A stretch of DNA of 64,000 nt, from the NCBI GenBank assembly GCA_963789955.1, contig CAWBMV010000020.1, positions 32,001 to 96,000 of the forward strand, in the 5' to 3' direction. The notes below the pieces were generated by a model. That model was given only the letters and a program-made list of their open reading frames with translations, ran no database searches and was not told where the DNA came from. Source of the stretch: an uncultured Candidatus Rokubacteria bacterium. Its GTDB lineage: Bacteria; Methylomirabilota; Methylomirabilia; Rokubacteriales; CSP1-6. A program made the position numbers and the translations under genes. This document shows, in pieces, positions 1 to 64,000 of the stretch (its first letter is position 1; each line of letters starts with the position of its first letter).

Positions 1-358
1 AGCGGAAGCTGTTGATGCCGACGCGGAAACTTGTCGCGCCGGGGACGACCGGCACGCGGGCCTTGAAGGGCCTGTTGCCGCGAGCGGGCACCGTGCCGAC
101 GAACGGGATTCCTTGCGCCAGCACTTTGCCCGACTGATCGATCGCGGCGACGTTCACGTAGACGTCGATGACATCGACCGAGCCGTCGTTGTAGACGTGG
201 CCCGAAATCTCGGTCGAGGTCGGCCCCGTCTTGTCGACGGTATGCGTCACCCGGAGATTCGACGGAGCTTGCGCCGCCACCGGAGTCGCGGCCGCGACGA
301 CAGTGCATGCGCAGAAGAACAGGCGGCGCCACGCTGCGCGCGTCACGATACGAAACAT
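1..358 (-). CDS. Secreted protein, FxLYD-like beta-sandwich (3' end runs off window)
   Basis: Manual translation MFRIVTRAAWRRLFFCACTVVAAATPVAAQAPSNLRV...ISGHVYNDGSVDVIDVYVNVAAIDQSGKVLAQG; signal peptide; open to window edge. Confidence 0.6.
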   Translation of the reverse strand, partial: MFRIVTRAAWRRLFFCACTVVAAATPVAAQAPSNLRVTHTVDKTGPTSTEISGHVYNDGSVDVIDVYVNVAAIDQSGKVLAQGIPFVGTVPARGNRPFKARVPVVPGATSFRVGINSFR

Positions 359-484
359 CTTACGTGAGAACAGTCCCCTCTGGCGCGGCGAGCGCGCCCG
401 CCGCATGATAGCGCAGGTCGCCCCGCGATCGCCGTGGTACGCTCAGCGGAGAACGGTCCGCGCAGTCCCGCGGGGAGAAGATTC

Positions 485-943
485 ATGGCCAACGAAGAAC
501 CGGAAGTTCTGATGCCGTTAGACGACCGGGCCGCCGGCGAGTTCGTCTCTCAGCCGGCGAAGCTCCTGCGAATCGCCGCGATGATCCGCGAGCTCCTGGA
601 AGAAGTGCGCAAATCTTCGCCGGACGAAGCGGGGCGCAGGCGCCTGCGCTCGATTTACCAGAAGTCGTTGACCTCGCTGAAGGACGGCTTGTCGCCGGAT
701 CTGCAAAAAGAGCTCGAGACGCTCACCTTGCCGCTCGACGGCACCTCGGGCGAATCCGAGATTCGCCTCGCACAGGCCCAGCTGGTCGGCTGGCTCGAAG
801 GATTGTTCCACGGCATTCAGGCCGCGCTGTGGGCGCAACACGCGCAAGCGCGCGCTGGTCTCGAGGAGATGCGCCGCCGTGGTCTGCCGCCAGGCGCACC
901 CGAGGGGCCCGGCGGGGATCATCGGCCCGGGCAGTACCTGTAG
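485..943 (+). CDS. bpa: Bacterial proteasome activator Bpa/PafE
   Basis: PAKLLRIAAMIRELLEEVR, EIRLAQAQLVGWLEGLFHGIQAAL and C-terminal GQYL docking motif. Confidence 0.92.
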   Translation: MANEEPEVLMPLDDRAAGEFVSQPAKLLRIAAMIRELLEEVRKSSPDEAGRRRLRSIYQKSLTSLKDGLSPDLQKELETLTLPLDGTSGESEIRLAQAQLVGWLEGLFHGIQAALWAQHAQARAGLEEMRRRGLPPGAPEGPGGDHRPGQYL

Positions 944-949
944 TTCGTC

Positions 950-1165
950 CACAGTAGGCCCGTGCCCCCTGTTTTCAGCACTGACGCGAGAGTCCACTCT
1001 TCCTTCGGCAGGCCCCCGCCCTGGCCCTGGAACGCGACCGTCGTCATGCCGCTGCGGTTGGGGATACGGGAGTCGCCGTAACCGAAGTCATCGGAAAGGA
1101 TGAGGATGATGTTCGGCTTCTGTTGTGCCTGCGCAGGCGACCGGCCCACCAGCATGCCGGCGAGC
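950..1165 (-). pseudogene. Arylsulfatase remnant with internal deletion
   Basis: KPNIILILSDDFGYGD joined directly to IPNRSGMTTVAFQGQGGGLP..EWTLASVLK; the CxxxR catalytic segment is missing. Confidence 0.7.
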
Positions 1166-1382
1166 ACGGAACAGCTACCCTCGGAAAAGACCCCGGAACG
1201 ATTCCGAGACTCCGCTGACTGGCTGTTCTAGCGGGGTTGACGAGTCGTGGATCAATACGACCTTTGTCTCAGCCATACACCCTCGTCCACTCTGACGGGC
1301 AGCATTAGATAGGAAGGGTTCCGATCAATAGGGATTACCCTAGAGCTAGTGTCGATGGCCTACCCGGTCCGGTGAGTTAGTA

Positions 1383-1550
1383 GTGCGCGTGCGTGCCTGG
1401 CTTTGTGTGATCGCGGGCATCTTGCTCGTCGTCGCCGCGTTTTTCATCACGGCGAAAGCGCCCACCTTCAACCCGTGGCCAAGCCTCGTCGTAGGCTTCG
1501 GTCTGACAGCCCTCGGGATCGTCTTTCGTGCGATCCGAAAGGAATCATAA
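1383..1550 (+). CDS. Small two-helix membrane protein
   Basis: GTG-start 55-aa ORF with two hydrophobic stretches (WLCVIAGILLVVAAFFIT; LVVGFGLTALGIVF). Confidence 0.45.
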   Translation: MRVRAWLCVIAGILLVVAAFFITAKAPTFNPWPSLVVGFGLTALGIVFRAIRKES

Positions 1551-1556
1551 AGCTCA

Positions 1557-1808
1557 ATGGCTACGCCTAATCCTGGGAAGAGAAAGCGCGAATCGCAAGC
1601 GGCGGCCGACACCAAGCTCCCGACGGAGCTTCAGATCGGCGATCGCCTCGCCGACGCGACCGGTGAGTGGGAGGTCATCGCTGCGCCCTACAGCACAGCG
1701 GGCGGGAGGATCATCCACGCGCGCGTCCAGAAAATTGGAGAGCCCGACAGTTGGGAGATTCGCAGCTGGGACGCGATGAAACGCGTGGGCGTGAAACTGT
1801 CCGGCTGA
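1557..1808 (+). CDS. Backbone family V small beta protein
   Basis: ELQIGDRLADATGEWEVIAAPYSTAGG; paralogous to 23166-23350 and fragment 17245-17278. Confidence 0.65.
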   Translation: MATPNPGKRKRESQAAADTKLPTELQIGDRLADATGEWEVIAAPYSTAGGRIIHARVQKIGEPDSWEIRSWDAMKRVGVKLSG

Positions 1809-1890
1809 TACGCGAGTGCTGCCGATCCTCCCGTGAGAGGATGAACCGATCGTCCCCTGGCAGGTAGGGTCGCGAAACTCCTGATGAAAG

Positions 1891-1935
1891 TGGTGAGCCG
1901 TGTGGGACTCGAACCCACGACCCCCTGATTAAAAG
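1891..1935 (-). repeat. att core copy 1 (3' 45 bp of tRNA-Lys)
   Basis: TGGTGAGCCGTGTGGGACTCGAACCCACGACCCCCTGATTAAAAG identical to 16154-16198 and 34843-34887. Confidence 0.97.
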
Positions 1936-2122
1936 ACGAGGGTCGGCGATGAGCCGGCCCTTAGTCTTTCTGCACCGTTCCGCACAACCGCGCGTTGCGA
2001 CTCGAATTCTCTTCCCTCGCCTCAGGGACTGAGCAGGACTCTCGGCGCACTCAAAGACTGAAATCGGCGTGTTTCGCGGGTGCGTTCAGCGCAAATCAGC
2101 GCAAGCCCGGAAACGCTGAGCC
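1936..2122. repeat. Conserved att-proximal arm with paired TCAGCGCAA repeats (2086-2094, 2096-2104)
   Basis: Clearly homologous to 16199-16385; same 9-mer pair at 16349-16367 and 34776-34796. Confidence 0.85.
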
Positions 2123-2132
2123 TCGTAGTCAG

Positions 2133-2280
2133 TCGAACCAGCCCGCGCACCGATCTGACTCCATGAGCGCGGCCTTTACCCGCGGCGAAGCCTCAGCGGT
2201 CCATCGCGTGTGCAGCATCACGCGCAGGATGCGGTTGATGCGGAGCCGGGGATGCCAGAGCCGGGCGTCGGCGTCGGTCG
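2133..2280 (-). repeat. Backbone module Z (DTDARLWHPxLRINRxLRVMLHTRW...)
   Basis: Other copies at 4562-4721(-), 15012-15093(+), 15605-15720(+), 16396-16560(-), 30149-30310(+). Confidence 0.85.
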
Positions 2281-2304
2281 CGGTTTCTTCTGCCCGCACG
2301 GCCG

Positions 2305-3168
2305 TTATCCGCTCTTCAGCTCTCGCAGAAGCGCGCGGTGGTTCTCGCTGCACGCGATGGCCTTGGGGTGGCTCGGCCCCAGCGCCGTCTCGAAGATCGC
2401 CAAGGCGCGCCGGTACAGCGGATCGGCCTCAGCGTATCGAGCCTGTGACTTGTAGAGGACGGCCAGGTTGTTCAGGGTCATAGCGATGTCGGGGTGCTCT
2501 GAGCCGAGAAGTTTCTCTTTAATGGCGAGGGCCCGTTGATAAAGCCGCTCGGCCTCCGCGGCTTCGCCCTTCGCTTGGTGGAGCGCGCCGAGATTGTTCA
2601 GGTTGACGGCGACTTCATAGTGGTGCGGCCCGTAGATGCGCTCGAAGACGGTCAAGGCACGCCGGAAGAGCGCTTCAGCCTCCTCGCGCTTGCCCTGACC
2701 GTCCAGAATCGCGGCAAGGGCCGCAGCGTCGGCGGCCACATCCGAATGATCCGGCCCGAGCACTCGCTCGCGGATCTCGAGCCCGCGTCGAGCGAAGGGC
2801 TCGCCCCGGGAATACTGGCCACGGGCGTGCTCGAGCCCGCCGAGGTTGTGGTAAAGCGCGGCGACCTCGACGGATGCCTCGTCACGCGCAGCGAGAAGGA
2901 TCGCGAGCGCGCGATGGTACACGCTCTCAGCCTCGTCGAAGCGCGCCTGATACTTGTGCAGGACCCCGAGGTTGTTCAGGAGCGTGGCGACCTCCGCGTT
3001 GCTCGGGCCGAGCGCGCGTTCGGCGATCCCCAGCGCCTGCCGAAATAACTGCTCGGCCCTCGCGTAGTATCCCTGTTCTCTCGCCGACTCAGCTAGACGG
3101 CCCAGGGCGCGCGCGCGGAGCCGCGCCACCACCCGGCCAGGGTGGAGGGAAGCTATCCAGATCATCAT
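2305..3168 (-). CDS. Stand-alone tetratricopeptide repeat protein (about six 42-aa kinesin-light-chain-type repeats)
   Basis: Repeats of AExLYxRALxIxExxLGxxHPxxAxxLNNLxxL; no HTH, catalytic domain or clear signal peptide. Confidence 0.9.
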   Translation of the reverse strand: MMIWIASLHPGRVVARLRARALGRLAESAREQGYYARAEQLFRQALGIAERALGPSNAEVATLLNNLGVLHKYQARFDEAESVYHRALAILLAARDEASVEVAALYHNLGGLEHARGQYSRGEPFARRGLEIRERVLGPDHSDVAADAAALAAILDGQGKREEAEALFRRALTVFERIYGPHHYEVAVNLNNLGALHQAKGEAAEAERLYQRALAIKEKLLGSEHPDIAMTLNNLAVLYKSQARYAEADPLYRRALAIFETALGPSHPKAIACSENHRALLRELKSG

Positions 3169-3209
3169 CGCTTCCTGCTCACCCCGTCTCCGCCGAACTG
3201 CGCCTTCTC

Positions 3210-3332
3210 CTACTGAGGGTCCCGGACCAGCGTCTCGTTGTGGTTGGTCGGAATGCTCGCCTCGCTGGCCATCGGGTACAGGGCGGCCATCGCCGCCGCC
3301 ATGCTGTAGAGGGCAAGGATAATCCGCTTCAT
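3210..3332 (-). CDS. Secreted HNET-motif peptide 3 (40 aa) MKRIILALYSMAAAMAALYPMASEASIPTNHNETLVRDPQ
   Basis: Manual translation; RBS AAGGAG; signal peptide ending SEA; paralogous to two upstream peptides. Confidence 0.85.
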   Translation of the reverse strand: MKRIILALYSMAAAMAALYPMASEASIPTNHNETLVRDPQ

Positions 3333-3358
3333 GGTCTTCTCCTTCTTGCGCGATGCCG

Positions 3359-3481
3359 TTACCGCCGGTCCCGGACCAGCGTCTCGTTGTGTTGCATGTT
3401 CATCCCCGCCTCGGCAACCACCGGGACTAGGGCCACAGCCACTGTCGCGAGCCAGAACAGCGTTCCCATGAGCTTCTTCAT
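3359..3481 (-). CDS. Secreted HNET-motif peptide 2 (40 aa) MKKLMGTLFWLATVAVALVPVVAEAGMNMQHNETLVRDRR
   Basis: RBS GGAGAGG; signal peptide ending AEA; same length and motif as paralogs. Confidence 0.85.
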   Translation of the reverse strand: MKKLMGTLFWLATVAVALVPVVAEAGMNMQHNETLVRDRR

Positions 3482-3528
3482 CGCCGTCGCCTCTCCGAAC
3501 TGATTCGGCCGATCCACCGTGCCTGGTT

Positions 3529-3651
3529 CTACCGGCCGTCGCAAACGCTCGTCTCGTTGTGGTTCGCCACGAGTTTCGCCTCGGCGATCATCGGGAACGC
3601 GGCCGCAGCCACCGTCGCCAGCCAGAACAGGGTGCCCGTGATCTGCCTCAT
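3529..3651 (-). CDS. Secreted HNET-motif peptide 1 (40 aa) MRQITGTLFWLATVAAAAFPMIAEAKLVANHNETSVCDGR
   Basis: RBS GGGAGGT; signal peptide ending AEA; same length and motif as paralogs. Confidence 0.85.
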   Translation of the reverse strand: MRQITGTLFWLATVAAAAFPMIAEAKLVANHNETSVCDGR

Positions 3652-3682
3652 CGCCGTCACCTCCCTTCGGGCGAACAGCGTC

Positions 3683-3699
3683 TGCGCATGACGTGCCAA
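3683..3699 (-). promoter_or_regulatory. Sigma54-like -24/-12 promoter of the peptide-TPR operon
   Basis: TTGGCACGTCATGCGCA: GG-N10-GC spacing with a perfect TGGCACG half, ~31 nt before peptide 1 ATG; the TT before GC is absent. Confidence 0.5.
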
Positions 3700-3929
3700 T
3701 CTTCTGGGGAGCAGAGGCGACAAGGTTTTCGCTGAATTGCATCGGCGCCGGGGCGTTGTGCCGGACGCCGACCGGGTATCTCGCCCGACGCTCGGCGGGC
3801 CGTGCGCCCTAGCGAAGGCGGAGCCGGCCGCGACCGTTCGACGCAATTACAACCAACGCGGGCTCACGCCCCGCGCTGATCCGCCGTTGCCAGCGGTCCT
3901 CCTCGACGGTCCAGCGCCCCTCTGCTTCA

Positions 3930-4225
3930 CCTTCCGCCACCGTTGCGTCGCGCACCGCGGCGTGCGCTCCCCACGCGGTGCCGGTCGCGCTCGTTGGTGA
4001 GTGTTCCATCCCGGTCGTGTAGAAGGTCGCGCGCCAGCCGCGCTCGTCGTACTGAGTCAACTGGAGATCGTAGCCCTGGCGGTGCATCCCAACGGCGACG
4101 TGCCCGATCCCGGACCACGAGTCGAGCCAGGAGCGCAGCGCGTGGAGTGCGCGGTCGTACGAGGGCAGCGAGCAGGTAGCGAATCCGAGGGCTGCCCGGA
4201 GGAGTCGGCCGCGTTGGTCGAGCAC
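3930..4225 (-). pseudogene. Backbone family X, C-terminus disrupted
   Basis: LDQRGRLLRAALGFA..SYDRALHALRSWLDSWSGIGHVAVGMHRQGYDLQLTQYDERGWRATFYTTGMEHSPTSATG. Confidence 0.85.
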
Positions 4226-4228
4226 GCG

Positions 4229-4421
4229 CTATTCGATGACCTCATCCGCCCGCAGCAGGAGCGACTGCGGAATCGTGGGCTTCGACGCGCGGGTCGGCCG
4301 AAGAAGGCGAACCGGCTCCCAGGAACCCGATGCGCCAGACTCGGGGCGTTTCCTGCGCCTCGACGGCGAGCGGCGCAAGCGCGAGGTAGAGCGCGAGAAT
4401 GACGAGCCCGATCAGCCGCAT
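4229..4421 (-). pseudogene. ABC substrate-binding protein with almost the whole interior deleted
   Basis: MRLIGLVILAL..RVWRIGFLG N-terminus joined to TIPQSLLLRADEVIE C-terminus. Confidence 0.85.
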
Positions 4422-4832
4422 GGACACCTCGGTTGGGATGGCTGGCGGGGAGTTTAGCCGAACGCTGCGAAGTGCACCAGCGCGGCGCCCCGCACGAGCA
4501 CCTCATCCAGATGCGGTCGCCCTCGACGCCGCCGTCCAGATCCCCGCGCCCGAGGTGCTCAATTGAACCATACCCCGCGCGCTGGACCTCGCTCCGCAGC
4601 GCGAGCGCCCGCCGGAACCCGACCCTGACCACGGACCACGCCTCCGCGCCCCATCGCGTGTGGAGCATCACGCGCTAGACGCGGTTGATGCGGAGCCAAG
4701 GGTGCCAGAGGCGGGCGTCGGGCGGCTCCTACTCGGGCTGCGCCCTTACCGATCACATATTTCGATAAGAGCGTAGACTAGTAATCGCCTTCCATCAGGC
4801 TCCAGGTTGGCGCGGCCTCGGCGTCACGCCTT

Positions 4833-5135
4833 GTGGCATCTGGCTTTGGTACCCTGCCGGACCTTGGAGACCTGACAATCCTGCGCGCAAAAGCCCGTGA
4901 AGCGATCCGTACTGGGAAACTACCATCCCGGCGACCTGACCGTACCTGGGGCGGGCCGGGTGTCGGTGCCGCCTGCGCGGTCTGCGGCGAGCCCATCAAG
5001 CGGGATCAACTGGAGTTGGAGACCCAGTTCGCCCACGACGGCGGCAACCCCGGACTGGACAAGTTCCATATCCACGTCCGCTGCTTCGCTGTGTGGGAGC
5101 TTGAACGCCGACAGGGCGGTCCCGCTCACAGTTAA
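4833..5135 (+). CDS. Small CxxC...HxxC putative zinc-binding protein (family U)
   Basis: IRTGKLP..GGPGVGAACAVC..FHIHVRCFAVWELER. Confidence 0.7.
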   Translation: MASGFGTLPDLGDLTILRAKAREAIRTGKLPSRRPDRTWGGPGVGAACAVCGEPIKRDQLELETQFAHDGGNPGLDKFHIHVRCFAVWELERRQGGPAHS

Positions 5136-5138
5136 CTC

Positions 5139-5380
5139 TTGGACCAGGAATCTCTCCGTCTTCTCATCCGGCGCAAGCTCCAGAACGGGCACCTGCCGAA
5201 CGACGGCATCCAAAAGTTTGGAGTAGTCGAAGCAACGGCGAAACGTGCGACGGTTGCGACGCGATCCTCCCGAAGGAACAGATGCTGATGGAAGGGGTGA
5301 CGATGGACCTTGGTAGAAAGCCCCTGCAGTTTCACGTCCGATGTTTCCAGGTCTGGGACCACGAACGGCGCGCCGCCTAA
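5139..5380 (+). CDS. Family U zinc-binding protein (one frameshift near 5212)
   Basis: LDQESLRLLIRRKLQNGHLP / VWSSRSNGETCDGC..FHVRCFQVWDHERRAA*; stop overlaps next ATG (TAATG). Confidence 0.65.
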
Positions 5381-5625
5381 TGGACGCGGAAGCCATCCGC
5401 GATCTCATCCGAACGAAGCTCCAAGCAGGTCGCTTGCCGCGCGACAGTACCCCGAGAGCGTTTGGGCGTCCGGGGAACTGGCAGAAGTGCGCCGCCTGCG
5501 AGGAGACTATGGCGAAGGCGCTGCGCATGATGGAGGTCTACCCGCTGACGAACGACAAGGTAGTTCGCTTTCACGCCGACTGCTACCAACTCTGGAACGA
5601 GGAGCGGCGCGCGCTGAAGTCGTAG
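5380..5625 (+). CDS. Family U zinc-binding protein
   Basis: IRTKLQAGRLP..GRPGNWQKCAAC..FHADCYQLWNEER. Confidence 0.72.
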   Translation: MDAEAIRDLIRTKLQAGRLPRDSTPRAFGRPGNWQKCAACEETMAKALRMMEVYPLTNDKVVRFHADCYQLWNEERRALKS

Positions 5626-5651
5626 CCCCACCGCGCTCACTCCGGTTTACT

Positions 5652-5770
5652 GACCGCCCCCCACGCGGCCCGCTGCGCCGCGCGCCAGGCGTGCGCCCCC
5701 CCACCCGGTGCCGATCGCGCTCGTGGGAGAGTGTTCCATCCCGGTCGTGTAGAACGTCGCGCGCCAGCCC
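5652..5770 (-). pseudogene. Family X C-terminal fragment
   Basis: GWRATFYTTGMEHSPTSAIGTGW. Confidence 0.8.
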
Positions 5771-6072
5771 TTTCCGCTCGGCTCCTCCCGGCGCAGCGTC
5801 GGATCGAGGAGACCCCGGAGCCAGCCTCCGCCATAAACGGCCATTCTCGGGAAGTCCGGCCCATCCCTCATGGCGTTACCACACACGCACAAGCTGGCTC
5901 TGCGCCGCCCATAGGTACGATCTGCCGTGGCATTCCACTTCGTTGCCCCGCGCGAGGCCAAACTACCTTAAGGGGTGACGTGCACGTGAAAACTTTTTCG
6001 TACTTGATCAGAATCCTTACCTGACTGAGACTGCTGGCCGCGCCCGCCAGGAACCCGCGGTGGGGGCCACGA

Positions 6073-9000
6073 ATGAAATTGCGATTTCATCTGCTCTGCT
6101 CTGTGATCTTGGTCGTGCTGTCACTCTCCCTTGTTGCCGGCGGCGACTCCGCCGAGCCCCTCCCGATCGTGCCGGCGTCGCTGATCCAGAAGGCGCTGGC
6201 GCAAGGGCAGATCCCCGTGATCGTGCGGCTGAGTATCGCCTGGACCCCGGAGCTGTCGCTGCCCAGTGCGGCGCACGTGGCGAATCAGCGCCAGGCGATT
6301 CAGACGCTTGCTGGCGCAGTAAAAGCCGCGCTCCGCGGGTTCAATCATCGCGTCAAACGCGAGTACGACGGACTGCCATTTCTAGCCCTCGTCATCGACG
6401 CGCAAGCGCTGCAGGCGCTCAACACTCTGCCGGGCATCGTGAGCGAGATGGTCGAGGACGAGCTCAGCAGGCCGCAGCTCGCGGAGAGCGTGCCGATCGC
6501 TTACCAGTCCGGCCCGGCATGGCCCGGCGAACTAGACGGAACCGGGACGGTGGTCGCGGTTCTCGACACCGGGGTGGACAAGACGCATGCCTTCCTCAGC
6601 GGCAAGGTCATCGCCGAGGCATGCTTTTCGACAACAGGGTCGGGCGCCACGAGTCTCTGTCCAGGGGGCGTGGATTCCACGGCTCCGGGCTCCGGCGTGA
6701 ACTGCACGGGCGCGGAAGACTGTGAGCACGGCACTCATGTGGCCGGCATCGTCGCCGGAGGCTCCACGGGGGTGTCAGGGGCGGGAGTGGCACCGGGATC
6801 GAAGCTCTGGGCGATCCAGGTCTTCTCGCGCATCGACGACCCCGTGCTCTGCGGCGGCTTCAATCCGTGCGTAGGCTCGTTCACTTCGGATCAAATCGCT
6901 GCCCTCAATTACGTCTTCAGGAATCGCGTCATGGCTGCGCTTGGCGGGCGCGCCGTCGCCGCGGTCAACATGAGCCTGGGCGCAGGCGCATTCTTGTCCA
7001 GTTGCGACGGCAATACCCGCAAACCTGCGATCGACAATCTGCGAGCGGCCGGAACTGCCACGGTCATCGCCTCGGGCAATGATGGCTCCATCAACGCAAT
7101 CTCTTCCCCGGCGTGCATCTCGACCTCGATCGCCGTCGGATCGACCGACGACGGTTCCCTGAGCACGACCCAGGACGTCGTTTCGTTCTTCTCGAACATA
7201 GGTCCGTTTGCCAACCTACTCCTCGCGCCAGGACAGTGGATTCTCTCGTCGGTGCCCGGCGGGTTCGTGAACCTCCGGGGCACGTCCATGGCCGCGCCTC
7301 ATGTGGCCGGCGCATTCGCTGTGTTGCGCCAGCACGCGCCCGATGTCAGCGTCACCACGCTGTTCGAGGCACTTCGCGACACAGGTCTCCCGATCGTCGA
7401 CACGCGCTCCGGCGGGCTCGAGACCAAGCCGCGAATCAGGATCGGCGAGGCGCTGTCGATGCTCGGCGAGGTCCGGTTCGGGACAGCCACCTTCAGCGTC
7501 GCGGAGGTCGATGGGACGGCCACCATCACGGTCGTCCGGACCGGGTCGACGGCCGGCCCGGCGACGGTGAACTTCGCGACCAGCAACGGAACAGCGATCG
7601 CGGGCACACATTACACGGCGACGAGCGGCACGCTGACATTCAATCCGGGTGAGAGCAGCAAGAGGTTCACCGTCGGCCTCGTCGACAACACTGTCGTCAA
7701 CGCCGATCGTACGGTGAAGCTGAAGCTCACGAGTCCGACGGGAGCAATGCTGGGCAATCCCTTCACCGCGGTACTGACGATCGTCAATGACGACAACGGC
7801 GGCGCCATCGCGTTCGCCGGCCCGAGTTTCTCCGTCGACGAGAACGCAGGGGTGGCGACGATCACGGTCGTCCGCAGCGGTACGAATCTGGCGAGCGGCG
7901 TCACGGTGCCGTTCAAAACGGCAAACGGCAGCGCGGTCGCGCCGGCGGACTATACCGCAACGGCGGGCACGTTGACCTTCGGGGCCGGCGAAACGAGCAA
8001 GACCTTCACCGTCCCCATCGTTAACGACACCCTCCTCGAGGGGAACAAGACGTTCCAGGTCTTGCTCGGCACGCCCGGGGGCGGCGGCGTCCTCGGCTCC
8101 CCCTCGACGGCGTCCGTGACGATCGTCGAGGACGATACGGCGGGCACCGTACAATTTTCGGCCCCGACCTTCACCGTCAACGAGGGTGCCGCCAGCGCGA
8201 TCATCACGGTCACGCGAACCGGGACGAACCTCACGGGCGGGGTGCGCGTCCGGTACGCCGCCACGAGCGGCACCGCGACGGCTGGCTCGGACTTCGGCGC
8301 CGTGTCGAACACGCTCACGTTCGGCGCCGGCGTGACGAGCATGACATTCGCCGTCCCGATAATCAACGACACGACGATGGAATCTCCCGAAACCGTGAAT
8401 CTCGCACTCACCGTGCCCGCCGGCAGTGCAGCGACGCTCGGCAGTCCGAGTACGGCCTTGCTGACCATTCAGGACAACGACGTCCTGGTCATCCAGTTCG
8501 CGGTCGCCGCGCAGAGCGTGACCGAAGGGGCCACGGCGAGTGTGGTGGTGACTCGAGCGAATAGCCTGAGCCTCGCCGTCAGTGCCGACTACCAGGTAAC
8601 GGGCGGAACCGCGACCGGCGGCGGCGTCGACTACACGCTGGCGAGCGGCACGGTGACCTTCGGCGCCGGGGTGACATCGGCGACGATCAAGATCCCGACT
8701 ATCAACGACACCCTGGCCGAGGGCCCCGAAACTATCGTACTGGGTCTCCAGAACCCGACGGGCGCCGCGACGCTGGGCGCTCGCACCCAGACGACCATCA
8801 CTATCACCGACAATGACAGCGGCGGGGTCATCCAGTTCGGCCTCGCCGCCTACAGCGTCGCCGAAAACATCTCCAGCGGCGGCTTCAACCTCACCGTCAC
8901 CCGCACCGGTACCAACCTGGCCTCCAATGTCTCCGTCGACTACGCCGTCACCGGCGGCTCCGCCACCAATGGCGTCGACTACACCCTGGCCAACGGCACG

Positions 9001-10569
9001 CTCACCTTCATCGCTGGCCAGACCTCGCTCCCCATCCCCGTCACGATCCTCGACGACCTCCTCCCCGACGGCAACAAAACCGTTGTCGTCACTCTCAGCA
9101 ACCCCTCCGCCCACGCCGCCCTCGGCACCATCAAGACCACCACCCTCACCATCCTCGATGCCGAGCAGGCGATCGGCTTCAGCTCCCCGAACTACTCCGT
9201 CACCGAGGGCAGCCCCTCCATCGCCATCCCCGTCCTCCGCGCCGGCCCCACCCCCGGCGGCGTCACCATCACCTGCCAGACCGTCGCCGGCGGCACCGCC
9301 ATCCCCGACGTCGATCACAAGTCCGTCAACACCACCCTCACCTTCGCCGCCGGTAGCCGCCTCGTGAACTGTATCGTCCCCATCCTCAACGACACCCTCG
9401 TCGACGGTTCCCGCACCGTCAACTTGGCGCTGTCCGGCGACCCCGCCCTCCTCATCCCCTCTCGGTCCACCGCCGTCCTCACCACCAGTGACAATGATCA
9501 GGGCGGCGTCCTCCGCTTCTCTGCTGCTACCGCCTCCGTCACCGAGGGCGGCACCGCCACCGTCACCGTCACCCGCACCGGCGTCAACCTCGCCAGCGAC
9601 GTCACCGTCGACTACCTCGTCACCGGCGGCTCCGCCACTGGCGATGGTGTCGACTACACCCTGGCCAACGGCACCCTGTCCTTCGGCGCCGGCGTTACCA
9701 GCCGCACCTTCACCGTCCCTACCGTCAACGACACCCTCGCTGAGGGCCCCGAGACCATCACCATCGCCCTCGCCAACCCCACCGGCGGCGCCTCCCTCGG
9801 CGCCCCGGCCACCACTACCCTCACCATCGTCGATAACGACCACGGCGGGGTCATCGCCTTCGCGCTGGCGACCTACACGGTGACCGAAGGGAATTCGGTC
9901 ACGCTGACGGTCAAGCGGATCGGGGCCAGCCTGGCGTCCAACGTCACCGTGGATTACGCCGTGACCGGAGGAACGGCAACCAACGGCAGCGACTTCAGCC
10001 TGCCGAACGGCACGTTGACGTTCAAGGATGGGGAGACGACGAAGACAATCGGCGTCGCCATCCCCGAGGACGGTATCGCCGAGGGCAGCGAGACGTTTGT
10101 GATGACCCTTGGCAACCCCGGCGGCGGCGCCACGCTTGGCTCACCGGCGAGCACGACCATCACGATTCGCGATGCCGCCCAGGTGCGGTTCTTCAACAGC
10201 CTGGTCCTCTGCAATCCCTCGTGTCAGAACTTCACGGCGCGCCTCACCACGGGCCAGGGTCACGTCTGGGAGTCGGTCAGCAGCGTTGCCTCACCGTATC
10301 AGGCGGTGCCCGAGCCGCAGCTGACGAACCGCGTCGTCGAGGCTGTAGAGTTCGGCATCAGCGTCTCGTTCCCGGGCTCATTCACGATCACCCCGGCCAG
10401 TCCCGACCTGATCGTGTTGAGCGTCGACAGCACGGGCACCCCCGTGCTCCTTCTCTTCGACGAGGGAAAGCTTGCGACGTCCGCCGAGGCCGCCCTGGAC
10501 GGCAGCCTTGGGACCCCGAGCGCGCCGTTGCCACCCGGCGCACGATTCCAGCAGCTCCGGGCGCCGTGA
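6073..10569 (+). CDS. Secreted S8 subtilisin-like peptidase with eight Calx-beta repeats
   Basis: Signal peptide, propeptide, triad motifs VLDTGVD / HGTHVAG / GTSMAAPHVAG, eight FxxxxxxVxE...DY...GTLTF...TIxDND repeats. Confidence 0.93.
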   Translation: MKLRFHLLCSVILVVLSLSLVAGGDSAEPLPIVPASLIQKALAQGQIPVIVRLSIAWTPELSLPSAAHVANQRQAIQTLAGAVKAALRGFNHRVKREYDGLPFLALVIDAQALQALNTLPGIVSEMVEDELSRPQLAESVPIAYQSGPAWPGELDGTGTVVAVLDTGVDKTHAFLSGKVIAEACFSTTGSGATSLCPGGVDSTAPGSGVNCTGAEDCEHGTHVAGIVAGGSTGVSGAGVAPGSKLWAIQVFSRIDDPVLCGGFNPCVGSFTSDQIAALNYVFRNRVMAALGGRAVAAVNMSLGAGAFLSSCDGNTRKPAIDNLRAAGTATVIASGNDGSINAISSPACISTSIAVGSTDDGSLSTTQDVVSFFSNIGPFANLLLAPGQWILSSVPGGFVNLRGTSMAAPHVAGAFAVLRQHAPDVSVTTLFEALRDTGLPIVDTRSGGLETKPRIRIGEALSMLGEVRFGTATFSVAEVDGTATITVVRTGSTAGPATVNFATSNGTAIAGTHYTATSGTLTFNPGESSKRFTVGLVDNTVVNADRTVKLKLTSPTGAMLGNPFTAVLTIVNDDNGGAIAFAGPSFSVDENAGVATITVVRSGTNLASGVTVPFKTANGSAVAPADYTATAGTLTFGAGETSKTFTVPIVNDTLLEGNKTFQVLLGTPGGGGVLGSPSTASVTIVEDDTAGTVQFSAPTFTVNEGAASAIITVTRTGTNLTGGVRVRYAATSGTATAGSDFGAVSNTLTFGAGVTSMTFAVPIINDTTMESPETVNLALTVPAGSAATLGSPSTALLTIQDNDVLVIQFAVAAQSVTEGATASVVVTRANSLSLAVSADYQVTGGTATGGGVDYTLASGTVTFGAGVTSATIKIPTINDTLAEGPETIVLGLQNPTGAATLGARTQTTITITDNDSGGVIQFGLAAYSVAENISSGGFNLTVTRTGTNLASNVSVDYAVTGGSATNGVDYTLANGTLTFIAGQTSLPIPVTILDDLLPDGNKTVVVTLSNPSAHAALGTIKTTTLTILDAEQAIGFSSPNYSVTEGSPSIAIPVLRAGPTPGGVTITCQTVAGGTAIPDVDHKSVNTTLTFAAGSRLVNCIVPILNDTLVDGSRTVNLALSGDPALLIPSRSTAVLTTSDNDQGGVLRFSAATASVTEGGTATVTVTRTGVNLASDVTVDYLVTGGSATGDGVDYTLANGTLSFGAGVTSRTFTVPTVNDTLAEGPETITIALANPTGGASLGAPATTTLTIVDNDHGGVIAFALATYTVTEGNSVTLTVKRIGASLASNVTVDYAVTGGTATNGSDFSLPNGTLTFKDGETTKTIGVAIPEDGIAEGSETFVMTLGNPGGGATLGSPASTTITIRDAAQVRFFNSLVLCNPSCQNFTARLTTGQGHVWESVSSVASPYQAVPEPQLTNRVVEAVEFGISVSFPGSFTITPASPDLIVLSVDSTGTPVLLLFDEGKLATSAEAALDGSLGTPSAPLPPGARFQQLRAP

Positions 10570-10694
10570 ACTAAGCCCGCTCTTGCGGAGTCTTGAGACT
10601 CTAGCGGGATGACCCTGGCCGTTCGCGTTGTGACTTTGCGGTCGCGCTTCGTCGTCATGCTCATCATTCTAGCGCGCTGTGGTGGCCGGCCGGC

Positions 10695-10803
10695 GGCGGC
10701 GAGGGCGACCGCGTCTGGATGACGCGCTCGCGCGGCGCGGTGCTGGTGCGCGTCGCGCCATTCGGCTAGACTCCCCGCCAGCCATCCCACACCGAGGTGC
10801 ACC
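10695..10803 (+). promoter_or_regulatory. Module S remnant plus conserved SBP leader (TAGACT -10-like box, GAGGTG RBS)
   Basis: TTCGGCTAGACTCCCCGCCAGCCATCCC..CCGAGGTGCACCATG; recurs at 4422-4560(-), 20002-20095(-), 25348-25425(+), partially at ~14210 and ~30685. Confidence 0.65.
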
Positions 10804-11784
10804 ATGCGGTTGATCGGGCTCGCGGTCGTGCTCGCTGTCAGTCTCACTCTTGTGCCGCTCGCCGCTGAGGCGCAGCGGGCTGGAAGGGTGTGGCGCATCG
10901 GCTGGCTCTCTCCGCCTCCGGCGGCGACAGGCGCGTCCGAATTGGAGGCGCTCCGAAAGGGCCTGCGGGAGCTGGACTACATCGAGGGACGGAACCTCGT
11001 TATAGAGGCCCGCTGGGCAGACGGTGACCCCGCGCGGCTGCCACGGCTCGCCCGCGCGTTCGTGGAACTCAAGGTGGACGTCATTTGCACCGCCGGGACC
11101 CCTGCGACCCTCGCCGCAAAACAGGCAACCACGACCATCCCGATCGTCTTCGGCCGGGCGGCGTTTCCGGACCGCACCGGCCTCGTCGGGAGTCTGGCGC
11201 GACCAGGCGGCAATCTGACCGGTGTCGCGTTCATTGGGCCCGAGTATGGCAAGCGGTTGGAGCTCCTTCGGGAAGTCTCGCCGAAAATCTCGCGGGTCGT
11301 ACTGCTCTACAACGACCAGAACACCGCAAGCGTGATGGCCATGAACGAAACCCAGGAGTGGGCCAAGGCTCTGCAGGTCGCGATTGAACCATTGGGCGTG
11401 CACGACCGTGTCAGCCTGGAGGCGGCCTTCGCCGCCATTCGCCCCGGAAGGTCTCACGCTCTCATGACGACGGCGGACCCTCTCCTGGCGTCGTTCCGCA
11501 CACTGATTGTGAAATTCGTGAACGGGCACCGCCTCATGTCGATGTATGGCGACCGAGACTACGTTGTGGCCGGCGGACTAATGTTCTATGGGACCAGCAC
11601 GGCGGACATGTGGCGTCACGCCGCCATCTACGTCGACCGGATCTTGAAGGGCGCGACGCCGGGCGACCTGCCGGTGGAGCAACCCACCAAGTTCGAGCTC
11701 GTTATCAACCTCAAGACCGCGAAGGCGCTCGGCCTGACGATTCCGCAATCACTGCTGCTGCGGGCGGACCAGGTCATCGAATAG
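10804..11784 (+). CDS. Orphan ABC transporter substrate-binding protein (ABC_sub_bind-like)
   Basis: [52 protein letters not shown]; no permease or ATPase nearby. Confidence 0.9.
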   Translation: MRLIGLAVVLAVSLTLVPLAAEAQRAGRVWRIGWLSPPPAATGASELEALRKGLRELDYIEGRNLVIEARWADGDPARLPRLARAFVELKVDVICTAGTPATLAAKQATTTIPIVFGRAAFPDRTGLVGSLARPGGNLTGVAFIGPEYGKRLELLREVSPKISRVVLLYNDQNTASVMAMNETQEWAKALQVAIEPLGVHDRVSLEAAFAAIRPGRSHALMTTADPLLASFRTLIVKFVNGHRLMSMYGDRDYVVAGGLMFYGTSTADMWRHAAIYVDRILKGATPGDLPVEQPTKFELVINLKTAKALGLTIPQSLLLRADQVIE

Positions 11785-11787
11785 CCC

Positions 11788-12111
11788 GTGCTCGACAAGC
11801 GCGGACGTCTTCTCGGAGCGGCGCTCGGATTCGCCGGGCTCCCGTTGCCCTCGTACGACCGCGCGCTCCACGCGCTGCGCTCCTGGCTCGACTCCTGGTC
11901 CGGGATAGGGCACGTCCCCGTTGGGCTGCACCGCCAGGGCTTCGATCTCCAACTGACGCAGTACGACGAGTGCGGTTGGCGGGCCACTTTCTACACGACC
12001 GGGATGGAGCACTCGCCCACGAGTGCGACGGGCACCGCGTGGGAGCGCACGCCGTGGCATGCGGTGCACCAGGCGGCGTGGGAGGCGTTGAAGAGGCCAG
12101 AGAGCGGTTAG
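11788..12111 (+). CDS. Backbone family X protein, intact (107 aa)
   Basis: GTG start 3 nt after SBP stop; full family motif through WERTPWHA..AAWEAL. Confidence 0.8.
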   Translation: MLDKRGRLLGAALGFAGLPLPSYDRALHALRSWLDSWSGIGHVPVGLHRQGFDLQLTQYDECGWRATFYTTGMEHSPTSATGTAWERTPWHAVHQAAWEALKRPESG

Positions 12112-12117
12112 GAGGAG

Positions 12118-12288
12118 CCACACCAGCCGCTTCCGCGAAATTGCGGCCGCGATCTCGAAGCTGTCCTCGCGCGCCCTGATGCTCGCCGGCGAGGTGGCGA
12201 TCTACGACCAGTAGCTGCGCTCTCGGTTCGAGTGGCTACGCGAGCTCGATCCGGACGCCGGCGTGACGCCGCCTGTGTTCATGGCGCT
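12118..12288 (+). pseudogene. ATP-dependent DNA ligase fragment
   Basis: HTSRFREIAAAISKLSSRALMLAGEVAIYDQ*LRSRFEWLRE..TPPVFMA, homologous to 29390-29550. Confidence 0.75.
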
Positions 12289-12409
12289 TACTCGCCGAGC
12301 TCGACGCCTTCTTCCATGCTAAGTAACACTTACTCGACCGTCCGTCTCCTGACGGTCCGCCTTCGGCCTCGAAAGCGTAAGTGCCTGGTCTTCCGGGATA
12401 CTTCGACGG

Positions 12410-12425
12410 TGGCATTTCGTCTGCA
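12410..12425 (+). promoter_or_regulatory. Sigma54-like promoter
   Basis: TGGCATTTCGTCTGCA (GG-N10-GC) ~40 nt before ATG 12467. Confidence 0.5.
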
Positions 12426-12466
12426 CTCACAAACTGACAGCACGAAATCCTCGAGAGGAGCGTCAC

Positions 12467-12832
12467 ATGAACATGCGACCGCTCATCGCTGGGTTCGTCG
12501 TCGGTGAAATCGTACTGAGCGCAACGTCGCTCGTCGGGCAAACACTCGACATCAAGCCACCGACCACGGGGCCGGAGATCCGTCCGGATCACAACCAACG
12601 CCGGGGGGACAAATCCTCTGTAGCACGTCCCGGACTGAATGAGCCTCACTTCATCTCACCGTTCTCGGTGAACGCTGACGCGGGACAGCTGGGGATCGCG
12701 GGCTGGACCGCCACGAATCCGAACGTCCCGCCAGGCCATTCCCTGTCGGGGGACGGAGCCGGATCGCTCGGTTTCGGGGTCGCCGCCGAGTGGCGTGCGC
12801 GTCCGAGGAGCGAGAAGACCCTGATTCGATGA
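12467..12832 (+). CDS. Secreted hypothetical protein
   Basis: RBS GAGGAG, hydrophobic N-terminus, ATGA overlap with next gene. Confidence 0.6.
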   Translation: MNMRPLIAGFVVGEIVLSATSLVGQTLDIKPPTTGPEIRPDHNQRRGDKSSVARPGLNEPHFISPFSVNADAGQLGIAGWTATNPNVPPGHSLSGDGAGSLGFGVAAEWRARPRSEKTLIR

Positions 12833-13872
12833 CACCCGAGATGGCGGCCGGTGTCGACGTTGCCCCATCGAACGGTGAGCGCCGTCGCCCTGAGGGCAGG
12901 CATCGGTACTTTCTCGCGCAGAGACTGCGACAGTTGAAGAGCACGGCTCGGTTGAAAATGCGTTGCTTCGCGGTGTGGTCGGTAATGCCCGTGACCGTGA
13001 TCCTGGTCGTGGGCGCGGAGGCGACCGGGGTCTCGGCCCGTGACGGGCGGCTCGTGCCGGGCGGCGACAGCATCGCCGAGGCGGTGACCCATCGCACATC
13101 GCTGGGGCACCTCACGCGACCGGACGGTCGCGAAGAGACGCTTGCGGCGTTGCGGTTCCGATGGCCGGTATACGGCCCGATCAGTTCCGACTTCGGCGCG
13201 CGGCGCCCATCCCGGACGGGATTTCACGCCGGCGTAGACATCGGCGCCAGCCGGGGCACATTTGTTCGCGCGCCAGCGGGCGGCACCGTGGCCTTCGTCG
13301 GGTGGCGTAGCGGCTACGGCAGGACGATTGTCATCGATCACGGTCATCTGATCAGCACCCTCTATGGACATCTCGCGAAGTCGGACGTGGTACGAGGACA
13401 GACGGTCGAGGAGGGGGCCGGGATCGGCCTGATCGGCGCGACCGGGCACGCGTCGGGGCCGCATCTGCACTATGAGGTTCTGGTGAACGGTCGGCCCGTC
13501 AACCCTCGGCTTGTATTCGCTAGGCCACAGGACATCTACGGTCGATCCCGGGTCGCGGCGCGCGAGAACCCCAGCGGTCAGCGGGAGGCCACGTCGATCC
13601 CTTCCTCGACGGACGCCACGAGCAGCTGGCAGGGTTGGCGGCGCGTCGCGCCGTTGCCGCATACCCCCGAATTCGCCGCCTCCGGCGGCTTGATCAGCTA
13701 CGGAAACAGCCTTGCCGATGCGTACCGCCTCGAGGGCAAGTATGCGGGTCGGCTCCTCAAACTGCCGGTGCAGCAGTCGGTGAAGACCGAACTGGTCATC
13801 AAGACTGCGCAGGCCCTCGGGCTGACGATCCCGCAGACGCTGCTACAGCGGCCGGATCAAGTCATCCAGTAG
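12829..13872 (+). CDS. M23 (LytM) peptidase fused in frame to a degenerate SBP C-terminus
   Basis: FHAGVDI (HxxxD), GYGRTIVIDH, TLYGHL, GPHLHYEV (HxH); from ~13666 EFAASGGLISYG..LPVQQSVKTELVI..TIPQTLL. Confidence 0.8.
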   Translation: MTPEMAAGVDVAPSNGERRRPEGRHRYFLAQRLRQLKSTARLKMRCFAVWSVMPVTVILVVGAEATGVSARDGRLVPGGDSIAEAVTHRTSLGHLTRPDGREETLAALRFRWPVYGPISSDFGARRPSRTGFHAGVDIGASRGTFVRAPAGGTVAFVGWRSGYGRTIVIDHGHLISTLYGHLAKSDVVRGQTVEEGAGIGLIGATGHASGPHLHYEVLVNGRPVNPRLVFARPQDIYGRSRVAARENPSGQREATSIPSSTDATSSWQGWRRVAPLPHTPEFAASGGLISYGNSLADAYRLEGKYAGRLLKLPVQQSVKTELVIKTAQALGLTIPQTLLQRPDQVIQ

Positions 13873-13875
13873 CGC

Positions 13876-14199
13876 GTGCTCGACCAACGCGGCCAGTTCC
13901 TCCGTGCGGTTGTCGGCTTCGCCGGATGCTCTATGCCCTCGTATGACCGCGCCCTCTGGGCTCTCCGCATCTGGCTGGACTCCTGGACTGGTATCGGACA
14001 CGTCGCTGTCGGGATGCACCGCCAAGGCTACGACCTGCGATTGACTCAGTACGATGAGCGAGGTTGGCGGGCGACGTTCTATACGACGGGGATGGAGCAC
14101 TCGCCCACCAGCGCGACGGGCACCTCATGGGAGCGTACGCCGTGGCACGCAACGCAGCGGGCGGCGTGGGACGCGCTGGACCGCGCGAGCCGCCCGTAG
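13876..14199 (+). CDS. Backbone family X protein, intact (107 aa)
   Basis: Close paralog of 11788-12111 with the same TAG-3nt-GTG coupling. Confidence 0.8.
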   Translation: MLDQRGQFLRAVVGFAGCSMPSYDRALWALRIWLDSWTGIGHVAVGMHRQGYDLRLTQYDERGWRATFYTTGMEHSPTSATGTSWERTPWHATQRAAWDALDRASRP

Positions 14200-14327
14200 T
14201 TCGGCTCTGGTAGACTCCCGCCGACAAGGTGACGGTGTCGAAGGGCTTTGAACAGCGCACGCGAGCAGGAGCCTGCTGGCTCATGCAGAGGGAAGGAGTC
14301 GGCAGGCGTCCTGTTCGTATCGCGCGT

Positions 14328-14805
14328 CTAGAAGAATCCTCCGATGTGGATCACCATCATCGCCGCCCCATCAAGCTCGACCCTGCCGAACGCATCACGG
14401 CAGAAAAGGGTGACGCTCCCCGTGGTCCCTTCAGGCACGTTGATCCCGCCTATCACGGTGATTTCGTGCGCGTCGCGAGTGAAAGCCGAAAAGCCACCCG
14501 AGGAGCGACTCCCTCCAATCACGCCATTCTGGCCGTTGCGCAACTGGCAGTCCGTAGACATCGACTTCTCGTCTTGTACCCCCTTCCTCTGTGCGCTCGG
14601 ACGATCCAACCGCCGATGCTGTCGCAATGACAACATAATTTCCTGGCGAGAGAGGCTGGTCGATGATTTTCTCGAAGAAGCTGAGATCCCCGCTTTGGAC
14701 AATGTGCCCTGCGAACGCAAAGTGCGCCGTCGAGGCCCCGACTCCGGCTGGACCCGCCGGACCGGCTGGACCCGTGGGCCCCGCTGGCCCGACGAGCCCG
14801 AGGGC
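14328..14805 (-). pseudogene. Collagen-like protein, C-terminal part (5'-truncated, frameshift near 14580)
   Basis: GLVGPAGPTGPAGPAGPAGV then ..PLSPGNYVVIATA / DCQLRNGQNGVIGG..VTLFC..MMVIHIGGFF*. Confidence 0.6.
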
Positions 14806-14834
14806 AACCGAACTGCGCTCACCTTCGTACCGAT

Positions 14835-15009
14835 GGAAGGGTCACTGACCGATACCCTCGGCTGGCTCTTCGGGACTAGCCGCTACCAAGACTGGATTAC
14901 ACGACGATCGAGCAACGGGGCTACCGTGCGCCTGACCGACAGTCAGACTGTTGCGTACCTCTGTGTCCCCGACACCTGGGACGGCCCAAGCGGGCCGAAG
15001 GGGAAATAA
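14835..15009 (+). pseudogene. Family W C-terminal fragment
   Basis: Ends YLCVPDTWDGPSGPKGK*, directly followed by module Z. Confidence 0.65.
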
Positions 15010-15182
15010 AACGACACCGACGCCCGCCTCTGGCACCCCCGGCTCCGCATCAACCGCATTCTGCGCGTGATGCTGCAGACGCGATGGAGCGCGTCGCCGT
15101 TCTGCGGGCCGAGGCGTGACGCCGATCTGCTGGGCTGTTCGGGCGCCCTCAGCGATCATGGAAGATCAGGAGGGTCGAAAGA

Positions 15183-15413
15183 ATGGCATTCGAGATTAGC
15201 TGCCCAATCTGTACATCGCTTGGCACCGAGCGCACGATTGCGGGCGCAATGAAGCTCGCCCTCGCCCACGCGCCCCAGCATTCGCCGGTGTACATAGCCG
15301 GCGACGGGGCCAGGTTCACCATCCGCCACGACGGCAAGCCGGCCATCGAGGTGCGGTTCGACGATGCTCTGCCCGACCTGCACCACCTGGCGCGACCGTG
15401 GGACGAATCCTGA
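15183..15413 (+). CDS. Small C2H2-like protein MAFEISCP.., copy 1
   Basis: CxxC-16-HxxxH, RBS AGGAGG; near-identical to 32492-32722. Confidence 0.7.
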   Translation: MAFEISCPICTSLGTERTIAGAMKLALAHAPQHSPVYIAGDGARFTIRHDGKPAIEVRFDDALPDLHHLARPWDES

Positions 15414-16105
15414 GCCGGCGCCGCGCGCCGCCAACACGCACGTCCAGTTGGCCTCAGTGAGCCACGCGGCGATGCGGTCGGGGACCAAAACGGAGCTCCT
15501 CGACTGCGCCCGAGCCGTGGCGCTGCACGTAGACCTCGCCCAGCGAATTTGATAACTCGCGTTGCGCGGCGCGCTGGTGCGCCCTTCATCGTTTCTGGAA
15601 GCGATCCTCGCGCGTGATGCTCCACACGCACTGGAGCGCGGAGGCGTGGTCCGTGGTCAGGGTCGGGTTCAAGCGGCCGCTCGCGCTGCGGAGCGAGATG
15701 GGGCGCCCTCGTGGCTCGAATTAGATCACTTCACGACCAAGTGCCGAGGTGACGTCTGTCGAGGTTGCGCAAAGCCTCGACGGCATAGGTCCCAAGGTCA
15801 GGCGCGTCCACCAACTGGCCGAGGAGTTTCACCGTCTGGCGGCTCCCCACAACGCCCAGCCAGCGAATAAATATCTCGGGCGTCTCCCTGAGAGACAGCA
15901 CTCCGACTGTCCCCCCAATAAGGCTGGTGAAATTTACGAGTCCGAACTCCAGTACCGTCCGCACCTCATCCGAAAAAACTGAGCAGATCTCATCGAGCGC
16001 GGGTCGAGATTTACACCGAAGAGCGGTCATGGCCGGACGGTGGACATGAGCGAACAGCTTGCGGCTGTCCTGCGTGGTAGCAAGACTAATCCCGGCCGGT
16101 CAGCG

Positions 16106-16133
16106 AGGCGTTCCGCGCATCGCGGAAACGCCT
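16106..16133. terminator. Hairpin just 3' of the tRNA fragment
   Basis: AGGCGTTCCGCG-CAT-CGCGGAAACGCCT inverted repeat ~20 bp from att core 2. Confidence 0.45.
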
Positions 16134-16153
16134 GAGATCGCTGGCGAAGAACT

Positions 16154-16198
16154 TGGTGAGCCGTGTGGGACTCGAACCCACGACCCCCTGATTAAAAG
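16154..16198 (-). repeat. att core copy 2 (junction of islands A and B)
   Basis: Identical 45-bp tRNA-Lys 3' end. Confidence 0.97.
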
Positions 16199-16558
16199 AC
16201 GAGGGCCGGCGATGAGCCGGCCCTTAGTCTTTCTGCGTAGTTCCGCACAACCGTGCGCCGCTGTTCGAGTTCTCGTTGCTCGCCTCGGGGATTGAGAAGG
16301 ACTCTCGGCGCACTCGAGGACTGAAATCGTCGTGTCTCACGGGTGCGTTCAGCGCAAATCAGCGCAAGCCCGGAAATCCTGAGCCCCTGGTCGCTTCAAC
16401 CACCCCGCGCGCCGGATCTCGCTCCGGCGGCGCGAGCGCCCGCTTGAACTCGACTCTGACCTCCGACCACGCCTCCGCGCTCCAGTGCGTGTGGAGCATC
16501 ACGCGCGGGACGCGGTTGATGCGGAGCCAGGGATGCCACAGGCGGGCGTCGGTGTCGC

Positions 16559-16924
16559 TCACTTCCCCTTCGGCCCGCGCGGGTCCACGGTGTCGGGGAG
16601 GCAGACATAGGTGTTCATGATGAGGAGTTCGGGATGGCCTTTTGTCCGCGCCCACAGACGTGGCTGACCGGCCTGATGGTCAATCATCACTTCCGTATTC
16701 GTGTTCTTGGAGTACAAGTCTGAATCCGATCCCAACTTTTGGGTTAGCGCCTGCTCGCAAGCATCCCTCGTGTTCCACGCCGATACTGCCCGCGTCGAGC
16801 CTTCGTGAAGTGGAGGACCAGTAGACTCTTCCCAAAATACCCACGCGCACTCAGCGCAAGCCGTCGCAACAGAGGTGAGCAAGGAGAGGGCGAGGAGCCA
16901 TCGGGCCCTGCTCAGGAGTCTCAT
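16559..16924 (-). CDS. Family W secreted protein
   Basis: Signal peptide + AECAWVFW ... YVCLPDTVDPRGPKGK*; stop runs into module Z. Confidence 0.75.
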   Translation of the reverse strand: MRLLSRARWLLALSLLTSVATACAECAWVFWEESTGPPLHEGSTRAVSAWNTRDACEQALTQKLGSDSDLYSKNTNTEVMIDHQAGQPRLWARTKGHPELLIMNTYVCLPDTVDPRGPKGK

Positions 16925-16931
16925 GATCCAC

Positions 16932-17210
16932 CTACCTCTTCTTTGTCCTTCGAGGCGAGGTGCGTCGGGGCGCTACCTGCGGCGGATCGTCACCGGGCGT
17001 GGTTGAGTGGGCCTTGCGCATCTGATACTGCGGAACCGTTGTGCTGACGGCGGCGCACGCACGGGTATCCGTCGGTCTGCGCGGATGGGCCTCATAGGTC
17101 GAGATGGCATGCCCAAGATCACCCTTTACGAGCAAGGACTGTTTCGCGTACAGCGGTCGCGTGATCGGGACTTCTTGTCCACACTCGTAGCATCGGGCCC
17201 GCCACGCCAT
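16932..17210 (-). CDS. Hypothetical CxxC protein
   Basis: MAWRARCYECGQ.., basic tail; co-oriented 7 nt upstream of W. Confidence 0.5.
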   Translation of the reverse strand: MAWRARCYECGQEVPITRPLYAKQSLLVKGDLGHAISTYEAHPRRPTDTRACAAVSTTVPQYQMRKAHSTTPGDDPPQVAPRRTSPRRTKKR

Positions 17211-17456
17211 GGCGGGATGATAGCCCCGACGAGGTTCAGGCTCGCTTCACGCTGACCTTCTCGTATGCTCCCCACGTGTCTGACAGATCCAGCCCTGTTC
17301 CACGATTGGGTATGCCTCCAGTGCGCGGGCCCGGCCCATAACCGAAGCTAACTGGTCGGGATCTGTCTGCTACGAAATCATCCGGATCAAGGTTTCTGGA
17401 ACCGACTAGGCGCAGGAAAGAGCGGGTTCATGCCGAGTTAGGCCCCTATTCGGAGG

Positions 17457-17472
17457 TGGTCTCCGACTTGCT
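17457..17472 (+). promoter_or_regulatory. Sigma54-like promoter
   Basis: TGGTCTCCGACTTGCT (GG-N10-GC with TTGCT) 30 nt before ATG 17503. Confidence 0.4.
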
Positions 17473-17502
17473 GTCACAACTTCAGCGGAGGAAGAGCTGC
17501 GC

Positions 17503-17871
17503 ATGGAGACCATTCTGGTCGTCGATGACGAGGACCATATCCTAGTCCTCGCGCGAGACATACTTCAGATGAAAGGGTACACGGTGCTCGTTACCGGCGA
17601 TCCCCAGATGGCTCTGCATTGGGTTAAATCGGGCGTTTGCTTCCACTTACTCCTCGTTGACGTTGTCATGCCCCGGATGAAGGGCACGGAATTAGCGGAC
17701 CGCGTCAAAACGCTTAGCCCTCAAACGAAGGTGCTCCTCATGTCAGGCTATTCCGTGTCGGGCGTGGCAGGACGCCCTTTGATCGCCAAGCCGTTCACAG
17801 GCGACCAGCTTGCCGAGAGAGTGCGTGAAGTGCTGACGCAACCCTCTCCGTTTGCTAGACCTCAGTCGTAG
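17503..17871 (+). CDS. Single-domain response regulator receiver
   Basis: ILVVDDE, LLLVDVVMPRMKG, LMSG, IAKPF. Confidence 0.9.
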   Translation: METILVVDDEDHILVLARDILQMKGYTVLVTGDPQMALHWVKSGVCFHLLLVDVVMPRMKGTELADRVKTLSPQTKVLLMSGYSVSGVAGRPLIAKPFTGDQLAERVREVLTQPSPFARPQS

Positions 17872-18116
17872 AGTCACCCCTAGTCACCACGCCTACGCCG
17901 CGTGGGCGTTCGAGCGCACCAAGGGCCGGATCGCTCCCAACTCGCTCGCTTGCGCCTTGTTGAGCGCCTCCCACGCCGCCTCGTTGTCGTCCATCGAACG
18001 GATCGGCCCGTCCGCGATTGGCAAGTCATGGGAAATCCCGATGCGCCTCATCGAGCCCTATCTTTAGGACGAAATGCCTATTGATTGGATAAACCGATAG
18101 GTGATCCTAATGGAGT

Positions 18117-18356
18117 ATGGCGCCAGATGTGGTCCGACAGCTCATTCGAGACCGGATCGACAATGGCAGCCTTCCATGTGATCGCACGATTGAGCTGTGG
18201 CACAGGCTCGGCTTCGGGCAAACCTGCGATGGTTGCGGCCTGGCGATCACGACGACTGACTGGATGCATCTAGTTTGCGCCGATGATTGGAGAGCGATCC
18301 GTCTACACGAGGACTGTTTCGTGTTCTGGGAGGAAGAAAAGCGCACAGCAGCATAG
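18117..18356 (+). CDS. Family U zinc-binding protein
   Basis: IRDRIDNGSLP..GFGQTCDGC..LHEDCFVFWEEEK; RBS GGAG. Confidence 0.7.
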   Translation: MAPDVVRQLIRDRIDNGSLPCDRTIELWHRLGFGQTCDGCGLAITTTDWMHLVCADDWRAIRLHEDCFVFWEEEKRTAA

Positions 18357-18493
18357 ATCAGTTTGTGCTGTCTTTCTGGTTCAACGCCGCCCACGCCGCC
18401 CGCCGCGTCGCGTGCCAGGGCGTGCGCTCCCACCCGGTGCCCGTCGCGCTCGTGGGCGTTGGACACGGACAAGCGTCCCGCACCGAGGAAGTC

Positions 18494-18868
18494 TCACTCT
18501 CTGACCCGTTCGTATTCGGCCCTGCCGGTCCGAAAGTTGGGGTCTTCAGGTATCAACGAGAGTACGGTCTTGCCTTTGTCTTCTGAAACGCTCGCGGTAC
18601 CTGTCGTTCGCGACGAGCGATATCGCAGCTTGCCGTCTTGAAGATAGAACGCACCCTCGGTCGTCGAGCCACGCGTGGTCGAGGCTTTGTAGCTTCCGTC
18701 CGCCGAGACAATCATCGTGGCGCGTTCGTCTCCCTGGTCTCCGGTGACCCAGCCCCGCCAACTTCCCGCGAGTTCCTTGACGTCAACGATCTGCTTCTCT
18801 CCCGCGACCCCACCAAGCGGAGACAGTACGACCACGGCAACAAGAAGTAGAGCCAGATGCATCCTCAT
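18494..18868 (-). CDS. Secreted beta-barrel-like hypothetical protein inserted inside an X gene
   Basis: RBS AGGAG, signal peptide, ELAGSWRGW; X N-terminal half at 18905-19011 and C-terminal half at 18383-18460. Confidence 0.7.
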   Translation of the reverse strand: MRMHLALLLVAVVVLSPLGGVAGEKQIVDVKELAGSWRGWVTGDQGDERATMIVSADGSYKASTTRGSTTEGAFYLQDGKLRYRSSRTTGTASVSEDKGKTVLSLIPEDPNFRTGRAEYERVRE

Positions 18869-19014
18869 CGCTGATCTCCTTATTCGTCTGGTGAAGGTTA
18901 CACGAGTCCCTCCAGGTGCGTAGGGCATGGAGAGCGCGGTCGCAGGAAGCCATGGAGTAGGTCGCGAATCCAACTACTGACCCGCAGAAGCTGGCCGCGT
19001 TGGTCAAGCACGCG

Positions 19015-20001
19015 CTATTCGATCACCTCGTCGGCGCGCAGCAGCAGCGACGGCGGGATCGTGAGGCCGAGCGCCTTGGCGGTCTTGAGATTGATCACCA
19101 GCTCGAACTTGGTCGGCTGCTCCACGGGCAGGTCGGCGGGCTTGGCGCCCTTCAGGATCTTGTCCACGTACGCGGCGCTGCGCCGGTAGAGATCGAGAAA
19201 GCTCGGCCCGTAAGACATGAGACCCCCGGCCTCCACACTCTCCCTGACGCCGTATGCTGCCGGCAGGCGGCTCCTGGCTGCGAGGTCTGCGAGCCGTGTT
19301 CGGTGGGAGTTGAATATCGCATCTGACAGTACGAGGAGGGCTCCCACGCGCTCTTTGGCCATCGCCGCGAATGCGCCGTCGAACTCGTTCGGACCTCGAG
19401 CCTCCAGGAGTTGAAGCTGCACTCCCAACGACCGGGCCGCGACGTTCACTTCTCTTATCGCGAGCTGGTGGTACGCATTGGCCGGGTTCGAGAGGATGGC
19501 CACACGGCGGATCTTGGGGACGGTCTCCTTGAGCAGCTCCAGTTGTTTGGCGACGATTTCCAGGCCGGCGTAGCCGGACACCCCTGTGACGTTCCCGCCC
19601 GGGCGCGCGAGGCTCGCGATGAGCCCGGTGCCAACAGGATCGCGAACGGCAATCATGACGATGGGGATCGTCTCGGTGGCGTTCTTGGCTGCCGTCACTC
19701 CTTGCGTCCCCAACGATACGATGAGGTCCACCTTGAGCCGGACCAGCTCGGCCGCCAGGTCGGGCAGCCGGTCGACCCGACCCTCCGCATATCGATAGTC
19801 GATGACAATATTCTGGCCCTCAACCCACCCGAGCTCGCGCAGCCCTTGCCGGAACGCGTCGAGCAGGGGCGGCCTATCGGAAGGGGACGTCACGCTAAGA
19901 AAACCTATCCGAGGCACCTTTCCCGCCTGCTGCGCGTCGGCGGCGAGCGGCGCAAGAGCGAGGCCGAGAGCGAGAACGACCGCGAGCCCGATCAGCCGCA
20001 T
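19015..20001 (-). CDS. Orphan ABC substrate-binding protein
   Basis: Same family and leader as 10804-11784. Confidence 0.9.
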   Translation of the reverse strand: MRLIGLAVVLALGLALAPLAADAQQAGKVPRIGFLSVTSPSDRPPLLDAFRQGLRELGWVEGQNIVIDYRYAEGRVDRLPDLAAELVRLKVDLIVSLGTQGVTAAKNATETIPIVMIAVRDPVGTGLIASLARPGGNVTGVSGYAGLEIVAKQLELLKETVPKIRRVAILSNPANAYHQLAIREVNVAARSLGVQLQLLEARGPNEFDGAFAAMAKERVGALLVLSDAIFNSHRTRLADLAARSRLPAAYGVRESVEAGGLMSYGPSFLDLYRRSAAYVDKILKGAKPADLPVEQPTKFELVINLKTAKALGLTIPPSLLLRADEVIE

Positions 20002-20219
20002 GGTGCACCTCGGTGGGGGATGGCTGGCGGGGAGTCTAGCCGAACGCCGCGACGCGCACCAGCAGCGCGCCGCGCGAGCGCGTCATCCAGACGCGGGCGC
20101 CGCGACGTATTCCATGCTCTCTACCGCGACGCTGAGAACAGGCAACTTCACGTCCCTAAGACAAAGAGGCGAATGCTCCCTTCGCATCGGTACTTAACCG
20201 GCCCAGAAGACAACCCTGC

Positions 20220-20426
20220 TCAACGTTTGCACAGTGGAGCAGCAGGGGTAGTGAGTTGGAACGCGCGTATCTGGAACGCGGCGAGCACGTGAGACGGTGA
20301 GCGGAACGTTAGGATCGCGTGCTGGTCGCGCTCCGTGAAGCGTGGAGCCCTCGGCCGGCCGTTCGGGTTGCCGGATTGACCCGGTTTCCAGGGCCGCAGA
20401 TTTCTGAGACTCGCCGCCGTTGGCAT
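20220..20426 (-). CDS. DUF5681-like motif protein or fragment
   Basis: NLRPWKPGQSGNPNGRPR. Confidence 0.55.
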   Translation of the reverse strand: MPTAASLRNLRPWKPGQSGNPNGRPRAPRFTERDQHAILTFRSPSHVLAAFQIRAFQLTTPAAPLCKR

Positions 20427-20602
20427 CAACTCCGAGAATACGAGCGAGCGCCCTCGGGGGCGAGGAGTAACGTGCATTGCTCAGGCGGGTCCAACCCGAG
20501 CACATGGGTATGCTGAGCGCGTCAACTCAAGCTGTGCAATGGCAGGTGGCGGATCAGCCACACCCCGCATTCTTCAGACGTGTGAGTCCGCGTCCCGTTA
20601 GG

Positions 20603-21154
20603 ATGAAGCGCATGAGACCGGCGGGGTACTTGCTCGCCGTCGTGCTCGGCCTCGCGGTCGCGGGTTGTGCGACCTCGTTCACCCCAGAGCGCGTGCGGAG
20701 CGAGATCGCGGCACAGACGGGCACGGACCCGCAGTACGTCTTCGAGATCCAGCTCGGGCGGGTGACGATGCGCATCATCCAGACTGCGCTCTCCGGCGGC
20801 GGGAGCTCCCTGCCGCTGGCCGGGCTCACGGGATTCGACCTCGCCTTCTACGACGTGCCCGCGCTCAGCCCTCAGGGTGCTTCGCTCGACTTCACCAAGA
20901 TGGCAATTCGAGGCTGGGAGCCCGTGGTCCGCGCGAGACAGCCAGGGTACTCCGTGCTCGTGCTCGTGCGCGAGGGTCGCGCGACCATCGATGACCTGGT
21001 CCTGCTCGGCGCAGGCGGCTCGAGTGCGATCTATGCGCGCCTTAGAGGGACCCTGAGCCCCGACCTGCCGCGCGCCCTCGGCGACGCCTTCCAGAGCCGG
21101 GGCCCCGAGGGTCTCCGGGACGAGCTGGTGGGGGAGCTCACCCGTCCGCGCTGA
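20603..21154 (+). CDS. Lipoprotein
   Basis: Lipobox LAVAG-C after basic and hydrophobic N-terminus. Confidence 0.7.
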   Translation: MKRMRPAGYLLAVVLGLAVAGCATSFTPERVRSEIAAQTGTDPQYVFEIQLGRVTMRIIQTALSGGGSSLPLAGLTGFDLAFYDVPALSPQGASLDFTKMAIRGWEPVVRARQPGYSVLVLVREGRATIDDLVLLGAGGSSAIYARLRGTLSPDLPRALGDAFQSRGPEGLRDELVGELTRPR

Positions 21155-21305
21155 ACAGCCCAGTGCGACGCCCAGTGGGCTCGATCCGCTCACCCCAACC
21201 CGAGGCCCTCGCCCTTGGGTGCGTTGGTCACGGGGGAGGAGCTCGCCACAGCACAGGAACGTGCGCCGGTTCATCATTCGATGACCTGATCCGCTCGCAG
21301 GAGCA

Positions 21306-21551
21306 CCTGCCATGAGGGCGATGCCCGCAGGAGCGTGGCCACCGTTCAGCCTCTCGCCCACGCCCGCTGGCTAACGACAGCGAAGAGAACTAGACTCTGT
21401 CTGGGCTGAACAAGCCATGCAGCAGCTGGCGGTACCCCGGCTCGTCTTCGGTGGAGCGGTTGCCGCGCATTGCGGTAGGGCTTCGCGTGGCGTCCCGTTC
21501 GCGGGTCGTCCTGAGCCGCAGTCCACTGAAGCCGTGGCCGTCCAGCCTCCC
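21306..21551 (-). repeat. Element T copy 1 (~245 bp, apparently non-coding)
   Basis: Inverted homolog of 30330-30574 with a 60-bp identical core. Confidence 0.8.
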
Positions 21552-21662
21552 GTTAACCTCGGTCGGCTCCTCAAGATCGGTCTCGGGCCAACGCTCGGGG
21601 GACTTCTTGAGCCTTCCGCTGGAGCGGTGATTACGACTTTCTGCGAGAAGGAGGTGAACTGA

Positions 21663-21914
21663 ATGAAGAACCTGATGATGGCTCTCGCGATGGTGGGCTT
21701 GGTGGCGGGGCCGGCGTTCGCCAACCAGTGCCCCAGCCTGATCAAGCAGATCACGGACGCGACCACGGGCAAGACCGACCCCGCCTCCAAGAAGGCGGTG
21801 GCTCTGGCCAAAGAGGCCCAGGCACTGCACGACGCCGGCAAGCACGCCGACTCGGTCAAGAAGGCCCAAGAGGCTGCCGCGGCGATCAAGCTGCAGTTGA
21901 AGATGAAGGAGTAA
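21663..21914 (+). CDS. Small secreted helical protein
   Basis: RBS AAGGAGGTG, signal peptide PAFA|NQCP, LHDAGKHADS; downstream hairpin. Confidence 0.8.
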   Translation: MKNLMMALAMVGLVAGPAFANQCPSLIKQITDATTGKTDPASKKAVALAKEAQALHDAGKHADSVKKAQEAAAAIKLQLKMKE

Positions 21915-21924
21915 TGCTCGAACT

Positions 21925-21968
21925 TTCCCGGGGGTTAACCCGCCCCCGGGGAACTAAATTAATTTAAT
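21925..21968 (+). terminator. Terminator-like hairpin
   Basis: TTCCCGGGGG...CCCCCGGGGAA followed by an AT-rich tract. Confidence 0.55.
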
Positions 21969-22091
21969 CCGTGCTCCAGGAGGGCTCGCCGTCCTGTCGG
22001 AATAATGCGCCACCAGGGGGCGCGACGGTTGCGGTGCCGCGAGCGCCTCCCGCCTAAGTCGTCGCCGCTCTTTCTTCTTCATGCCAATGAT

Positions 22092-22355
22092 TCACTTCCC
22101 CTTCGGCCCACGCGGGTCCACGGTGTCGGGGAGGCATTGCCACCTGATGTCTGCGCTTTGTCCCTGCTTCAGCACGAGACCGGTTGCCTCAAACGCGGCC
22201 TTAATCTTTGGAGTCCAAGCGCCGACGATGTTCCCATTGACCGTGGGCGAAGCTCGAACCCACAGTACCCACGCGCACTCGGCGTGGATCGTTGCGGCCG
22301 AGGTGAGCAGGGAGAGGGTGAGGAGCAGGCCAGCGTGTCGTGCGAGTGATGTCAT
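22092..22355 (-). CDS. Family W secreted protein (short variant)
   Basis: LLTSAATIHAECAWVLW ... WQCLPDTVDPRGPKGK*. Confidence 0.72.
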   Translation of the reverse strand: MTSLARHAGLLLTLSLLTSAATIHAECAWVLWVRASPTVNGNIVGAWTPKIKAAFEATGLVLKQGQSADIRWQCLPDTVDPRGPKGK

Positions 22356-22749
22356 GGCTTCCCTTCTTCCACCTGCTCTATCTTCCTCTTCAGCGCGTCG
22401 AGATCCTGATCCTGGAATTCGAAGATCATTTCGTTGAACTCGCCCTGACGGTATTGATAGACGCCCAGACCTCAGGACCTGCAATTGGAAAGGATGGCGG
22501 AGGGTATGGTGCTCTCGGAATTTGATGGTCATGCTGCACCTCCTCGGATTCCGGAAAGAAGGATATCGCGCGATGGTGAGCTTCGCCTACTTGACCCGCT
22601 GGTTGGTCACCCCGTCTCCCCGGGCGAGCGAGGCCGATATAACCGGCCGATTCTTCTGACCACTCACTGATGGCATCCGGATTGAAGGGTCGGTCTCTTC
22701 GGCGTCGAATGCTCCCGACATTCTCCAACGCTTCACAGGAGGAACCATA

Positions 22750-23127
22750 GTGCCGGTAAGTCTGAGTTTCCTCAATCGGAGAACGATCAACAAACAAGTC
22801 TGCCGAGTCTGCCACGCGTTTGCCGAGTTGAAGACCGAACGACTGTGCGGTGATTGCACTCGAATCAAAGCGCAGGTCAGCTTGCGCTTCTCCGATGCCG
22901 TCCGCGGGACAATAGCGATTCCAGCAGAGCAGCAATGTAAACGTTCTGGCTGCCTATGCGCCGCGTGCGACGGGAGAACTCTTGATCTTCACCCGCTCTA
23001 CCTATTCGATCTTGCACGAGCAGACCGACGGGAGATCCACTTGCATCCTCGATGTCACGAGTTGTGGTTAGAGGCCGCGCGATTGGGCACCCGTCCGGCA
23101 CAAGCCATCGACATTGATCTGGGGTGA
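22750..23127 (+). CDS. Cys-rich protein with CxxC pairs and HxxC
   Basis: CRVC..CGDC..CAAC..LHPRCHELW. Confidence 0.55.
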   Translation: MPVSLSFLNRRTINKQVCRVCHAFAELKTERLCGDCTRIKAQVSLRFSDAVRGTIAIPAEQQCKRSGCLCAACDGRTLDLHPLYLFDLARADRREIHLHPRCHELWLEAARLGTRPAQAIDIDLG

Positions 23128-23165
23128 CAAGTCCGATACAGCCAACGGGAGCCGTAGGGGAGCGG

Positions 23166-23350
23166 TCATCGTTTACCCGTCTCGGTCGCTCGCTTCACGC
23201 TGACGCGCTCGTGGGCACCCCATGTCCGTAGCTCGTGGGACTCGGGACGGCCAACTCTCTGGATGCGAACGCGTGCGTTCTTGCCGCCGCCAATCGTGTA
23301 AGGTCGCCCGACCACTTCCCACTCACCAGTCTCGTCGGCAATGCTGATCA
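23166..23350 (-). pseudogene. Family V, 5'-truncated
   Basis: ADETGEWEVVGRPYTIGGGKNARVRIQRVG..RTWGAHERVSVKR. Confidence 0.7.
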
Positions 23351-23616
23351 CCCATCTGGAGTTGCATGGGGAGGATGCGAGATGTCCCGGGCGGCGGGGG
23401 TGGCGGCATACCGGGGAGTTGAGGCTGGACGGGCTTGGCCTTCGCTTTCTTCCCGGGCCGTGGCTTAGCCACTCCCCCGGCGGCTGGCCGGCGAGGCAAA
23501 CGGGACTCCTAGTGACTCGCGATCCATTTGAATAGTCGGATGTTTGTGGAGGGGCGGCCACTGGGCCTCGACGTCGACCGGACGCCAACCAGGGCCGAGG
23601 AAGGCTCCCTTCCTTT

Positions 23617-23841
23617 TTAGGAGCGTACGAAACGGCGACGAGCCCCCTCCCTGCGCTCTAACTGAAACCTGCCCTTCGTCTCTGGCACATACTGCCGCAC
23701 CATCATTGGCGCGCACCGCGCGTGCCAGGTGATCTCGCACTTCTCGAACTTGGACGGGCTGCCGCAACAAATCGTGATGATCGGATCTTCCGGCGCGATA
23801 ACCAAGTTGCATTTGCGGCACTTCAACACCATTACCCCCAT
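23617..23841 (-). CDS. Small CxxC...HxxC protein
   Basis: LKCRKC..ITWHARC. Confidence 0.5.
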   Translation of the reverse strand: MGVMVLKCRKCNLVIAPEDPIITICCGSPSKFEKCEITWHARCAPMMVRQYVPETKGRFQLERREGARRRFVRS

Positions 23842-24175
23842 CACCTTCTTCGCCGCAGGCTCGCCGTCCGTTCGTCGGGCGATACGAGGACGGCTCCGAT
23901 GACCTGCGTGGACCGACGCGAGCGTAGCCGATACCTCGCAGCGGAACCAGGGTCGCGGACGCCAAATACACAACTCCGCACGCCAGGTCGCTGCACGTGA
24001 CACGTGGACCGAGGTGCTGTCTCTCCCGGGGGCGGTGGAGGAAACTTCCGAGAGCAGCCGCTATGTTATGCCCGCGAGCAGGACTTTTGTGCTTCCTACG
24101 CGCTCGCGGCCGTCCTGCCCGCGCGAGCCCGGGCGCGATGGTATAAGCTGCTTACTCCAAGGAAGGGCAAACGCC

Positions 24176-25129
24176 ATGTTTGAGAACCTCAAGCAGCTGG
24201 TGCAAGGACGTTCGAAGTCGGCCGTCCGGCGGCGCTTCGACGAGCGCCAGCCGTACAACCAGGACGATCCGAATCGGGTGCTACAGCTGTTGTTCTTGAA
24301 GCTCCTTATGGCGGTGGCGGCATCCGACGCTCAGGTCACGCCCGAAGAGCTCAATCTGCTGAAGGACTTCGCCTTCGAATATTCGTTGACGGAGCAGGAG
24401 TGGGCGGGGATCCAGTACTACGCCAGCGCGCATCTCTCGAAGGCCGAGCTCGACGAGCTGATCAAAACGGTCGCATCGGAGATACGCAGCCGCGCGGATC
24501 GAGAGCAGTTCGAAGGAGCCATCAGGGAAATGGTGGCGGCGGACGGCATCCTCGGCGATAGAGAACAGGAGATCGGGGACATCGTCCACGCCGACGTGCA
24601 GCGCGTGCACGCATCGAGGGCCGCCTACGTCTACAAGACCCTGCGAGTCGCTTGGCGCAACACGCTGTCGCTGCCCGGGGCTGTAGCGGCCCTGGAGGAG
24701 GAGGCGAAGGAGTACGGCCGCAATCCTGTTGCCGCGCTGCTGCGTCGTGAGGCCGGCACCTCGTCGGGTGGCGAGCTTGCCGGCGCGAAGGTCGGCCTGA
24801 TGCTGATGGTCATGCGGTCCGACGAGTCGATCGATCAACGAGAGACGGCGGCATTCACCGAATACGTCGCGCAGGAATGCCGGCTCGGCCCCGAGCCCGC
24901 CGCGCGCCTCGTCAAGAGCCTCTTCGAGATCCCGGAAGGGCTGCTGCAGCTCGCGTACTTAGCCCGGACGCTGGTCGATGGACTGAGCGCGCCGGAACGG
25001 CAGGACTATTTCGCGCGGCTAGTCACGATCGCCCGGGCCGACGGCGTCCAGGTCTTCGAAGAGCGCCACACCCTGGGCATCATCGCCAAATACCTGTACG
25101 TCACGCCCGAGAGGCGGTCGCAGCCATGA
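24176..25129 (+). CDS. TerB-family protein with two TerB-like domains
   Basis: [24 protein letters not shown] and [24 protein letters not shown]. Confidence 0.75.
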
Positions 25130-25344
25130 CGACTCCCGAGTCCGTCTACGACGTGGTGTGGCCGCTCGCCCCCTCCGCCGCGCCGCCATTTTGTAGACAG
25201 GACTCTCAAGGTGCCGAGCCCGCAGATTTGCCCGTCGAGCAGCCAACGAAGTTCGAGCTGGTGATCAATCTCAAGACCGCCAGGGCGCTCGGCCTGACGA
25301 TCCCGCAGTCGGTGCTGCTGCGGGCGGACCAGGTGATCCAGTAG
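25126..25344 (+). pseudogene. Chimera: truncated YDVVWP-type N-terminus joined to SBP C-terminus
   Basis: [18 protein letters not shown] then [31 protein letters not shown]. Confidence 0.7.
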
Positions 25345-25425
25345 CGCGTGCTCGTGCGGCGCGATGCTGGCGCGCGTCGTGGCGTTCAGCTAGACTCCCC
25401 GCCAGCCATCCCCACCGAGGTGCGC

Positions 25426-26406
25426 ATGCGGCTGATCGGGCTCGTGGTCGTTCTCGCCCTCAGCCTCACGCCTGCGCCGCTCGTCGCGGAGGCGCAGTTG
25501 GGGAAGGTTCCCCGCATAGGTATCCTGTGGGCCTATTCCCCGCCTGTCGTCTCGCCGTTCGCCGAGGCATTTCGGCAGGGCCTGCGCGGCCTGGGCTATG
25601 TGGAGGGACAGAACATCGTCCTGGAGGAGCGGTGGGCGGAAGGCAGGTTTGATCGCCTCCCTTCCCTCGCGGCCGAACTGGTCAGGCTCAATGTTGACAT
25701 CATCGTGACGGCGTCGACGCCAGCGGTTCAAGCTGCCCAGCAAGCAACCAGGACGATTCCCATCGTCATGACGCTCGTTGCCGATCCTGTGGAGAGCGGC
25801 ATCGTCGGCAGCCTCGCGCGACCTGGCGGGAACGTGACTGGGTTGAGTCTCATGCACCCGGAGGTCAGCGGGAAACGCTTGGCCCTGCTCAAGGAGGTCA
25901 TTCCCAAGCTCTCCCGGGTGGCTGTCTTCTCGAGTTCCTCCACGGCATCCTATCGAGTGGTGCTGCGCGAGACAGAGGCCGCGGCCCGAGCCCTGGGAAT
26001 GCAGCTTCAAGTCGTGGAAGTGCGCGGCCCTGCCGACCTCGACGGCGCATTCTCAGCTATTACCAGAGATCGTGTCGGTGCTCTCGTTGTGCTGCCGGAT
26101 CCAATGTTCCGAAATCAGCAAAGACGGGTCCTGGACCTCGCGGCGAAGAACCGGTTGCCGGCAATGTACTGGTCGAGGGACCTCGCAGAGGCGGGAGGCC
26201 TCATGGCGTACGGGGCGAACTTTCCTGACGTATGCCGGCAGGCCGCCGCCTTCGTGGACAAGATCCTGAAAGGCGCTAAGCCGGCCGAACTTCCGATCGA
26301 GCAGCCTGTGAAGTTCGAGCTGGTGATCAACTTGAGAACCGCGAAGGCGCTCGGACTGACGATTCCGCAGACACTGTTGCTACGGGCGGACCAGGTGATC
26401 GAGTAA
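25426..26406 (+). CDS. Orphan ABC substrate-binding protein
   Basis: Same family and leader as the other two complete copies. Confidence 0.9.
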   Translation: MRLIGLVVVLALSLTPAPLVAEAQLGKVPRIGILWAYSPPVVSPFAEAFRQGLRGLGYVEGQNIVLEERWAEGRFDRLPSLAAELVRLNVDIIVTASTPAVQAAQQATRTIPIVMTLVADPVESGIVGSLARPGGNVTGLSLMHPEVSGKRLALLKEVIPKLSRVAVFSSSSTASYRVVLRETEAAARALGMQLQVVEVRGPADLDGAFSAITRDRVGALVVLPDPMFRNQQRRVLDLAAKNRLPAMYWSRDLAEAGGLMAYGANFPDVCRQAAAFVDKILKGAKPAELPIEQPVKFELVINLRTAKALGLTIPQTLLLRADQVIE

Positions 26407-26408
26407 CC

Positions 26409-27290
26409 ATGCTCGACCGACGCAGCCGGGGGCTTGTCACCGAACATCCGCGTGGCTGGGTACTTCGGCTTGCGCTTGGCTGGGTGCTTCTTGCTGCTCC
26501 GTCATCGGCCTGGGGGCAAGAGACTGCGTTCGGACAACTTCGAGGACCGAGCCTCTGGGATGATCTCAGCTATCTGGGTCACACCACCTGGGAAGATGCC
26601 AAGACGATAGCTCTCGCACCACTCGAAATCGGCAAGGTCCGGGAGGTGACGACTGAACAACTGATCATCGCCGCGCTCGTTGTCGGCAGTGTCGGCGGCA
26701 TGATCGGCCTTGATGGCAAGATTCGCGACGCGGCACAGGGCATCGATCATGGCGCGGCGCTCACGCTTGAGAACGTTGGGTTCGGCCTGTTGGGAGGGGG
26801 GATGGTCGCTCTCTACGGGACCGGCTGGTGGACGGACGACGAGCAGAAGCGACACGCCGCCCTGACCGGGCTCGAAAGTACTGCAGTAGCGTACGGTGTT
26901 GCCAACCTAATGAAGGTCACCTTCGGGCGGGAGCGGCCGGACTCGGGCCAGGGGCCTTTAGCGTGGTTTCAGGGTGGGAAATCCTTTATCTCCGGAGATG
27001 CGACCCCGGCCTTCGCGCTGGCCGAAGCCGTCGCAGCCGGGTTCGATCACAGATGGGAAGTGACCCTTCCGGCCTATCTTGCCGCTACCGCGGTTGGCGT
27101 AGGGCGCATCGGGTTGGATCGTCATTGGGCCTCGGACATTCTCGCGTCCGCATTCGTGGGGATCGGGACGACGGCGCTGTTCAACTACATCCATCGCCAT
27201 CGTGAGCGTGAGCAGGCCACTCCGCAGATAAGCATTTCCCCGGTGCTAGGGCCGCATGAGTACGGCCTCTGCGTCAATGTCGTGTATTGA
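26409..27290 (+). CDS. PAP2-family membrane phosphatase-like protein using an X-derived start
   Basis: KVTFGRERP, SFISGDA, GRIGLDRHWASDI; begins MLDRR like family X. Confidence 0.8.
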   Translation: MLDRRSRGLVTEHPRGWVLRLALGWVLLAAPSSAWGQETAFGQLRGPSLWDDLSYLGHTTWEDAKTIALAPLEIGKVREVTTEQLIIAALVVGSVGGMIGLDGKIRDAAQGIDHGAALTLENVGFGLLGGGMVALYGTGWWTDDEQKRHAALTGLESTAVAYGVANLMKVTFGRERPDSGQGPLAWFQGGKSFISGDATPAFALAEAVAAGFDHRWEVTLPAYLAATAVGVGRIGLDRHWASDILASAFVGIGTTALFNYIHRHREREQATPQISISPVLGPHEYGLCVNVVY

Positions 27291-27408
27291 GGGAACGCCG
27301 CGTTAGGGCTGGCTTCCACGAGTGGCCTTCGGCCCTGACTGACCAACGTGGCCAACTCTTGCGTGCGGCTGTCGGCTTCGCCGGGTGCTTCCTGCGATAG
27401 GATTCGAT

Positions 27409-27765
27409 TCAAGGGTTCTGTGGTTCGGCCGGAAACCACGGGCTCACCAGGTAGATCTCGAATGCCTGGATCCGACGGCTGGGCCGCCGAATGTAGCCTA
27501 CGATCCGAACGTACTCGTTCCCGCGAAATCCGTGGTAGTCGCTCTGGCGAATGCGGTGAAGGTCGATGGTGATGGCCGGGGTGCCGTTGGCCGGTGCCAG
27601 CGCCAACGTTTGGCTACCAAAGTCAACCCAAAGGACGCGCCCGTCGATGATCAGCGGCGGCTCTGGCACGGTCGGTGGCTGGGACGCCACGTCCGAGGCG
27701 AGGATGGCCAAGAGCAGGCCGACGATGACGACGCTCGACACACGCGCCCGATGGAAGTCGTTCAT
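27409..27765 (-). CDS. Secreted small beta protein inserted inside an X gene
   Basis: Signal peptide; IDGRVLWVD..EYVRIVGYI; X pieces at 27343-27390 and 27886-28157. Confidence 0.6.
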   Translation of the reverse strand: MNDFHRARVSSVVIVGLLLAILASDVASQPPTVPEPPLIIDGRVLWVDFGSQTLALAPANGTPAITIDLHRIRQSDYHGFRGNEYVRIVGYIRRPSRRIQAFEIYLVSPWFPAEPQNP

Positions 27766-27885
27766 CGTCCCCACGCTCTCCCGGCGACAGCATTGCGAGG
27801 TTAGGCATTCCCGAGCCTGCTGCTGACGAAATCGTAGCCGATGGACTACCGTAACGGGGACGGATGGCAAATCCAGGCCATGACA

Positions 27886-28157
27886 CCATGCCCGCCTACG
27901 ACCGCGCGCTCCACGCACTGCGTTCCTGGCTCGACTCCTGGTCCGGCATCGGACACGTCGCCGTCGGCATGGCGCATCAGGGCTACGACCTCCAGCTGAC
28001 TCAGTACGACGATCGCGGCGGGCGCGCCACGTTTTACACGACCGGGATGGAGCACTCGCCGACGGGCGCGACGGGCACCGGCTGGGAACGCACGCCGTGG
28101 CACGCGACGCAGCGGGCGGCCCGGGAGGCCCTGAAGAAGGCCGCGGCTAACCCGTAG
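27886..28157 (+). pseudogene. Family X, C-terminal ~85%
   Basis: MPAYDRALHALRSWLDSWSGIGH..WERTPWHATQRAA. Confidence 0.8.
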
Positions 28158-28423
28158 TGGCAGGCAAGCAAGAGCTATACGCGATCTACAACCAACAACT
28201 TGACCTACTACTCTTGTCTCTCGACAAGCGGAAGCCGCTCGACGCCAGGATTGGCAGCGCAGCAAATACCCTGAATCTCGCGCTGCGAGAAGTTCGACGA
28301 GAAGTACCGTCCGCAGTGGCCGCCGGCATGTCCGACCTGTCGGAAGACAGCACCGTGACTGAACTCATCAGTCATGCCGCCACGCTGAAAGCTATCCTGT
28401 ACACGTATCTGTATGGGGGCTAG
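28157..28423 (+). CDS. Hypothetical helical protein
   Basis: Start overlaps X stop; 8 nt upstream of next gene; lower GC. Confidence 0.5.
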   Translation: MAGKQELYAIYNQQLDLLLLSLDKRKPLDARIGSAANTLNLALREVRREVPSAVAAGMSDLSEDSTVTELISHAATLKAILYTYLYGG

Positions 28424-28431
28424 AAACGACG

Positions 28432-29151
28432 ATGCCGGACGAACAGAACGAGATTCGATCTGAGATCTCCGATCTCCTCGACGCGATGCGACCCATCGCG
28501 CTGAGGCATCCCGACACACCGATTCGGCAAGCGTCGGATGTGTTCGAAAGCCTTCTCAAGCGCGCGAAGCGAGCGTTCCCGGAATCACGCGCGGTCGCCG
28601 ACATGACCAGCGGATTACTCGGAGGCGCTAGCCACACTTCGCTCGTGGCGAAACTCGTTGCCCTCAAGGCAGCAACGGGAGGTGGCATGGCCGTCGAAGT
28701 TCCGGCCATGAAGGTGACGCGCGAGGGTATCTTCTTCGCAGGGCAGTACTTTGATGCCTACCAGCGCATCACAGAGATCCTCGACGAGGCGGAATCGAGC
28801 GTGGTGCTTATCGACGGCTACGTCAGCCCAAAGATCCTTGATCTCTTGTCGGGCAAAGACGCTTCAGTCGCCTGTACGGTTCTGACGAAACAGGTCTCAG
28901 CTACTCCGGTTCTTCGCGTAGCCGTAGGGGCTTTCAACGGGCAGTACGGCGGCTTGGAAGTTCGAATCACCGAGGCATTCCACGATCGCTTCATCGTCAT
29001 CGACGACAAAGAGTTCTACCACTTTGGCGCGTCACTGAAAGATGCTGGCCACCGTGGCTTCATGTTCTCTCGGATAGAGGAGAACGCCGTTATCGGCCCG
29101 CTCAGGACGGCAATCCAGGCTGAGGTGGCTAGGGCACCGCGATTCAGTTAG
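28432..29151 (+). CDS. Protein with C-terminal PLD-like nuclease domain
   Basis: IFFAGQYFDAY..LIDGY..FHDRFIVIDDKEFYHFGASLKDAG. Confidence 0.65.
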   Translation: MPDEQNEIRSEISDLLDAMRPIALRHPDTPIRQASDVFESLLKRAKRAFPESRAVADMTSGLLGGASHTSLVAKLVALKAATGGGMAVEVPAMKVTREGIFFAGQYFDAYQRITEILDEAESSVVLIDGYVSPKILDLLSGKDASVACTVLTKQVSATPVLRVAVGAFNGQYGGLEVRITEAFHDRFIVIDDKEFYHFGASLKDAGHRGFMFSRIEENAVIGPLRTAIQAEVARAPRFS

Positions 29152-29241
29152 ACTCCGGACCGCCATTCACGCGCGCGCGGGCCATCGAACCCGCGCCACC
29201 TACCTCGCGGCTACGATCCCGAGGCCTGTAAAATAACGACG

Positions 29242-29552
29242 GTGATCCGCCAGTACACTCCGATGGCCCCGACGCTCGTCCGCGCGCCCTTCCACCGCCC
29301 CGGCTGGATCTACGAGGAGAAGGTCGACGGGTACCGCATGCTGGCCTACAAGGACGGCGCCCGCGTCCGCCTGGTGAGCCGCAACGGCGTCGACCACACC
29401 CGCCGCTACCCGGACGTCGTGGCCGCATTCGCGCAGCTCAAGCCCTCGACGCTGGTCCTCGACGGCGAGCTCGCGGTGTTCGACGACCAGCTCCGGTCCC
29501 GGTTCGAGTGGCTTCGCGACCCGGACGAGTCCGTGGTCGCCACGCCGCCGCT
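29242..29552 (+). pseudogene. ATP-dependent DNA ligase (LigD-type adenylation domain), N-terminal part
   Basis: WIYEEKVDGYR (KxDG), LVSRNG, LVLDGE; ends at ATPP before later motifs. Confidence 0.85.
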
Positions 29553-29595
29553 GGCGGCGGACGATCAGCGTGGCGCCGTCGCGCGGGGCAGCGCG

Positions 29596-30138
29596 ATGAC
29601 GGAGGACCGGGCGGAGCACTGGGAACATCTCGCGCGTTCGCCAGTCGCATGGCTCATCAGCGCGGACAACATGAGGAGCTGCGCCGAACTCATCGGCCGG
29701 TGCTTCGTGGCCGATCTGATGTCTCCTCCAGCAGGGAAGATGACCAAGGATGTGGAGCCCATCTCCTTTGGCCCCATCTTCCAGATGCTCGCGGGATACA
29801 CGGTTGAAGCGCTCCTCAAGGGCATAATCGTTGCCCGGCAGCCCGGGTTTGTTGCCGGACGGCGGCGGCTGCCGAACTGGTTTACAACGCACAACCTTGA
29901 AGGTCTTCTGAGTCGAGCGGGAGTCCAACTTGACGACGCCGATCAGGCCTTCGTCCGGCGACTGGCCGTCAATGTCGTCTGGTCAGGTCGATACCCGGTG
30001 TCGACGAGCGCGGACGACATGGAACGCCATAAGTTCAGCTCTTCCGCCGATCTTGCTCGGTTCCGCCGCCTGTACGAGGAGCTAGTGCGCGTGCTCCAGA
30101 GGGAGATGCGGGCAGAAGGTCGTCCCGCCACACCATAA
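29596..30138 (+). CDS. HEPN-like domain protein, in frame with the ligase fragment
   Basis: GYTVEALLKG..THNLEGL..WSGRYP pattern. Confidence 0.55.
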   Translation: MTEDRAEHWEHLARSPVAWLISADNMRSCAELIGRCFVADLMSPPAGKMTKDVEPISFGPIFQMLAGYTVEALLKGIIVARQPGFVAGRRRLPNWFTTHNLEGLLSRAGVQLDDADQAFVRRLAVNVVWSGRYPVSTSADDMERHKFSSSADLARFRRLYEELVRVLQREMRAEGRPATP

Positions 30139-30329
30139 CGGTAAGTTGAACACCGACGCCCGTCTCCGGCATCCCTGCCTCCGCACCAACCGCGTCCTGC
30201 GCGAAATCCTGCGCGAGCGATGGAGCGTGGAGGCGTGGCCGCAGGTTAAGGCCCAGTTCGTGAAGGCACTCGCGCTCAGGAGCGAGATCCGCCGCGCCGG
30301 GTGGTTCAACTAGCGATTAACGTCTTGAG

Positions 30330-30574
30330 GGGAGGCTGGACAACCACGACCTCAATGGACTACGGCTCAGGACGACCCGCGAACGGGACGCCACGCGAAG
30401 CCCTACCGCAATGCGCGGCAACTCCTCCATCGAAGACGAGCCGGGCTACTGCCAGCTAACTGCGTGGCTCGTCCAGCCCGGGCAGAGTCTAGCTCTCTTC
30501 GGGGTCATTCGCCAGCGGGCCTGGGCGACGGACTGGACGGCCACGCTCCTGCGGGGCATCGCCCACGTGGCAGG
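30330..30574 (+). repeat. Element T copy 2
   Basis: Homolog of 21306-21551. Confidence 0.8.
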
Positions 30575-30854
30575 AGAGGCCGGTGTAGGAAGAGCCTCAT
30601 CAGATCCCCCCATTTCCGGAATGGCTCAGATTGTAATAGGAACTTTGGGTCCTAGATAGTGCTGGCGCGAGTCCGGGCGTTCGGCTAGACTCCCGAACGG
30701 TTCCGCGCCATGGCGGCTTGGTGCCATCGGGGCGGCCGCAGATCTGCAGCGGCTCAAATCACGAGCGGGGGCGGAGGTGAGGACAGAAGCGACAGCAGAT
30801 GGGGGAGGGATGCAACGGGGAGTAAGAACCCAATTCAACACGAAGGAGCCGCGT

Positions 30855-31454
30855 ATGTTCGGCAAAACAGGCCTAGGTGTCTTCATTCTTGCCGGAGTGC
30901 TCTTAGCGATTCCAGCCGCGCAGGTTATGGCCAGCGCAGGTCCCCAGGTGCAAGGGGTGTGGGCGTGCACTGTCGTCAGAGCCGGGACAATAGAACGGCC
31001 CATCATTTACACTTTCAACAGTGACGGAACCTTCAACTACTCCTCGGCCACAACGATCAACAGCACGACGCCTGGTCCGGTGCATAATTCCGGGTTCCAC
31101 AGCAGAGGTGGCGGACGTGGCGAGTGGACCAGGGTCAGTAACAACGTGTTTAACTATAAGGCTGTAGAGCTCATGTACGACGCGAATGGCAATGCCGCGG
31201 GCAGCTTCTCTGTCGACGCGACCATAGGGCTGACTTCCGCTGGTCAGCTCTGCAGCGGAAGAGCCGAATGTCCCGACCAAACGACCGCGATCAGCCTCGT
31301 CAAATATGTATTCGACCAAAACGATCCCGACGCAGACATCGTCGGCGTGAATTTCCTGTTGCCGCCGGGCACCCCGGCGAATACTCTGTGCAATCGCCTG
31401 AGCAGCGGTGCGGGTTTCCCGGGCCTGCCGACGATCCCCACGCCCGCGCCTTGA
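30855..31454 (+). CDS. Secreted hypothetical beta-barrel protein
   Basis: RBS AAGGAG, signal peptide, QGVWAC..YTFNSDGT..GRGEW. Confidence 0.7.
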   Translation: MFGKTGLGVFILAGVLLAIPAAQVMASAGPQVQGVWACTVVRAGTIERPIIYTFNSDGTFNYSSATTINSTTPGPVHNSGFHSRGGGRGEWTRVSNNVFNYKAVELMYDANGNAAGSFSVDATIGLTSAGQLCSGRAECPDQTTAISLVKYVFDQNDPDADIVGVNFLLPPGTPANTLCNRLSSGAGFPGLPTIPTPAP

Positions 31455-32163
31455 TCGCGGTGCGGTCGGTCTCAGGAGTCCGGCAGGGACTCCCGCCTCA
31501 CGCGTAGCGTCGCAGCCGCCACTCGGAGCCGGTGCTCCCGCTTCAGAGCCACTGCGCCATCCCGGTGCAGCCACGGGGGCGCCGACTCCGAAGCTGTGGC
31601 ATGGCTCCCGGGGCGAAGCTCCGGGTCCTGAGTCCAGAGGAAAACAAGGTGTGAGCTTGGCCTGCCGGATCGCGGGCGGGATCGTACTCGGCTATCTAGC
31701 GATCAATGCGCTCGGCTACATCACCACAATCCCGCGGTGGTTCGCCAAGCTGAGGTGTGATGGGGCGGGCGGATTCTTTCTTGTGGCGGAGTCGAAGCGC
31801 GTCCCCGGTTGACGGCTACGTCACCGTGACCGTGGATAAGCACGGCCGCTTGGTGGACCCGAATGGGCGGATCATTCCGTAGATTGCCGATCCCGCGGGA
31901 GATCGTCCTAGCCGTACCGCTTTTCGCCGGGCTGCTGCGCGACCGCTAGGCAGCCTTCGACGCCATGACCGCGCTACGCCACCCGGTACTTGAAGTCCTG
32001 CCAGTCGGTATGAGTGAATGCTCCCTGCGTCGGGCGCGGCGGATCGCGGTCGCCTCAAGGTAGGGCGTAGGCCAGATGAACCAGGCGAATCCGAGCGCCA
32101 GAGCCACGAGCACGGTCTTGGCGAAATGCTGGCGGCCGAGGTCTTCGATCAGGTCGAAGGGGT

Positions 32164-32317
32164 TCACGACCGCGTCTTCCCCTTCCCCCATCGCGCCCGC
32201 GCCGCCTTGCGCGCGATCTCACGGCGCTGCTCGGCGGTCAGCTTCTTCGCTCGCGCCTTGCCGCCGAGACGCGCAAGCTGAGCAGCGTACCGGGCAAGTG
32301 AGTCGCGCTTAAGCCAT
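32164..32317 (-). CDS. Small basic GGKARAKKLTAEQRREIARKAARARW protein (1-nt frameshift after MA)
   Basis: Manual translation; a motif I associate with mobile elements. Confidence 0.6.
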
Positions 32318-32491
32318 GCGCCGAGAATAAGCGAAAGGTCCCTGCCGGTCGAGCCCGCTGCGCGCTGACCGCCGGCCCTGCGCGAGGTGACCAGGAGCGC
32401 GTCGCCGTTCCGCGGGCCGAGGCGTGACGCCGATCTGCTGGGCTGTTCGGGCTGCCCTCAGCGATCATGGAAGATCAGGAGGGTTGAAAGA

Positions 32492-32722
32492 ATGGCATTC
32501 GAGATTAGCTGCCCAACCTGTACATCGCTTCGCACCGAGCGCACGATTGCGGGCGCGATGAAGCTCGCCCTCGCCCACGCGCCGCAGCATTCGCCGGTGT
32601 ACATAGCCGGCGACGGGGCCAGGTTCACCATCCGCCACGACGGCAAGCCGGCCATCGAGGTGCGGTTCGACGATGCTCTGCCCGACCTGCACCACCTGGC
32701 GCGACCGTGGGACGAATCCTGA
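32492..32722 (+). CDS. Small C2H2-like protein MAFEISCP.., copy 2
   Basis: Two amino-acid differences from 15183-15413. Confidence 0.7.
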   Translation: MAFEISCPTCTSLRTERTIAGAMKLALAHAPQHSPVYIAGDGARFTIRHDGKPAIEVRFDDALPDLHHLARPWDES

Positions 32723-32824
32723 GCCGGTGCCGCCGCCAACGCGCACGTCCAGTCGGCCTCGGCCACGATGCGGTCGGGGACCAGACGGAGCTGTTTCTGG
32801 AAGCGATCCTCGCTCGTGATGCCG

Positions 32825-33178
32825 TTAGCGCGCGAGCTCGGTTGCCGCGTAGGTGAATACGCGGAGAAACTCGCGGAGCGAGTAGGCCAGTTGAATCGCG
32901 CCGTCGGCCACGCGCCGACTGCACCAGTTGCGCGGCCACCACGGCGTCTCGCCCAGCCAGGCGCTCGCCGGGCACAACGCACCCGGGTTATGGCCGAACA
33001 CCTCGTAGCCGGCGGCCGCGAGCGCGCACGTCGCCTCGGCCTCCAGTAGTAGCGCAGCGACGCGGTCGGGGCACACGCGAAGGTCGACCACCTCGCCCTG
33101 GCCATGCCACCAGGAATAGAACTCGTTGGGCGCGACGGGCAGCGCGTTGCGCGCGGCGTTGCGGTCGTGCTGTTTCAT
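32825..33178 (-). CDS. Hypothetical protein
   Basis: MKQHDRNAARNALP.. 117-aa ORF with GC-typical codons. Confidence 0.4.
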   Translation of the reverse strand: MKQHDRNAARNALPVAPNEFYSWWHGQGEVVDLRVCPDRVAALLLEAEATCALAAAGYEVFGHNPGALCPASAWLGETPWWPRNWCSRRVADGAIQLAYSLREFLRVFTYAATELAR

Positions 33179-33357
33179 CGGCTTCGGGAAGCGGTCGGCG
33201 CGGGTGATGCCGGCATACGGCGCGCTCGATGGCGGCTGCGACGGCCGACTACCTACGCGAGCGAACTGAAATGGCGTCGCTGGGTGCACTCCTGTTGTAC
33301 GAGAAGCTCTCCGGCTGCGACGTCGGTCTGATGAAGTGACGCTCGCCGCCGGGTCGG

Positions 33358-33521
33358 TCAGCGGCCCAAGTCGAGTCGCTTGGCGCTCCGCAGCAGGGTC
33401 TCGGCGTGCTCCCGAGACAGCGGGGCAATTTGAGGTCCTCCGATGCGCCCGGCGCGTGCCGGCCGCCCTGCGCGCCGATCTTGGCCAGGTAGGAGCGCAC
33501 TTCGGCCGGGACTTTCGACAT
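33358..33521 (-). CDS. Small basic protein MSKVPAEVRSYLAKIGAQGG/RARAGR.. (frameshifted), divergent from the integrase
   Basis: YLAKIGxxGGxAR motif related to 32164-32317. Confidence 0.45.
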
Positions 33522-33686
33522 CCATTAGTTCGAGCGGAGGATAACTCAGCTCGACACGCTGCAGCCGACTCAACGCGGCGTCGCTCGCCGTCCGCGCAAC
33601 AGGCGCAATCCTTCTTGCATAATCGGCGGCACTCCTCGCACTGGGCGAGGCCGGCAGTGAACATCTAACGACGGAGGGAATAGCCA

Positions 33687-34838
33687 ATGGCGCAGGTCAA
33701 CCAGCGGCTGTGGAAGATCCCCGGCCAGCGCACCAAGCGCAAGGCCTGGGGCTTCACGGCCCAGATCAACGGGAAGCAGGTCCGCCGGTACAAGGCCGAG
33801 TGGACCCAGGACGACGCCGAGGCCGAGCTGGCCAAGGCGCTGCTGCAGATCGAGCCCGAGAAACCGAAGGGCCGCCGGCATCACGCTGGCGCAGGCGGCT
33901 GACCGCTACCTGGCCAGCAAGGCGCGGAAGCGCACGATCGAGGCGGATCGGCGCCAGCTCGACCTGCTGAAGGCCGAGTTCGGCGCCGAGACGCCGCTAG
34001 CCGAGATCACGGCCAGCCGGATCAGCGAGTACAAGGCCAAGCGGCTGGCCGCCGTGCGGAAGATCGGTGAGGGCCAGGCTGCAGTCGAGCGGCGGCTGAC
34101 CGCGGCTGCGGTGAATCGCCCGCTGGCGCTGCTCCGGCACCTGCTCCGGCTGGCTCACGAGGAGTGGGGGGAACTGGACGTCGTGCCCGAAGATCCGCAC
34201 TCGAGAAGGAGCCTCAAGGACGGCTGCGCTGGCTAACGCAGGAAGAGGCCACCAAGCTGCTCTCCGTCTGCAAGAAAAGCCGGAATGCCGCACTGGCCGA
34301 TCTCGTCGAGTTCGCTCTGTTCACTGGCGTCCGGCGGGGCGAGGCCCTTGGTCTCACCTGGGACCGGGTCGATCGCGCTCGCGGCGTCATTCGCCTGGAG
34401 CTGACCAAGAGCGGCCGGCGCCGCGAGGTGCCACTCAGCTCAAATGCCGACGCCGTCCTGGCTCGGCGCTGGACGCCCGAGGCTAAAGGCTACGTCTTCG
34501 GGAGCCGGAACTGGAACTCGTTCCGTAGCGCTTGGGAGTCGGCCCTGGTCGTGGCGGGTATCGAGGACCTTCGGTTCCATGACCTGCGCCACACATTCGC
34601 TTCCTGGCTCGTGCAGCGCGGGCGCACCCTGAGGGAGGTGCAGGAGGCGCTGGGCCACCAGACGATCACCATGACGATGCGCTACAGTCACCTCGCGCCG
34701 GATCACCTGCGCGCGGCTGTGGCCGTGCTCGACGATGTGCTTCCTCCACTGCAGCTCGCCGAGTCCACCGAGGTTTCAGCGCAAGCTTCAGCGCAAGAAC
34801 TCGTTCCCGCCGGTGAGGTGTCTCAGAAGTTCTCGTAG
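33687..34838 (+). CDS. Tyrosine integrase (frameshifts near 33870 and 34195)
   Basis: RBS GGAGG; N-terminal arm-binding-like domain; catalytic R (TGVRRGE), K (LTKSG), HxxR (FHDLRHT), H (LGH), Y (TMRY). Confidence 0.92.
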
Positions 34839-34842
34839 TTCT

Positions 34843-34918
34843 TGGTGAGCCGTGTGGGACTCGAACCCACGACCCCCTGATTAAAAGTCAGGTGCTCTAC
34901 CGTCTGAGCTAACGGCTC
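34843..34918 (-). tRNA. tRNA-Lys(TTT), encoded CCA
   Basis: GAGCCGTTAGCTCAGACGGTAGAGCACCTGACTTTTAATCAGGGGGTCGTGGGTTCGAGTCCCACACGGCTCACCA, 76-nt cloverleaf. Confidence 0.97.
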
Positions 34919-34960
34919 ATCGAGTACGTACGAAGTGCTAGGCGCCGATTCTACCGCTTT

Positions 34961-35662
34961 GTGCCAGTCCCTGGGCCATCACCGATCGCCGCGGGCGCGA
35001 CACCAGAAGGCTGCACGCGGGCATCCGGGCACGTGATCGACGCGCCCGGGAAATGTTGGCAAGAGTTCCTCAAGCCCGGGGGACGTCCTGGGGCTCGTCC
35101 TTCCCTGAGTATGCAGACGTGCCGGCGCGCCATCACCGTCAACGGCACCGCTGGCAGTCCGATCACGATTCGTGCGGCCGACGGCGAGACGCCGATCGTC
35201 ACGCGGCCGCAACCTGCCGACTTCAACTACGACCAGAACAACCTCGAGATCATCCACTCGTCCTTTCTGGTCATCCGAGGCCTGCACTTCAAGGGCGGCG
35301 ACGGCGGAGTGAGCCTCGTCGGAGGCCACCACATCACCTTCGAGGCCAACGAGGTCTACGAGACCGGTAACAACGCGCGCTTCGTTACCGGCGGCAGCGG
35401 ACTCGCGGCGTTCACCAACCCGTCACAGCTCGACTTCTGGCCTCCGCCGACTTCGATCCTGATCGGCAGGGCCGACGCCTCGTTCGCGGCGGCTCTTGAT
35501 TTCAACGAGAGAGTGCCGCATGAGCCCGTTCGACGTCGGCGCATACGAGACCGACGGGCTCGCCACGAACCCGGGGTGGAAAGTCGGCCCGGGCTTCAAG
35601 CAGCGTGGCCCGGCCGACTTCGGTACCGCCCCTGGCGCCCATCCAATCTTCGACTGCAGTAA
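34961..35662 (+). pseudogene. Internally deleted parallel beta-helix (lyase-like) gene
   Basis: NGTAGSPITIRAADGE..LVIRGLHF..HHITFEANEV joined to C-terminal LDF.P..DVGAYE. Confidence 0.6.
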
Positions 35663-35927
35663 CGCGGGCCGCCCTCGCCGCGTCCTCCGGTCGGGTGGTC
35701 AAGTTGGGTGGTCAGTGGGTTGAGCCAGTGAAGCGCCGGTGCCGAGCCCAGGACCCCGCCTGACGGGTCCAGTCGTACGGTGCGCGGCCGCATGTGATCG
35801 CGAATCGCGGCCGTGAATCGCATTTTCGGTAAGTTGTACATGGCGCGAGAGTGTAGCTTCTACACTTCCAGCGCTCATCGATCGAGATCGGGCCTCGGCG
35901 AGCGCGCACCTGCCGCTATTTATCTGC

Positions 35928-35943
35928 GGGCACACGGCTTGCA
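35928..35943 (+). promoter_or_regulatory. Sigma54 -24/-12 promoter upstream of arc
   Basis: GGGCACACGGCTTGCA, near-consensus GGCAC-N5-TTGCA, 89 nt before ATG. Confidence 0.6.
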
Positions 35944-36032
35944 CCCTCGCAGAATCTCAAGGGCACAGCGTTGAACCGACGCACAGAGAGGGCGGGCGAG
36001 GCCATCGGCCCGACGCCCGGAGGTCGCGGACG

Positions 36033-37731
36033 ATGAGATCGAAAGAAGTGTTCTTCGGTACGGACACTGACAGATTCGAGACATCGAAGGGAATCGCGGA
36101 CACGTCGAAGAGCTCGCGTACTTTCGATGCCGATCTGCGTGACGTCGATCGCCGGCTCGCTCAGGCGCACAATCAGAACGAGATCCTGGTCACGGCCCTG
36201 CACGAGGCTCGCGAGCAGATCGCGGCGCTCAAGGAGGAGGTCGACAAGCTCTGTGCTCCGCCCTCGACGTACGGCGTGTATCTCGCCGCCAACGAGGACA
36301 GCACCGTCACCATCCTCTCCCAGGGCCGCAAGGTGAAGGTCAACCTGCATCCCTCGCTCAAGCCCGAGATGCTCAAGCCCGGTCAGGAGCTCATCCTCAA
36401 CGAAGGCCTCAACGTCATCGAAGCCGCCGGCTACGAGATCCAGGGCGAGGTCGTCATCCTCAAGGAACAGCTCGACGCCGAGCGCGCGCTGGTCACGCTC
36501 CGCGCCGACGAAGAAAAGGTCGGCATCATCGCCGAGCCTCTGCGCACCCAGCGCCTCAAGACCGGCGATCATCTCCTGCTCGACGCCAAGAGCGGCTACC
36601 TGCTGGAGAAGCTTCCGAAGAGCGAAGTCGAAGACCTCACGCTCGAGGAAGTGCCCGACATCGGTTACGAAGACATCGGCGGTCTCGGCGATCAGATCGA
36701 GGCCATCAAGGACGCCGTCGAGCTGCCGTACCTCTACGGCGACTACTACAAGGAGCACAAGCTCACGCCCCCCAAGGGCGTGCTCCTCTATGGTCCTCCC
36801 GGCTGCGGCAAGACCATGATCGCCAAAGCCGTCGCCAACAATCTCGCCGAGAAGATCTCCGAGAAGCGCGGCGAGAAGATCAAGGGCTTCTTCCTCAACA
36901 TCAAGGGCCCCGAGCTCCTCAACAAGTACGTCGGCGAGACCGAGCGCAAGATCCGCGAGATCTTCGTCAAGGCCAAGGAAAAGGCCGCCGAGGATGTCCC
37001 CGTCATCGTCTTCTTCGACGAGATGGACGCCCTCTTCCGCACCCGCGGCACCGGCATCTCCTCCGACGTCGAGACCACCATCGTGCCCCAGCTCCTGGCC
37101 GAGATCGACGGCGTCGAAGGGCTCAAGAACGTCATCGTCATCGGCGCCTCCAATCGCCAGGACCTCATCGATCCGGCCATCCTGCGCCCCGGCCGGCTCG
37201 ACGTGAAGATCAAGATCGAGCGCCCCGATCGCGGCGCCGGCCGCCGAGATCTTCGCCAAGTACCTCACCGACCGATATCCCGTTCGCCGAGTCCGAGACT
37301 CGCGGCCGCGACGTCCGCCAGCGCCATCACCGTCGATGATCGCCGCCACCGTCGAGTCGATGTACGCCCTCAGCGAGGAGAACCGCTTCCTGGAAGTCAT
37401 CTACGCCAACGGCGACAAAGAGGTCCTCTACTTCAAGGACTTCTCCTCCGGCGCGATGATCGAGTCGGTCGTGCGCCGGGCCAAGAAGCTCGCGCTCAAG
37501 CGTTACATCGGGCGCGGCGAGAAGGGCATCATGGCCGACGACCTCCTGACGGCCGTCCGCGAAGAGTTCAAGGAGAACGAGGATCTTCCGAACACCACCA
37601 ACCCCGACGACTGGGCGAAGATCGCCGGTAAGAAGGGCGAGCGGATCGTCTCGGTGAAGCCGCTGACCAGCGAGCCGTCGAGCCAGAAGCGAAGCGTCGA
37701 GCAGATCGTGACGACGGGCCAGTACCTGTAG
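36033..37731 (+). CDS. arc: Proteasome-associated AAA+ ATPase ARC/Mpa (frameshifted at ~37240-37335)
   Basis: Coiled coil..PP, OB domains, [42 protein letters not shown]-terminal GQYL. Confidence 0.93.
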
Positions 37732-37757
37732 AGTCGCGACCGAGGGGAGTCGCGGCC

Positions 37758-37791
37758 GCGCCCTACGTCCGGGATCTCGGGCGTAGGGCGC
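37758..37791. terminator. Hairpin between convergent genes
   Basis: GCGCCCTACGTCCG...CGGGCGTAGGGCGC. Confidence 0.55.
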
Positions 37792-38059
37792 CTGCTTCCG
37801 ATGACGGCACCCCGACGACCGCGTACCCCCGCGAGCGCAGCTGACGCTGGATCTCGAGCTGCGCGCGCCGGTCGGCGCCGCGTTGCTCATCCCCCACTCG
37901 GCTCCGACCCGCACGACGCGGCCCGCGCCGCTCCCCGCGGCGCCGGTCGAGAACGATCTGCACCGTGTCGTCGCCGCGGAAGGTCCGCCGCAGCGATTCA
38001 TAGAAATCCGGCCGCTTGCTCCCGACGATGAAGAGGAGCCGCCGGATCGCCTCGGCCAT
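37763..38059 (-). CDS. Small hypothetical protein with DRRxxERR motifs
   Basis: LFIVGSKRPDFYESL..VQIVLDRRRGERR..ADRR; follows purA by 4 nt. Confidence 0.7.
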   Translation of the reverse strand: MAEAIRRLLFIVGSKRPDFYESLRRTFRGDDTVQIVLDRRRGERRGPRRAGRSRVGDEQRGADRRAQLEIQRQLRSRGYAVVGVPSSEAGALRPRSRT

Positions 38060-38063
38060 ATGC

Positions 38064-39389
38064 CTACATCAGGCTCGACCTGACCGACGGGAACCAGCGC
38101 GTCAGCGGCGAGTCCTCGCACAGGATCGTCTCGTCACGCTGGGCGCCGGTCGAGATGAGGCAGAAGCGGGTGCCGATCAGCTCCTCGAGGCGCTCGAGGT
38201 AGCGTCGCGCCTTGGCCGGCAGATCGGCCTCGTTCTTCGCTCCGGCCGTCGGCGCGCGCCAGCCTTCGATTTCCTCGTAGATGGGCTCGGCCGCCGCCAC
38301 GACGGTCTCGTCCTCCGGGAAGTCGGTCAAGGTCTCGCCGCGATGCCGGTAGGCGACGCAGACCTTGACCGTCTCGCACTGGTCGAGGACGTCCAGCTTG
38401 GTCAAGGCCACCGTGTCGAGCCCGTTGATGCGCGTCGCATAGCGGCCGACCACCGCGTCGAACCAGCCGCAGCGCCGCGGCCGGCCGGTCGTGGCGCCGT
38501 ACTCGTGACCGCGCGCCCGGATCGTCTCGGCGATCGCGCCCGTCATCTCGGTCGGGAATGGTCCGCCGCCGACGCGGGTCGTGTACGCCTTGCTCACGCC
38601 GACGACGCCGTGGATCTTCGTCGGCGGCACGCCCGTGCCGGTGGACGCGCCGCCGGCGGTCGTCGAGGACGAGGTGATGTAGGGATAGGTCCCGTGGTCG
38701 ATGTCGAGCATCGTCGCCTGCGCGCCCTCGAACATCACGCTGTAGCCGGCCTCGATCCAGCGTGAGAGCAGGAGCGCGGTGTCGGTGATGTACGGCGCCA
38801 GCCAGCCCGCGTACCGCAGATACTTGTCCAGGATCTCCTCGACCGTGAAGGTCTCCGCGTCGTAGATCTCGCGCAGCAGCCGGTTCTTCTGGGCGACGTT
38901 CAGCTCGAGCTTCTCCCGGAAGAGCCGCTCGTTCAGGAGATCGGCCATGCGGATGCCGACGCGCGCCGCCTTGTCGACGTACGCGGGCCCGACGCCGCGT
39001 CCGGTCGTCCCGATGCGCCGCTTGCCCAGCTTGGCCTCCGAGGCCAGGTCGAGCGCCGGGTGGTAGGGCATGATCAGGTGCGCGTTCTTGGAGATGAAGA
39101 GGTTGCCGTCGAGCTGCACCCCGCGGCGCACGAGCGCCTCCATCTCCTCGATCAGCGACCCGGGATCGACGACCACGCCGCAGCCGATGACGCAGCGACA
39201 GCCCGGATGCAGGATGCCGGACGGGATCGAGTGCAGGACGTACTTCTCCCGCCCCACGACCACCGTGTGGCCCGCGTTGTTGCCGCCGGCGAAGCGCGCG
39301 ACGACGTTCACGTGCGGCGCCAGCATGTCGACGACCTTGCCCTTCCCCTCGTCTCCCCACTGCGTCCCGACGACCACGATGTTAGGCAT
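38064..39389 (-). CDS. purA: Adenylosuccinate synthetase
   Basis: QWGDEGKGK, GGNNAGHT, IGTTGRGVGPAY, GATTGRPRRCGWFD, TKLDVL. Confidence 0.98.
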   Translation of the reverse strand: MPNIVVVGTQWGDEGKGKVVDMLAPHVNVVARFAGGNNAGHTVVVGREKYVLHSIPSGILHPGCRCVIGCGVVVDPGSLIEEMEALVRRGVQLDGNLFISKNAHLIMPYHPALDLASEAKLGKRRIGTTGRGVGPAYVDKAARVGIRMADLLNERLFREKLELNVAQKNRLLREIYDAETFTVEEILDKYLRYAGWLAPYITDTALLLSRWIEAGYSVMFEGAQATMLDIDHGTYPYITSSSTTAGGASTGTGVPPTKIHGVVGVSKAYTTRVGGGPFPTEMTGAIAETIRARGHEYGATTGRPRRCGWFDAVVGRYATRINGLDTVALTKLDVLDQCETVKVCVAYRHRGETLTDFPEDETVVAAAEPIYEEIEGWRAPTAGAKNEADLPAKARRYLERLEELIGTRFCLISTGAQRDETILCEDSPLTRWFPSVRSSLM

Positions 39390-40686
39390 GGCTTTCACCT
39401 CTGAATATGCGCTCTGGATGGTCGAGGATCTCCGCGACCCCCAGCACGCGCTCCGATCCGTCCGCGAGATTCATCGCGACCACCTGCTCCGCCCCGGCGC
39501 GCGGATGGCCGATGACGAGGATCTGACTCACCCGTTGCGCCCGGGCGTACGCCACCGACTCGTCGAGCCCGCGGCTGATGATGTCACGCGCCACCGAGGC
39601 CCCGAGATCGCGGAGCCGTCGCGCCAGCGAGAGCGCCGCGTTCTTTTCGCGCGTGAAGTCGATGATGAAGAAGTCGGGGCCCGGCAGCGGCACCGGCACG
39701 CCCTGCGTCTCCATGACCGACAGCGCGCGCCCCACGTCGAACGCGAATCCGACCGCGGCGCAGTCGTAGCCGAATCGCCCGAGCATGTCGTCGTAGCGCC
39801 CGCCGGCCGCGATCGACGCCCCGAAGCCCGCCACGTACGCCTCGAAGTACGTCCCGGAATAGTAGTCGAAGCCACGCACCTCACCGAGGTCGAGCAGCAC
39901 GCTCTCGGCGAGCCCGTAGATCTTGAGCAGCCGGTACACCTCGGCCAGGTTCGCCAGCGCTCGCGACGACCGCTCGTTGCGCGCGAAGGTCGCGGCGCGC
40001 TCCAGCACCGACTCACGTCCAAAGAGGGTCGGCAGCGCCAGAAGCGCATCGCGAACGTGCGCCGGCGGCGCGAGGTCGGCGACCAGGCGCTCGAGCGTGG
40101 ACCCGTCCTTTCGGGCCAGCGTCAACCGCAGCTCGCGCCCCTGCGCGGCATCGGTCTTGGCCTCGTCGAGGAGTCCGCGGAAGAAGTCGGGATGGCCGAG
40201 ATCGATCTGGAACCGCTCGAGCCCGAGCACGCGCAGCCCCTCGATCGCCATCGCGATGATCTCGACCTCGGCCTCGGGCTGGTCGAGCCCGACCAGCTCG
40301 ACGCCGGCCTGGTAGAACTCGCGGTAGTGCGAGACGCGCGGCTCGTCGTAGCGGAACACGTTCGTCAGGTAGGCGAGCCGGATCGGCTTGGGCTCGTCAC
40401 GCAGGCGCGTCGCGACCACGCGGGCGATCTGGGGCGTGATATCCGGACGCAACGCCAGGGTTCGGCCGGTCTCGCGGTCGACCAGGGTGAACATGTTGCC
40501 CTGCACGTCGACATCCGTGCCGGTCGCGAGCACGTCCGAGAACTCGAACGTCGGCGTGACGATCTCGCGATAGCCCCAGCGGCGGAACACGCCCAGCAGC
40601 GACGCCTCGACGTGCCGCTTGCGCTCCGCCTCGTCCGGCAGGTAGATCCGCGCGCCCTTCGGAAGCTGAGTCTGGCGCGGCTTCAC
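39382..40686 (-). CDS. hisZ: ATP phosphoribosyltransferase regulatory subunit
   Basis: HisRS-like: LRPDITPQIAR, REFYQAGVE, YYSG, GGRYD; upstream of purA. Confidence 0.9.
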   Translation of the reverse strand: MKPRQTQLPKGARIYLPDEAERKRHVEASLLGVFRRWGYREIVTPTFEFSDVLATGTDVDVQGNMFTLVDRETGRTLALRPDITPQIARVVATRLRDEPKPIRLAYLTNVFRYDEPRVSHYREFYQAGVELVGLDQPEAEVEIIAMAIEGLRVLGLERFQIDLGHPDFFRGLLDEAKTDAAQGRELRLTLARKDGSTLERLVADLAPPAHVRDALLALPTLFGRESVLERAATFARNERSSRALANLAEVYRLLKIYGLAESVLLDLGEVRGFDYYSGTYFEAYVAGFGASIAAGGRYDDMLGRFGYDCAAVGFAFDVGRALSVMETQGVPVPLPGPDFFIIDFTREKNAALSLARRLRDLGASVARDIISRGLDESVAYARAQRVSQILVIGHPRAGAEQVVAMNLADGSERVLGVAEILDHPERIFRGESHA

Positions 40687-41308
40687 GGCGTCACCGCGTC
40701 CAGATGCGCCACGGTGTTCATGCGATGCACGGTGGCCCAGCCCGGCTCGTACTCGATCTCGGTGATCCCGGCCGGCGCCGCGTCGAGTGTCCAGAGCCGG
40801 TCGAGCCCGAGACCGAGCGCGTCGAGCACGATCAAGCGCGCCACGACGCCGTGGCTCACGAGCACGACCGTCTGCGAGTCATGCGCGTGCTTGCAGCGCC
40901 GCGATGCCGGCATTCACCCGCGCCGCCACGCCCGGGATCGTCTCACCGCCGGCCGGCTCGAGCAGGTGCGGCGCCGATCGCCACTGAGCCCACGCGTCGG
41001 GATAGCGCGCCCGCACCTCGTCGCGCGTCAGTCCCTCCCACGACGCCGAAGGACATTTCGCTGAAGGCCGGCACGATGCGGACCGGGAGACCGTGCGGCG
41101 TGGCGATCACCTCGGCCGACGCCCGAGCCCGCTCGAGCGGACTCGCGTACACGGCCGCGACGGCGGTGCCGGACAGCGCACGCGCCACGGCCACGCACTG
41201 GTCGCGTCCCACCGCGGTGAGCGGAATGTCCCGCGAGCCGGCAAACCGCCGCTCCCGGACCCAGTCCGTCTCCCCATGCCGTACTACGAAGATCCTCAGC
41301 CTGCCCAC
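40683..41308 (-). CDS. Histidine phosphatase family protein (frameshifted), candidate phosphoserine phosphatase
   Basis: VRHGET, SPLERA, EMSFG, VSHG..N..HL. Confidence 0.85.
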
Positions 41309-41395
41309 AAGCTCGCCATTCTACGGCCGAAACTCGAGAACCGCACGAACTCCGCAGGGCATATCCAGAGGGCGATCCGGGGGGAGGTGGGCTCG

Positions 41396-42046
41396 TCAGA
41401 GTGCCGCCAGAAGTCTCTCCTCGTTCAGGCGCTCGCCAGGTGTTCGCTCGAGGTGCACCCACCGCACGATTCCGTGAGGATCGATCAGGAATTGCCCGAT
41501 CACGAGCGCCTGGTCTCGCTCCCGGTCTTGCCAGTCGCTCTCGACCGGCTCGAACCCATCGAAGCGCAGAATCGCCTCGCTGGCCTGACCCGGCATGGCC
41601 GGTATCTCCAGCTCACGCGCCATCTGCGCGGCGGCCGTTTCGACCATCTGCGCGACAGCAGGCGTCTTGGCCAGCCGCGGCATTCCGTACGCTCGGTGCG
41701 TCCTCAGATCCGGGTCCGCGGCGACGCGAAAACGTGAGGGATGGAAGCGATAGTACAAGCGTGCGCGGTCGGGCGCAGTAGCCACAACCGCGAGCGTCGC
41801 TACACCGACTTTCTCGAGCCGCTCGGCGCTGAGCGCCAGCTGGCTCATTTGACGGCGACAAAATGGGCAGTACAGACCGCGGAAGAGGGCGAGCAATACC
41901 GCCTGCTTCTCGCGGTAGTCCGTCAGGGAAACGACGCCTTCCCGATCCGCGGCGGGAAGCGTCACATCGGGTGCCCGGTCGCCCGCTCGCAGCCTCGGTG
42001 GTCTCTCGTCCGGCCTACTACCCGATGGCGTGAAGTAAGAGGTCAC
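41396..42046 (-). CDS. AhpC/TSA-like redoxin
   Basis: GDRAPDVTLP..FRGLYCPFCRRQ..FLIDPHGIVRW. Confidence 0.8.
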   Translation of the reverse strand: MTSYFTPSGSRPDERPPRLRAGDRAPDVTLPAADREGVVSLTDYREKQAVLLALFRGLYCPFCRRQMSQLALSAERLEKVGVATLAVVATAPDRARLYYRFHPSRFRVAADPDLRTHRAYGMPRLAKTPAVAQMVETAAAQMARELEIPAMPGQASEAILRFDGFEPVESDWQDRERDQALVIGQFLIDPHGIVRWVHLERTPGERLNEERLLAAL

Positions 42047-42072
42047 GTCCCCGTCAGCCCCCAGTCGTAGCG

Positions 42073-43657
42073 CTAGAGCTTGACGAGCTTGGCGAGAACG
42101 ATATCGGGCATCGCGCGAATTTCGTCGAGCGCAGCCGGCGGCATCGGATCGTCGAGGTTCAACACCGACACCGCGCGCCCCCCGCGACGTTCGCGCCCGA
42201 GCTGCATCCCGGCGATGTTGATCCCGTGGCGCCCGCACAAGGTCCCGATGCGGCCGATGACACCGGGCACGTCGAGGTTGGCGAACACGAGCATCCAGCC
42301 GTGCGGCACGGCTTCCAGGGAGAAGCCGTCGACCTGGACGAAGCGAGGCTCGCGCTTGAAGAAGACGGCGCCGGCGACCGACGTCGAACCACGATCGGTG
42401 TGGAGCTCGGCGGTCACGAGGCTCGCGTAGTCCGAGCTCTCCGTCGTCGAGGTCTCGGTGACCCTGAGGCCGCGCGCCTTGGCGATCAGCATCGCGTTCA
42501 CGTCGGTCACGTGCTCGGACAGGATCGTACCGAGCAGACCTCGCACGAGCGCAAGCGTCAGGGTGGCCGTCGTCCGTCCCACGATCTCGCCCGCGTACGT
42601 GAGCCGCACCTCCTGCATCCGGCCCTCGGCCATCTGCGCGAGGAAACGGCCCATCTTCTCGACGAGCCCGAGATAGGGCGCCTGCTCCCGATGCGTCTCG
42701 GCGTCGACCGCCGGCAGGTTGACCGCGTTGACCACGACGCCGTGAAGGAGCGCGTCGGCGACCTGGTCGGCGATGGCGAGCGCGACCGCCGTCTGCGCCT
42801 CGTCGGTGGCCGCGCCCAGATGTGGCGTCACGATCACCTGCTCGAGCTTCAGAAGTGGATGATCGGCCGGCGGCGGCTCTTGCTCGAACACGTCCAGCGC
42901 CGCGCCCGCGATCTTGCCCGACTGGATCGCGCGGGCGAGCGCCTGCTCGTCGATCAAGCCGCCGCGCGCGCAGTTGATGATGCGCGCCCCCGGCTTGAGC
43001 CGCTCGAGCTCCGCGGCGCCGAGCAAGTGGCGCGTATCGCCGGTGAGCGGCGTGTGGATCGTCACGAAGTCGGCGCGCGCGAGCAGATCGTCGAGCTCGA
43101 CGCTTTCCACGCCCAGTCGCTCGGCGGCCTCGCGCGTCAGATACGGATCGTAGGCGATGACCTGCATCCGGAACCCGAGCGCGCGCCGCGCGACCTCGGA
43201 GCCGATCCGGCCGAGGCCGACGATACCCAGGATCTTGCCGAGCAGCTCGACGCCCTGCAGGCGGTTCTTCTCCCAGCGGCCGGCCTTGAGGGTCGACGTC
43301 GGCGGCCGGCAGGCGGCGGGCGAGCGCCAGCAGGAGACCGAGCGTGTGCTCGGCGACGGCGGTGGTGTTCCCGCCCGGCGTGTTCATCACGATGATGCCG
43401 CGTTTGGTCGCGGCGTCGACGTCGATCGTGTCGACACCCGCTCCGGCCCGGCCGATCACTTCGAGACGCTGGCCCGCCTCGATGGCGGCGCGAGTGACCT
43501 TGGTGGCGCTGCGGACGATCAGCCCTTCGTACTCGCCGATGCGCTCGACCAGCTCGCGCTCGCCGAGCGAGCCGGCCACGTCGACGTCGAGCCCGTGCTT
43601 GCGGAGCGCGTCGACGCCGACGGCCTGGAGCCCGTCGGCGACCAGAACCCGCTTCAC
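42073..43657 (-). CDS. serA: D-3-phosphoglycerate dehydrogenase (frameshift near 43290)
   Basis: GRAGAGVDTID, NTPGGN, INCARGG, TPHLGAAT, ASB and ACT domains. Confidence 0.95.
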
Positions 43658-44797
43658 GACTTTTCGGCGAAGATCTTCTGGGCGGCGCGGACGCTCGACC
43701 CGAAGTCTACCGGCTGGCCGATCTCGGCGAGCACCTGCTCGAGTCGCCGCGAGCGCGTTGATGACGTCGAACTCGGCGCAGTAGCCCATGTGGCCCAGGC
43801 GGAAGAGCTTGCCCTTCATCTCTCCCTGCCCGCCGGCGATCGTGATGTTGTGGCTGCGCGAGTACGTCGCGGCGATCTTCTCGCTATCCACGCCTTTCGG
43901 CGCGGCGACCGCGGTCACCGCCGGGCTCGGCGTGGCCTTGGCGAAGAGCTCGAGCCCGAGCGCCTCGACACCGGCGCGCGTGGCGCGGGCGAGTCGATCG
44001 TGACGCTTGAACACGTTGGCCAGCCCTTCGGCCTCGAGCAACCCCAGCGCTTCCCGCAGTCCGACGACGATCGACACCGCCGGCGTGAAGCGCACCTCGT
44101 TCTTCGCCACGTACTTCAGCTCGTCCGGGAGATTGAAGTAGAACTTCGGCAAGGTCGAGCTCTTGGTCTTCCGCCAGGCCTTCTCGTTGAGCGCGCAGAA
44201 CCCGAGGCCGGGAGGCAGCATCAGCCCCTTCTGCGAACCGGACACCACGACATCGATGTCCCAGGCGTCCATCGGCAGATCGGCGATGCCGAGACTCGAG
44301 ACCGCGTCGACGACCAGGATCGCGTCGTGCTGCCTCGTGACGGCGGCGTAGGCTCGGACGTCGTGCAGCACGCCGGTCGAGGTCTCGCTGTGCTGGACGA
44401 GCACGGCCTTCACGTCGGGGTGGCTCTTGAGCGCCTCGGCGATGCGGCCCGCGTCGACGGTTTGCCCGAACGGAGCGCTCAGGTCGACCACGTTGAGGCC
44501 GTACGCCTTGGCGAGATCGAGCCAGCGGTCGCCGAACTTCCCGGCGCGGACCACCACGACGCGATCACCCGCGGACAGCGTGTTGACGACGGCGGCTTCC
44601 ATCGCACCCGTGCCCGAACAGGCGAGCGGAATGACCTCGGCGCTCGTCTGGAAGAGCTTCTTCAGCGCGGCGCGCACTTCGACGAAGAGCGCGTCGTACT
44701 CAGGGGTGCGGTGGTGGATGATCGGCTTGGCCATCGCGAGCAGAACCTCGCTCGGAACTGGCGTCGGCCCCGGCGCCATCAACTGATACTTCTTCAT
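43654..44797 (-). CDS. Class V aminotransferase (alanine/serine-glyoxylate type; frameshift near 43745)
   Basis: APGPTP, SGTGAMEA, HSETSTG, VDAVSS, SGSQKG, FRLGHMG. Confidence 0.9.
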
Positions 44798-46337
44798 GCA
44801 GACGGCCTCCTTCGAGTGGTCAGGTTCGATTCGATGGTAACACGGCCTCCCACACCCGATCGGCCCAGCGCGGTCACGAAGATCGCGTCTTTGCGCGCGG
44901 CGTGCGGCGAGAAGAACTCGACCACGTGACCGTCGTAGAACGTGAGCCCGGACGCGCCGAATCCCTGGGCGTAGGCCGCGAGATAGGCGCGGCCGCCCGC
45001 CAGCCCCGCCTCGAGATTCGCGAGGCGATAGCCTCGATCGCCGAACGTGCGCGTGAGCTCGTCGAGCCGCGCGAGCCAGTAGATGGTGGCCGCCGCGTCG
45101 CCGCCGAGCGGCTGCTCGAGACAGAGGTACGCCGACCGGTTTCGGAACTCGCCGGTCGCCAGGGTCTCCAGCGCGTGTGCGTCCGGCCGGTAGAAGTAGG
45201 CGCCCGACGGCACGCCCTCGACGGCGTTGACGATGAGATAAAGATCCACGAGTCCGCTGGGGACATCGGCATCGAACGGTCGCGCCGCCGCCCAGAGCGC
45301 GGTCGCCAAGCTCCTCCGCGGTGAGCGACGCGTGGCCGAACTCACGGGTCGAGCCGCGGCGCTGAATCGTCTCGCCGAGCCCGCGCCCGGCCCGAGCGCG
45401 CGGCGGCGGCAGCTGAACCAGCTTGGCGCCCACCGGCGGCATCGGCACCGTGCGCGACCACTCGCGCCCACGCCAGGTGCTCACGGCAGAGGCAGTGCCG
45501 AGTCCGGAGGCGGCGTGCATCTCACGAATCAGCGGATAGTCGACCTCGGACGACGACAACGGCAACGTCGCGTGATCGATCGAGTCGAGCACGCGCGCCA
45601 GCCGGCGCGGCCGCGGCCTCGGGACCGAGCACGATCAGCTCGAGCGCGACCTCACGCGTCGTATCGAGCCCGAGCAGGCGATCGACCTCGACGTCCACGA
45701 AGCCCGTCAGCACTCTCGGCGCGAGCCCGAGAGCCCCGCCGACCGCCAGCACGTTGGCGAGCATGGTGCCCGAGTCCCAGAACAGATGACGGTAGGCGCG
45801 CGCCTGATATTTCCAGGCGTTCCGCCAGTAGATCGCGGTGAGCAAGACCGTCGCCGAACGGCGGGCGATCGAGTCGTCGGCCGCGGCGGCGGAAAGCGCC
45901 GCGCGAACGTCCCCCTCGCGCAGGCGGCGCAAGGTGAAGTCGCCCGGACAGAAGTGATAGAGGCCGGGCTCGAGCCCGACGACCTCGCCGACCGCGACGT
46001 ACACCTCGGTCTGATAGAGCGCGCCCGTCGAGGCCGCGGCGCGGAAGAGGACCTCGCCGCCACCCGGATACGTCTTCTTCCTCGTCACGCCCGCGGCGTA
46101 GTAGAGAAGCGCCGCGAGCTGGCTCAGGCCAAGCGACGCGGCCGCCGGCGCCGGGTCGGCGAGCGCGGCGAGCGTGTCGGCCCCGACCGGCTCGATCTCG
46201 CGCGGCAGCGGAATCGCCGGCAGGTCCGTGTAGACCTTGAACGGGAACGGCTTGATGTCCCACTCGAGCGTGTGACCGCTCGTGCGAACCGACGCGGGCG
46301 AGTGGGTGGTCCGGTCGTGATATTCGCGAGCGGTCAA
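44794..46337 (-). CDS. Tandem-domain SagB/ThcOx-type nitroreductase (frameshifts near 45600 and 45310)
   Basis: RAAASTGALY, WKYQARAYRHLFWDSG; second domain QRRGSTR..GYRLANLEAG..GLTFYD. Confidence 0.85.
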
Positions 46338-47353
46338 AAGCGGTACGGCGGACGCACGACGCCGCGCTCGGTGATGATGGCCGCAATCAGACGAGCCGGT
46401 GTGACGTCGAAGGCCGGATTGAACACCGGTGAGGCGCTCGGCGCGGTCTGCTGCGCGCCGACCCGGCGGACTTCCGCCGCGTCGCGCTCCTCGATCGGGA
46501 TCTCGGCGCCCGAGGCGAGCGAGGGATCGATCGTCGAGTACGGCGCCGCGATGTAGAACGGCACATGGTGATGGGCGGCGAGCACCGCCAGCGAGTAGGT
46601 GCCGATCTTGTTGGCGGTGTCGCCGTTGGCGGCGATGCGATCGGCGCCGGTCACGATCAGGTCGACCTCGCCGCGCGCCATCACCGACGCCGCCACCACG
46701 TCGGCGATCAGCCGATGCGGAATGCCTTCGCGCACGCACTCCCACGCCGTCAGCCGCGAGCCTTGCATCACCGGTCGCGTCTCGTCGACCCACACGAGCG
46801 CCACCTTCCCCTGCTCGTGCGCGGCGCGCACGACGCCCAGCGCGGTGCCGTACCCGGCCGTCGCCAGAGCCCCGGCGTTGCAGTGGGTGAGGATGCGCGC
46901 GTTCGGCGGCACCAGCGAGGCGCCGTGGGCGCCCATGGCGCGATTCGCGGAGATGTCCTCGTCGCGGATCGCCTGGGCTTCCGCGAGCAGGCGCGCCCGC
47001 AGCTGATCGAGCGGGAGCGCGCCCGACGCGACCGCGACTCGGCGCATCCGGTCGAGCGCCCAGAACAGGTTCACGGCGGTCGGCCGCGTCGCCGCGAGCC
47101 CCTTGATCGCCGTCTCGAGGTCGGCCATCAGACCGTCGAACGTCGTCGCGCGGCTCTCACGGGCCGCCAGCACCACGCCGAACGCGGCGGCGACGCCGAT
47201 CGCGGGAGCGCCGCGCACCACGAGCGCGCGAATCGCCGCGCCCACGTCCTGCCAGCTCTGGTAGCCGCGCTCGACCTCGCGCTCGGGGAGCACGGTCTGG
47301 TCGACCAGGATCAGTCGGTCGGTGTCCCAGCGGACAGGCGCGATGACGGTCAT
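46334..47353 (-). CDS. mtnA: Methylthioribose-1-phosphate isomerase
   Basis: VRGAPAIG, RPTAVNL, THCNAGALAT, ETRP..QGSRLT, NKIGT, NPAFDVTP. Confidence 0.96.
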   Translation of the reverse strand: MTVIAPVRWDTDRLILVDQTVLPEREVERGYQSWQDVGAAIRALVVRGAPAIGVAAAFGVVLAARESRATTFDGLMADLETAIKGLAATRPTAVNLFWALDRMRRVAVASGALPLDQLRARLLAEAQAIRDEDISANRAMGAHGASLVPPNARILTHCNAGALATAGYGTALGVVRAAHEQGKVALVWVDETRPVMQGSRLTAWECVREGIPHRLIADVVAASVMARGEVDLIVTGADRIAANGDTANKIGTYSLAVLAAHHHVPFYIAAPYSTIDPSLASGAEIPIEERDAAEVRRVGAQQTAPSASPVFNPAFDVTPARLIAAIITERGVVRPPYRF

Positions 47354-47379
47354 GACGCTCTCGTGAGGATCGTGTCCAG

Positions 47380-47630
47380 GCGGCGCTGAATCTCGGCGTG
47401 ACGCCAAGCCGGCGATCTCGACGATCTTGCTTCTCCCGTGAAGGCCGCTCACCACACTGACGGAGGAGGGCGGGACGCCCGAGCGCGCTGGCCAGGAGGC
47501 GGGCCACCGCGGTGTTCGCGGCGCCGGCGACGGGCGCCGCCGTGACGCGAAGGCGGAGCGTCGCGTCCTGCCAGCCGACGATCTCGTCGCGCGACGCCCG
47601 CGGTTGGACGCGGAGCGACAGCCGCGCCGC
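47380..47630 (-). CDS. DUF167/YggU family protein (frameshifted, ends approximate)
   Basis: LRVQPRASRDEIVG..LRVTAAPVAGAAN..L / VSVVSGLHGRSK. Confidence 0.75.
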
Positions 47631-47631
47631 C

Positions 47632-48105
47632 TCAGCTCTTGCCTTCGTCCTTGTCCTCGCCGAACTCGGCCGACATCATGCGGTAGTAGCTCTCGAGCGT
47701 CGCGCGAAAGTCCTCGATCAGCTGGCGGCGGACGCGTCGCAGGGTCTGGATCTCGCTCCGGATCCGCGCCTCCTCGGCCCGCCCTTCCTCGATGATCTTC
47801 TCGCTGCGCAGCTCGGCCTCGCGCATCAGCAGCTCCGCCTCGCGGCGCGAGGTGGCCTTCATCTCGTCACCGAGCCGGTGGGTCGTCACGAGCGTGTCCT
47901 GCAGCGCCCGCTCGCGCTCGGCGAGGCCGCGCGCCCGGTCCTCGAAGGTGGAGACCTGCTCCTTCAGCTGCGCGTTTTCCTTGAGCACCGTTTCGTAGTC
48001 CTCGGCGACGTCGTCGAGGAAGGCATCGACCTCGTGGACGTCGAATCCACGAAACCACTTCACGCTGAACTGTTGCTGACGGATATCGAGCGGACTGATA
48101 CGCAT
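47632..48105 (-). CDS. divIVA: DivIVA domain protein
   Basis: ISPLDIRQQQF..RGFDVHEVDAFLD plus coiled coil. Confidence 0.92.
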   Translation of the reverse strand: MRISPLDIRQQQFSVKWFRGFDVHEVDAFLDDVAEDYETVLKENAQLKEQVSTFEDRARGLAERERALQDTLVTTHRLGDEMKATSRREAELLMREAELRSEKIIEEGRAEEARIRSEIQTLRRVRRQLIEDFRATLESYYRMMSAEFGEDKDEGKS

Positions 48106-48121
48106 GAGGCCTCCGGCGTCC

Positions 48122-48424
48122 CTAGCCCATCTCGGTAGCGATTCTGTACAGCACCGGGACCAGGAATTCCTTCAAGAAATACAGGACCAGAATGACGATC
48201 ATCGGTGAAAAGTCGAGCCCCATCTGGGAGATCGGCAACCGCTCGCGCACGGGCCGCAGCACCGGCTCGGTCACCCGATACAGGAATCGCACGACCGGGT
48301 TGTAGGGGTCCGGACTCACCCACGAGATGATCGACCGCGCGATGATGATCCAGATGTAGGCCACGATCACGAGGTTCACGAGATTCGCCAGCGCCATGAC
48401 GAAGTAGTTGATGATGAACATCAC
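48122..48424 (-). CDS. yggT: YggT family membrane protein
   Basis: SWVSPDPYNPVVRFLYRVTEPVL..LDFSP. Confidence 0.92.
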   Translation of the reverse strand: MMFIINYFVMALANLVNLVIVAYIWIIIARSIISWVSPDPYNPVVRFLYRVTEPVLRPVRERLPISQMGLDFSPMIVILVLYFLKEFLVPVLYRIATEMG

Positions 48425-49245
48425 TTCGGCCCCTGGCCGAGCTCACGCGAGCGCACGGTCGCCCGCTCGACGGCCTTGATGAAGGTCGTGCGGATGCCGC
48501 CTTCCTCGAGCGCGGCGACACCGGCGATCGAGGTGCCGCCCGGCGAGCTGACCATGTCCTTGAGCGCGCCCGGATGCATGCCGGTCTCCAGCAAGAGCTT
48601 GGCGGCGCCCAGCACGGTCTGGGTGGCCAGGGTCATCGCGGTGATCCGATCGAGCCCCATCCGCACGCCCCCGTCGGCCAGCGATTCGATCACGACGGCC
48701 ACGTACGCGGGCCCGGAGCCCGACAGTCCCGTCACCGCGTCCATCAGGGCTTCGTCGAGCACGACCACGCGGCCGACCGCGCTGAAGATCTCGCCCGCGG
48801 TGTCGAGGTCGTCGGGCTCGAGACCGTCCGCCTTCGCGATGGCCGTCACGCCCTCGAGCACGAGGGCCGGCGTGTTCGGCATCACGCGGATGAGGCGCGC
48901 GTCCTTGTGCAGCACGGTGCGGATCTTGGCGGTGGAGACGCCCGCGGCGACCGAGATCAGGAGCTTGCGCCGCGTGACGGCCGGCGCGATCTCCTTCAAG
49001 ACCGCGTCCATGATCTGCGGCTTCACCGCCAGGATGACGATGTCGGAGTGGCGGACGACGGCGGCGTTGTCGGAGGAGACCTGGATCCCGTACAGCCGGT
49101 CGAGCTCCTTGAGCCGCTCGAGGCGCACGTCGGTCGCGTGGATCGCGCTCGCCGGGACGAGGCTCGCTCCGAGGAGGCCCTTGATCAGCGCCTCGCCCAT
49201 GTTGCCGCCGCCGATGAACCCGACGGTGAGGCCCTTGATCGTCAT
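48421..49245 (-). CDS. proC: Pyrroline-5-carboxylate reductase
   Basis: FIGGGNMG, AVKPQ, RVMPNTP, SGSGPAY, SSPGGTS. Confidence 0.96.
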   Translation of the reverse strand: MTIKGLTVGFIGGGNMGEALIKGLLGASLVPASAIHATDVRLERLKELDRLYGIQVSSDNAAVVRHSDIVILAVKPQIMDAVLKEIAPAVTRRKLLISVAAGVSTAKIRTVLHKDARLIRVMPNTPALVLEGVTAIAKADGLEPDDLDTAGEIFSAVGRVVVLDEALMDAVTGLSGSGPAYVAVVIESLADGGVRMGLDRITAMTLATQTVLGAAKLLLETGMHPGALKDMVSSPGGTSIAGVAALEEGGIRTTFIKAVERATVRSRELGQGPK

Positions 49246-49937
49246 CGCTCCTCCGCCCCGGGCTCTGGCCGCGGCGCGCGCGGGCCGAAGATCGCCGTGC
49301 CGACCCGGACCATCGTCGCGCCTTCCTCGATCGCCACCTCGAAATCGCCGCTCATCCCCATCGAAAGCTCGCTGAAGCTGTAGCGCTCCCCGAGCTTTCG
49401 CAGCGCGCGGAACCACACGCGCGAGTCGTCGGGATCCTTCGCCTCGGGCGGGATCGCCATGAGTCCCCGCACCTTCAGGGACGGCATGGCCGCGACCGCG
49501 TCGAGGAGCTCGCCGAGCCCGTCGGGCGCCACGCCGCCCTTGGACGCCTCGGCGGCGACGTTGACCTCGACCAGCACGTCGACGGTCCGGCCGCGGGCGC
49601 GCGCCCGCTTGTCGAGCTCCTTCGCCAGGTCCAGGCGGTCGAGCGAGTGGATGACGTCGAACAGCTCGAGCGCGTCGCGCACCTTGTTCGTCTGCAGGTG
49701 GCCGATCAGATGCCACGGCACCGGACGTCCGAGCTCGCTCACCTTGTCGCGCGCCTCCTGCACCCGGTTCTCGCCGAGCGCGGCCACCCCGGCGTCGATC
49801 GCCTGCCGGATCCGCGCCACCTCCACGGTCTTCGAGACACCGATCAGCAGCACGTCCGAGGCGCGCCGGCCCGCGCGCTCCGCGGCCCGGGCGACCCGTT
49901 CACGTACCCGATCGAGATTGGCGCGAATATCGGTCAT
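49242..49937 (-). CDS. yggS: PLP homeostasis protein
   Basis: VSKT, GENRVQE, HLIGHLQTNK, LSMGMSGD, VRVGTAIFG. Confidence 0.95.
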   Translation of the reverse strand: MTDIRANLDRVRERVARAAERAGRRASDVLLIGVSKTVEVARIRQAIDAGVAALGENRVQEARDKVSELGRPVPWHLIGHLQTNKVRDALELFDVIHSLDRLDLAKELDKRARARGRTVDVLVEVNVAAEASKGGVAPDGLGELLDAVAAMPSLKVRGLMAIPPEAKDPDDSRVWFRALRKLGERYSFSELSMGMSGDFEVAIEEGATMVRVGTAIFGPRAPRPEPGAEER

Positions 49938-50009
49938 GGCAGGGTGATTCTAACAGGGGGCGGTCTGGCGGGGGAGGGCAAGGGCCGGGCCGCACCCCGA
50001 GCCCCGGCC

Positions 50010-50760
50010 TCAGGGCAGCGCGGCGAGCGTGACCAGGCGGCCGCGGTTCCCCCGCCGGTACGAGTACAGAAGCTCCGGATGGCACGCGGTGCAGAGCCTC
50101 GGGTTCTCGATCGCCGACGGCGCCACGCCCGCTTCGACCAGTAGCGCCTCGTTGGCCGACCAGAGATCGAGCATCACGTGGCCGGCGCGTGACGGCGTAG
50201 CCCACGCGCGCCAGCGCTCGCCGAACGCGCGCGCAAATTCCGCCGTGACCGGCTCGTCGACCTCATAGCAGCACGGTCCGATCGACGGCGCGATCGCGAC
50301 CCGCAACGAGCCGACTTGGCCGCCGACCTCACCGATCGCCCGCACCGCCCTCTGAGTCGCACCCTTCACCGTGCCGCGCCAGCCGACGTGCGCGACCGCC
50401 AGCGCGCGCGCCAAGGGATCGCAGAGCACGATCGCGAGGCAATCGGCGGTGAAGATCGCGAGCGGCACGCGGCGTTCCGCGGTGACGAGAATGTCCACCA
50501 ACCCCGCGAATCCCCCAGCCGGCCGGGACCCGCGCCACGTCCGCCCCGTGCACCTGCCGCGCATAGCCGACCCGGCTCAGCTCGAGCCCAGTAGCTCCGA
50601 GGATCTCGACAGCCTCAGCCCGAAACGGCGGCTTCGGAGCCTCGGGAACGATCGGCTCCGCAAACGAAGTGATCCCCGGACAATGGCGAGTCGTCGTCGC
50701 ATGCGGCACGTCGAGCTCGGTGAGCGAAGCGAACGTGAAGATACTCGGCCGGCCGACCAT
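50010..50760 (-). CDS. pgeF: Peptidoglycan editing factor PgeF/YfiH (frameshift near 50520)
   Basis: QVHG, TADC, AHVGWRG, PSIGPCCYEV, CTAC..SYRR. Confidence 0.9.
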
Positions 50761-50802
50761 GGGAAACGAGCTGTGCAGTCACGAGCGTCAAGTATGAACC
50801 GA

Positions 50803-50862
50803 CGGGTCGCCGGCCGGGGGACGGGGTTGGGAGGGGGAGTTTGGTCCCCCTCCCGGTGACCC
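50803..50862 (-). terminator. Hairpin downstream of ftsZ
   Basis: GGGAGGGGGA-GTTTGG-TCCCCCTCCC, with outer GGGTCGCCGG / CCGGTGACCC. Confidence 0.5.
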
Positions 50863-52037
50863 TAGTCGGCTTGACGGCGCAGGAACGCGGGGACTTCGAG
50901 ATCCGCGCCGTCGCCCATGGCCTCTTCGGCTTCGCCCCGCGGATCGGCGAACTTCCGCCGCCACGGCGCCACCGGCGCGGGCGCCGACGACGGAACCGAG
51001 CGCGACGGCCGCGGCAGATCGACGACCTTGCCGCCGAGTCCCACCGTTTCCTTCTTGTCGGCGAAGCCCGTCGCGATCACCGTCATGCGCACCTCGTCCG
51101 AGAGCTGCGGATCGATGACGGCGCCGAAGATGATGTGCGCCTCTTCGTGCGCGGCTTCCTGGACGATGCGCGCCGCTTCCTCGACCTCGTGAATCGACAG
51201 ATCGGCGCCGCCGGTGAAGTTGATCAAGATGCCGCGCGCGCCCTCGATCGAGGTCTCGTCGAGCAGCGGACTGGCCACGGCTTTCTGCGCGGCGTCCAGC
51301 GCGCGATTCTCGCCCTTGCCGGTGCCGGTGCCCATCATCGCGAGCCCCATGCCGGACATGATCGTGCGGACGTCGGCGAAGTCGAGATTCACGAGCCCGG
51401 GCACCAGGATCAGGTCCGAGATGCCCTGCACCGCCTGCTGGAGCACCGAGTCGGCGACGCGAAACGCGGCGATCAGCGGCGTGCCGCGATCGACCACCGA
51501 GAGCAGCCGCTGATTCGGGATCGTGATCAGCGTGTCGACGACGCCGCGCAGCGCCTCGAGGCCGGCCTCGGCCTGGAGCATGCGCTTGCGGCCCTCGAAC
51601 GTGAACGGCTTGGTCACGACGGCGACCGTCAGGATGCCGAGATCCTTCGCGAGCGACGCGACGACCGGCGCCGCGCCGGTGCCGGTACCGCCGCCCAGGC
51701 CCGCGGTGATGAAGACCATGTCGCAGCCGGCGAGCAGTCGCGTGATCTGATCGGGATCTTCCTGGGCCGCGCCGCGCCCGACGTCCGGGTTCGAGCCGGC
51801 GCCGAGGCCTTGGGTGAGCTTGGCGCCCAGCTGGATCTTGACCGGCGCCGGGGAGGCAGCGAGGGCCTGGAGGTCCGTGTTGGCCACGATGAACTCGACC
51901 CCCGTGAACTGCGCGGCCATCATGCGGCTCACCGCATTGCCGCCGCCCCCGCCGAGCCCGATGACTTTGATCTTCGCGGCCTGTGTCGTTTGCGGTTCGA
52001 GCTCGAAGAGCGGGCGCCGCGCGCGATCCTTCTCCAT
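50862..52037 (-). CDS. ftsZ: Cell division protein FtsZ
   Basis: [24 protein letters not shown]-terminal [11 protein letters not shown]. Confidence 0.98.
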
Positions 52038-52138
52038 CCCATCCTCCTGTGAGTGATCGCCGGAGGGTACGCCTCCGGCCGCGTGAACGGTTCATGTCCG
52101 GCGTGAACAAGTGCGGCTGACGCCCGTCTCGACCCGAC

Positions 52139-53377
52139 TTAGAAGAGGTCACCGAGGAATCCAGTCACGAGCCGTGCGAACCGGCCCACGGGTCCCGGAA
52201 CTCCGGCGGACTCGCCGGACCCGCGTGTCCGCGCGCCGTAGAGCGCCAGGCCGACTCCGGTGGCGTAGATCGGGCTCTCGATCACGTCCGCCATGCCGCC
52301 GATGCCGATCGGCACGCCGCGGCGCACGGGTTGATCGAAAATACCCTCGGCGAGCTCGGGAACTCCCTCCATGATCGACGTGCCTCCCGTGACGACGACG
52401 CCCGCCGTCGCCGCGTCCTGGAATCCGGCGCGGGCGAGCTCGCGCGCCACCAATGTGAAGAGCTCCTCGACGCGCGGCTGGATGATCTCCGAGAGGAGCT
52501 GCCTCGAGAGCTGTCGCGGCTTGCGGCCGCCGACCGACGGAACGTCGACGGTCTCCTCGGCCGGCACCAGTGCCGTCAGCGCGCAGCCGTAGCGCTTCTT
52601 GATGTCCTCGGCGTCCGCGGTCGGCGTGCGCAGCCCGATCGCGATGTCGTTGGTGATGTGGTCGCCGCCGAGCGGCAAGACGACCGTGTGCCACACGGCG
52701 CCGTCGCGCAGCAGCGCGACGTCGGTCGTCCCGCCGCCGATGTCGATCACGAGGACTCCGAGCTCCTTCTCGTCGTCGAACAGGACGGCCTCCGCGGAGG
52801 CGAGGGGCTCGAGCACGATGTCCTGCACGGCCAGGCCGGCGCGATTCACCGAGCGCACCACGTTCTGGACCGACGTGACCGTCCCCGTCACGATGTGCAC
52901 CTCGACCTCGAGGCGCACGCCCGACATGCCGATCGGCTCACGGACGCCGTCGCCGTCGTCGACGGTGAAGCTCTGCGGGAGCACGTGGATGATCTCGCGG
53001 TCCTGCGGGAGATTGATGGCCCGCGCCGCCTCGATCACGCGCTCGACGTCGGCGTCGCCGACCTCGTGGTTCTTGCCGGTGATGCCGACGACGCCGCGGC
53101 TGTTCACGCCGCGGATGTGGCCGCCGCCGATGCCCGCGAACGCGCCCGCGACCTCGACGTGCGCCATCAGCTCGGCCTCGGCGATCGCGGCCTTGATGGC
53201 CTCGACCGTCGAGTCGATGTTGACGACGATCCCGCGCCGGAGCCCGCGCGACGGCGCGGTCCCGACGCCGAGCACATTCAGGACACCGCGCGGTCCGGGC
53301 TCGGTGATGATCGCGCACACCTTCGTGGTGCCGACGTCGAGGCCGACCACCAGGTCCGGCGCCTTCGAGCGCTTCAT
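52139..53377 (-). CDS. ftsA: Cell division protein FtsA
   Basis: GLDVGTTKV, IDIGGGTT, GGDHITNDIA, VTGG, YATGVGL. Confidence 0.96.
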   Translation of the reverse strand: MKRSKAPDLVVGLDVGTTKVCAIITEPGPRGVLNVLGVGTAPSRGLRRGIVVNIDSTVEAIKAAIAEAELMAHVEVAGAFAGIGGGHIRGVNSRGVVGITGKNHEVGDADVERVIEAARAINLPQDREIIHVLPQSFTVDDGDGVREPIGMSGVRLEVEVHIVTGTVTSVQNVVRSVNRAGLAVQDIVLEPLASAEAVLFDDEKELGVLVIDIGGGTTDVALLRDGAVWHTVVLPLGGDHITNDIAIGLRTPTADAEDIKKRYGCALTALVPAEETVDVPSVGGRKPRQLSRQLLSEIIQPRVEELFTLVARELARAGFQDAATAGVVVTGGTSIMEGVPELAEGIFDQPVRRGVPIGIGGMADVIESPIYATGVGLALYGARTRGSGESAGVPGPVGRFARLVTGFLGDLF

Positions 53378-54225
53378 CGGGCGGCGCCCCGCTGGAAGAC
53401 CACCTGATCGCGGAACCGGAGATCGACCGTGCGCACGTCCTGCGTCGCGATCTGCGTCAGCACGCCCTCGAGGCGCGCCAGACGCTCGTCCCAGTCCTCG
53501 GTGCCCAGCCGCACCTCGACGCCGTCGATCGTGTAGAGGACCGGCCCCTCGCGGCGGCTCATGTCGATCTCCGAGATCTCGGCGGTGAGCCCGGTCCCGC
53601 TTCGCAAGAGCGCGCGGATCACGCCGATCGCCGCGCGGGCCTTCGGCCCGGGCGAGGTCCGCATCGACGCGAGCTCGTCCGCCGACAGGCCGCTGATGAC
53701 CGGCATCGGGGGCGCCACCGCCTCGGGCGAGGCGCCGAGCAGGCGTCCTTCCTCGTCCATCCAGTGCAGCCGCCCGCCGTGGACCAAGGTGAACGGCCGC
53801 CGTTCCTCGACGCTGATCACGACCCGGTTCGGCAGCTCGCGCACGACGTCGGCGCGGCGTACCTCCGGCAGCGACTCCACGCGGCCGATCACGCCCATGG
53901 TGTCGAGCTTGAAGATGTTGCTGCCTCGCGGGATCGCGGCCACCGCGAGGATCTGGTCGGCCGGGACGCGCGAGACGCCGCGGACCTCGACGCTCGCCAC
54001 CGCGAAGCGCTGCGTCGTCAGCAGCCAGTGCAGCGCTCCACCGCCCGCCGCGGTGATCACGACGATCGCGAGGACGACGCCGAGCAGCCGGCGCACACGG
54101 GCGCGCCGTGCGGGCCGCGGGCGCTTCGAGCGCCCCACGCGCTGACCGGCGACGAATACCGAGCGTTCGCCCATATCGGCGAGCACCGACGCTCGGCTCC
54201 TCGGCGAGCTGAGACCGCTCGGCAT
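53374..54225 (-). CDS. ftsQ: Cell division protein FtsQ/DivIB
   Basis: Single TM, POTRA domain, VDLRFRDQVV; position. Confidence 0.9.
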   Translation of the reverse strand: MPSGLSSPRSRASVLADMGERSVFVAGQRVGRSKRPRPARRARVRRLLGVVLAIVVITAAGGGALHWLLTTQRFAVASVEVRGVSRVPADQILAVAAIPRGSNIFKLDTMGVIGRVESLPEVRRADVVRELPNRVVISVEERRPFTLVHGGRLHWMDEEGRLLGASPEAVAPPMPVISGLSADELASMRTSPGPKARAAIGVIRALLRSGTGLTAEISEIDMSRREGPVLYTIDGVEVRLGTEDWDERLARLEGVLTQIATQDVRTVDLRFRDQVVFQRGAAR

Positions 54226-55104
54226 CTACTCGCCGATGATCCTGATCTCGTTCTCGAGCGCGACCGAGAAATGCGACTGCACGCGCTCGCGCGTCAGGTC
54301 CATGAGCGCCAGGATGTCCGCCGCGGTCGCGCCGCCGCGGTTCACGATGAAGTTGGCGTGCTTCGACGAGATCTCGGCGCCGTTGATGCGCTTGCCCTTG
54401 AGACCGCACTTCTCGATCATCCGCGCGGCGACGTCGCCGGCCGGGTTCTTCCAGACGCAGCCGGCCGAGGCGAGCGCCAGCGGCTGGGTGGACTTCTTCA
54501 CCTTGAGCCGCGCCTTCATCTCCTTCTGAATCTCGGCCAGGGGCTTGCGATGCAGGCGCAGGCGGCAGCCGATCAGCACGGCGCCGACCGGTGCGTTGAA
54601 GTTGCGATAGGTGAACGCGCCGGGCGCCGGCTTGAATTCACCGAGCGAGCCGTCCGGATGCAGGAAGTACACGGCGCTGACGAAATCGCCGATCCAGCCG
54701 TCGGCCGTCCCGGCGTTCATCGCCAGGGCGCCGCCGATCGTGGCCGGAATCCCGACCAGGCACTCGATGCCGCCGAGATTGAGCGCGGCCGCTTCGCGGA
54801 TCAGCGCGGAGAGCGACACGCCGGCGCCGGCGATCGCCTCCTCACCGTGGAACTCGGCGCGCCCGAGGCAGCCTTCGAGCCGCAGGACGACGCCGCGCAC
54901 CCCGCGGTCCTTCACCAGCAAGTTGTTGCCGCCGCCGATCACCGAGACCGGCAGCTGCTCGCGCTCGGCGAACATGAGCGCGTGCCGAATGTCGTCCACG
55001 TCCTGTGGCACGACGAAGATGTCGGCGGTGCCGCCGATGCGGAGCGAGGTGTGGAAGCTCAGAGGCTCCTTGAACCGTACTTCCCCCCGAATCTCTCCTA
55101 GCAT
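54226..55104 (-). CDS. murB: UDP-N-acetylmuramate dehydrogenase
   Basis: HTSLRIGG, GGGNN, GIPATIGGALAMNAG, SAGCVWKNP, KHANF. Confidence 0.95.
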   Translation of the reverse strand: MLGEIRGEVRFKEPLSFHTSLRIGGTADIFVVPQDVDDIRHALMFAEREQLPVSVIGGGNNLLVKDRGVRGVVLRLEGCLGRAEFHGEEAIAGAGVSLSALIREAAALNLGGIECLVGIPATIGGALAMNAGTADGWIGDFVSAVYFLHPDGSLGEFKPAPGAFTYRNFNAPVGAVLIGCRLRLHRKPLAEIQKEMKARLKVKKSTQPLALASAGCVWKNPAGDVAARMIEKCGLKGKRINGAEISSKHANFIVNRGGATAADILALMDLTRERVQSHFSVALENEIRIIGE

Positions 55105-55117
55105 GTGGCCCTCCCAG

Positions 55118-56497
55118 TCAACGAGTCGCGTCCAAGCGCTTCAGCAGCTCCGGGCCGAGCTGGCTCACGTCGCCGGCGCCGAGCGTGATCACGAGATCGC
55201 CACGACGGACGATCTCCGCGAGATGCTCGACGATGCGCGTGCGGTCGCTGCCGAGGTAAGTGACATCGCGATGGCCATGCGAGCGGATCCCGTCCGCGAG
55301 ATCCCGGCCCGAGACACCGGGGATCGACGGCTCGCCGGCCGCATAGACGTCCATCACGATCAGCACGTCAGCCAGATTGAACGCCGTGAGGAACTCTTGC
55401 CGCAGGTGCAACGTTCGCGTGTAGCGGTGCGGCTGGAACACCGTCACGACCCGGCAGTCGAACCCGGCCTTGGCGGCGGCCAGGGTCGCCCGGATCTCGG
55501 CGGGATGGTGGCCGTAGTCGTCGACCACCGTGACGCCGCGCGAGCGGCCGAGGATCTGAAACCGGCGCTGGACTCCGGAGAAGCCGGCCAGCGCTTTCTG
55601 GATCGTGGCGAACGGGATTTCGAGGTCGAGCCCGACACCGACCGCCGCGAGCGCGTTGAGCACGTTGTGGCGCCCCGGGATCTGGAGGGTGACCTCGCCG
55701 AGCAGGCTCTCGCGCTGATAGACCTCGAAGCGGCTGGTCATGCCCGAGAGCTGCAGCCGGCGCGCGACGAGGTCCGCGCCCGACTCGAGCCCGTACGAGA
55801 TGATCCGCTTCTCGATGCGCGGGATCAGGAGCTGGATGTTCGGCTGATCCAGGCACAGCACCGCCGAGCCGTAGAACGGCACCTTGTTGACGAACGCGAC
55901 GAACGCGTCGCGGATCGCGTCGAGGCTCCCGTAGTGGTCGAGGTGCTCGGCGTCGACCGTCGTGACGACCGCGATCGTCGGCGCCAGCTTCAGGAACGAC
56001 CCGTCGGACTCGTCGGCCTCGGCGATGAGGAATTCGCCCTGGCCCAGCCGCGCGTTCGAGCCGAGGCTCGACACTCGCCCTCCCACGACGATCGTCGGAT
56101 CGAGGCGGCCCTCGGCCAGGACGGCGCCGACCATCGACGTCGTGGTCGTCTTGCCATGCGTGCCCGCCACCGCGATGCCGTACTTGAGGCGCATCAGCTC
56201 GGCGAGCATCTCCGCGCGCGGGATCGCCGGGATCTGGCGCTCGCGCGCGGCCTGGACCTCGACGTTGTCCCGCGAGACCGCCGAGGAATAGACGACGACG
56301 TGCGCGCCCTCGACGTTCGAGGCCTGGTGGCCGATGAACACCTTCGCGCCGAGCTCGGCGAGCCGCTCGACCGCGTCACCCTTCTTCTGATCGGAGCCGG
56401 TCACGCGATAGCCGAGGTTCAGCAAGATCTCGGCGATGCCGGACATGCCGATCCCGCCGATCCCCACGAAGTGGATCTGCTGGTAGCGCTTAAACAT
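55118..56497 (-). CDS. murC: UDP-N-acetylmuramate--L-alanine ligase
   Basis: [36 protein letters not shown]. Confidence 0.97.
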
Positions 56498-57587
56498 GGG
56501 CTTGCTGGGAGATGTTCAGCAGCACTCCCGTCGAGAGCATCGTGACCAGCAAGGCCGAGCCGCCGAACGAGATGAACGGCAGCGGCAGTCCCTTGGTCGG
56601 CAAGAGCCCGGTGACGACACCGAGGTTCACCAGCACCTGGGTGGCGATCAGCATGGTGATCCCGAGGGCCAGGTAGCCGCCGAAGGGATCGGGCGCGCGC
56701 AGGCCGATCCGGAGACCGCGCCAGATCAAGACCACGAAGAGCGCCACGATGATGAGCGCGCCCACCAGGCCCAGCTCCTCGCCGACGATCGCGAAGATGA
56801 AATCCGTGTGCGACTCGGGAAGGTAGAAGAGCTTCTGGCGAGACGCGCCGATGCCCTGGCCGAAGATCCCGCCGTTCCCGAACGCCAGCCACGACTGGAT
56901 GATCTGGAATCCGCTGCCGCGCGGATCCGACCACGGATCGATGAACGCGACGATGCGGCGCAGCCGGTACGGCGCGACCCAGATCGCCACCGCGAGCGGC
57001 GGCAATGCCGCCAGCACGATGAGCCCGAGGTGGCGCGCGTGGCCGCCGGCCAGGAACAGCAACGTGAACGTGAGCGTGATGAGCGTGAGACAGTTGCCGA
57101 GATCCGGCTGCGCCAGCACGAGCAGCGCCAGGAGCCCGGCCACGGCGAGCGGCGGCACGAGCCCGCGCCGGAAGTCCGAGATCTCTTCGCCCTTCTTCGC
57201 GAGGAACGCCGCGAGATACACGACGAGCGCCAGCTTGGCGAGCTCCGCCGGCTGAAACGAGACGGGGCCGAGGCGGATCCAGCGCCGGGTGCCGTTGATC
57301 GCCTGGCCGAACGGCGAGACGAGCACGAGCACCAGGAGCACGCCGGCGAAGATCAGGAGCGGCAACACGAACCGCTCGAGCCGGCGATAGTCGATGCGGA
57401 TCGCCATCCACATGCAGGCGGCGCCGAGCAGCGCCCAGAAGATCTGCTTCTTGAGGAAGAAGTACGGATCGTGGAAGCGATCGGCCGCGACGATCGCGCT
57501 CGCCGAATAGACCATCACCACGCCCGCCGAGAGCAGGACGACGGCGACGCCGAAGAGCCAGATGTCGGGCGCGAGCTTCCTGGGCAT
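56490..57587 (-). CDS. ftsW: SEDS glycosyltransferase FtsW
   Basis: [45 protein letters not shown]. Confidence 0.95.
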
Positions 57588-57589
57588 TA

Positions 57590-57638
57590 GGTGGAATGGG
57601 GGGGAGCGAGCGCCGCTCCTCCCCCATCCCCCCCCACC
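57590..57638. repeat. Intergenic GC palindrome between murD and ftsW
   Basis: GGTGGAATGGGGGGGAGCG-AGCGC-CGCTCCTCCCCCATCCCCCCCACC. Confidence 0.55.
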
Positions 57639-57672
57639 GTTCGGAGGAACGTGCGACGCGGCGTTCTCGACA

Positions 57673-59079
57673 TCAGTCGAGCCGCTCCACGATTTTTTTG
57701 AAAACCTCACCGCGATGTTCAAAGTTGTCGAACATGTCGAACGAGGCGCAGGCCGGCGAGAGCAGCACGATGCTGCCCGGCGTCGCGACCGCGCGCGCCC
57801 GATCGACGGCGTCCTGGAGCGACGGGGAGAACGTCACCGGAACGGACGCGGCCCCGAGCGCGGCGCCGATCTTCGCGGCGTCCTCGCCGATGAGGACCGC
57901 GTGCGCGACGCTCCGGCGGGCCGCGGCGGCGAGCGGCTTGAAGTCCTGGCCCTTGCCCTTGCCGCCCGCGATCAGCACGATCGGCTCCGAGAAGCTCTCG
58001 AGCGCCCGCAAGGTCGAGTCGACGTTCGTGCCCTTCGAATCGTTGTAGTACTTGACGCCGGCGAGGTCGCGTACCCATTCGATCCGATGGGCCACGCCGC
58101 GGAAGCGGCCGACCGCCGCGCGGATCGCCGCCGGTGAGACACCCGTCCAGAGGGCGCACGCCGTCGCCGCCAGCACGTTCTCGATGTTGTGCTGGCCGCG
58201 CAGGAAGATCTCCGACAGGGGGCAGATTTCCTCGACGTGACCGTTGAGCTTCGCCGCGATCTGGCCGTCGCGGACGAAGACCCCGTGCGACAGCTCGCGG
58301 CGCCGGCTGAACCACACCACCGGCGCCTTCGCCCGCGAGGCCATCGCCCGTGTCGCCTCGTCGTCGGCGTTCAGCACGGCGCAGTCGGCGGAGGTCTGGT
58401 TGGCGAAGATCCGCGCCTTCGCATCCCCGTACGCCTCGAAGGTCCGGTGACGATCGAGATGGTCGGGGGTGAGGTTCAGCACCACCGCGACCCTCGGCTG
58501 AAAGAGCTCGGTGGTCTCGAGCTGGAAGCTCGACACCTCGCAGACGACCAGCCCGTCGGCCGGGAACGTGAGCGCGTGGGCGGCGAGCGGCGTGCCGATG
58601 TTGCCGGCCACCAGCACCGGCCGCGGCTGCAGCGCCAGGATGGAGCCCGTCAGCGCGGTCGTCGTGGTCTTGCCGTTGGTTCCGGTGATCGCGATCGTGT
58701 CCGCTTCGGTCGCGCGCCAGCCGAGCTCGAGCTCGCCGATGATCGGCACGTGCCGGGCGCGCACCGCCGTGAGCGGCGGCGCGTCGAGGGGGACGCCGGG
58801 GCTCACCACCACCAGCTCGGCGCCGGCGAACGCCGCCATCGGATCCGCGGGCCCGGTGACGAGGCGCACCCCGATCTCGGCCAGCGCCGCCACCTCGCGC
58901 CCGAGGGCCGCGACGGGCTTCGCGTCGGTGCCCACGACGTCGGCGCCGACCGCGCGCAGGAGGCGGGCCGCGGCGACGCCGCTCTTGGCGAGGCCGAACA
59001 CCGTCACGCGACGTCCCGCGAGCGAGCGCAGATATGCCTGACCGCGAGTGGCCATGTCGACCTCGTCGAGCGCGTTCAC
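57673..59079 (-). CDS. murD: UDP-N-acetylmuramoyl-L-alanine--D-glutamate ligase
   Basis: SPGVP, ITGTNGKTTT, EVSSFQL, DHLDRH, NDSKGTN, SPACASFD. Confidence 0.97.
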   Translation of the reverse strand: MNALDEVDMATRGQAYLRSLAGRRVTVFGLAKSGVAAARLLRAVGADVVGTDAKPVAALGREVAALAEIGVRLVTGPADPMAAFAGAELVVVSPGVPLDAPPLTAVRARHVPIIGELELGWRATEADTIAITGTNGKTTTTALTGSILALQPRPVLVAGNIGTPLAAHALTFPADGLVVCEVSSFQLETTELFQPRVAVVLNLTPDHLDRHRTFEAYGDAKARIFANQTSADCAVLNADDEATRAMASRAKAPVVWFSRRRELSHGVFVRDGQIAAKLNGHVEEICPLSEIFLRGQHNIENVLAATACALWTGVSPAAIRAAVGRFRGVAHRIEWVRDLAGVKYYNDSKGTNVDSTLRALESFSEPIVLIAGGKGKGQDFKPLAAAARRSVAHAVLIGEDAAKIGAALGAASVPVTFSPSLQDAVDRARAVATPGSIVLLSPACASFDMFDNFEHRGEVFKKIVERLD

Positions 59080-59086
59080 GCCGCCC

Positions 59087-60166
59087 TCATCGGAGCTTCA
59101 ACGTCGTGATGGCCAGGAGCGCCAGCGCGAACGAGACGATCCAGAATCGGACGACGATCTTCGGCTCGGGCCATCCGGACAGCTCGTAGTGATGGTGCAA
59201 GGGCGCCATGCGAAAGACGCGGCGTCCGGTCATCTTGAAGCTCGCGACCTGGATGATCACCGAGAGCGCTTCCACGACGTAGAGTCCGCCGATCAGCGGC
59301 AACAAGAGCTCGGCCTTCGTCAACACCGCGAGCGTGCCGATCGCGCCGCCCAGGGCCAGCGAGCCCGCGTCGCCCATGAAGATCTCGGCCGGATGACAGT
59401 TGAACCAGAGAAAGCCGATCGCCGCGCCGATCAGCGCGCCGCAGAAGACCGTCAGCTCGCCCGCCCCGCGCACGTTGAGAATCTTCAAGTAGTCGGCCGC
59501 CCGGAAGTTGCCCGTGAGGTACGCGATCACCCCGAAGGCCGCGCCGGCCATGATGACCGGGCCGATCGCCAGCCCGTCGAGGCCGTCCGTGAGATTCACC
59601 GCGTTCGAGGCGCCCACGACGACGAGGATCGTGAACGGAATCCAGAGCCAGCCGAGGTTCACGAGCCAACCCTTGAAGAACGGAATGGCCAGCACCGGCA
59701 GCCAGGCGCTCGGCGGCTGCCAGAACACGAGCTGCAGCACGGCGAAGGCCACCACGACCTGGGCGACGAACTTGACGCGCGTCGAGATCCCCTTGCGGCG
59801 CCGCAGCTTGGTCGCGTCGTCCCAGACCCCGATGAGCCCGAAGCCGCCGGTCGCCAGGACCGCCACCCAGATGTAGCGATTGGCGAGGTTGGCCCAGAGC
59901 AAGGTCGTCGCGATGAGCGCCGTGAGGATGACGAGCCCGCCCATCGTCGGCGTGCCCTTCTTCGTGCGATGCCGCTCGGGCGTGTCCTCCCGGATCGTCT
60001 CGCCGCCGTGCTGCGCGATCCGGAGCCGCCGGATGATCCACGGGCCGACCACCAGCGAGATGATGAACGCCGAGATCAGCGCCATGAACGACCGGAAGGT
60101 CAGATAGCGAAAGACGTTGAAGACGATGTGGTCTTTCGCGAGCGGGACGAGGAGGTAATAGAGCAT
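59087..60166 (-). CDS. mraY: Phospho-N-acetylmuramoyl-pentapeptide transferase
   Basis: KKGTPTMGG, NAVNLTDGLDGL, FMGDAGS, MAPLHHHYE. Confidence 0.97.
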   Translation of the reverse strand: MLYYLLVPLAKDHIVFNVFRYLTFRSFMALISAFIISLVVGPWIIRRLRIAQHGGETIREDTPERHRTKKGTPTMGGLVILTALIATTLLWANLANRYIWVAVLATGGFGLIGVWDDATKLRRRKGISTRVKFVAQVVVAFAVLQLVFWQPPSAWLPVLAIPFFKGWLVNLGWLWIPFTILVVVGASNAVNLTDGLDGLAIGPVIMAGAAFGVIAYLTGNFRAADYLKILNVRGAGELTVFCGALIGAAIGFLWFNCHPAEIFMGDAGSLALGGAIGTLAVLTKAELLLPLIGGLYVVEALSVIIQVASFKMTGRRVFRMAPLHHHYELSGWPEPKIVVRFWIVSFALALLAITTLKLR

Positions 60167-60175
60167 CCGTCCCTT

Positions 60176-61565
60176 TCATCGGGCCAGGCGCGCCACCAGC
60201 GCATCCACGACCCGCTCCATGCGCATGCCCCGCGAGCCCTTGACGAGCACGACGTCACCGGGGGCCACGCCCTTGAGGAGGTGGGCAACCGTGTCCTCGA
60301 ACGTCGTTGCGTGGTGCGCGCCGGCCAGGCCCGCGCCGCGGGCGGTCTCGACGGCGAGGCGCGCGAATCGTCCGACGCCCACGAACTCGTCGGCGCCCGC
60401 CGCGACCACCGAGCGTCCCATCTCCTGGTGCGCTTCCTCGGCGATCGCGCCGAGCTCCAGCATATCGCCGAGGACGACGATGAGCCGGCCGGACGACGCG
60501 GCACGGCGCGCGGCGACCGTCTCGAGGGCCGCGCGGACCGACACCGGATTCGCGTTGTAGGTGTCGTCGAGAATGCTGACGCCGCCCGCATCCCGCCAGA
60601 CGCAGCGGCCGGCCGCCGGCCGCGCTTCCGAGAGGCCGCGCGCGATCTCCTCCAGCGGCCAGCCGAGCGCCACCCCCACGCCGGCCGCGGCCAGCGCATT
60701 CGTCACGTTGTGACGGCCGGCGAAGGCCAGGGTCACGGGCACGCGGACACCGCCGCTCTCGAGCGTGAACGCGAGGGACTGCCCGCGCTCGACGATGTCG
60801 CCGGTCGCCCGCACGTCGGCGCCGGCCGCTCGACCGTAGGTGATGACGGGCGCTCGCGAGTCTCGCGCCATGCTCGCCACGCGCGGATCGTCGGCGTTCA
60901 GCACGGCGCGCCCCTCGGTCCCGAGCGCCTTGACGAGCTCGACCTTCTCGGCGCGGACGCCGTCGAGCGAGCCGAGAAACTCCGTGTGAGCCTGCGCGAC
61001 CGTCGTCACGGCGGCCACCGTCGGCTGCGCCAGCCCGGCGAGCGTGGCGATCTCGCCGGGGTGCTGGGTGCCGATCTCGAGCACGAGCGCCTGGTGGTCC
61101 GGGGTCAGCTTGAGCAAGCGTCAGCGGAAGACCCCACTGGTTGTTGAAGCTCCCGCTCGGCTTCAGCACGTGCCAGCGCATGCCGAGCACGCCGGCGATC
61201 AGCTCTTTCGTGGTCGTCTTCCCGTTCGAGCCCGTCACCGCGACGACCGGAATCGTGAACCGGGCGCGGTGGTACGCCGCGAGCAGGCCGAGCGCGCGGG
61301 TCGTGTCCTCCACGAGCACGAGCGGGACGTTGGCCGGCACGTCGTCGTGCAGCGTGTGGACCACCAGGCACGCCGCGCCGCGCGAGGCGGCATCGGCCAG
61401 AAACGCGTGACCGTCGAGGCGATAGCCACGGATCGCGAAGAAGGCTTCACCGACCCCGAGCGCTCGGGAATCGATCGAGACCCCGGTGATGGGCACACCG
61501 AGATCACCCGCGACGAGGGCGCCCTGCGTGGCGCGCACGATGTCCTGGACGGTGAATAGTGGCAC
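60176..61565 (-). CDS. murF: UDP-N-acetylmuramoyl-tripeptide--D-Ala-D-Ala ligase (frameshift near 61118)
   Basis: IDSR, TGSNGKTTTKE, NNQWGLPLT, DTYNANP, GDMLELG, KGSRG. Confidence 0.94.
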
Positions 61566-61572
61566 GGTCGCT

Positions 61573-63063
61573 CTAGGTCCTCTCTCCCGACAGGATCCGC
61601 CGCGCGACCTCACGGTCGTCGAACGGCAGCACGTCGGCGCCCACGATCTGATAGGTCTCGTGACCCTTTCCGGCGATGACCACCGTGTCACCCGCCTCGG
61701 CCCAGCCGAGCACCGCCCGGATCGCGCGCGCGCGATCGGGCTCGGTCGCGAAGCGGCCCGGCGCCGTACCGGCCCGCCGCACGCCGACGACGATCTCGTC
61801 GATGATCGCCTGCGGACGCTCCGAGCGCGGGTTGTCCGAGGTCACCCACACCTGGTCACACAGGCGCGCGGCGATCTCGCCCATGATCGGGCGCTTGGTG
61901 CGATCTCGATCGCCGCCGCATCCGAAGACGACCGCGAGCCGCCGGCGCGTCAGCTTGCGCGCGGTGGTCAGCACGCGCTCGAGCGCGTCGGGCGTGTGGG
62001 CGTAGTCGACGACCACGAGAAATGGCTGACCGGCCCGCACCTGCTCGAAGCGGCCGGGCACGGTGCCGACCTCGCCGAGCGCCCGTGCGATCGCGGCCGG
62101 CTCGAGGCCCAGCCCCAGACCTGTCCCGACTGCGCCGAGCAGGTTCATCACGTTGTGCTCGCCGATGAGCGGCGACGTGAGCGTCAGCCGGCCGCGCGGC
62201 GTCTCGACCGTCATCCGGATGCCGTCGAGCGACGACTCGTGCTGGACCGCTCTGACCCGCGCGGCCGCGCCCAGGCCGAACGTGAGGACGTTCAGATCGA
62301 GCCCCTCCACCATCGACATCCCGGCCGGATCGTCCGCGTTGACCACGGCCGTGCGCGCGGGCTTCGGCGATTCGGCGAGCAGCTCGAAGAGCCGGCGCTT
62401 GGCGAGCCGATAGCTCTCGAGCGTGCCGTGAAAGTCGAGATGGTCCTGGGTCAGGTTCGTGAAGACCGCGACGTCGAACGCGATCCCGTCGGCACGGGCC
62501 AGCGACAGCGCGTGCGACGACACCTCCATCGCGACGCCGCGAACCCCTCGGTCACGCATGTGCGCGAGCATCGCCTGAAGGTCGAGCGCCTCCGGCGTCG
62601 TCTGATTGGCCGGTCGCGTCTCGTCACCCAGGACGTACCCGATCGTGCCGATCACGCCCGTGGCGAGGCCGCGCGCGCGCAGCAGGGCCTCGATCAGATA
62701 CGACGTCGTCGTCTTTCCGTTGGTCCCGGTGATGCCGACGAGCGAGAGCTGCCGCGACGGGTGGCCGTAGAACGCGCCCGCGAGCCGCGCGAGCGAGACC
62801 CGCACCGACGGCACCAGCACCTGAGCCACCGGCAGGTCGGCGACCGGCTCACCCTCGGTGACCACGATCGCGGCACCGCGCCGGATGGCGTCCGGGATGA
62901 AGCGGCGCCCGTCCTGCTTGAACCCGGGAACCGCCACGAAGCAGCCGCCGGGCTCGACCTTGCGCGAGTCGCCGGCGATGGACGACACCGAGCGCGGCGG
63001 CTGGCCGATCACGCGCTTCTCGGGGAGCGCCGCGAGCAGCTCGCTCATGGCCGCACCCGCCAT
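61573..63063 (-). CDS. murE: UDP-N-acetylmuramoyl-dipeptide--DAP ligase
   Basis: TGTNGKTT, TTPE, MEVSSH, DYAHTPDA, DNPR (mDAP-type), AGKGHE. Confidence 0.97.
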   Translation of the reverse strand: MAGAAMSELLAALPEKRVIGQPPRSVSSIAGDSRKVEPGGCFVAVPGFKQDGRRFIPDAIRRGAAIVVTEGEPVADLPVAQVLVPSVRVSLARLAGAFYGHPSRQLSLVGITGTNGKTTTSYLIEALLRARGLATGVIGTIGYVLGDETRPANQTTPEALDLQAMLAHMRDRGVRGVAMEVSSHALSLARADGIAFDVAVFTNLTQDHLDFHGTLESYRLAKRRLFELLAESPKPARTAVVNADDPAGMSMVEGLDLNVLTFGLGAAARVRAVQHESSLDGIRMTVETPRGRLTLTSPLIGEHNVMNLLGAVGTGLGLGLEPAAIARALGEVGTVPGRFEQVRAGQPFLVVVDYAHTPDALERVLTTARKLTRRRLAVVFGCGGDRDRTKRPIMGEIAARLCDQVWVTSDNPRSERPQAIIDEIVVGVRRAGTAPGRFATEPDRARAIRAVLGWAEAGDTVVIAGKGHETYQIVGADVLPFDDREVARRILSGERT

Positions 63064-63064
63064 G

Positions 63065-64000
63065 TCACCTGGTACCTCCCGATGCGGTCAACGTCAGGCG
63101 TGCGACGGCACCGGGCTCGAGGGGATCGCCCGCGGCCGGCAACTGGCGAACGACACGCCCCTGGCCGGCAAGACGCACGTCGATACGGAACGGCTCGAGG
63201 GTTTCCAGCGCCTGACGCAAGGTCTTGCCGCCCAGGTCGGGCATGCGCCGTGTCCCGTCCGGCTCGCGCGCCTCCGCGGTGCTCACGAGCCGCATCCGCG
63301 CCGGGGCCAGGGGCTCGGCGGGCGGCCCGGTGACGATCTGCACCGGCTGGACGTCGCGCGGCGGCACCTCGAGATAGCGGAGGATCTCGCGGCCGATCGC
63401 GCTGAAGATCGGTGCCGCCGCCTCGCTCCCCCACTTCTCGTTGCGAGGCTCGTCGAGCGCCACCAGCATGACGAAGCGCGGCTCGTCGGCGGGCGCGAAT
63501 CCGACGAAGGACAGGACGCCCGGCGCGTGAGAATAGCGCTTGGTCGACGGGTCGAGCTTCTGCGCCGTGCCGGTCTTGCCGGCGACGGCGTAGCCGGGGA
63601 TGGCCGCGAAATGCCCGGTGCCCGACTCGACCACGCCCGTCATCAGATTCGTGAGCGTCCGCGCGGTGGTCGGCGAGATGACTTGCCGCAGCGCCTTGGC
63701 TTCGAAGCGCCGTGTCTCCTGGCCGTCGGCGTCGAAGGTGGAGCGGACGAGGCGCGGCTGCATCAGGGTGCCGCCGTTCGCGATGGCGCCGAACGCCGTC
63801 ACCAGCTGGAGCGCCGTCACCGAGATTTCCTGGCCGATCGACATCGTCGGCAGCGACAGGAGCGACCAGCGCTGCGGCTCGCGCAGGAGCCCGCGGCTCT
63901 CGCCGGCGAGGCCGACGCCGGTCGGCGCGCCGAAGCCGAACGCCTTCATGTAGCGGTAGTAGCGATCGCGGCCGAGCGACATGCCGACCTTGATCGAGCC
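63065..64000 (-). CDS. ftsI: Class B penicillin-binding protein with C-terminal PASTA (5' end off window)
   Basis: SIGQE, GKTGTAQK, AAPIF, MPDLGGKTLRQA; upstream of murE. Confidence 0.9.
   Translation of the reverse strand, partial: GSIKVGMSLGRDRYYRYMKAFGFGAPTGVGLAGESRGLLREPQRWSLLSLPTMSIGQEISVTALQLVTAFGAIANGGTLMQPRLVRSTFDADGQETRRFEAKALRQVISPTTARTLTNLMTGVVESGTGHFAAIPGYAVAGKTGTAQKLDPSTKRYSHAPGVLSFVGFAPADEPRFVMLVALDEPRNEKWGSEAAAPIFSAIGREILRYLEVPPRDVQPVQIVTGPPAEPLAPARMRLVSTAEAREPDGTRRMPDLGGKTLRQALETLEPFRIDVRLAGQGRVVRQLPAAGDPLEPGAVARLTLTASGGTR

Follow-up and report, generated by a model that had tools for sequence, protein, structure and literature searches.

What might explain why three tandem genes, each encoding a pre-peptide of 40 amino acids with a shared motif near its C-terminus, run into a stand-alone TPR gene in an uncultured Rokubacteria bacterium? 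In the window, by which we mean the whole stretch of 64,000 nucleotides that was analysed, these are pepA, pepB, pepC and the TPR gene (Table 1). Inspection of the ORFs and ribosome-binding sites bears out the preliminary description of three genes of exactly 123 nt, each with its own RBS: GGAGG-, GAGAGG- and AAGGAG-type sequences lie 6-9 nt before each ATG, and pepC ends 41 nt upstream of the TPR gene. When the three products are aligned, each displays the n/h/c layout of a signal peptide, with proline at -6 and a putative (A/S)EA site, followed by a 15-residue tail, which agrees with what had been claimed for them. Residues P20, E24, A25, H31-N32-E33-T34, V36 and D38 are invariant, and the tails read KLVA-NHNETSVCD-GR in pepA, GMNM-QHNETLVRD-RR in pepB and SIPT-NHNETLVRD-PQ in pepC. 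The conserved HNET(L/S)V(R/C)D block recognized earlier stands, but the variable part in front of it is four residues and not a pentapeptide, because the conserved block begins one residue earlier, at [N/Q]HNET. The pepA core differs from the family consensus at two positions (L35S and R37C), with NHNETLIRDSR in the corresponding position in its metagenome counterpart at locus L069. All three mature parts are short and charged as well as polar, and the core itself is polar, free of cysteine in the consensus, and limited to one threonine among Ser/Thr residues. Judged from these sequence features, the three products are probably Sec-exported propeptides that are cut after (A/S)EA. A search of the bacterium's own genome found zero further peptide copies besides these three.

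Table 1. Features of the peptide-TPR locus and of the tRNA-Lys island that carries it
Feature	Position	Strand	Remarks
45-nt exact copy of tRNA-Lys(UUU) 3' end	1891-1935		outer att-type border of tandem island
Conserved island-end segment	1936-2276		between att repeat and TPR stop codon
TPR gene	2305-3168	minus	287 aa, stand-alone, downstream of pepC, 5-6 TPR_12/TPR_10 repeats
pepC	3210-3332	minus	123-nt ORF, 40-aa pre-peptide, encodes MKRIILALYSMAAAMAALYPMASEASIPTNHNETLVRDPQ
pepB	3359-3481	minus	123-nt ORF, 40-aa pre-peptide, encodes MKKLMGTLFWLATVAVALVPVVAEAGMNMQHNETLVRDRR
pepA	3529-3651	minus	123-nt ORF, 40-aa pre-peptide, encodes MRQITGTLFWLATVAAAAFPMIAEAKLVANHNETSVCDGR
Candidate sigma54-type -24/-12 element	3683-3699	minus	TTGGCACGTCATGCGCA; 47 nt upstream of pepA ATG
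Tyrosine integrase gene	34164-34838	plus	Pfam Phage_integrase 1.1e-34; abuts tRNA-Lys
Intact tRNA-Lys gene	34843-34918	minus	ARAGORN

The peptides of the window belong to a much larger set. A profile search returned 235 protein clusters at E<=1e-3, many with 2-12 matched stretches, 11 metagenome proteins are 68-100% identical to pepB, and a DNA-pattern search found at least 125 metagenome stretches; many of the metagenome loci are near-duplicates, so the locus counts are not independent. The hosts are Rokubacteria, Acidobacteriota, Binatia and others, soil bacteria of several phyla. At least five kinds of leader stand in front of the core among 120 loci, and multi-core precursors carry up to 17 in-frame copies of NHNETLV(R/S)(D/E) in one ORF. 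The double-glycine-type leaders of multi-core relatives match bacteriocin and lanthipeptide leader models. In about 16 of the 120 loci, by a rough regular expression, the core is instead a C-terminal tag on apparently secreted proteins of 140-200 amino acids with their own predicted signal peptides. For the signal peptide dN/dS comes to about 0.56 and for the four flanking residues to about 1.1, but it drops to about 0.06 for the core; across 238 distinct motif copies every synonymous codon is used at the motif positions. It is the protein sequence of the core that is conserved, its synonymous codons varying freely. A uORF/attenuator reading was dropped because the peptides are conserved at the protein level across phyla.

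The view that no described family covers these peptides finds agreement in both the model libraries and the literature. Neither Pfam nor NCBIfam has a model for the core (three peptides searched at E<=1 and seven multi-core relatives at E<=0.1), the only matches being due to chance or to the leader. The core is absent from the literature searched by motif string, papers with the string NHNET being unrelated by title and abstract, and the topic of RiPP, TPR and Acidobacteria yielded only an unrelated review. The ESM Atlas, queried with pepB, gave only unnamed clusters with scores <=0.78, and an Rfam scan of positions 1500-4500 gave only sub-threshold matches, on a tRNA-derived repeat.

Is the TPR gene a constant companion of the peptides? 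The HMM search and co-occurrence check that had been proposed link the two: whatever the leader type, the peptide genes have an orthologous TPR as their immediate neighbour in 25 of 30 informative loci. These come from 35 loci of at least 2.5 kb, 10 of them without the TPR; of those 10, the contig stops short in 3, and 2 matched the pattern by chance. The informative loci with peptides but no adjacent TPR are L012, L031, L048, L060 and L073. When 251 genomes of the window's phylum were examined, the TPR was adjacent in all five genomes that have NHNET peptides; two genomes have the TPR with no peptide found. In a Pyrinomonadaceae genome the only such TPR (E 4e-142) shares one 7-kb cluster with all four peptide genes, so that there, as in the window, one TPR is found per 3-4 different core-bearing products; in a Binatia genome no TPR orthologue was found at E<=1e-40. 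Nineteen aligned partner TPRs are 54-82% identical, and the window TPR falls within these values against partners of all leader types, a range that is less extreme than it appears because generic plasmid TPR_12 proteins reach 43-47%. The partner TPRs, that of the window included, carry a signature of their own: HNLGGLEHARG, AADxAALAxxLD, NN pairs and a C-terminal HPKxxxCRENY. The observation of three peptides and a TPR is confirmed; it lies well beyond chance, and other genomes, as well as many metagenome contigs, show the same pairing. This is a previously unannotated multi-phylum family, in which a nine-residue motif is almost always found beside a dedicated TPR partner. The module is rare in the genome collections searched, which does not amount to absence. 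A pattern scan of 401 Acidobacteriota genomes sampled around genome G251 gave a match in G251 only, the phage collection had no match to the TPR at E<=1e-40, and the plasmid collection held only generic TPR_12 proteins of at most 47.5% identity to it, look-alikes that are annotated fxsT.

The window TPR protein can be read as six kinesin-light-chain (KLC)-type repeats and a capping helix. It exceeds the Pfam gathering thresholds over most of its length for TPR_12 (6.6e-65, 215.7 bits, cut-off 30.1) and TPR_10 (197.9 bits, cut-off 27.5), matches TPR_NPHP3 as well, and at E<=1 hits 21 families in all, headed by these three and every one of them generic TPR or helical repeats. Neither Pfam nor NCBIfam found an HTH or other non-TPR domain in the 287 residues, in line with the preliminary description of a KLC-type protein of about six repeats without an effector domain. 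In a PDB profile search its best relatives are the TPR domains of KLC1/2 (KLC2 TPR, E 2.6e-75); no RRNPP receptor is among the 33 PDB profile matches at E<=1e-10, and no RRNPP-specific Pfam family was found at E<=1. The window TPR appears to lack a signal peptide, whereas its peptides seem to have one, and the same is so in its closest relatives; a meeting of the two would therefore need binding before export or re-import. In other lineages the partner TPR bears an N-terminal hydrophobic segment, perhaps a signal peptide or an anchor, and it is in the protein-tag loci and the Cys-loop multi-core loci that such segments are found. The TPR genes of L018 and L034 lack an ATG, GTG or TTG start.

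To understand how the two products might interact, the TPR was modelled with a peptide chain whose alignment has pepC as its first row. The complex scored 0.75, and the best of 3 controls 0.02. That mark is also reached by 116 of 157 solved complexes and by 2 of 215 mismatched pairs, a calibration that holds only roughly because custom alignments were used, and the score may reflect likeness to KLC, whose TPR domains have been solved with cargo peptides and come closest in the PDB. The runs agree on at least 72% of contacts, and the partner pLDDT is at least 62. The predicted peptide interface comprises residues 25-38 and 40, that is, the predicted mature 15-mer, and the predicted TPR interface includes the invariant residues N65, K72, H107/N108, G110-L112, H114, D147, N191/N192, N233/N234, C273 and N276. 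The model, with its controls, places the 15-mer on an invariant Asn ladder in the TPR groove and so speaks for binding. Linkage, conservation and this predicted complex all favour the original proposal of a peptide-binding module made of HNET peptides and a stand-alone TPR.

The candidate promoter in front of pepA, with its GC at 3685-3686, fits the -24 GG/-12 GC spacing of sigma54 promoters. It matches the pattern TGGC[AG][CTG]N7GC, which 9 of 20 signal-peptide-type loci have upstream of their first peptide gene; the background frequency is 145 of 5796 stretches of 130 nt (2.5%). Spacing and enrichment in relatives are consistent with the earlier suggestion of a sigma54-like promoter. The genome has rpoN, and no sigma70-like promoter was found in 1800-4300. 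A sigma54 activator was not identified beside the window locus; such activators adjoin the loci of relatives L011, L034, L042 and L086. Contigs 95-99% identical to the locus from four RNA libraries cover 3083-3508, 3250-3482, 3287-3482 and 2340-2554, and thus pepB and pepC, which is not proof of transcription; cover is missing at about 2556-3065 and about 3576-3760, which is neutral either way. Want of selection or expression would have told against the peptides, and what we see is strong constraint on the core together with near-identical RNA-library contigs.

The locus lies in a tandem arrangement of islands at a tRNA gene. Including the outer border copy, there are three exact copies of the 45-nt repeat, the others being at 16154-16198 and, within the tRNA gene, 34843-34887. 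Two tandem islands are anchored there, an inner one of about 16199-34842 and an outer one of about 1936-16153, and the conserved segment at the outer end is about 80% identical to 16199-16557, the corresponding end of the inner island. The G+C content is 0.64-0.66 in the islands versus 0.69 beyond the tRNA. No second integrase copy is found in the window, and the outer, locus-bearing segment is without one of its own. Repeats of the tRNA 3' end on the flanks and an integrase beside the tRNA, the marks of a tRNA-integrated island, are both present. The module is accessory and horizontally mobile, carried here as cargo of a tRNA-Lys island, at its distal end.

Within about 8 kb of the locus the window holds unannotated small ORFs, an S8/Calx-beta protease (subtilase), an ABC binding protein and an M23 peptidase. 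No oligopeptide permease or peptide importer is adjacent in the window, the nearby PF04392 binding protein belonging to another family. The neighbours of relatives vary, and include ECF sigma factors with Ser/Thr kinases, sigma54 activators, LuxR-type regulators, and histidine kinases with response regulators. PADLOC gave only a generic TPR match, a subtilase match and kinase-domain matches, and a reading as anti-phage defence was dropped because it had no PADLOC support.

What the module does can be viewed in several ways. We give about even chances to its being a cognate peptide-TPR binding module of an unannotated family, probably a regulatory ligand/receptor pair. It would have two parts, the exported core-bearing product or products, with [N/Q]HNET(L)V(R/S)(D/E), and a dedicated KLC-like TPR that binds the core. 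A sigma54-dependent promoter would drive pepA, pepB, pepC and the TPR gene as one operon, and Sec would export the 40-aa pre-peptides, which would be cut after (A/S)EA. The polar 15-mer so released, a variable tetrapeptide followed by the core and two residues, would stretch out in the concave groove that the six TPRs form, in contact with the invariant Asn/His ladder, as in the model run with controls. The TPR might then serve as sensor or sink for the peptide, with an effect on a third partner, in a manner like that of Rap-Phr but non-homologous. A regulated ligand/receptor pair is suggested because the TPR has no output domain and because regulators adjoin the module elsewhere; signalling, as distinct from binding, is conjectural. 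Against a ligand/receptor pair, the core does not vary from phylum to phylum, whereas the pheromones of known peptide quorum sensing are diversified, and the hydrophobic segments of some TPRs and the motif-tagged secreted proteins would fit a tag/receptor or chaperone at least equally.

A different product is suggested by the relatives. In a RiPP-type system, NHNET would be the core or a follower/recognition sequence, and the TPR, in place of a receptor, would be a scaffold or chaperone that binds the precursor and keeps hold of the core while it is processed and exported, the processing or modifying enzymes being lineage-specific or unlinked. Consistent with this are the multi-core precursors with their repeated leader-core units, some with double-glycine-type leaders, and six loci in which the TPR gene is followed by a fusion of roughly 890 amino acids that joins a PqqD-like (RRE) domain, an M50 intramembrane metalloprotease and HlyD. 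Within the fusion, the protease resembles the daptide and YydH/LiaK leader peptidases at 176-215 bits (cut-off 300), one of the three scanned c13 representatives (L058) has a PqqD-like domain at E 2e-5, and a MauG/MbnH-like di-haem protein is encoded directly upstream of the peptide in at least five Rokubacteria-type loci. Moreover, in the leader-type loci neither precursor nor TPR seems to have a signal peptide, so the two would meet in the cytoplasm before export. Because some lineages have such leader peptidase/exporters or di-haem enzymes, the RiPP alternative is retained for the relatives. However, no tailoring enzyme is common to all locus types, the only near-universal partner being the TPR, and the scanned neighbours in the window include no tailoring enzyme, as had been remarked before, and no radical SAM gene. 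The window peptides, moreover, appear to carry a Sec signal peptide and not a leader, and the conserved part is polar, with one Thr but no Cys. A RiPP-type product is unlikely in our estimation, although it retains a real share of the probability. We consider it improbable that the core is a sorting or tethering tag on exported products, with the TPR as a docking receptor that retains, delivers or clusters them, an arrangement comparable to PTS1-PEX5, to EEVD-TPR co-chaperones and to KLC-cargo motifs. It would account for the secreted proteins that end in the core, the N-terminal hydrophobic segment of the TPR in protein-tag and Cys-loop multi-core loci, the variability of the part N-terminal of the core (dN/dS about 1), and the several different tagged products per single TPR. 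Yet the TPR of the window, like those of its closest relatives, seems to have no export signal though the peptides do, the cargo in the window would be merely four residues, the core is internal and repeated in many precursors, and no transport machine is common to the locus types.

It is highly improbable that the peptides are antimicrobial and that the downstream TPR neutralizes them in the producer. Class II bacteriocin loci typically place a small partner gene after the peptide genes in one operon, double-glycine leaders and HlyD-type export are found in some relatives, and the locus is on a mobile island, but the mature parts, short, polar and charged, would be neither amphipathic nor membrane-active, invariance of the core across phyla is unusual for arms-race weapons, and PADLOC and the family libraries gave nothing specific. 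To our knowledge, bacteriocin immunity proteins are not TPR proteins. Could the small ORFs be no more than chance ORFs, or untranslated leader elements before an ordinary TPR gene? They have only 40 codons, and at the window's G+C of about 66% spurious ORFs are abundant, but across phyla they keep their length, start codon, RBS and amino-acid motif while synonymous sites vary, and the motif is repeated in frame, up to 17 times, in longer proteins; we give this reading almost no credence.

Returning to the ligand/receptor pair, a wider version of it is that one peptide word is read by one orthologous TPR across phyla, as a mobile signalling or tagging system of diderm soil bacteria. We hold this as a tentative and rather doubtful extension. 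Such a system could use Sec, double-glycine-type leaders or RRE-protease-HlyD exporters for delivery, and would plug into whichever regulator the host provides, an ECF sigma/Ser-Thr kinase pair, sigma54 activators, a LuxR-type regulator or a two-component system; a signal common to several phyla is conceivable because the core is invariant. Receptor-adjacent peptide signalling (RRNPP) has up to now been ascribed to Bacillota and the mobile elements they carry; if true, the wider reading would be the first receptor-adjacent peptide communication system outside Bacillota. Whatever the function, one TPR clade accompanies the nine-residue motif across several soil phyla, a testable peptide-protein pair with a predicted interface is now available, and motif and TPR signature provide a search handle for hundreds of hypothetical small ORFs in soil metagenomes. 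The core is also a possible ligand for the ECF-sigma/Ser-Thr-kinase pairs of Acidobacteria-like bacteria, which are poorly understood.

The layout is reminiscent of the Rap-Phr and other RRNPP(A) systems. There, too, a small gene encodes a Sec-exported pre-peptide of about 40 amino acids with a polar active part at the C-terminus, as predicted here, and adjoins the gene of a TPR-type peptide-binding protein; like Rap, the window TPR has no DNA-binding domain. RRNPP pairs are frequent on mobile elements, and the window module is likewise on a mobile island. Tandemly repeated propeptides are known in RRNPP-type systems (PMC11343458). The comparison with RRNPP drawn earlier thus holds for the layout, a putative exported propeptide encoded beside a TPR, but not for homology, since Pfam and PDB searches show no sequence relationship of the window TPR to RRNPP receptors, and no HTH output was found. 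Further differences are that the window peptide genes are upstream of the receptor and multiplied, that the NHNET core is invariant across phyla, that the TPR is apparently exported in some lineages, and that the module occurs in Rokubacteria, Acidobacteriota and others, while peptide systems are treated as a Bacillota trait in an RRNPP survey (PMC10075063).

The FxSxx-COOH system also pairs a TPR_12-type protein with small peptides that bear a conserved C-terminal motif, and FxSxx_TPR (NF040586) is the best NCBIfam match of the window TPR, at 110.3 bits against a cut-off of 300 and over only the repeat region of the 830-position model. Unlike the FxSxx peptides, those of the window end in GR, RR and PQ, and no radical SAM/SPASM gene is nearby. 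The relatives recall the daptide MpaP-type and YydH/LiaK RiPP systems in their leader-core repeats, GG-type leaders, PqqD-like domain and M50-HlyD after the TPR gene, but they differ in having no common tailoring enzyme and protease scores under the cut-off, and the machinery is absent from the window. Recognition of short linear motifs by KLC-type TPRs is mainly a eukaryotic theme, in which the KLC TPR binds short extended cargo peptides in its concave groove on Asn residues. The window TPR resembles KLC, its closest relative of solved structure, in its six TPR_12-type repeats and in the predicted extension of a short peptide along the Asn residues of the groove. In contrast to KLC, it lacks a heptad or motor-binding region, NHNETLVRD bears no relation to the W-acidic and Y-acidic cargo motifs, the partner TPRs bear their own signature (HNLGGLEHARG, AADxAALA and HPKxxxCRENY), and the putative ligand is encoded next door and, by prediction, exported.

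Three tandem genes in the window, pepA, pepB and pepC, encode 40-amino-acid pre-peptides and are followed by a gene for a kinesin-light-chain (KLC)-type TPR protein. The preliminary description of these genes (three 123-nt peptide ORFs, RBS, signal peptide, tail and TPR ORF) is accurate, and the conserved HNET block that it reported is present, but the block starts one residue earlier than noted, giving the core [N/Q]HNET(L/S)V(R/C)D. A GGAGG-like RBS lies ahead of each peptide gene. The pre-peptides exhibit the layout of Sec pre-proteins: a basic N-terminus (MRQ, MKK or MKR), a hydrophobic stretch of about 17 residues, an invariant Pro at position 20, and an (A/S)-E-A site ending at residue 25, followed by a polar 15-residue tail. 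They would be exported by Sec and cleaved, and the peptide and TPR genes are presumably co-transcribed. The three window copies are all the NHNET copies of this genome.

Features of the window discussed in the text
Feature	Position	Strand	Detail
TTGGCACGTCATGCGCA element	3699-3683	-	-24/-12 (sigma54-type) pattern
pepA	3529-3651	-	ORF, 123 nt; tail KLVA-NHNETSVCD-GR
pepB	3359-3481	-	ORF, 123 nt; tail GMNM-QHNETLVRD-RR
pepC	3210-3332	-	ORF, 123 nt; tail SIPT-NHNETLVRD-PQ
TPR ORF	2305-3168	-	287 aa; 41 nt past pepC
RNA contig cover	3083-3508		TPR start, pepC, pepB
RNA contig cover	3250-3482		
RNA contig cover	3287-3482		
RNA contig cover	2340-2554		
138-aa ORF	3809-4225	-	no family match; just upstream of putative promoter
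138-aa ORF, second copy	5647-5961	-	partial; 1.8 kb off
Paralogous 94-100-aa proteins	4833-5135 and 5341-5625	+	CxxC...H..C-like pattern; no Pfam family
S8 subtilase	6073-10569	+	1498 aa, secreted, eight Calx-beta domains; same island as peptide operon
Bpa	434-943	+	bacterial proteasome activator (PF10759, 3.5e-50); just beyond island border
tRNA-Lys(UUU) gene	34843-34918		
tRNA-Lys 3'-end repeats	16154-16198 and 1891-1935		45 nt, exact; a further copy within the gene
Tyrosine integrase	34164-34838		abuts tRNA-Lys
Similar island ends	1936-2276 and 16199-16557		340 nt inside each distal repeat, about 80% alike

How large is the family to which these peptides belong? A word-indexed protein search finds 11 metagenome proteins, 40-56 aa long, that are 68-100% identical to pepB, and 1.84 billion representatives searched exhaustively with a profile yield 235 clusters at E<=1e-3, including 28 at E<=1e-10. 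Many of the 235 are longer proteins with 2-12 matched stretches each rather than single peptides (P0012, 431 aa with 12 stretches; P0013, 207 aa with 6). At least 125 metagenome stretches match the DNA pattern for NHNETLVR(D/E). In 120 loci among the matches listed, the longest reading frame contains 1-17 cores, and at least five kinds of sequence precede the core: a Sec-type signal peptide with a single core, which is the window's type (22 loci), repeats of the form ..VELSVEELEEVIAPG-x(3-6)-core (26), LE(E/G)RIAP-x-core (12), VKTxVKAGG-x-core (8), and a Cys loop, Cx4CG-x-core, in secreted multi-core proteins (8). Secreted proteins of 140-200 aa that end in the motif occur at about 16 loci among the matches listed, as counted with a rough regular expression. 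The IELSEEDLEAIVGG-type repeats of clusters P0127 and P0057 match double-glycine bacteriocin and lanthipeptide leader models. Neither Pfam nor NCBIfam has a model matching the core, and an NHNETLVRD-type motif was not found in the literature searched.

The motif is conserved at the protein level, since all synonymous codons occur across 238 distinct copies (ACG, ACC, ACT and ACA for Thr; CTC, CTG, TTG, CTT and CTA for Leu), metagenome loci having contributed one copy each, picked by amino-acid pattern. For 25 genes of the signal-peptide type, the signal peptide has a dN/dS of about 0.56, the four flank residues one of about 1.1 and the core one of about 0.06, though the search conditions this last figure.

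Only TPR_12/TPR_10 repeats make up the window TPR (Pfam 6.6e-65 and 6.8e-60); among solved structures, kinesin light chain TPR domains are the closest to it (E 2.6e-75). When ORFs of 100 aa or more are clustered for 35 loci that span 2.5 kb or more, the window among them, the TPR protein forms the largest cluster (25 of 35 loci among the matches listed) and immediately follows the peptide gene(s) in all 25, counts that are not independent because L032/L040, L011/L042 and L034/L082 are near-duplicate loci. Ten loci lack the TPR cluster. Three (L026, L045, L089) stop at a contig edge right after the peptides, and five are real exceptions with no adjoining TPR (L012, L031, L048, L060, L073). The other two, L075 and L037, are taken as chance pattern matches, the exact NHNETLVRD string of L037 (2306-2331) lying within an IclR-type regulator (IclR_C domain). 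Nineteen partner TPRs, representing every leader type, align over their full length with 54-82% identity to the window TPR and have in common N65, K72, HNLGGLEHARG at 107-117, AADxAALA at 145-152, N191/N192, N233/N234 and a C-terminal HPKxxxCRENY. Generic plasmid TPR_12 proteins reach 43-47% identity, and the clade is therefore defined by signature and position, not by identity alone. In the TPR frames of L018 (from 7357) and L034 (from 6924), the stretch from the upstream stop to the conserved N-terminal region lacks any ATG, GTG or TTG, the first such codon coming 75 or 88 codons into the frame. These frames overlap the peptide gene at its 3' end, and the NHNETLVRD codons there give RPTTTRRWFG in the other frame, an arrangement that suggests a non-canonical start or some coupling.

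The TPR profile is discriminating. Exactly one protein of the Pyrinomonadaceae genome G251 matches it (E 4e-142), encoded behind the last of its four clustered peptide genes. In the Binatia genome G252, none of 46 candidates matches the profile at E<=1e-40; there, at L012, a signal-peptide-type NHNET peptide is followed by a secreted FGE-sulfatase-domain protein in the TPR's place. In the window's phylum, 7 of 251 genomes have a TPR orthologue at E<=1e-60, and NHNET peptides adjoin it in five: G000, G100, G109 (two loci), G186 and G206. In G206 the usual order is reversed, with two peptide genes following the TPR gene. G186 and G206 both use a further leader type, and their loci (L146 and L145) are family-level relatives with ..TVKDL(A/P)PK.. 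and then ..NHNETL(V/L)LD. In the remaining two, G120 (L142, 91% completeness) and G129 (L144, 81%), which belong to one genus, no NHNET peptide was found nearby or genome-wide; their TPRs are 65-71% identical orthologues with HNRGG replacing HNLGG and may be receptors that have been orphaned or re-purposed. Genome collections rarely contain the module: 5 of the 251 genomes of the phylum carry it, as does G251 alone among 401 sampled Acidobacteriota-side genomes, and 185,579 species genomes contain 42 pattern stretches.

Complex modeling used our own alignments (19 TPR rows and 25 signal-peptide-type peptides, pepC first) and gave a score of 0.75 (runs 0.70, 0.75 and 0.78), the best of three controls giving 0.02; 116 of 157 solved complexes attain this score mark, as do 2 of 215 mismatched pairs. 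At least 72% of contacts are common to the runs, and partner pLDDT is at least 62. The confident peptide interface comprises residues 25-38 and 40, which is the predicted mature 15-mer with the signal peptide excluded, and the modeled TPR interface spans repeat 1 (27, 61-73) through the cap (269-280). In the model the tightest pairs are N32 with H114, A149, A150 and A153; E33 with 188, N191, N192 and 230; T34 with N192, A195 and N234; L35 with 230, N233, N234, 269 and 272; and V36 with N234, 237 and N276. These TPR positions largely coincide with invariant columns of the 19-row alignment. The 15-mer is thus predicted, with controls, to bind the TPR groove, although the model may partly reflect memory of the KLC binding mode, because KLC-peptide complexes have been solved. 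The pepA core is NHNETSVCD, against NHNETLIRD in its metagenome counterpart L069; since the changed positions 35 and 37 fall in the predicted interface, pepA may have become weakened or specialised.

Nine of 20 signal-peptide-type loci have a -24/-12 pattern, TGGC[AG][CTG]N7GC, ahead of their first peptide gene (the window and L069 being near-identical to each other), compared with a background of 145 in 5796 windows of 130 nt (2.5%). In 6 of the 11 loci without it, the peptide gene is directly behind a di-haem gene. The window's genome has rpoN, no sigma70-like promoter was found in window 1800-4300, and the operon would be under sigma54 control. RNA contigs from four soil libraries of four studies are 95-99% identical to the window locus; because RNA libraries can contain DNA, and a contig spanning genes does not show a single transcript, they lend weak support to expression. 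Short RNA-library contigs of run X17 match the motif regions only, with two motif copies 62-75 letters apart, against 122-124, and are probably other, multi-core family members present in a metatranscriptome.

tRNA-Lys(UUU) is the integration site of two islands in tandem. The tRNA repeats, the integrase, the similar ends and the GC content (0.64-0.66 inside, 0.69 outside) make the peptide-TPR operon the last cargo of the outer island. There are three exact repeat copies, yet only one integrase, beside tRNA-Lys, and the outer island has none of its own. L009, the closest relative (TPR 82% identical), has a tRNA-Ser gene about 350 nt past the TPR gene. The upstream side of the window locus holds unannotated small ORFs. 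The N-terminus of the 138-aa ORF (MLDQRGRLL..AA.GFA) recurs upstream of the peptide gene in L006 (375-578) and L007 (462-611), in counterparts that are truncated or overlap a LuxR-type gene. There is no evidence linking the island's S8 subtilase to peptide processing.

Other neighbours differ between relatives; none is universal and none adjoins the window locus. ORF cluster c2, found in 10 loci (L013, L024, L026, L045, L060, L073, L079, L081, L087, L089), combines a Ser/Thr kinase with a PD40/WD40 propeller or TPR region in the representatives scanned, the L087 member being a PD40/S9 peptidase with no kinase. An ECF sigma factor (PF07638/TIGR02999) adjoins c2 in 8 of the 10, the pair being placed either ahead of the peptide operon or divergently to it. 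Six loci of the EELEEVIAP/LEERIAP types have, next after the TPR gene, a gene for a fusion protein of about 890 aa. The first half of this protein is like daptide-type and YydH/LiaK-type intramembrane leader peptidases (176-215 bits, short of the 300-bit cut-off) and the second half is HlyD; one representative also has a PqqD-like domain. In the Rokubacteria type, a di-haem MauG/MbnH-like protein is directly upstream in five loci, and two more short contigs have the apparent 3' end of a di-haem gene there; a LuxR-type regulator occurs in four loci and a sigma54 activator likewise in four. A histidine kinase and response regulator lie beside the module in one locus. L013 of G251 (~2760-10682) has four NHNET-tagged genes with genes for three large secreted proteins in between (385 aa, no family; 462 aa, weak vanadium-haloperoxidase-like helical domain; 982 aa, PKD domain), with one TPR gene at the end and a divergent ECF sigma and Ser/Thr kinase pair upstream.

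What might such a module do? With confidence that is evenly balanced, we favour a peptide ligand and TPR receptor with a regulatory role, because the precursors are Phr-like, the TPR has no enzyme or output domain, and regulatory neighbourhoods occur in nearly every lineage. The TPR could instead serve a RiPP-like pathway as a scaffold or chaperone for precursors, which is rather unlikely, or part of a tag-and-dock system, which is less likely again. Both draw weight from the invariant core, the multi-core precursors with RiPP-type proteases, the use of the motif as a tag on whole proteins, and an apparent TPR compartment that is not constant. Judged by eye, the apparent compartments of TPR and product agree in 13 of 19 aligned pairs: in the Cys-loop and tag types both have an N-terminal hydrophobic segment, and in the leader types neither does. 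The mismatches are six signal-peptide-type pairs, the window among them.

The pairing of a peptide gene with a TPR receptor gene is already known from RRNPP systems, as is short-motif recognition by KLC-type TPRs. The NHNET-partner TPRs are homologous to the latter, whereas the RRNPP systems are only analogous. The sources searched contain no model or literature record of the NHNET peptide-TPR family. Passages of an RRNPP survey treat such peptide systems as a Bacillota trait (PMC10075063); the NHNET peptide-TPR family occurs in phyla without described RRNPP-like systems.
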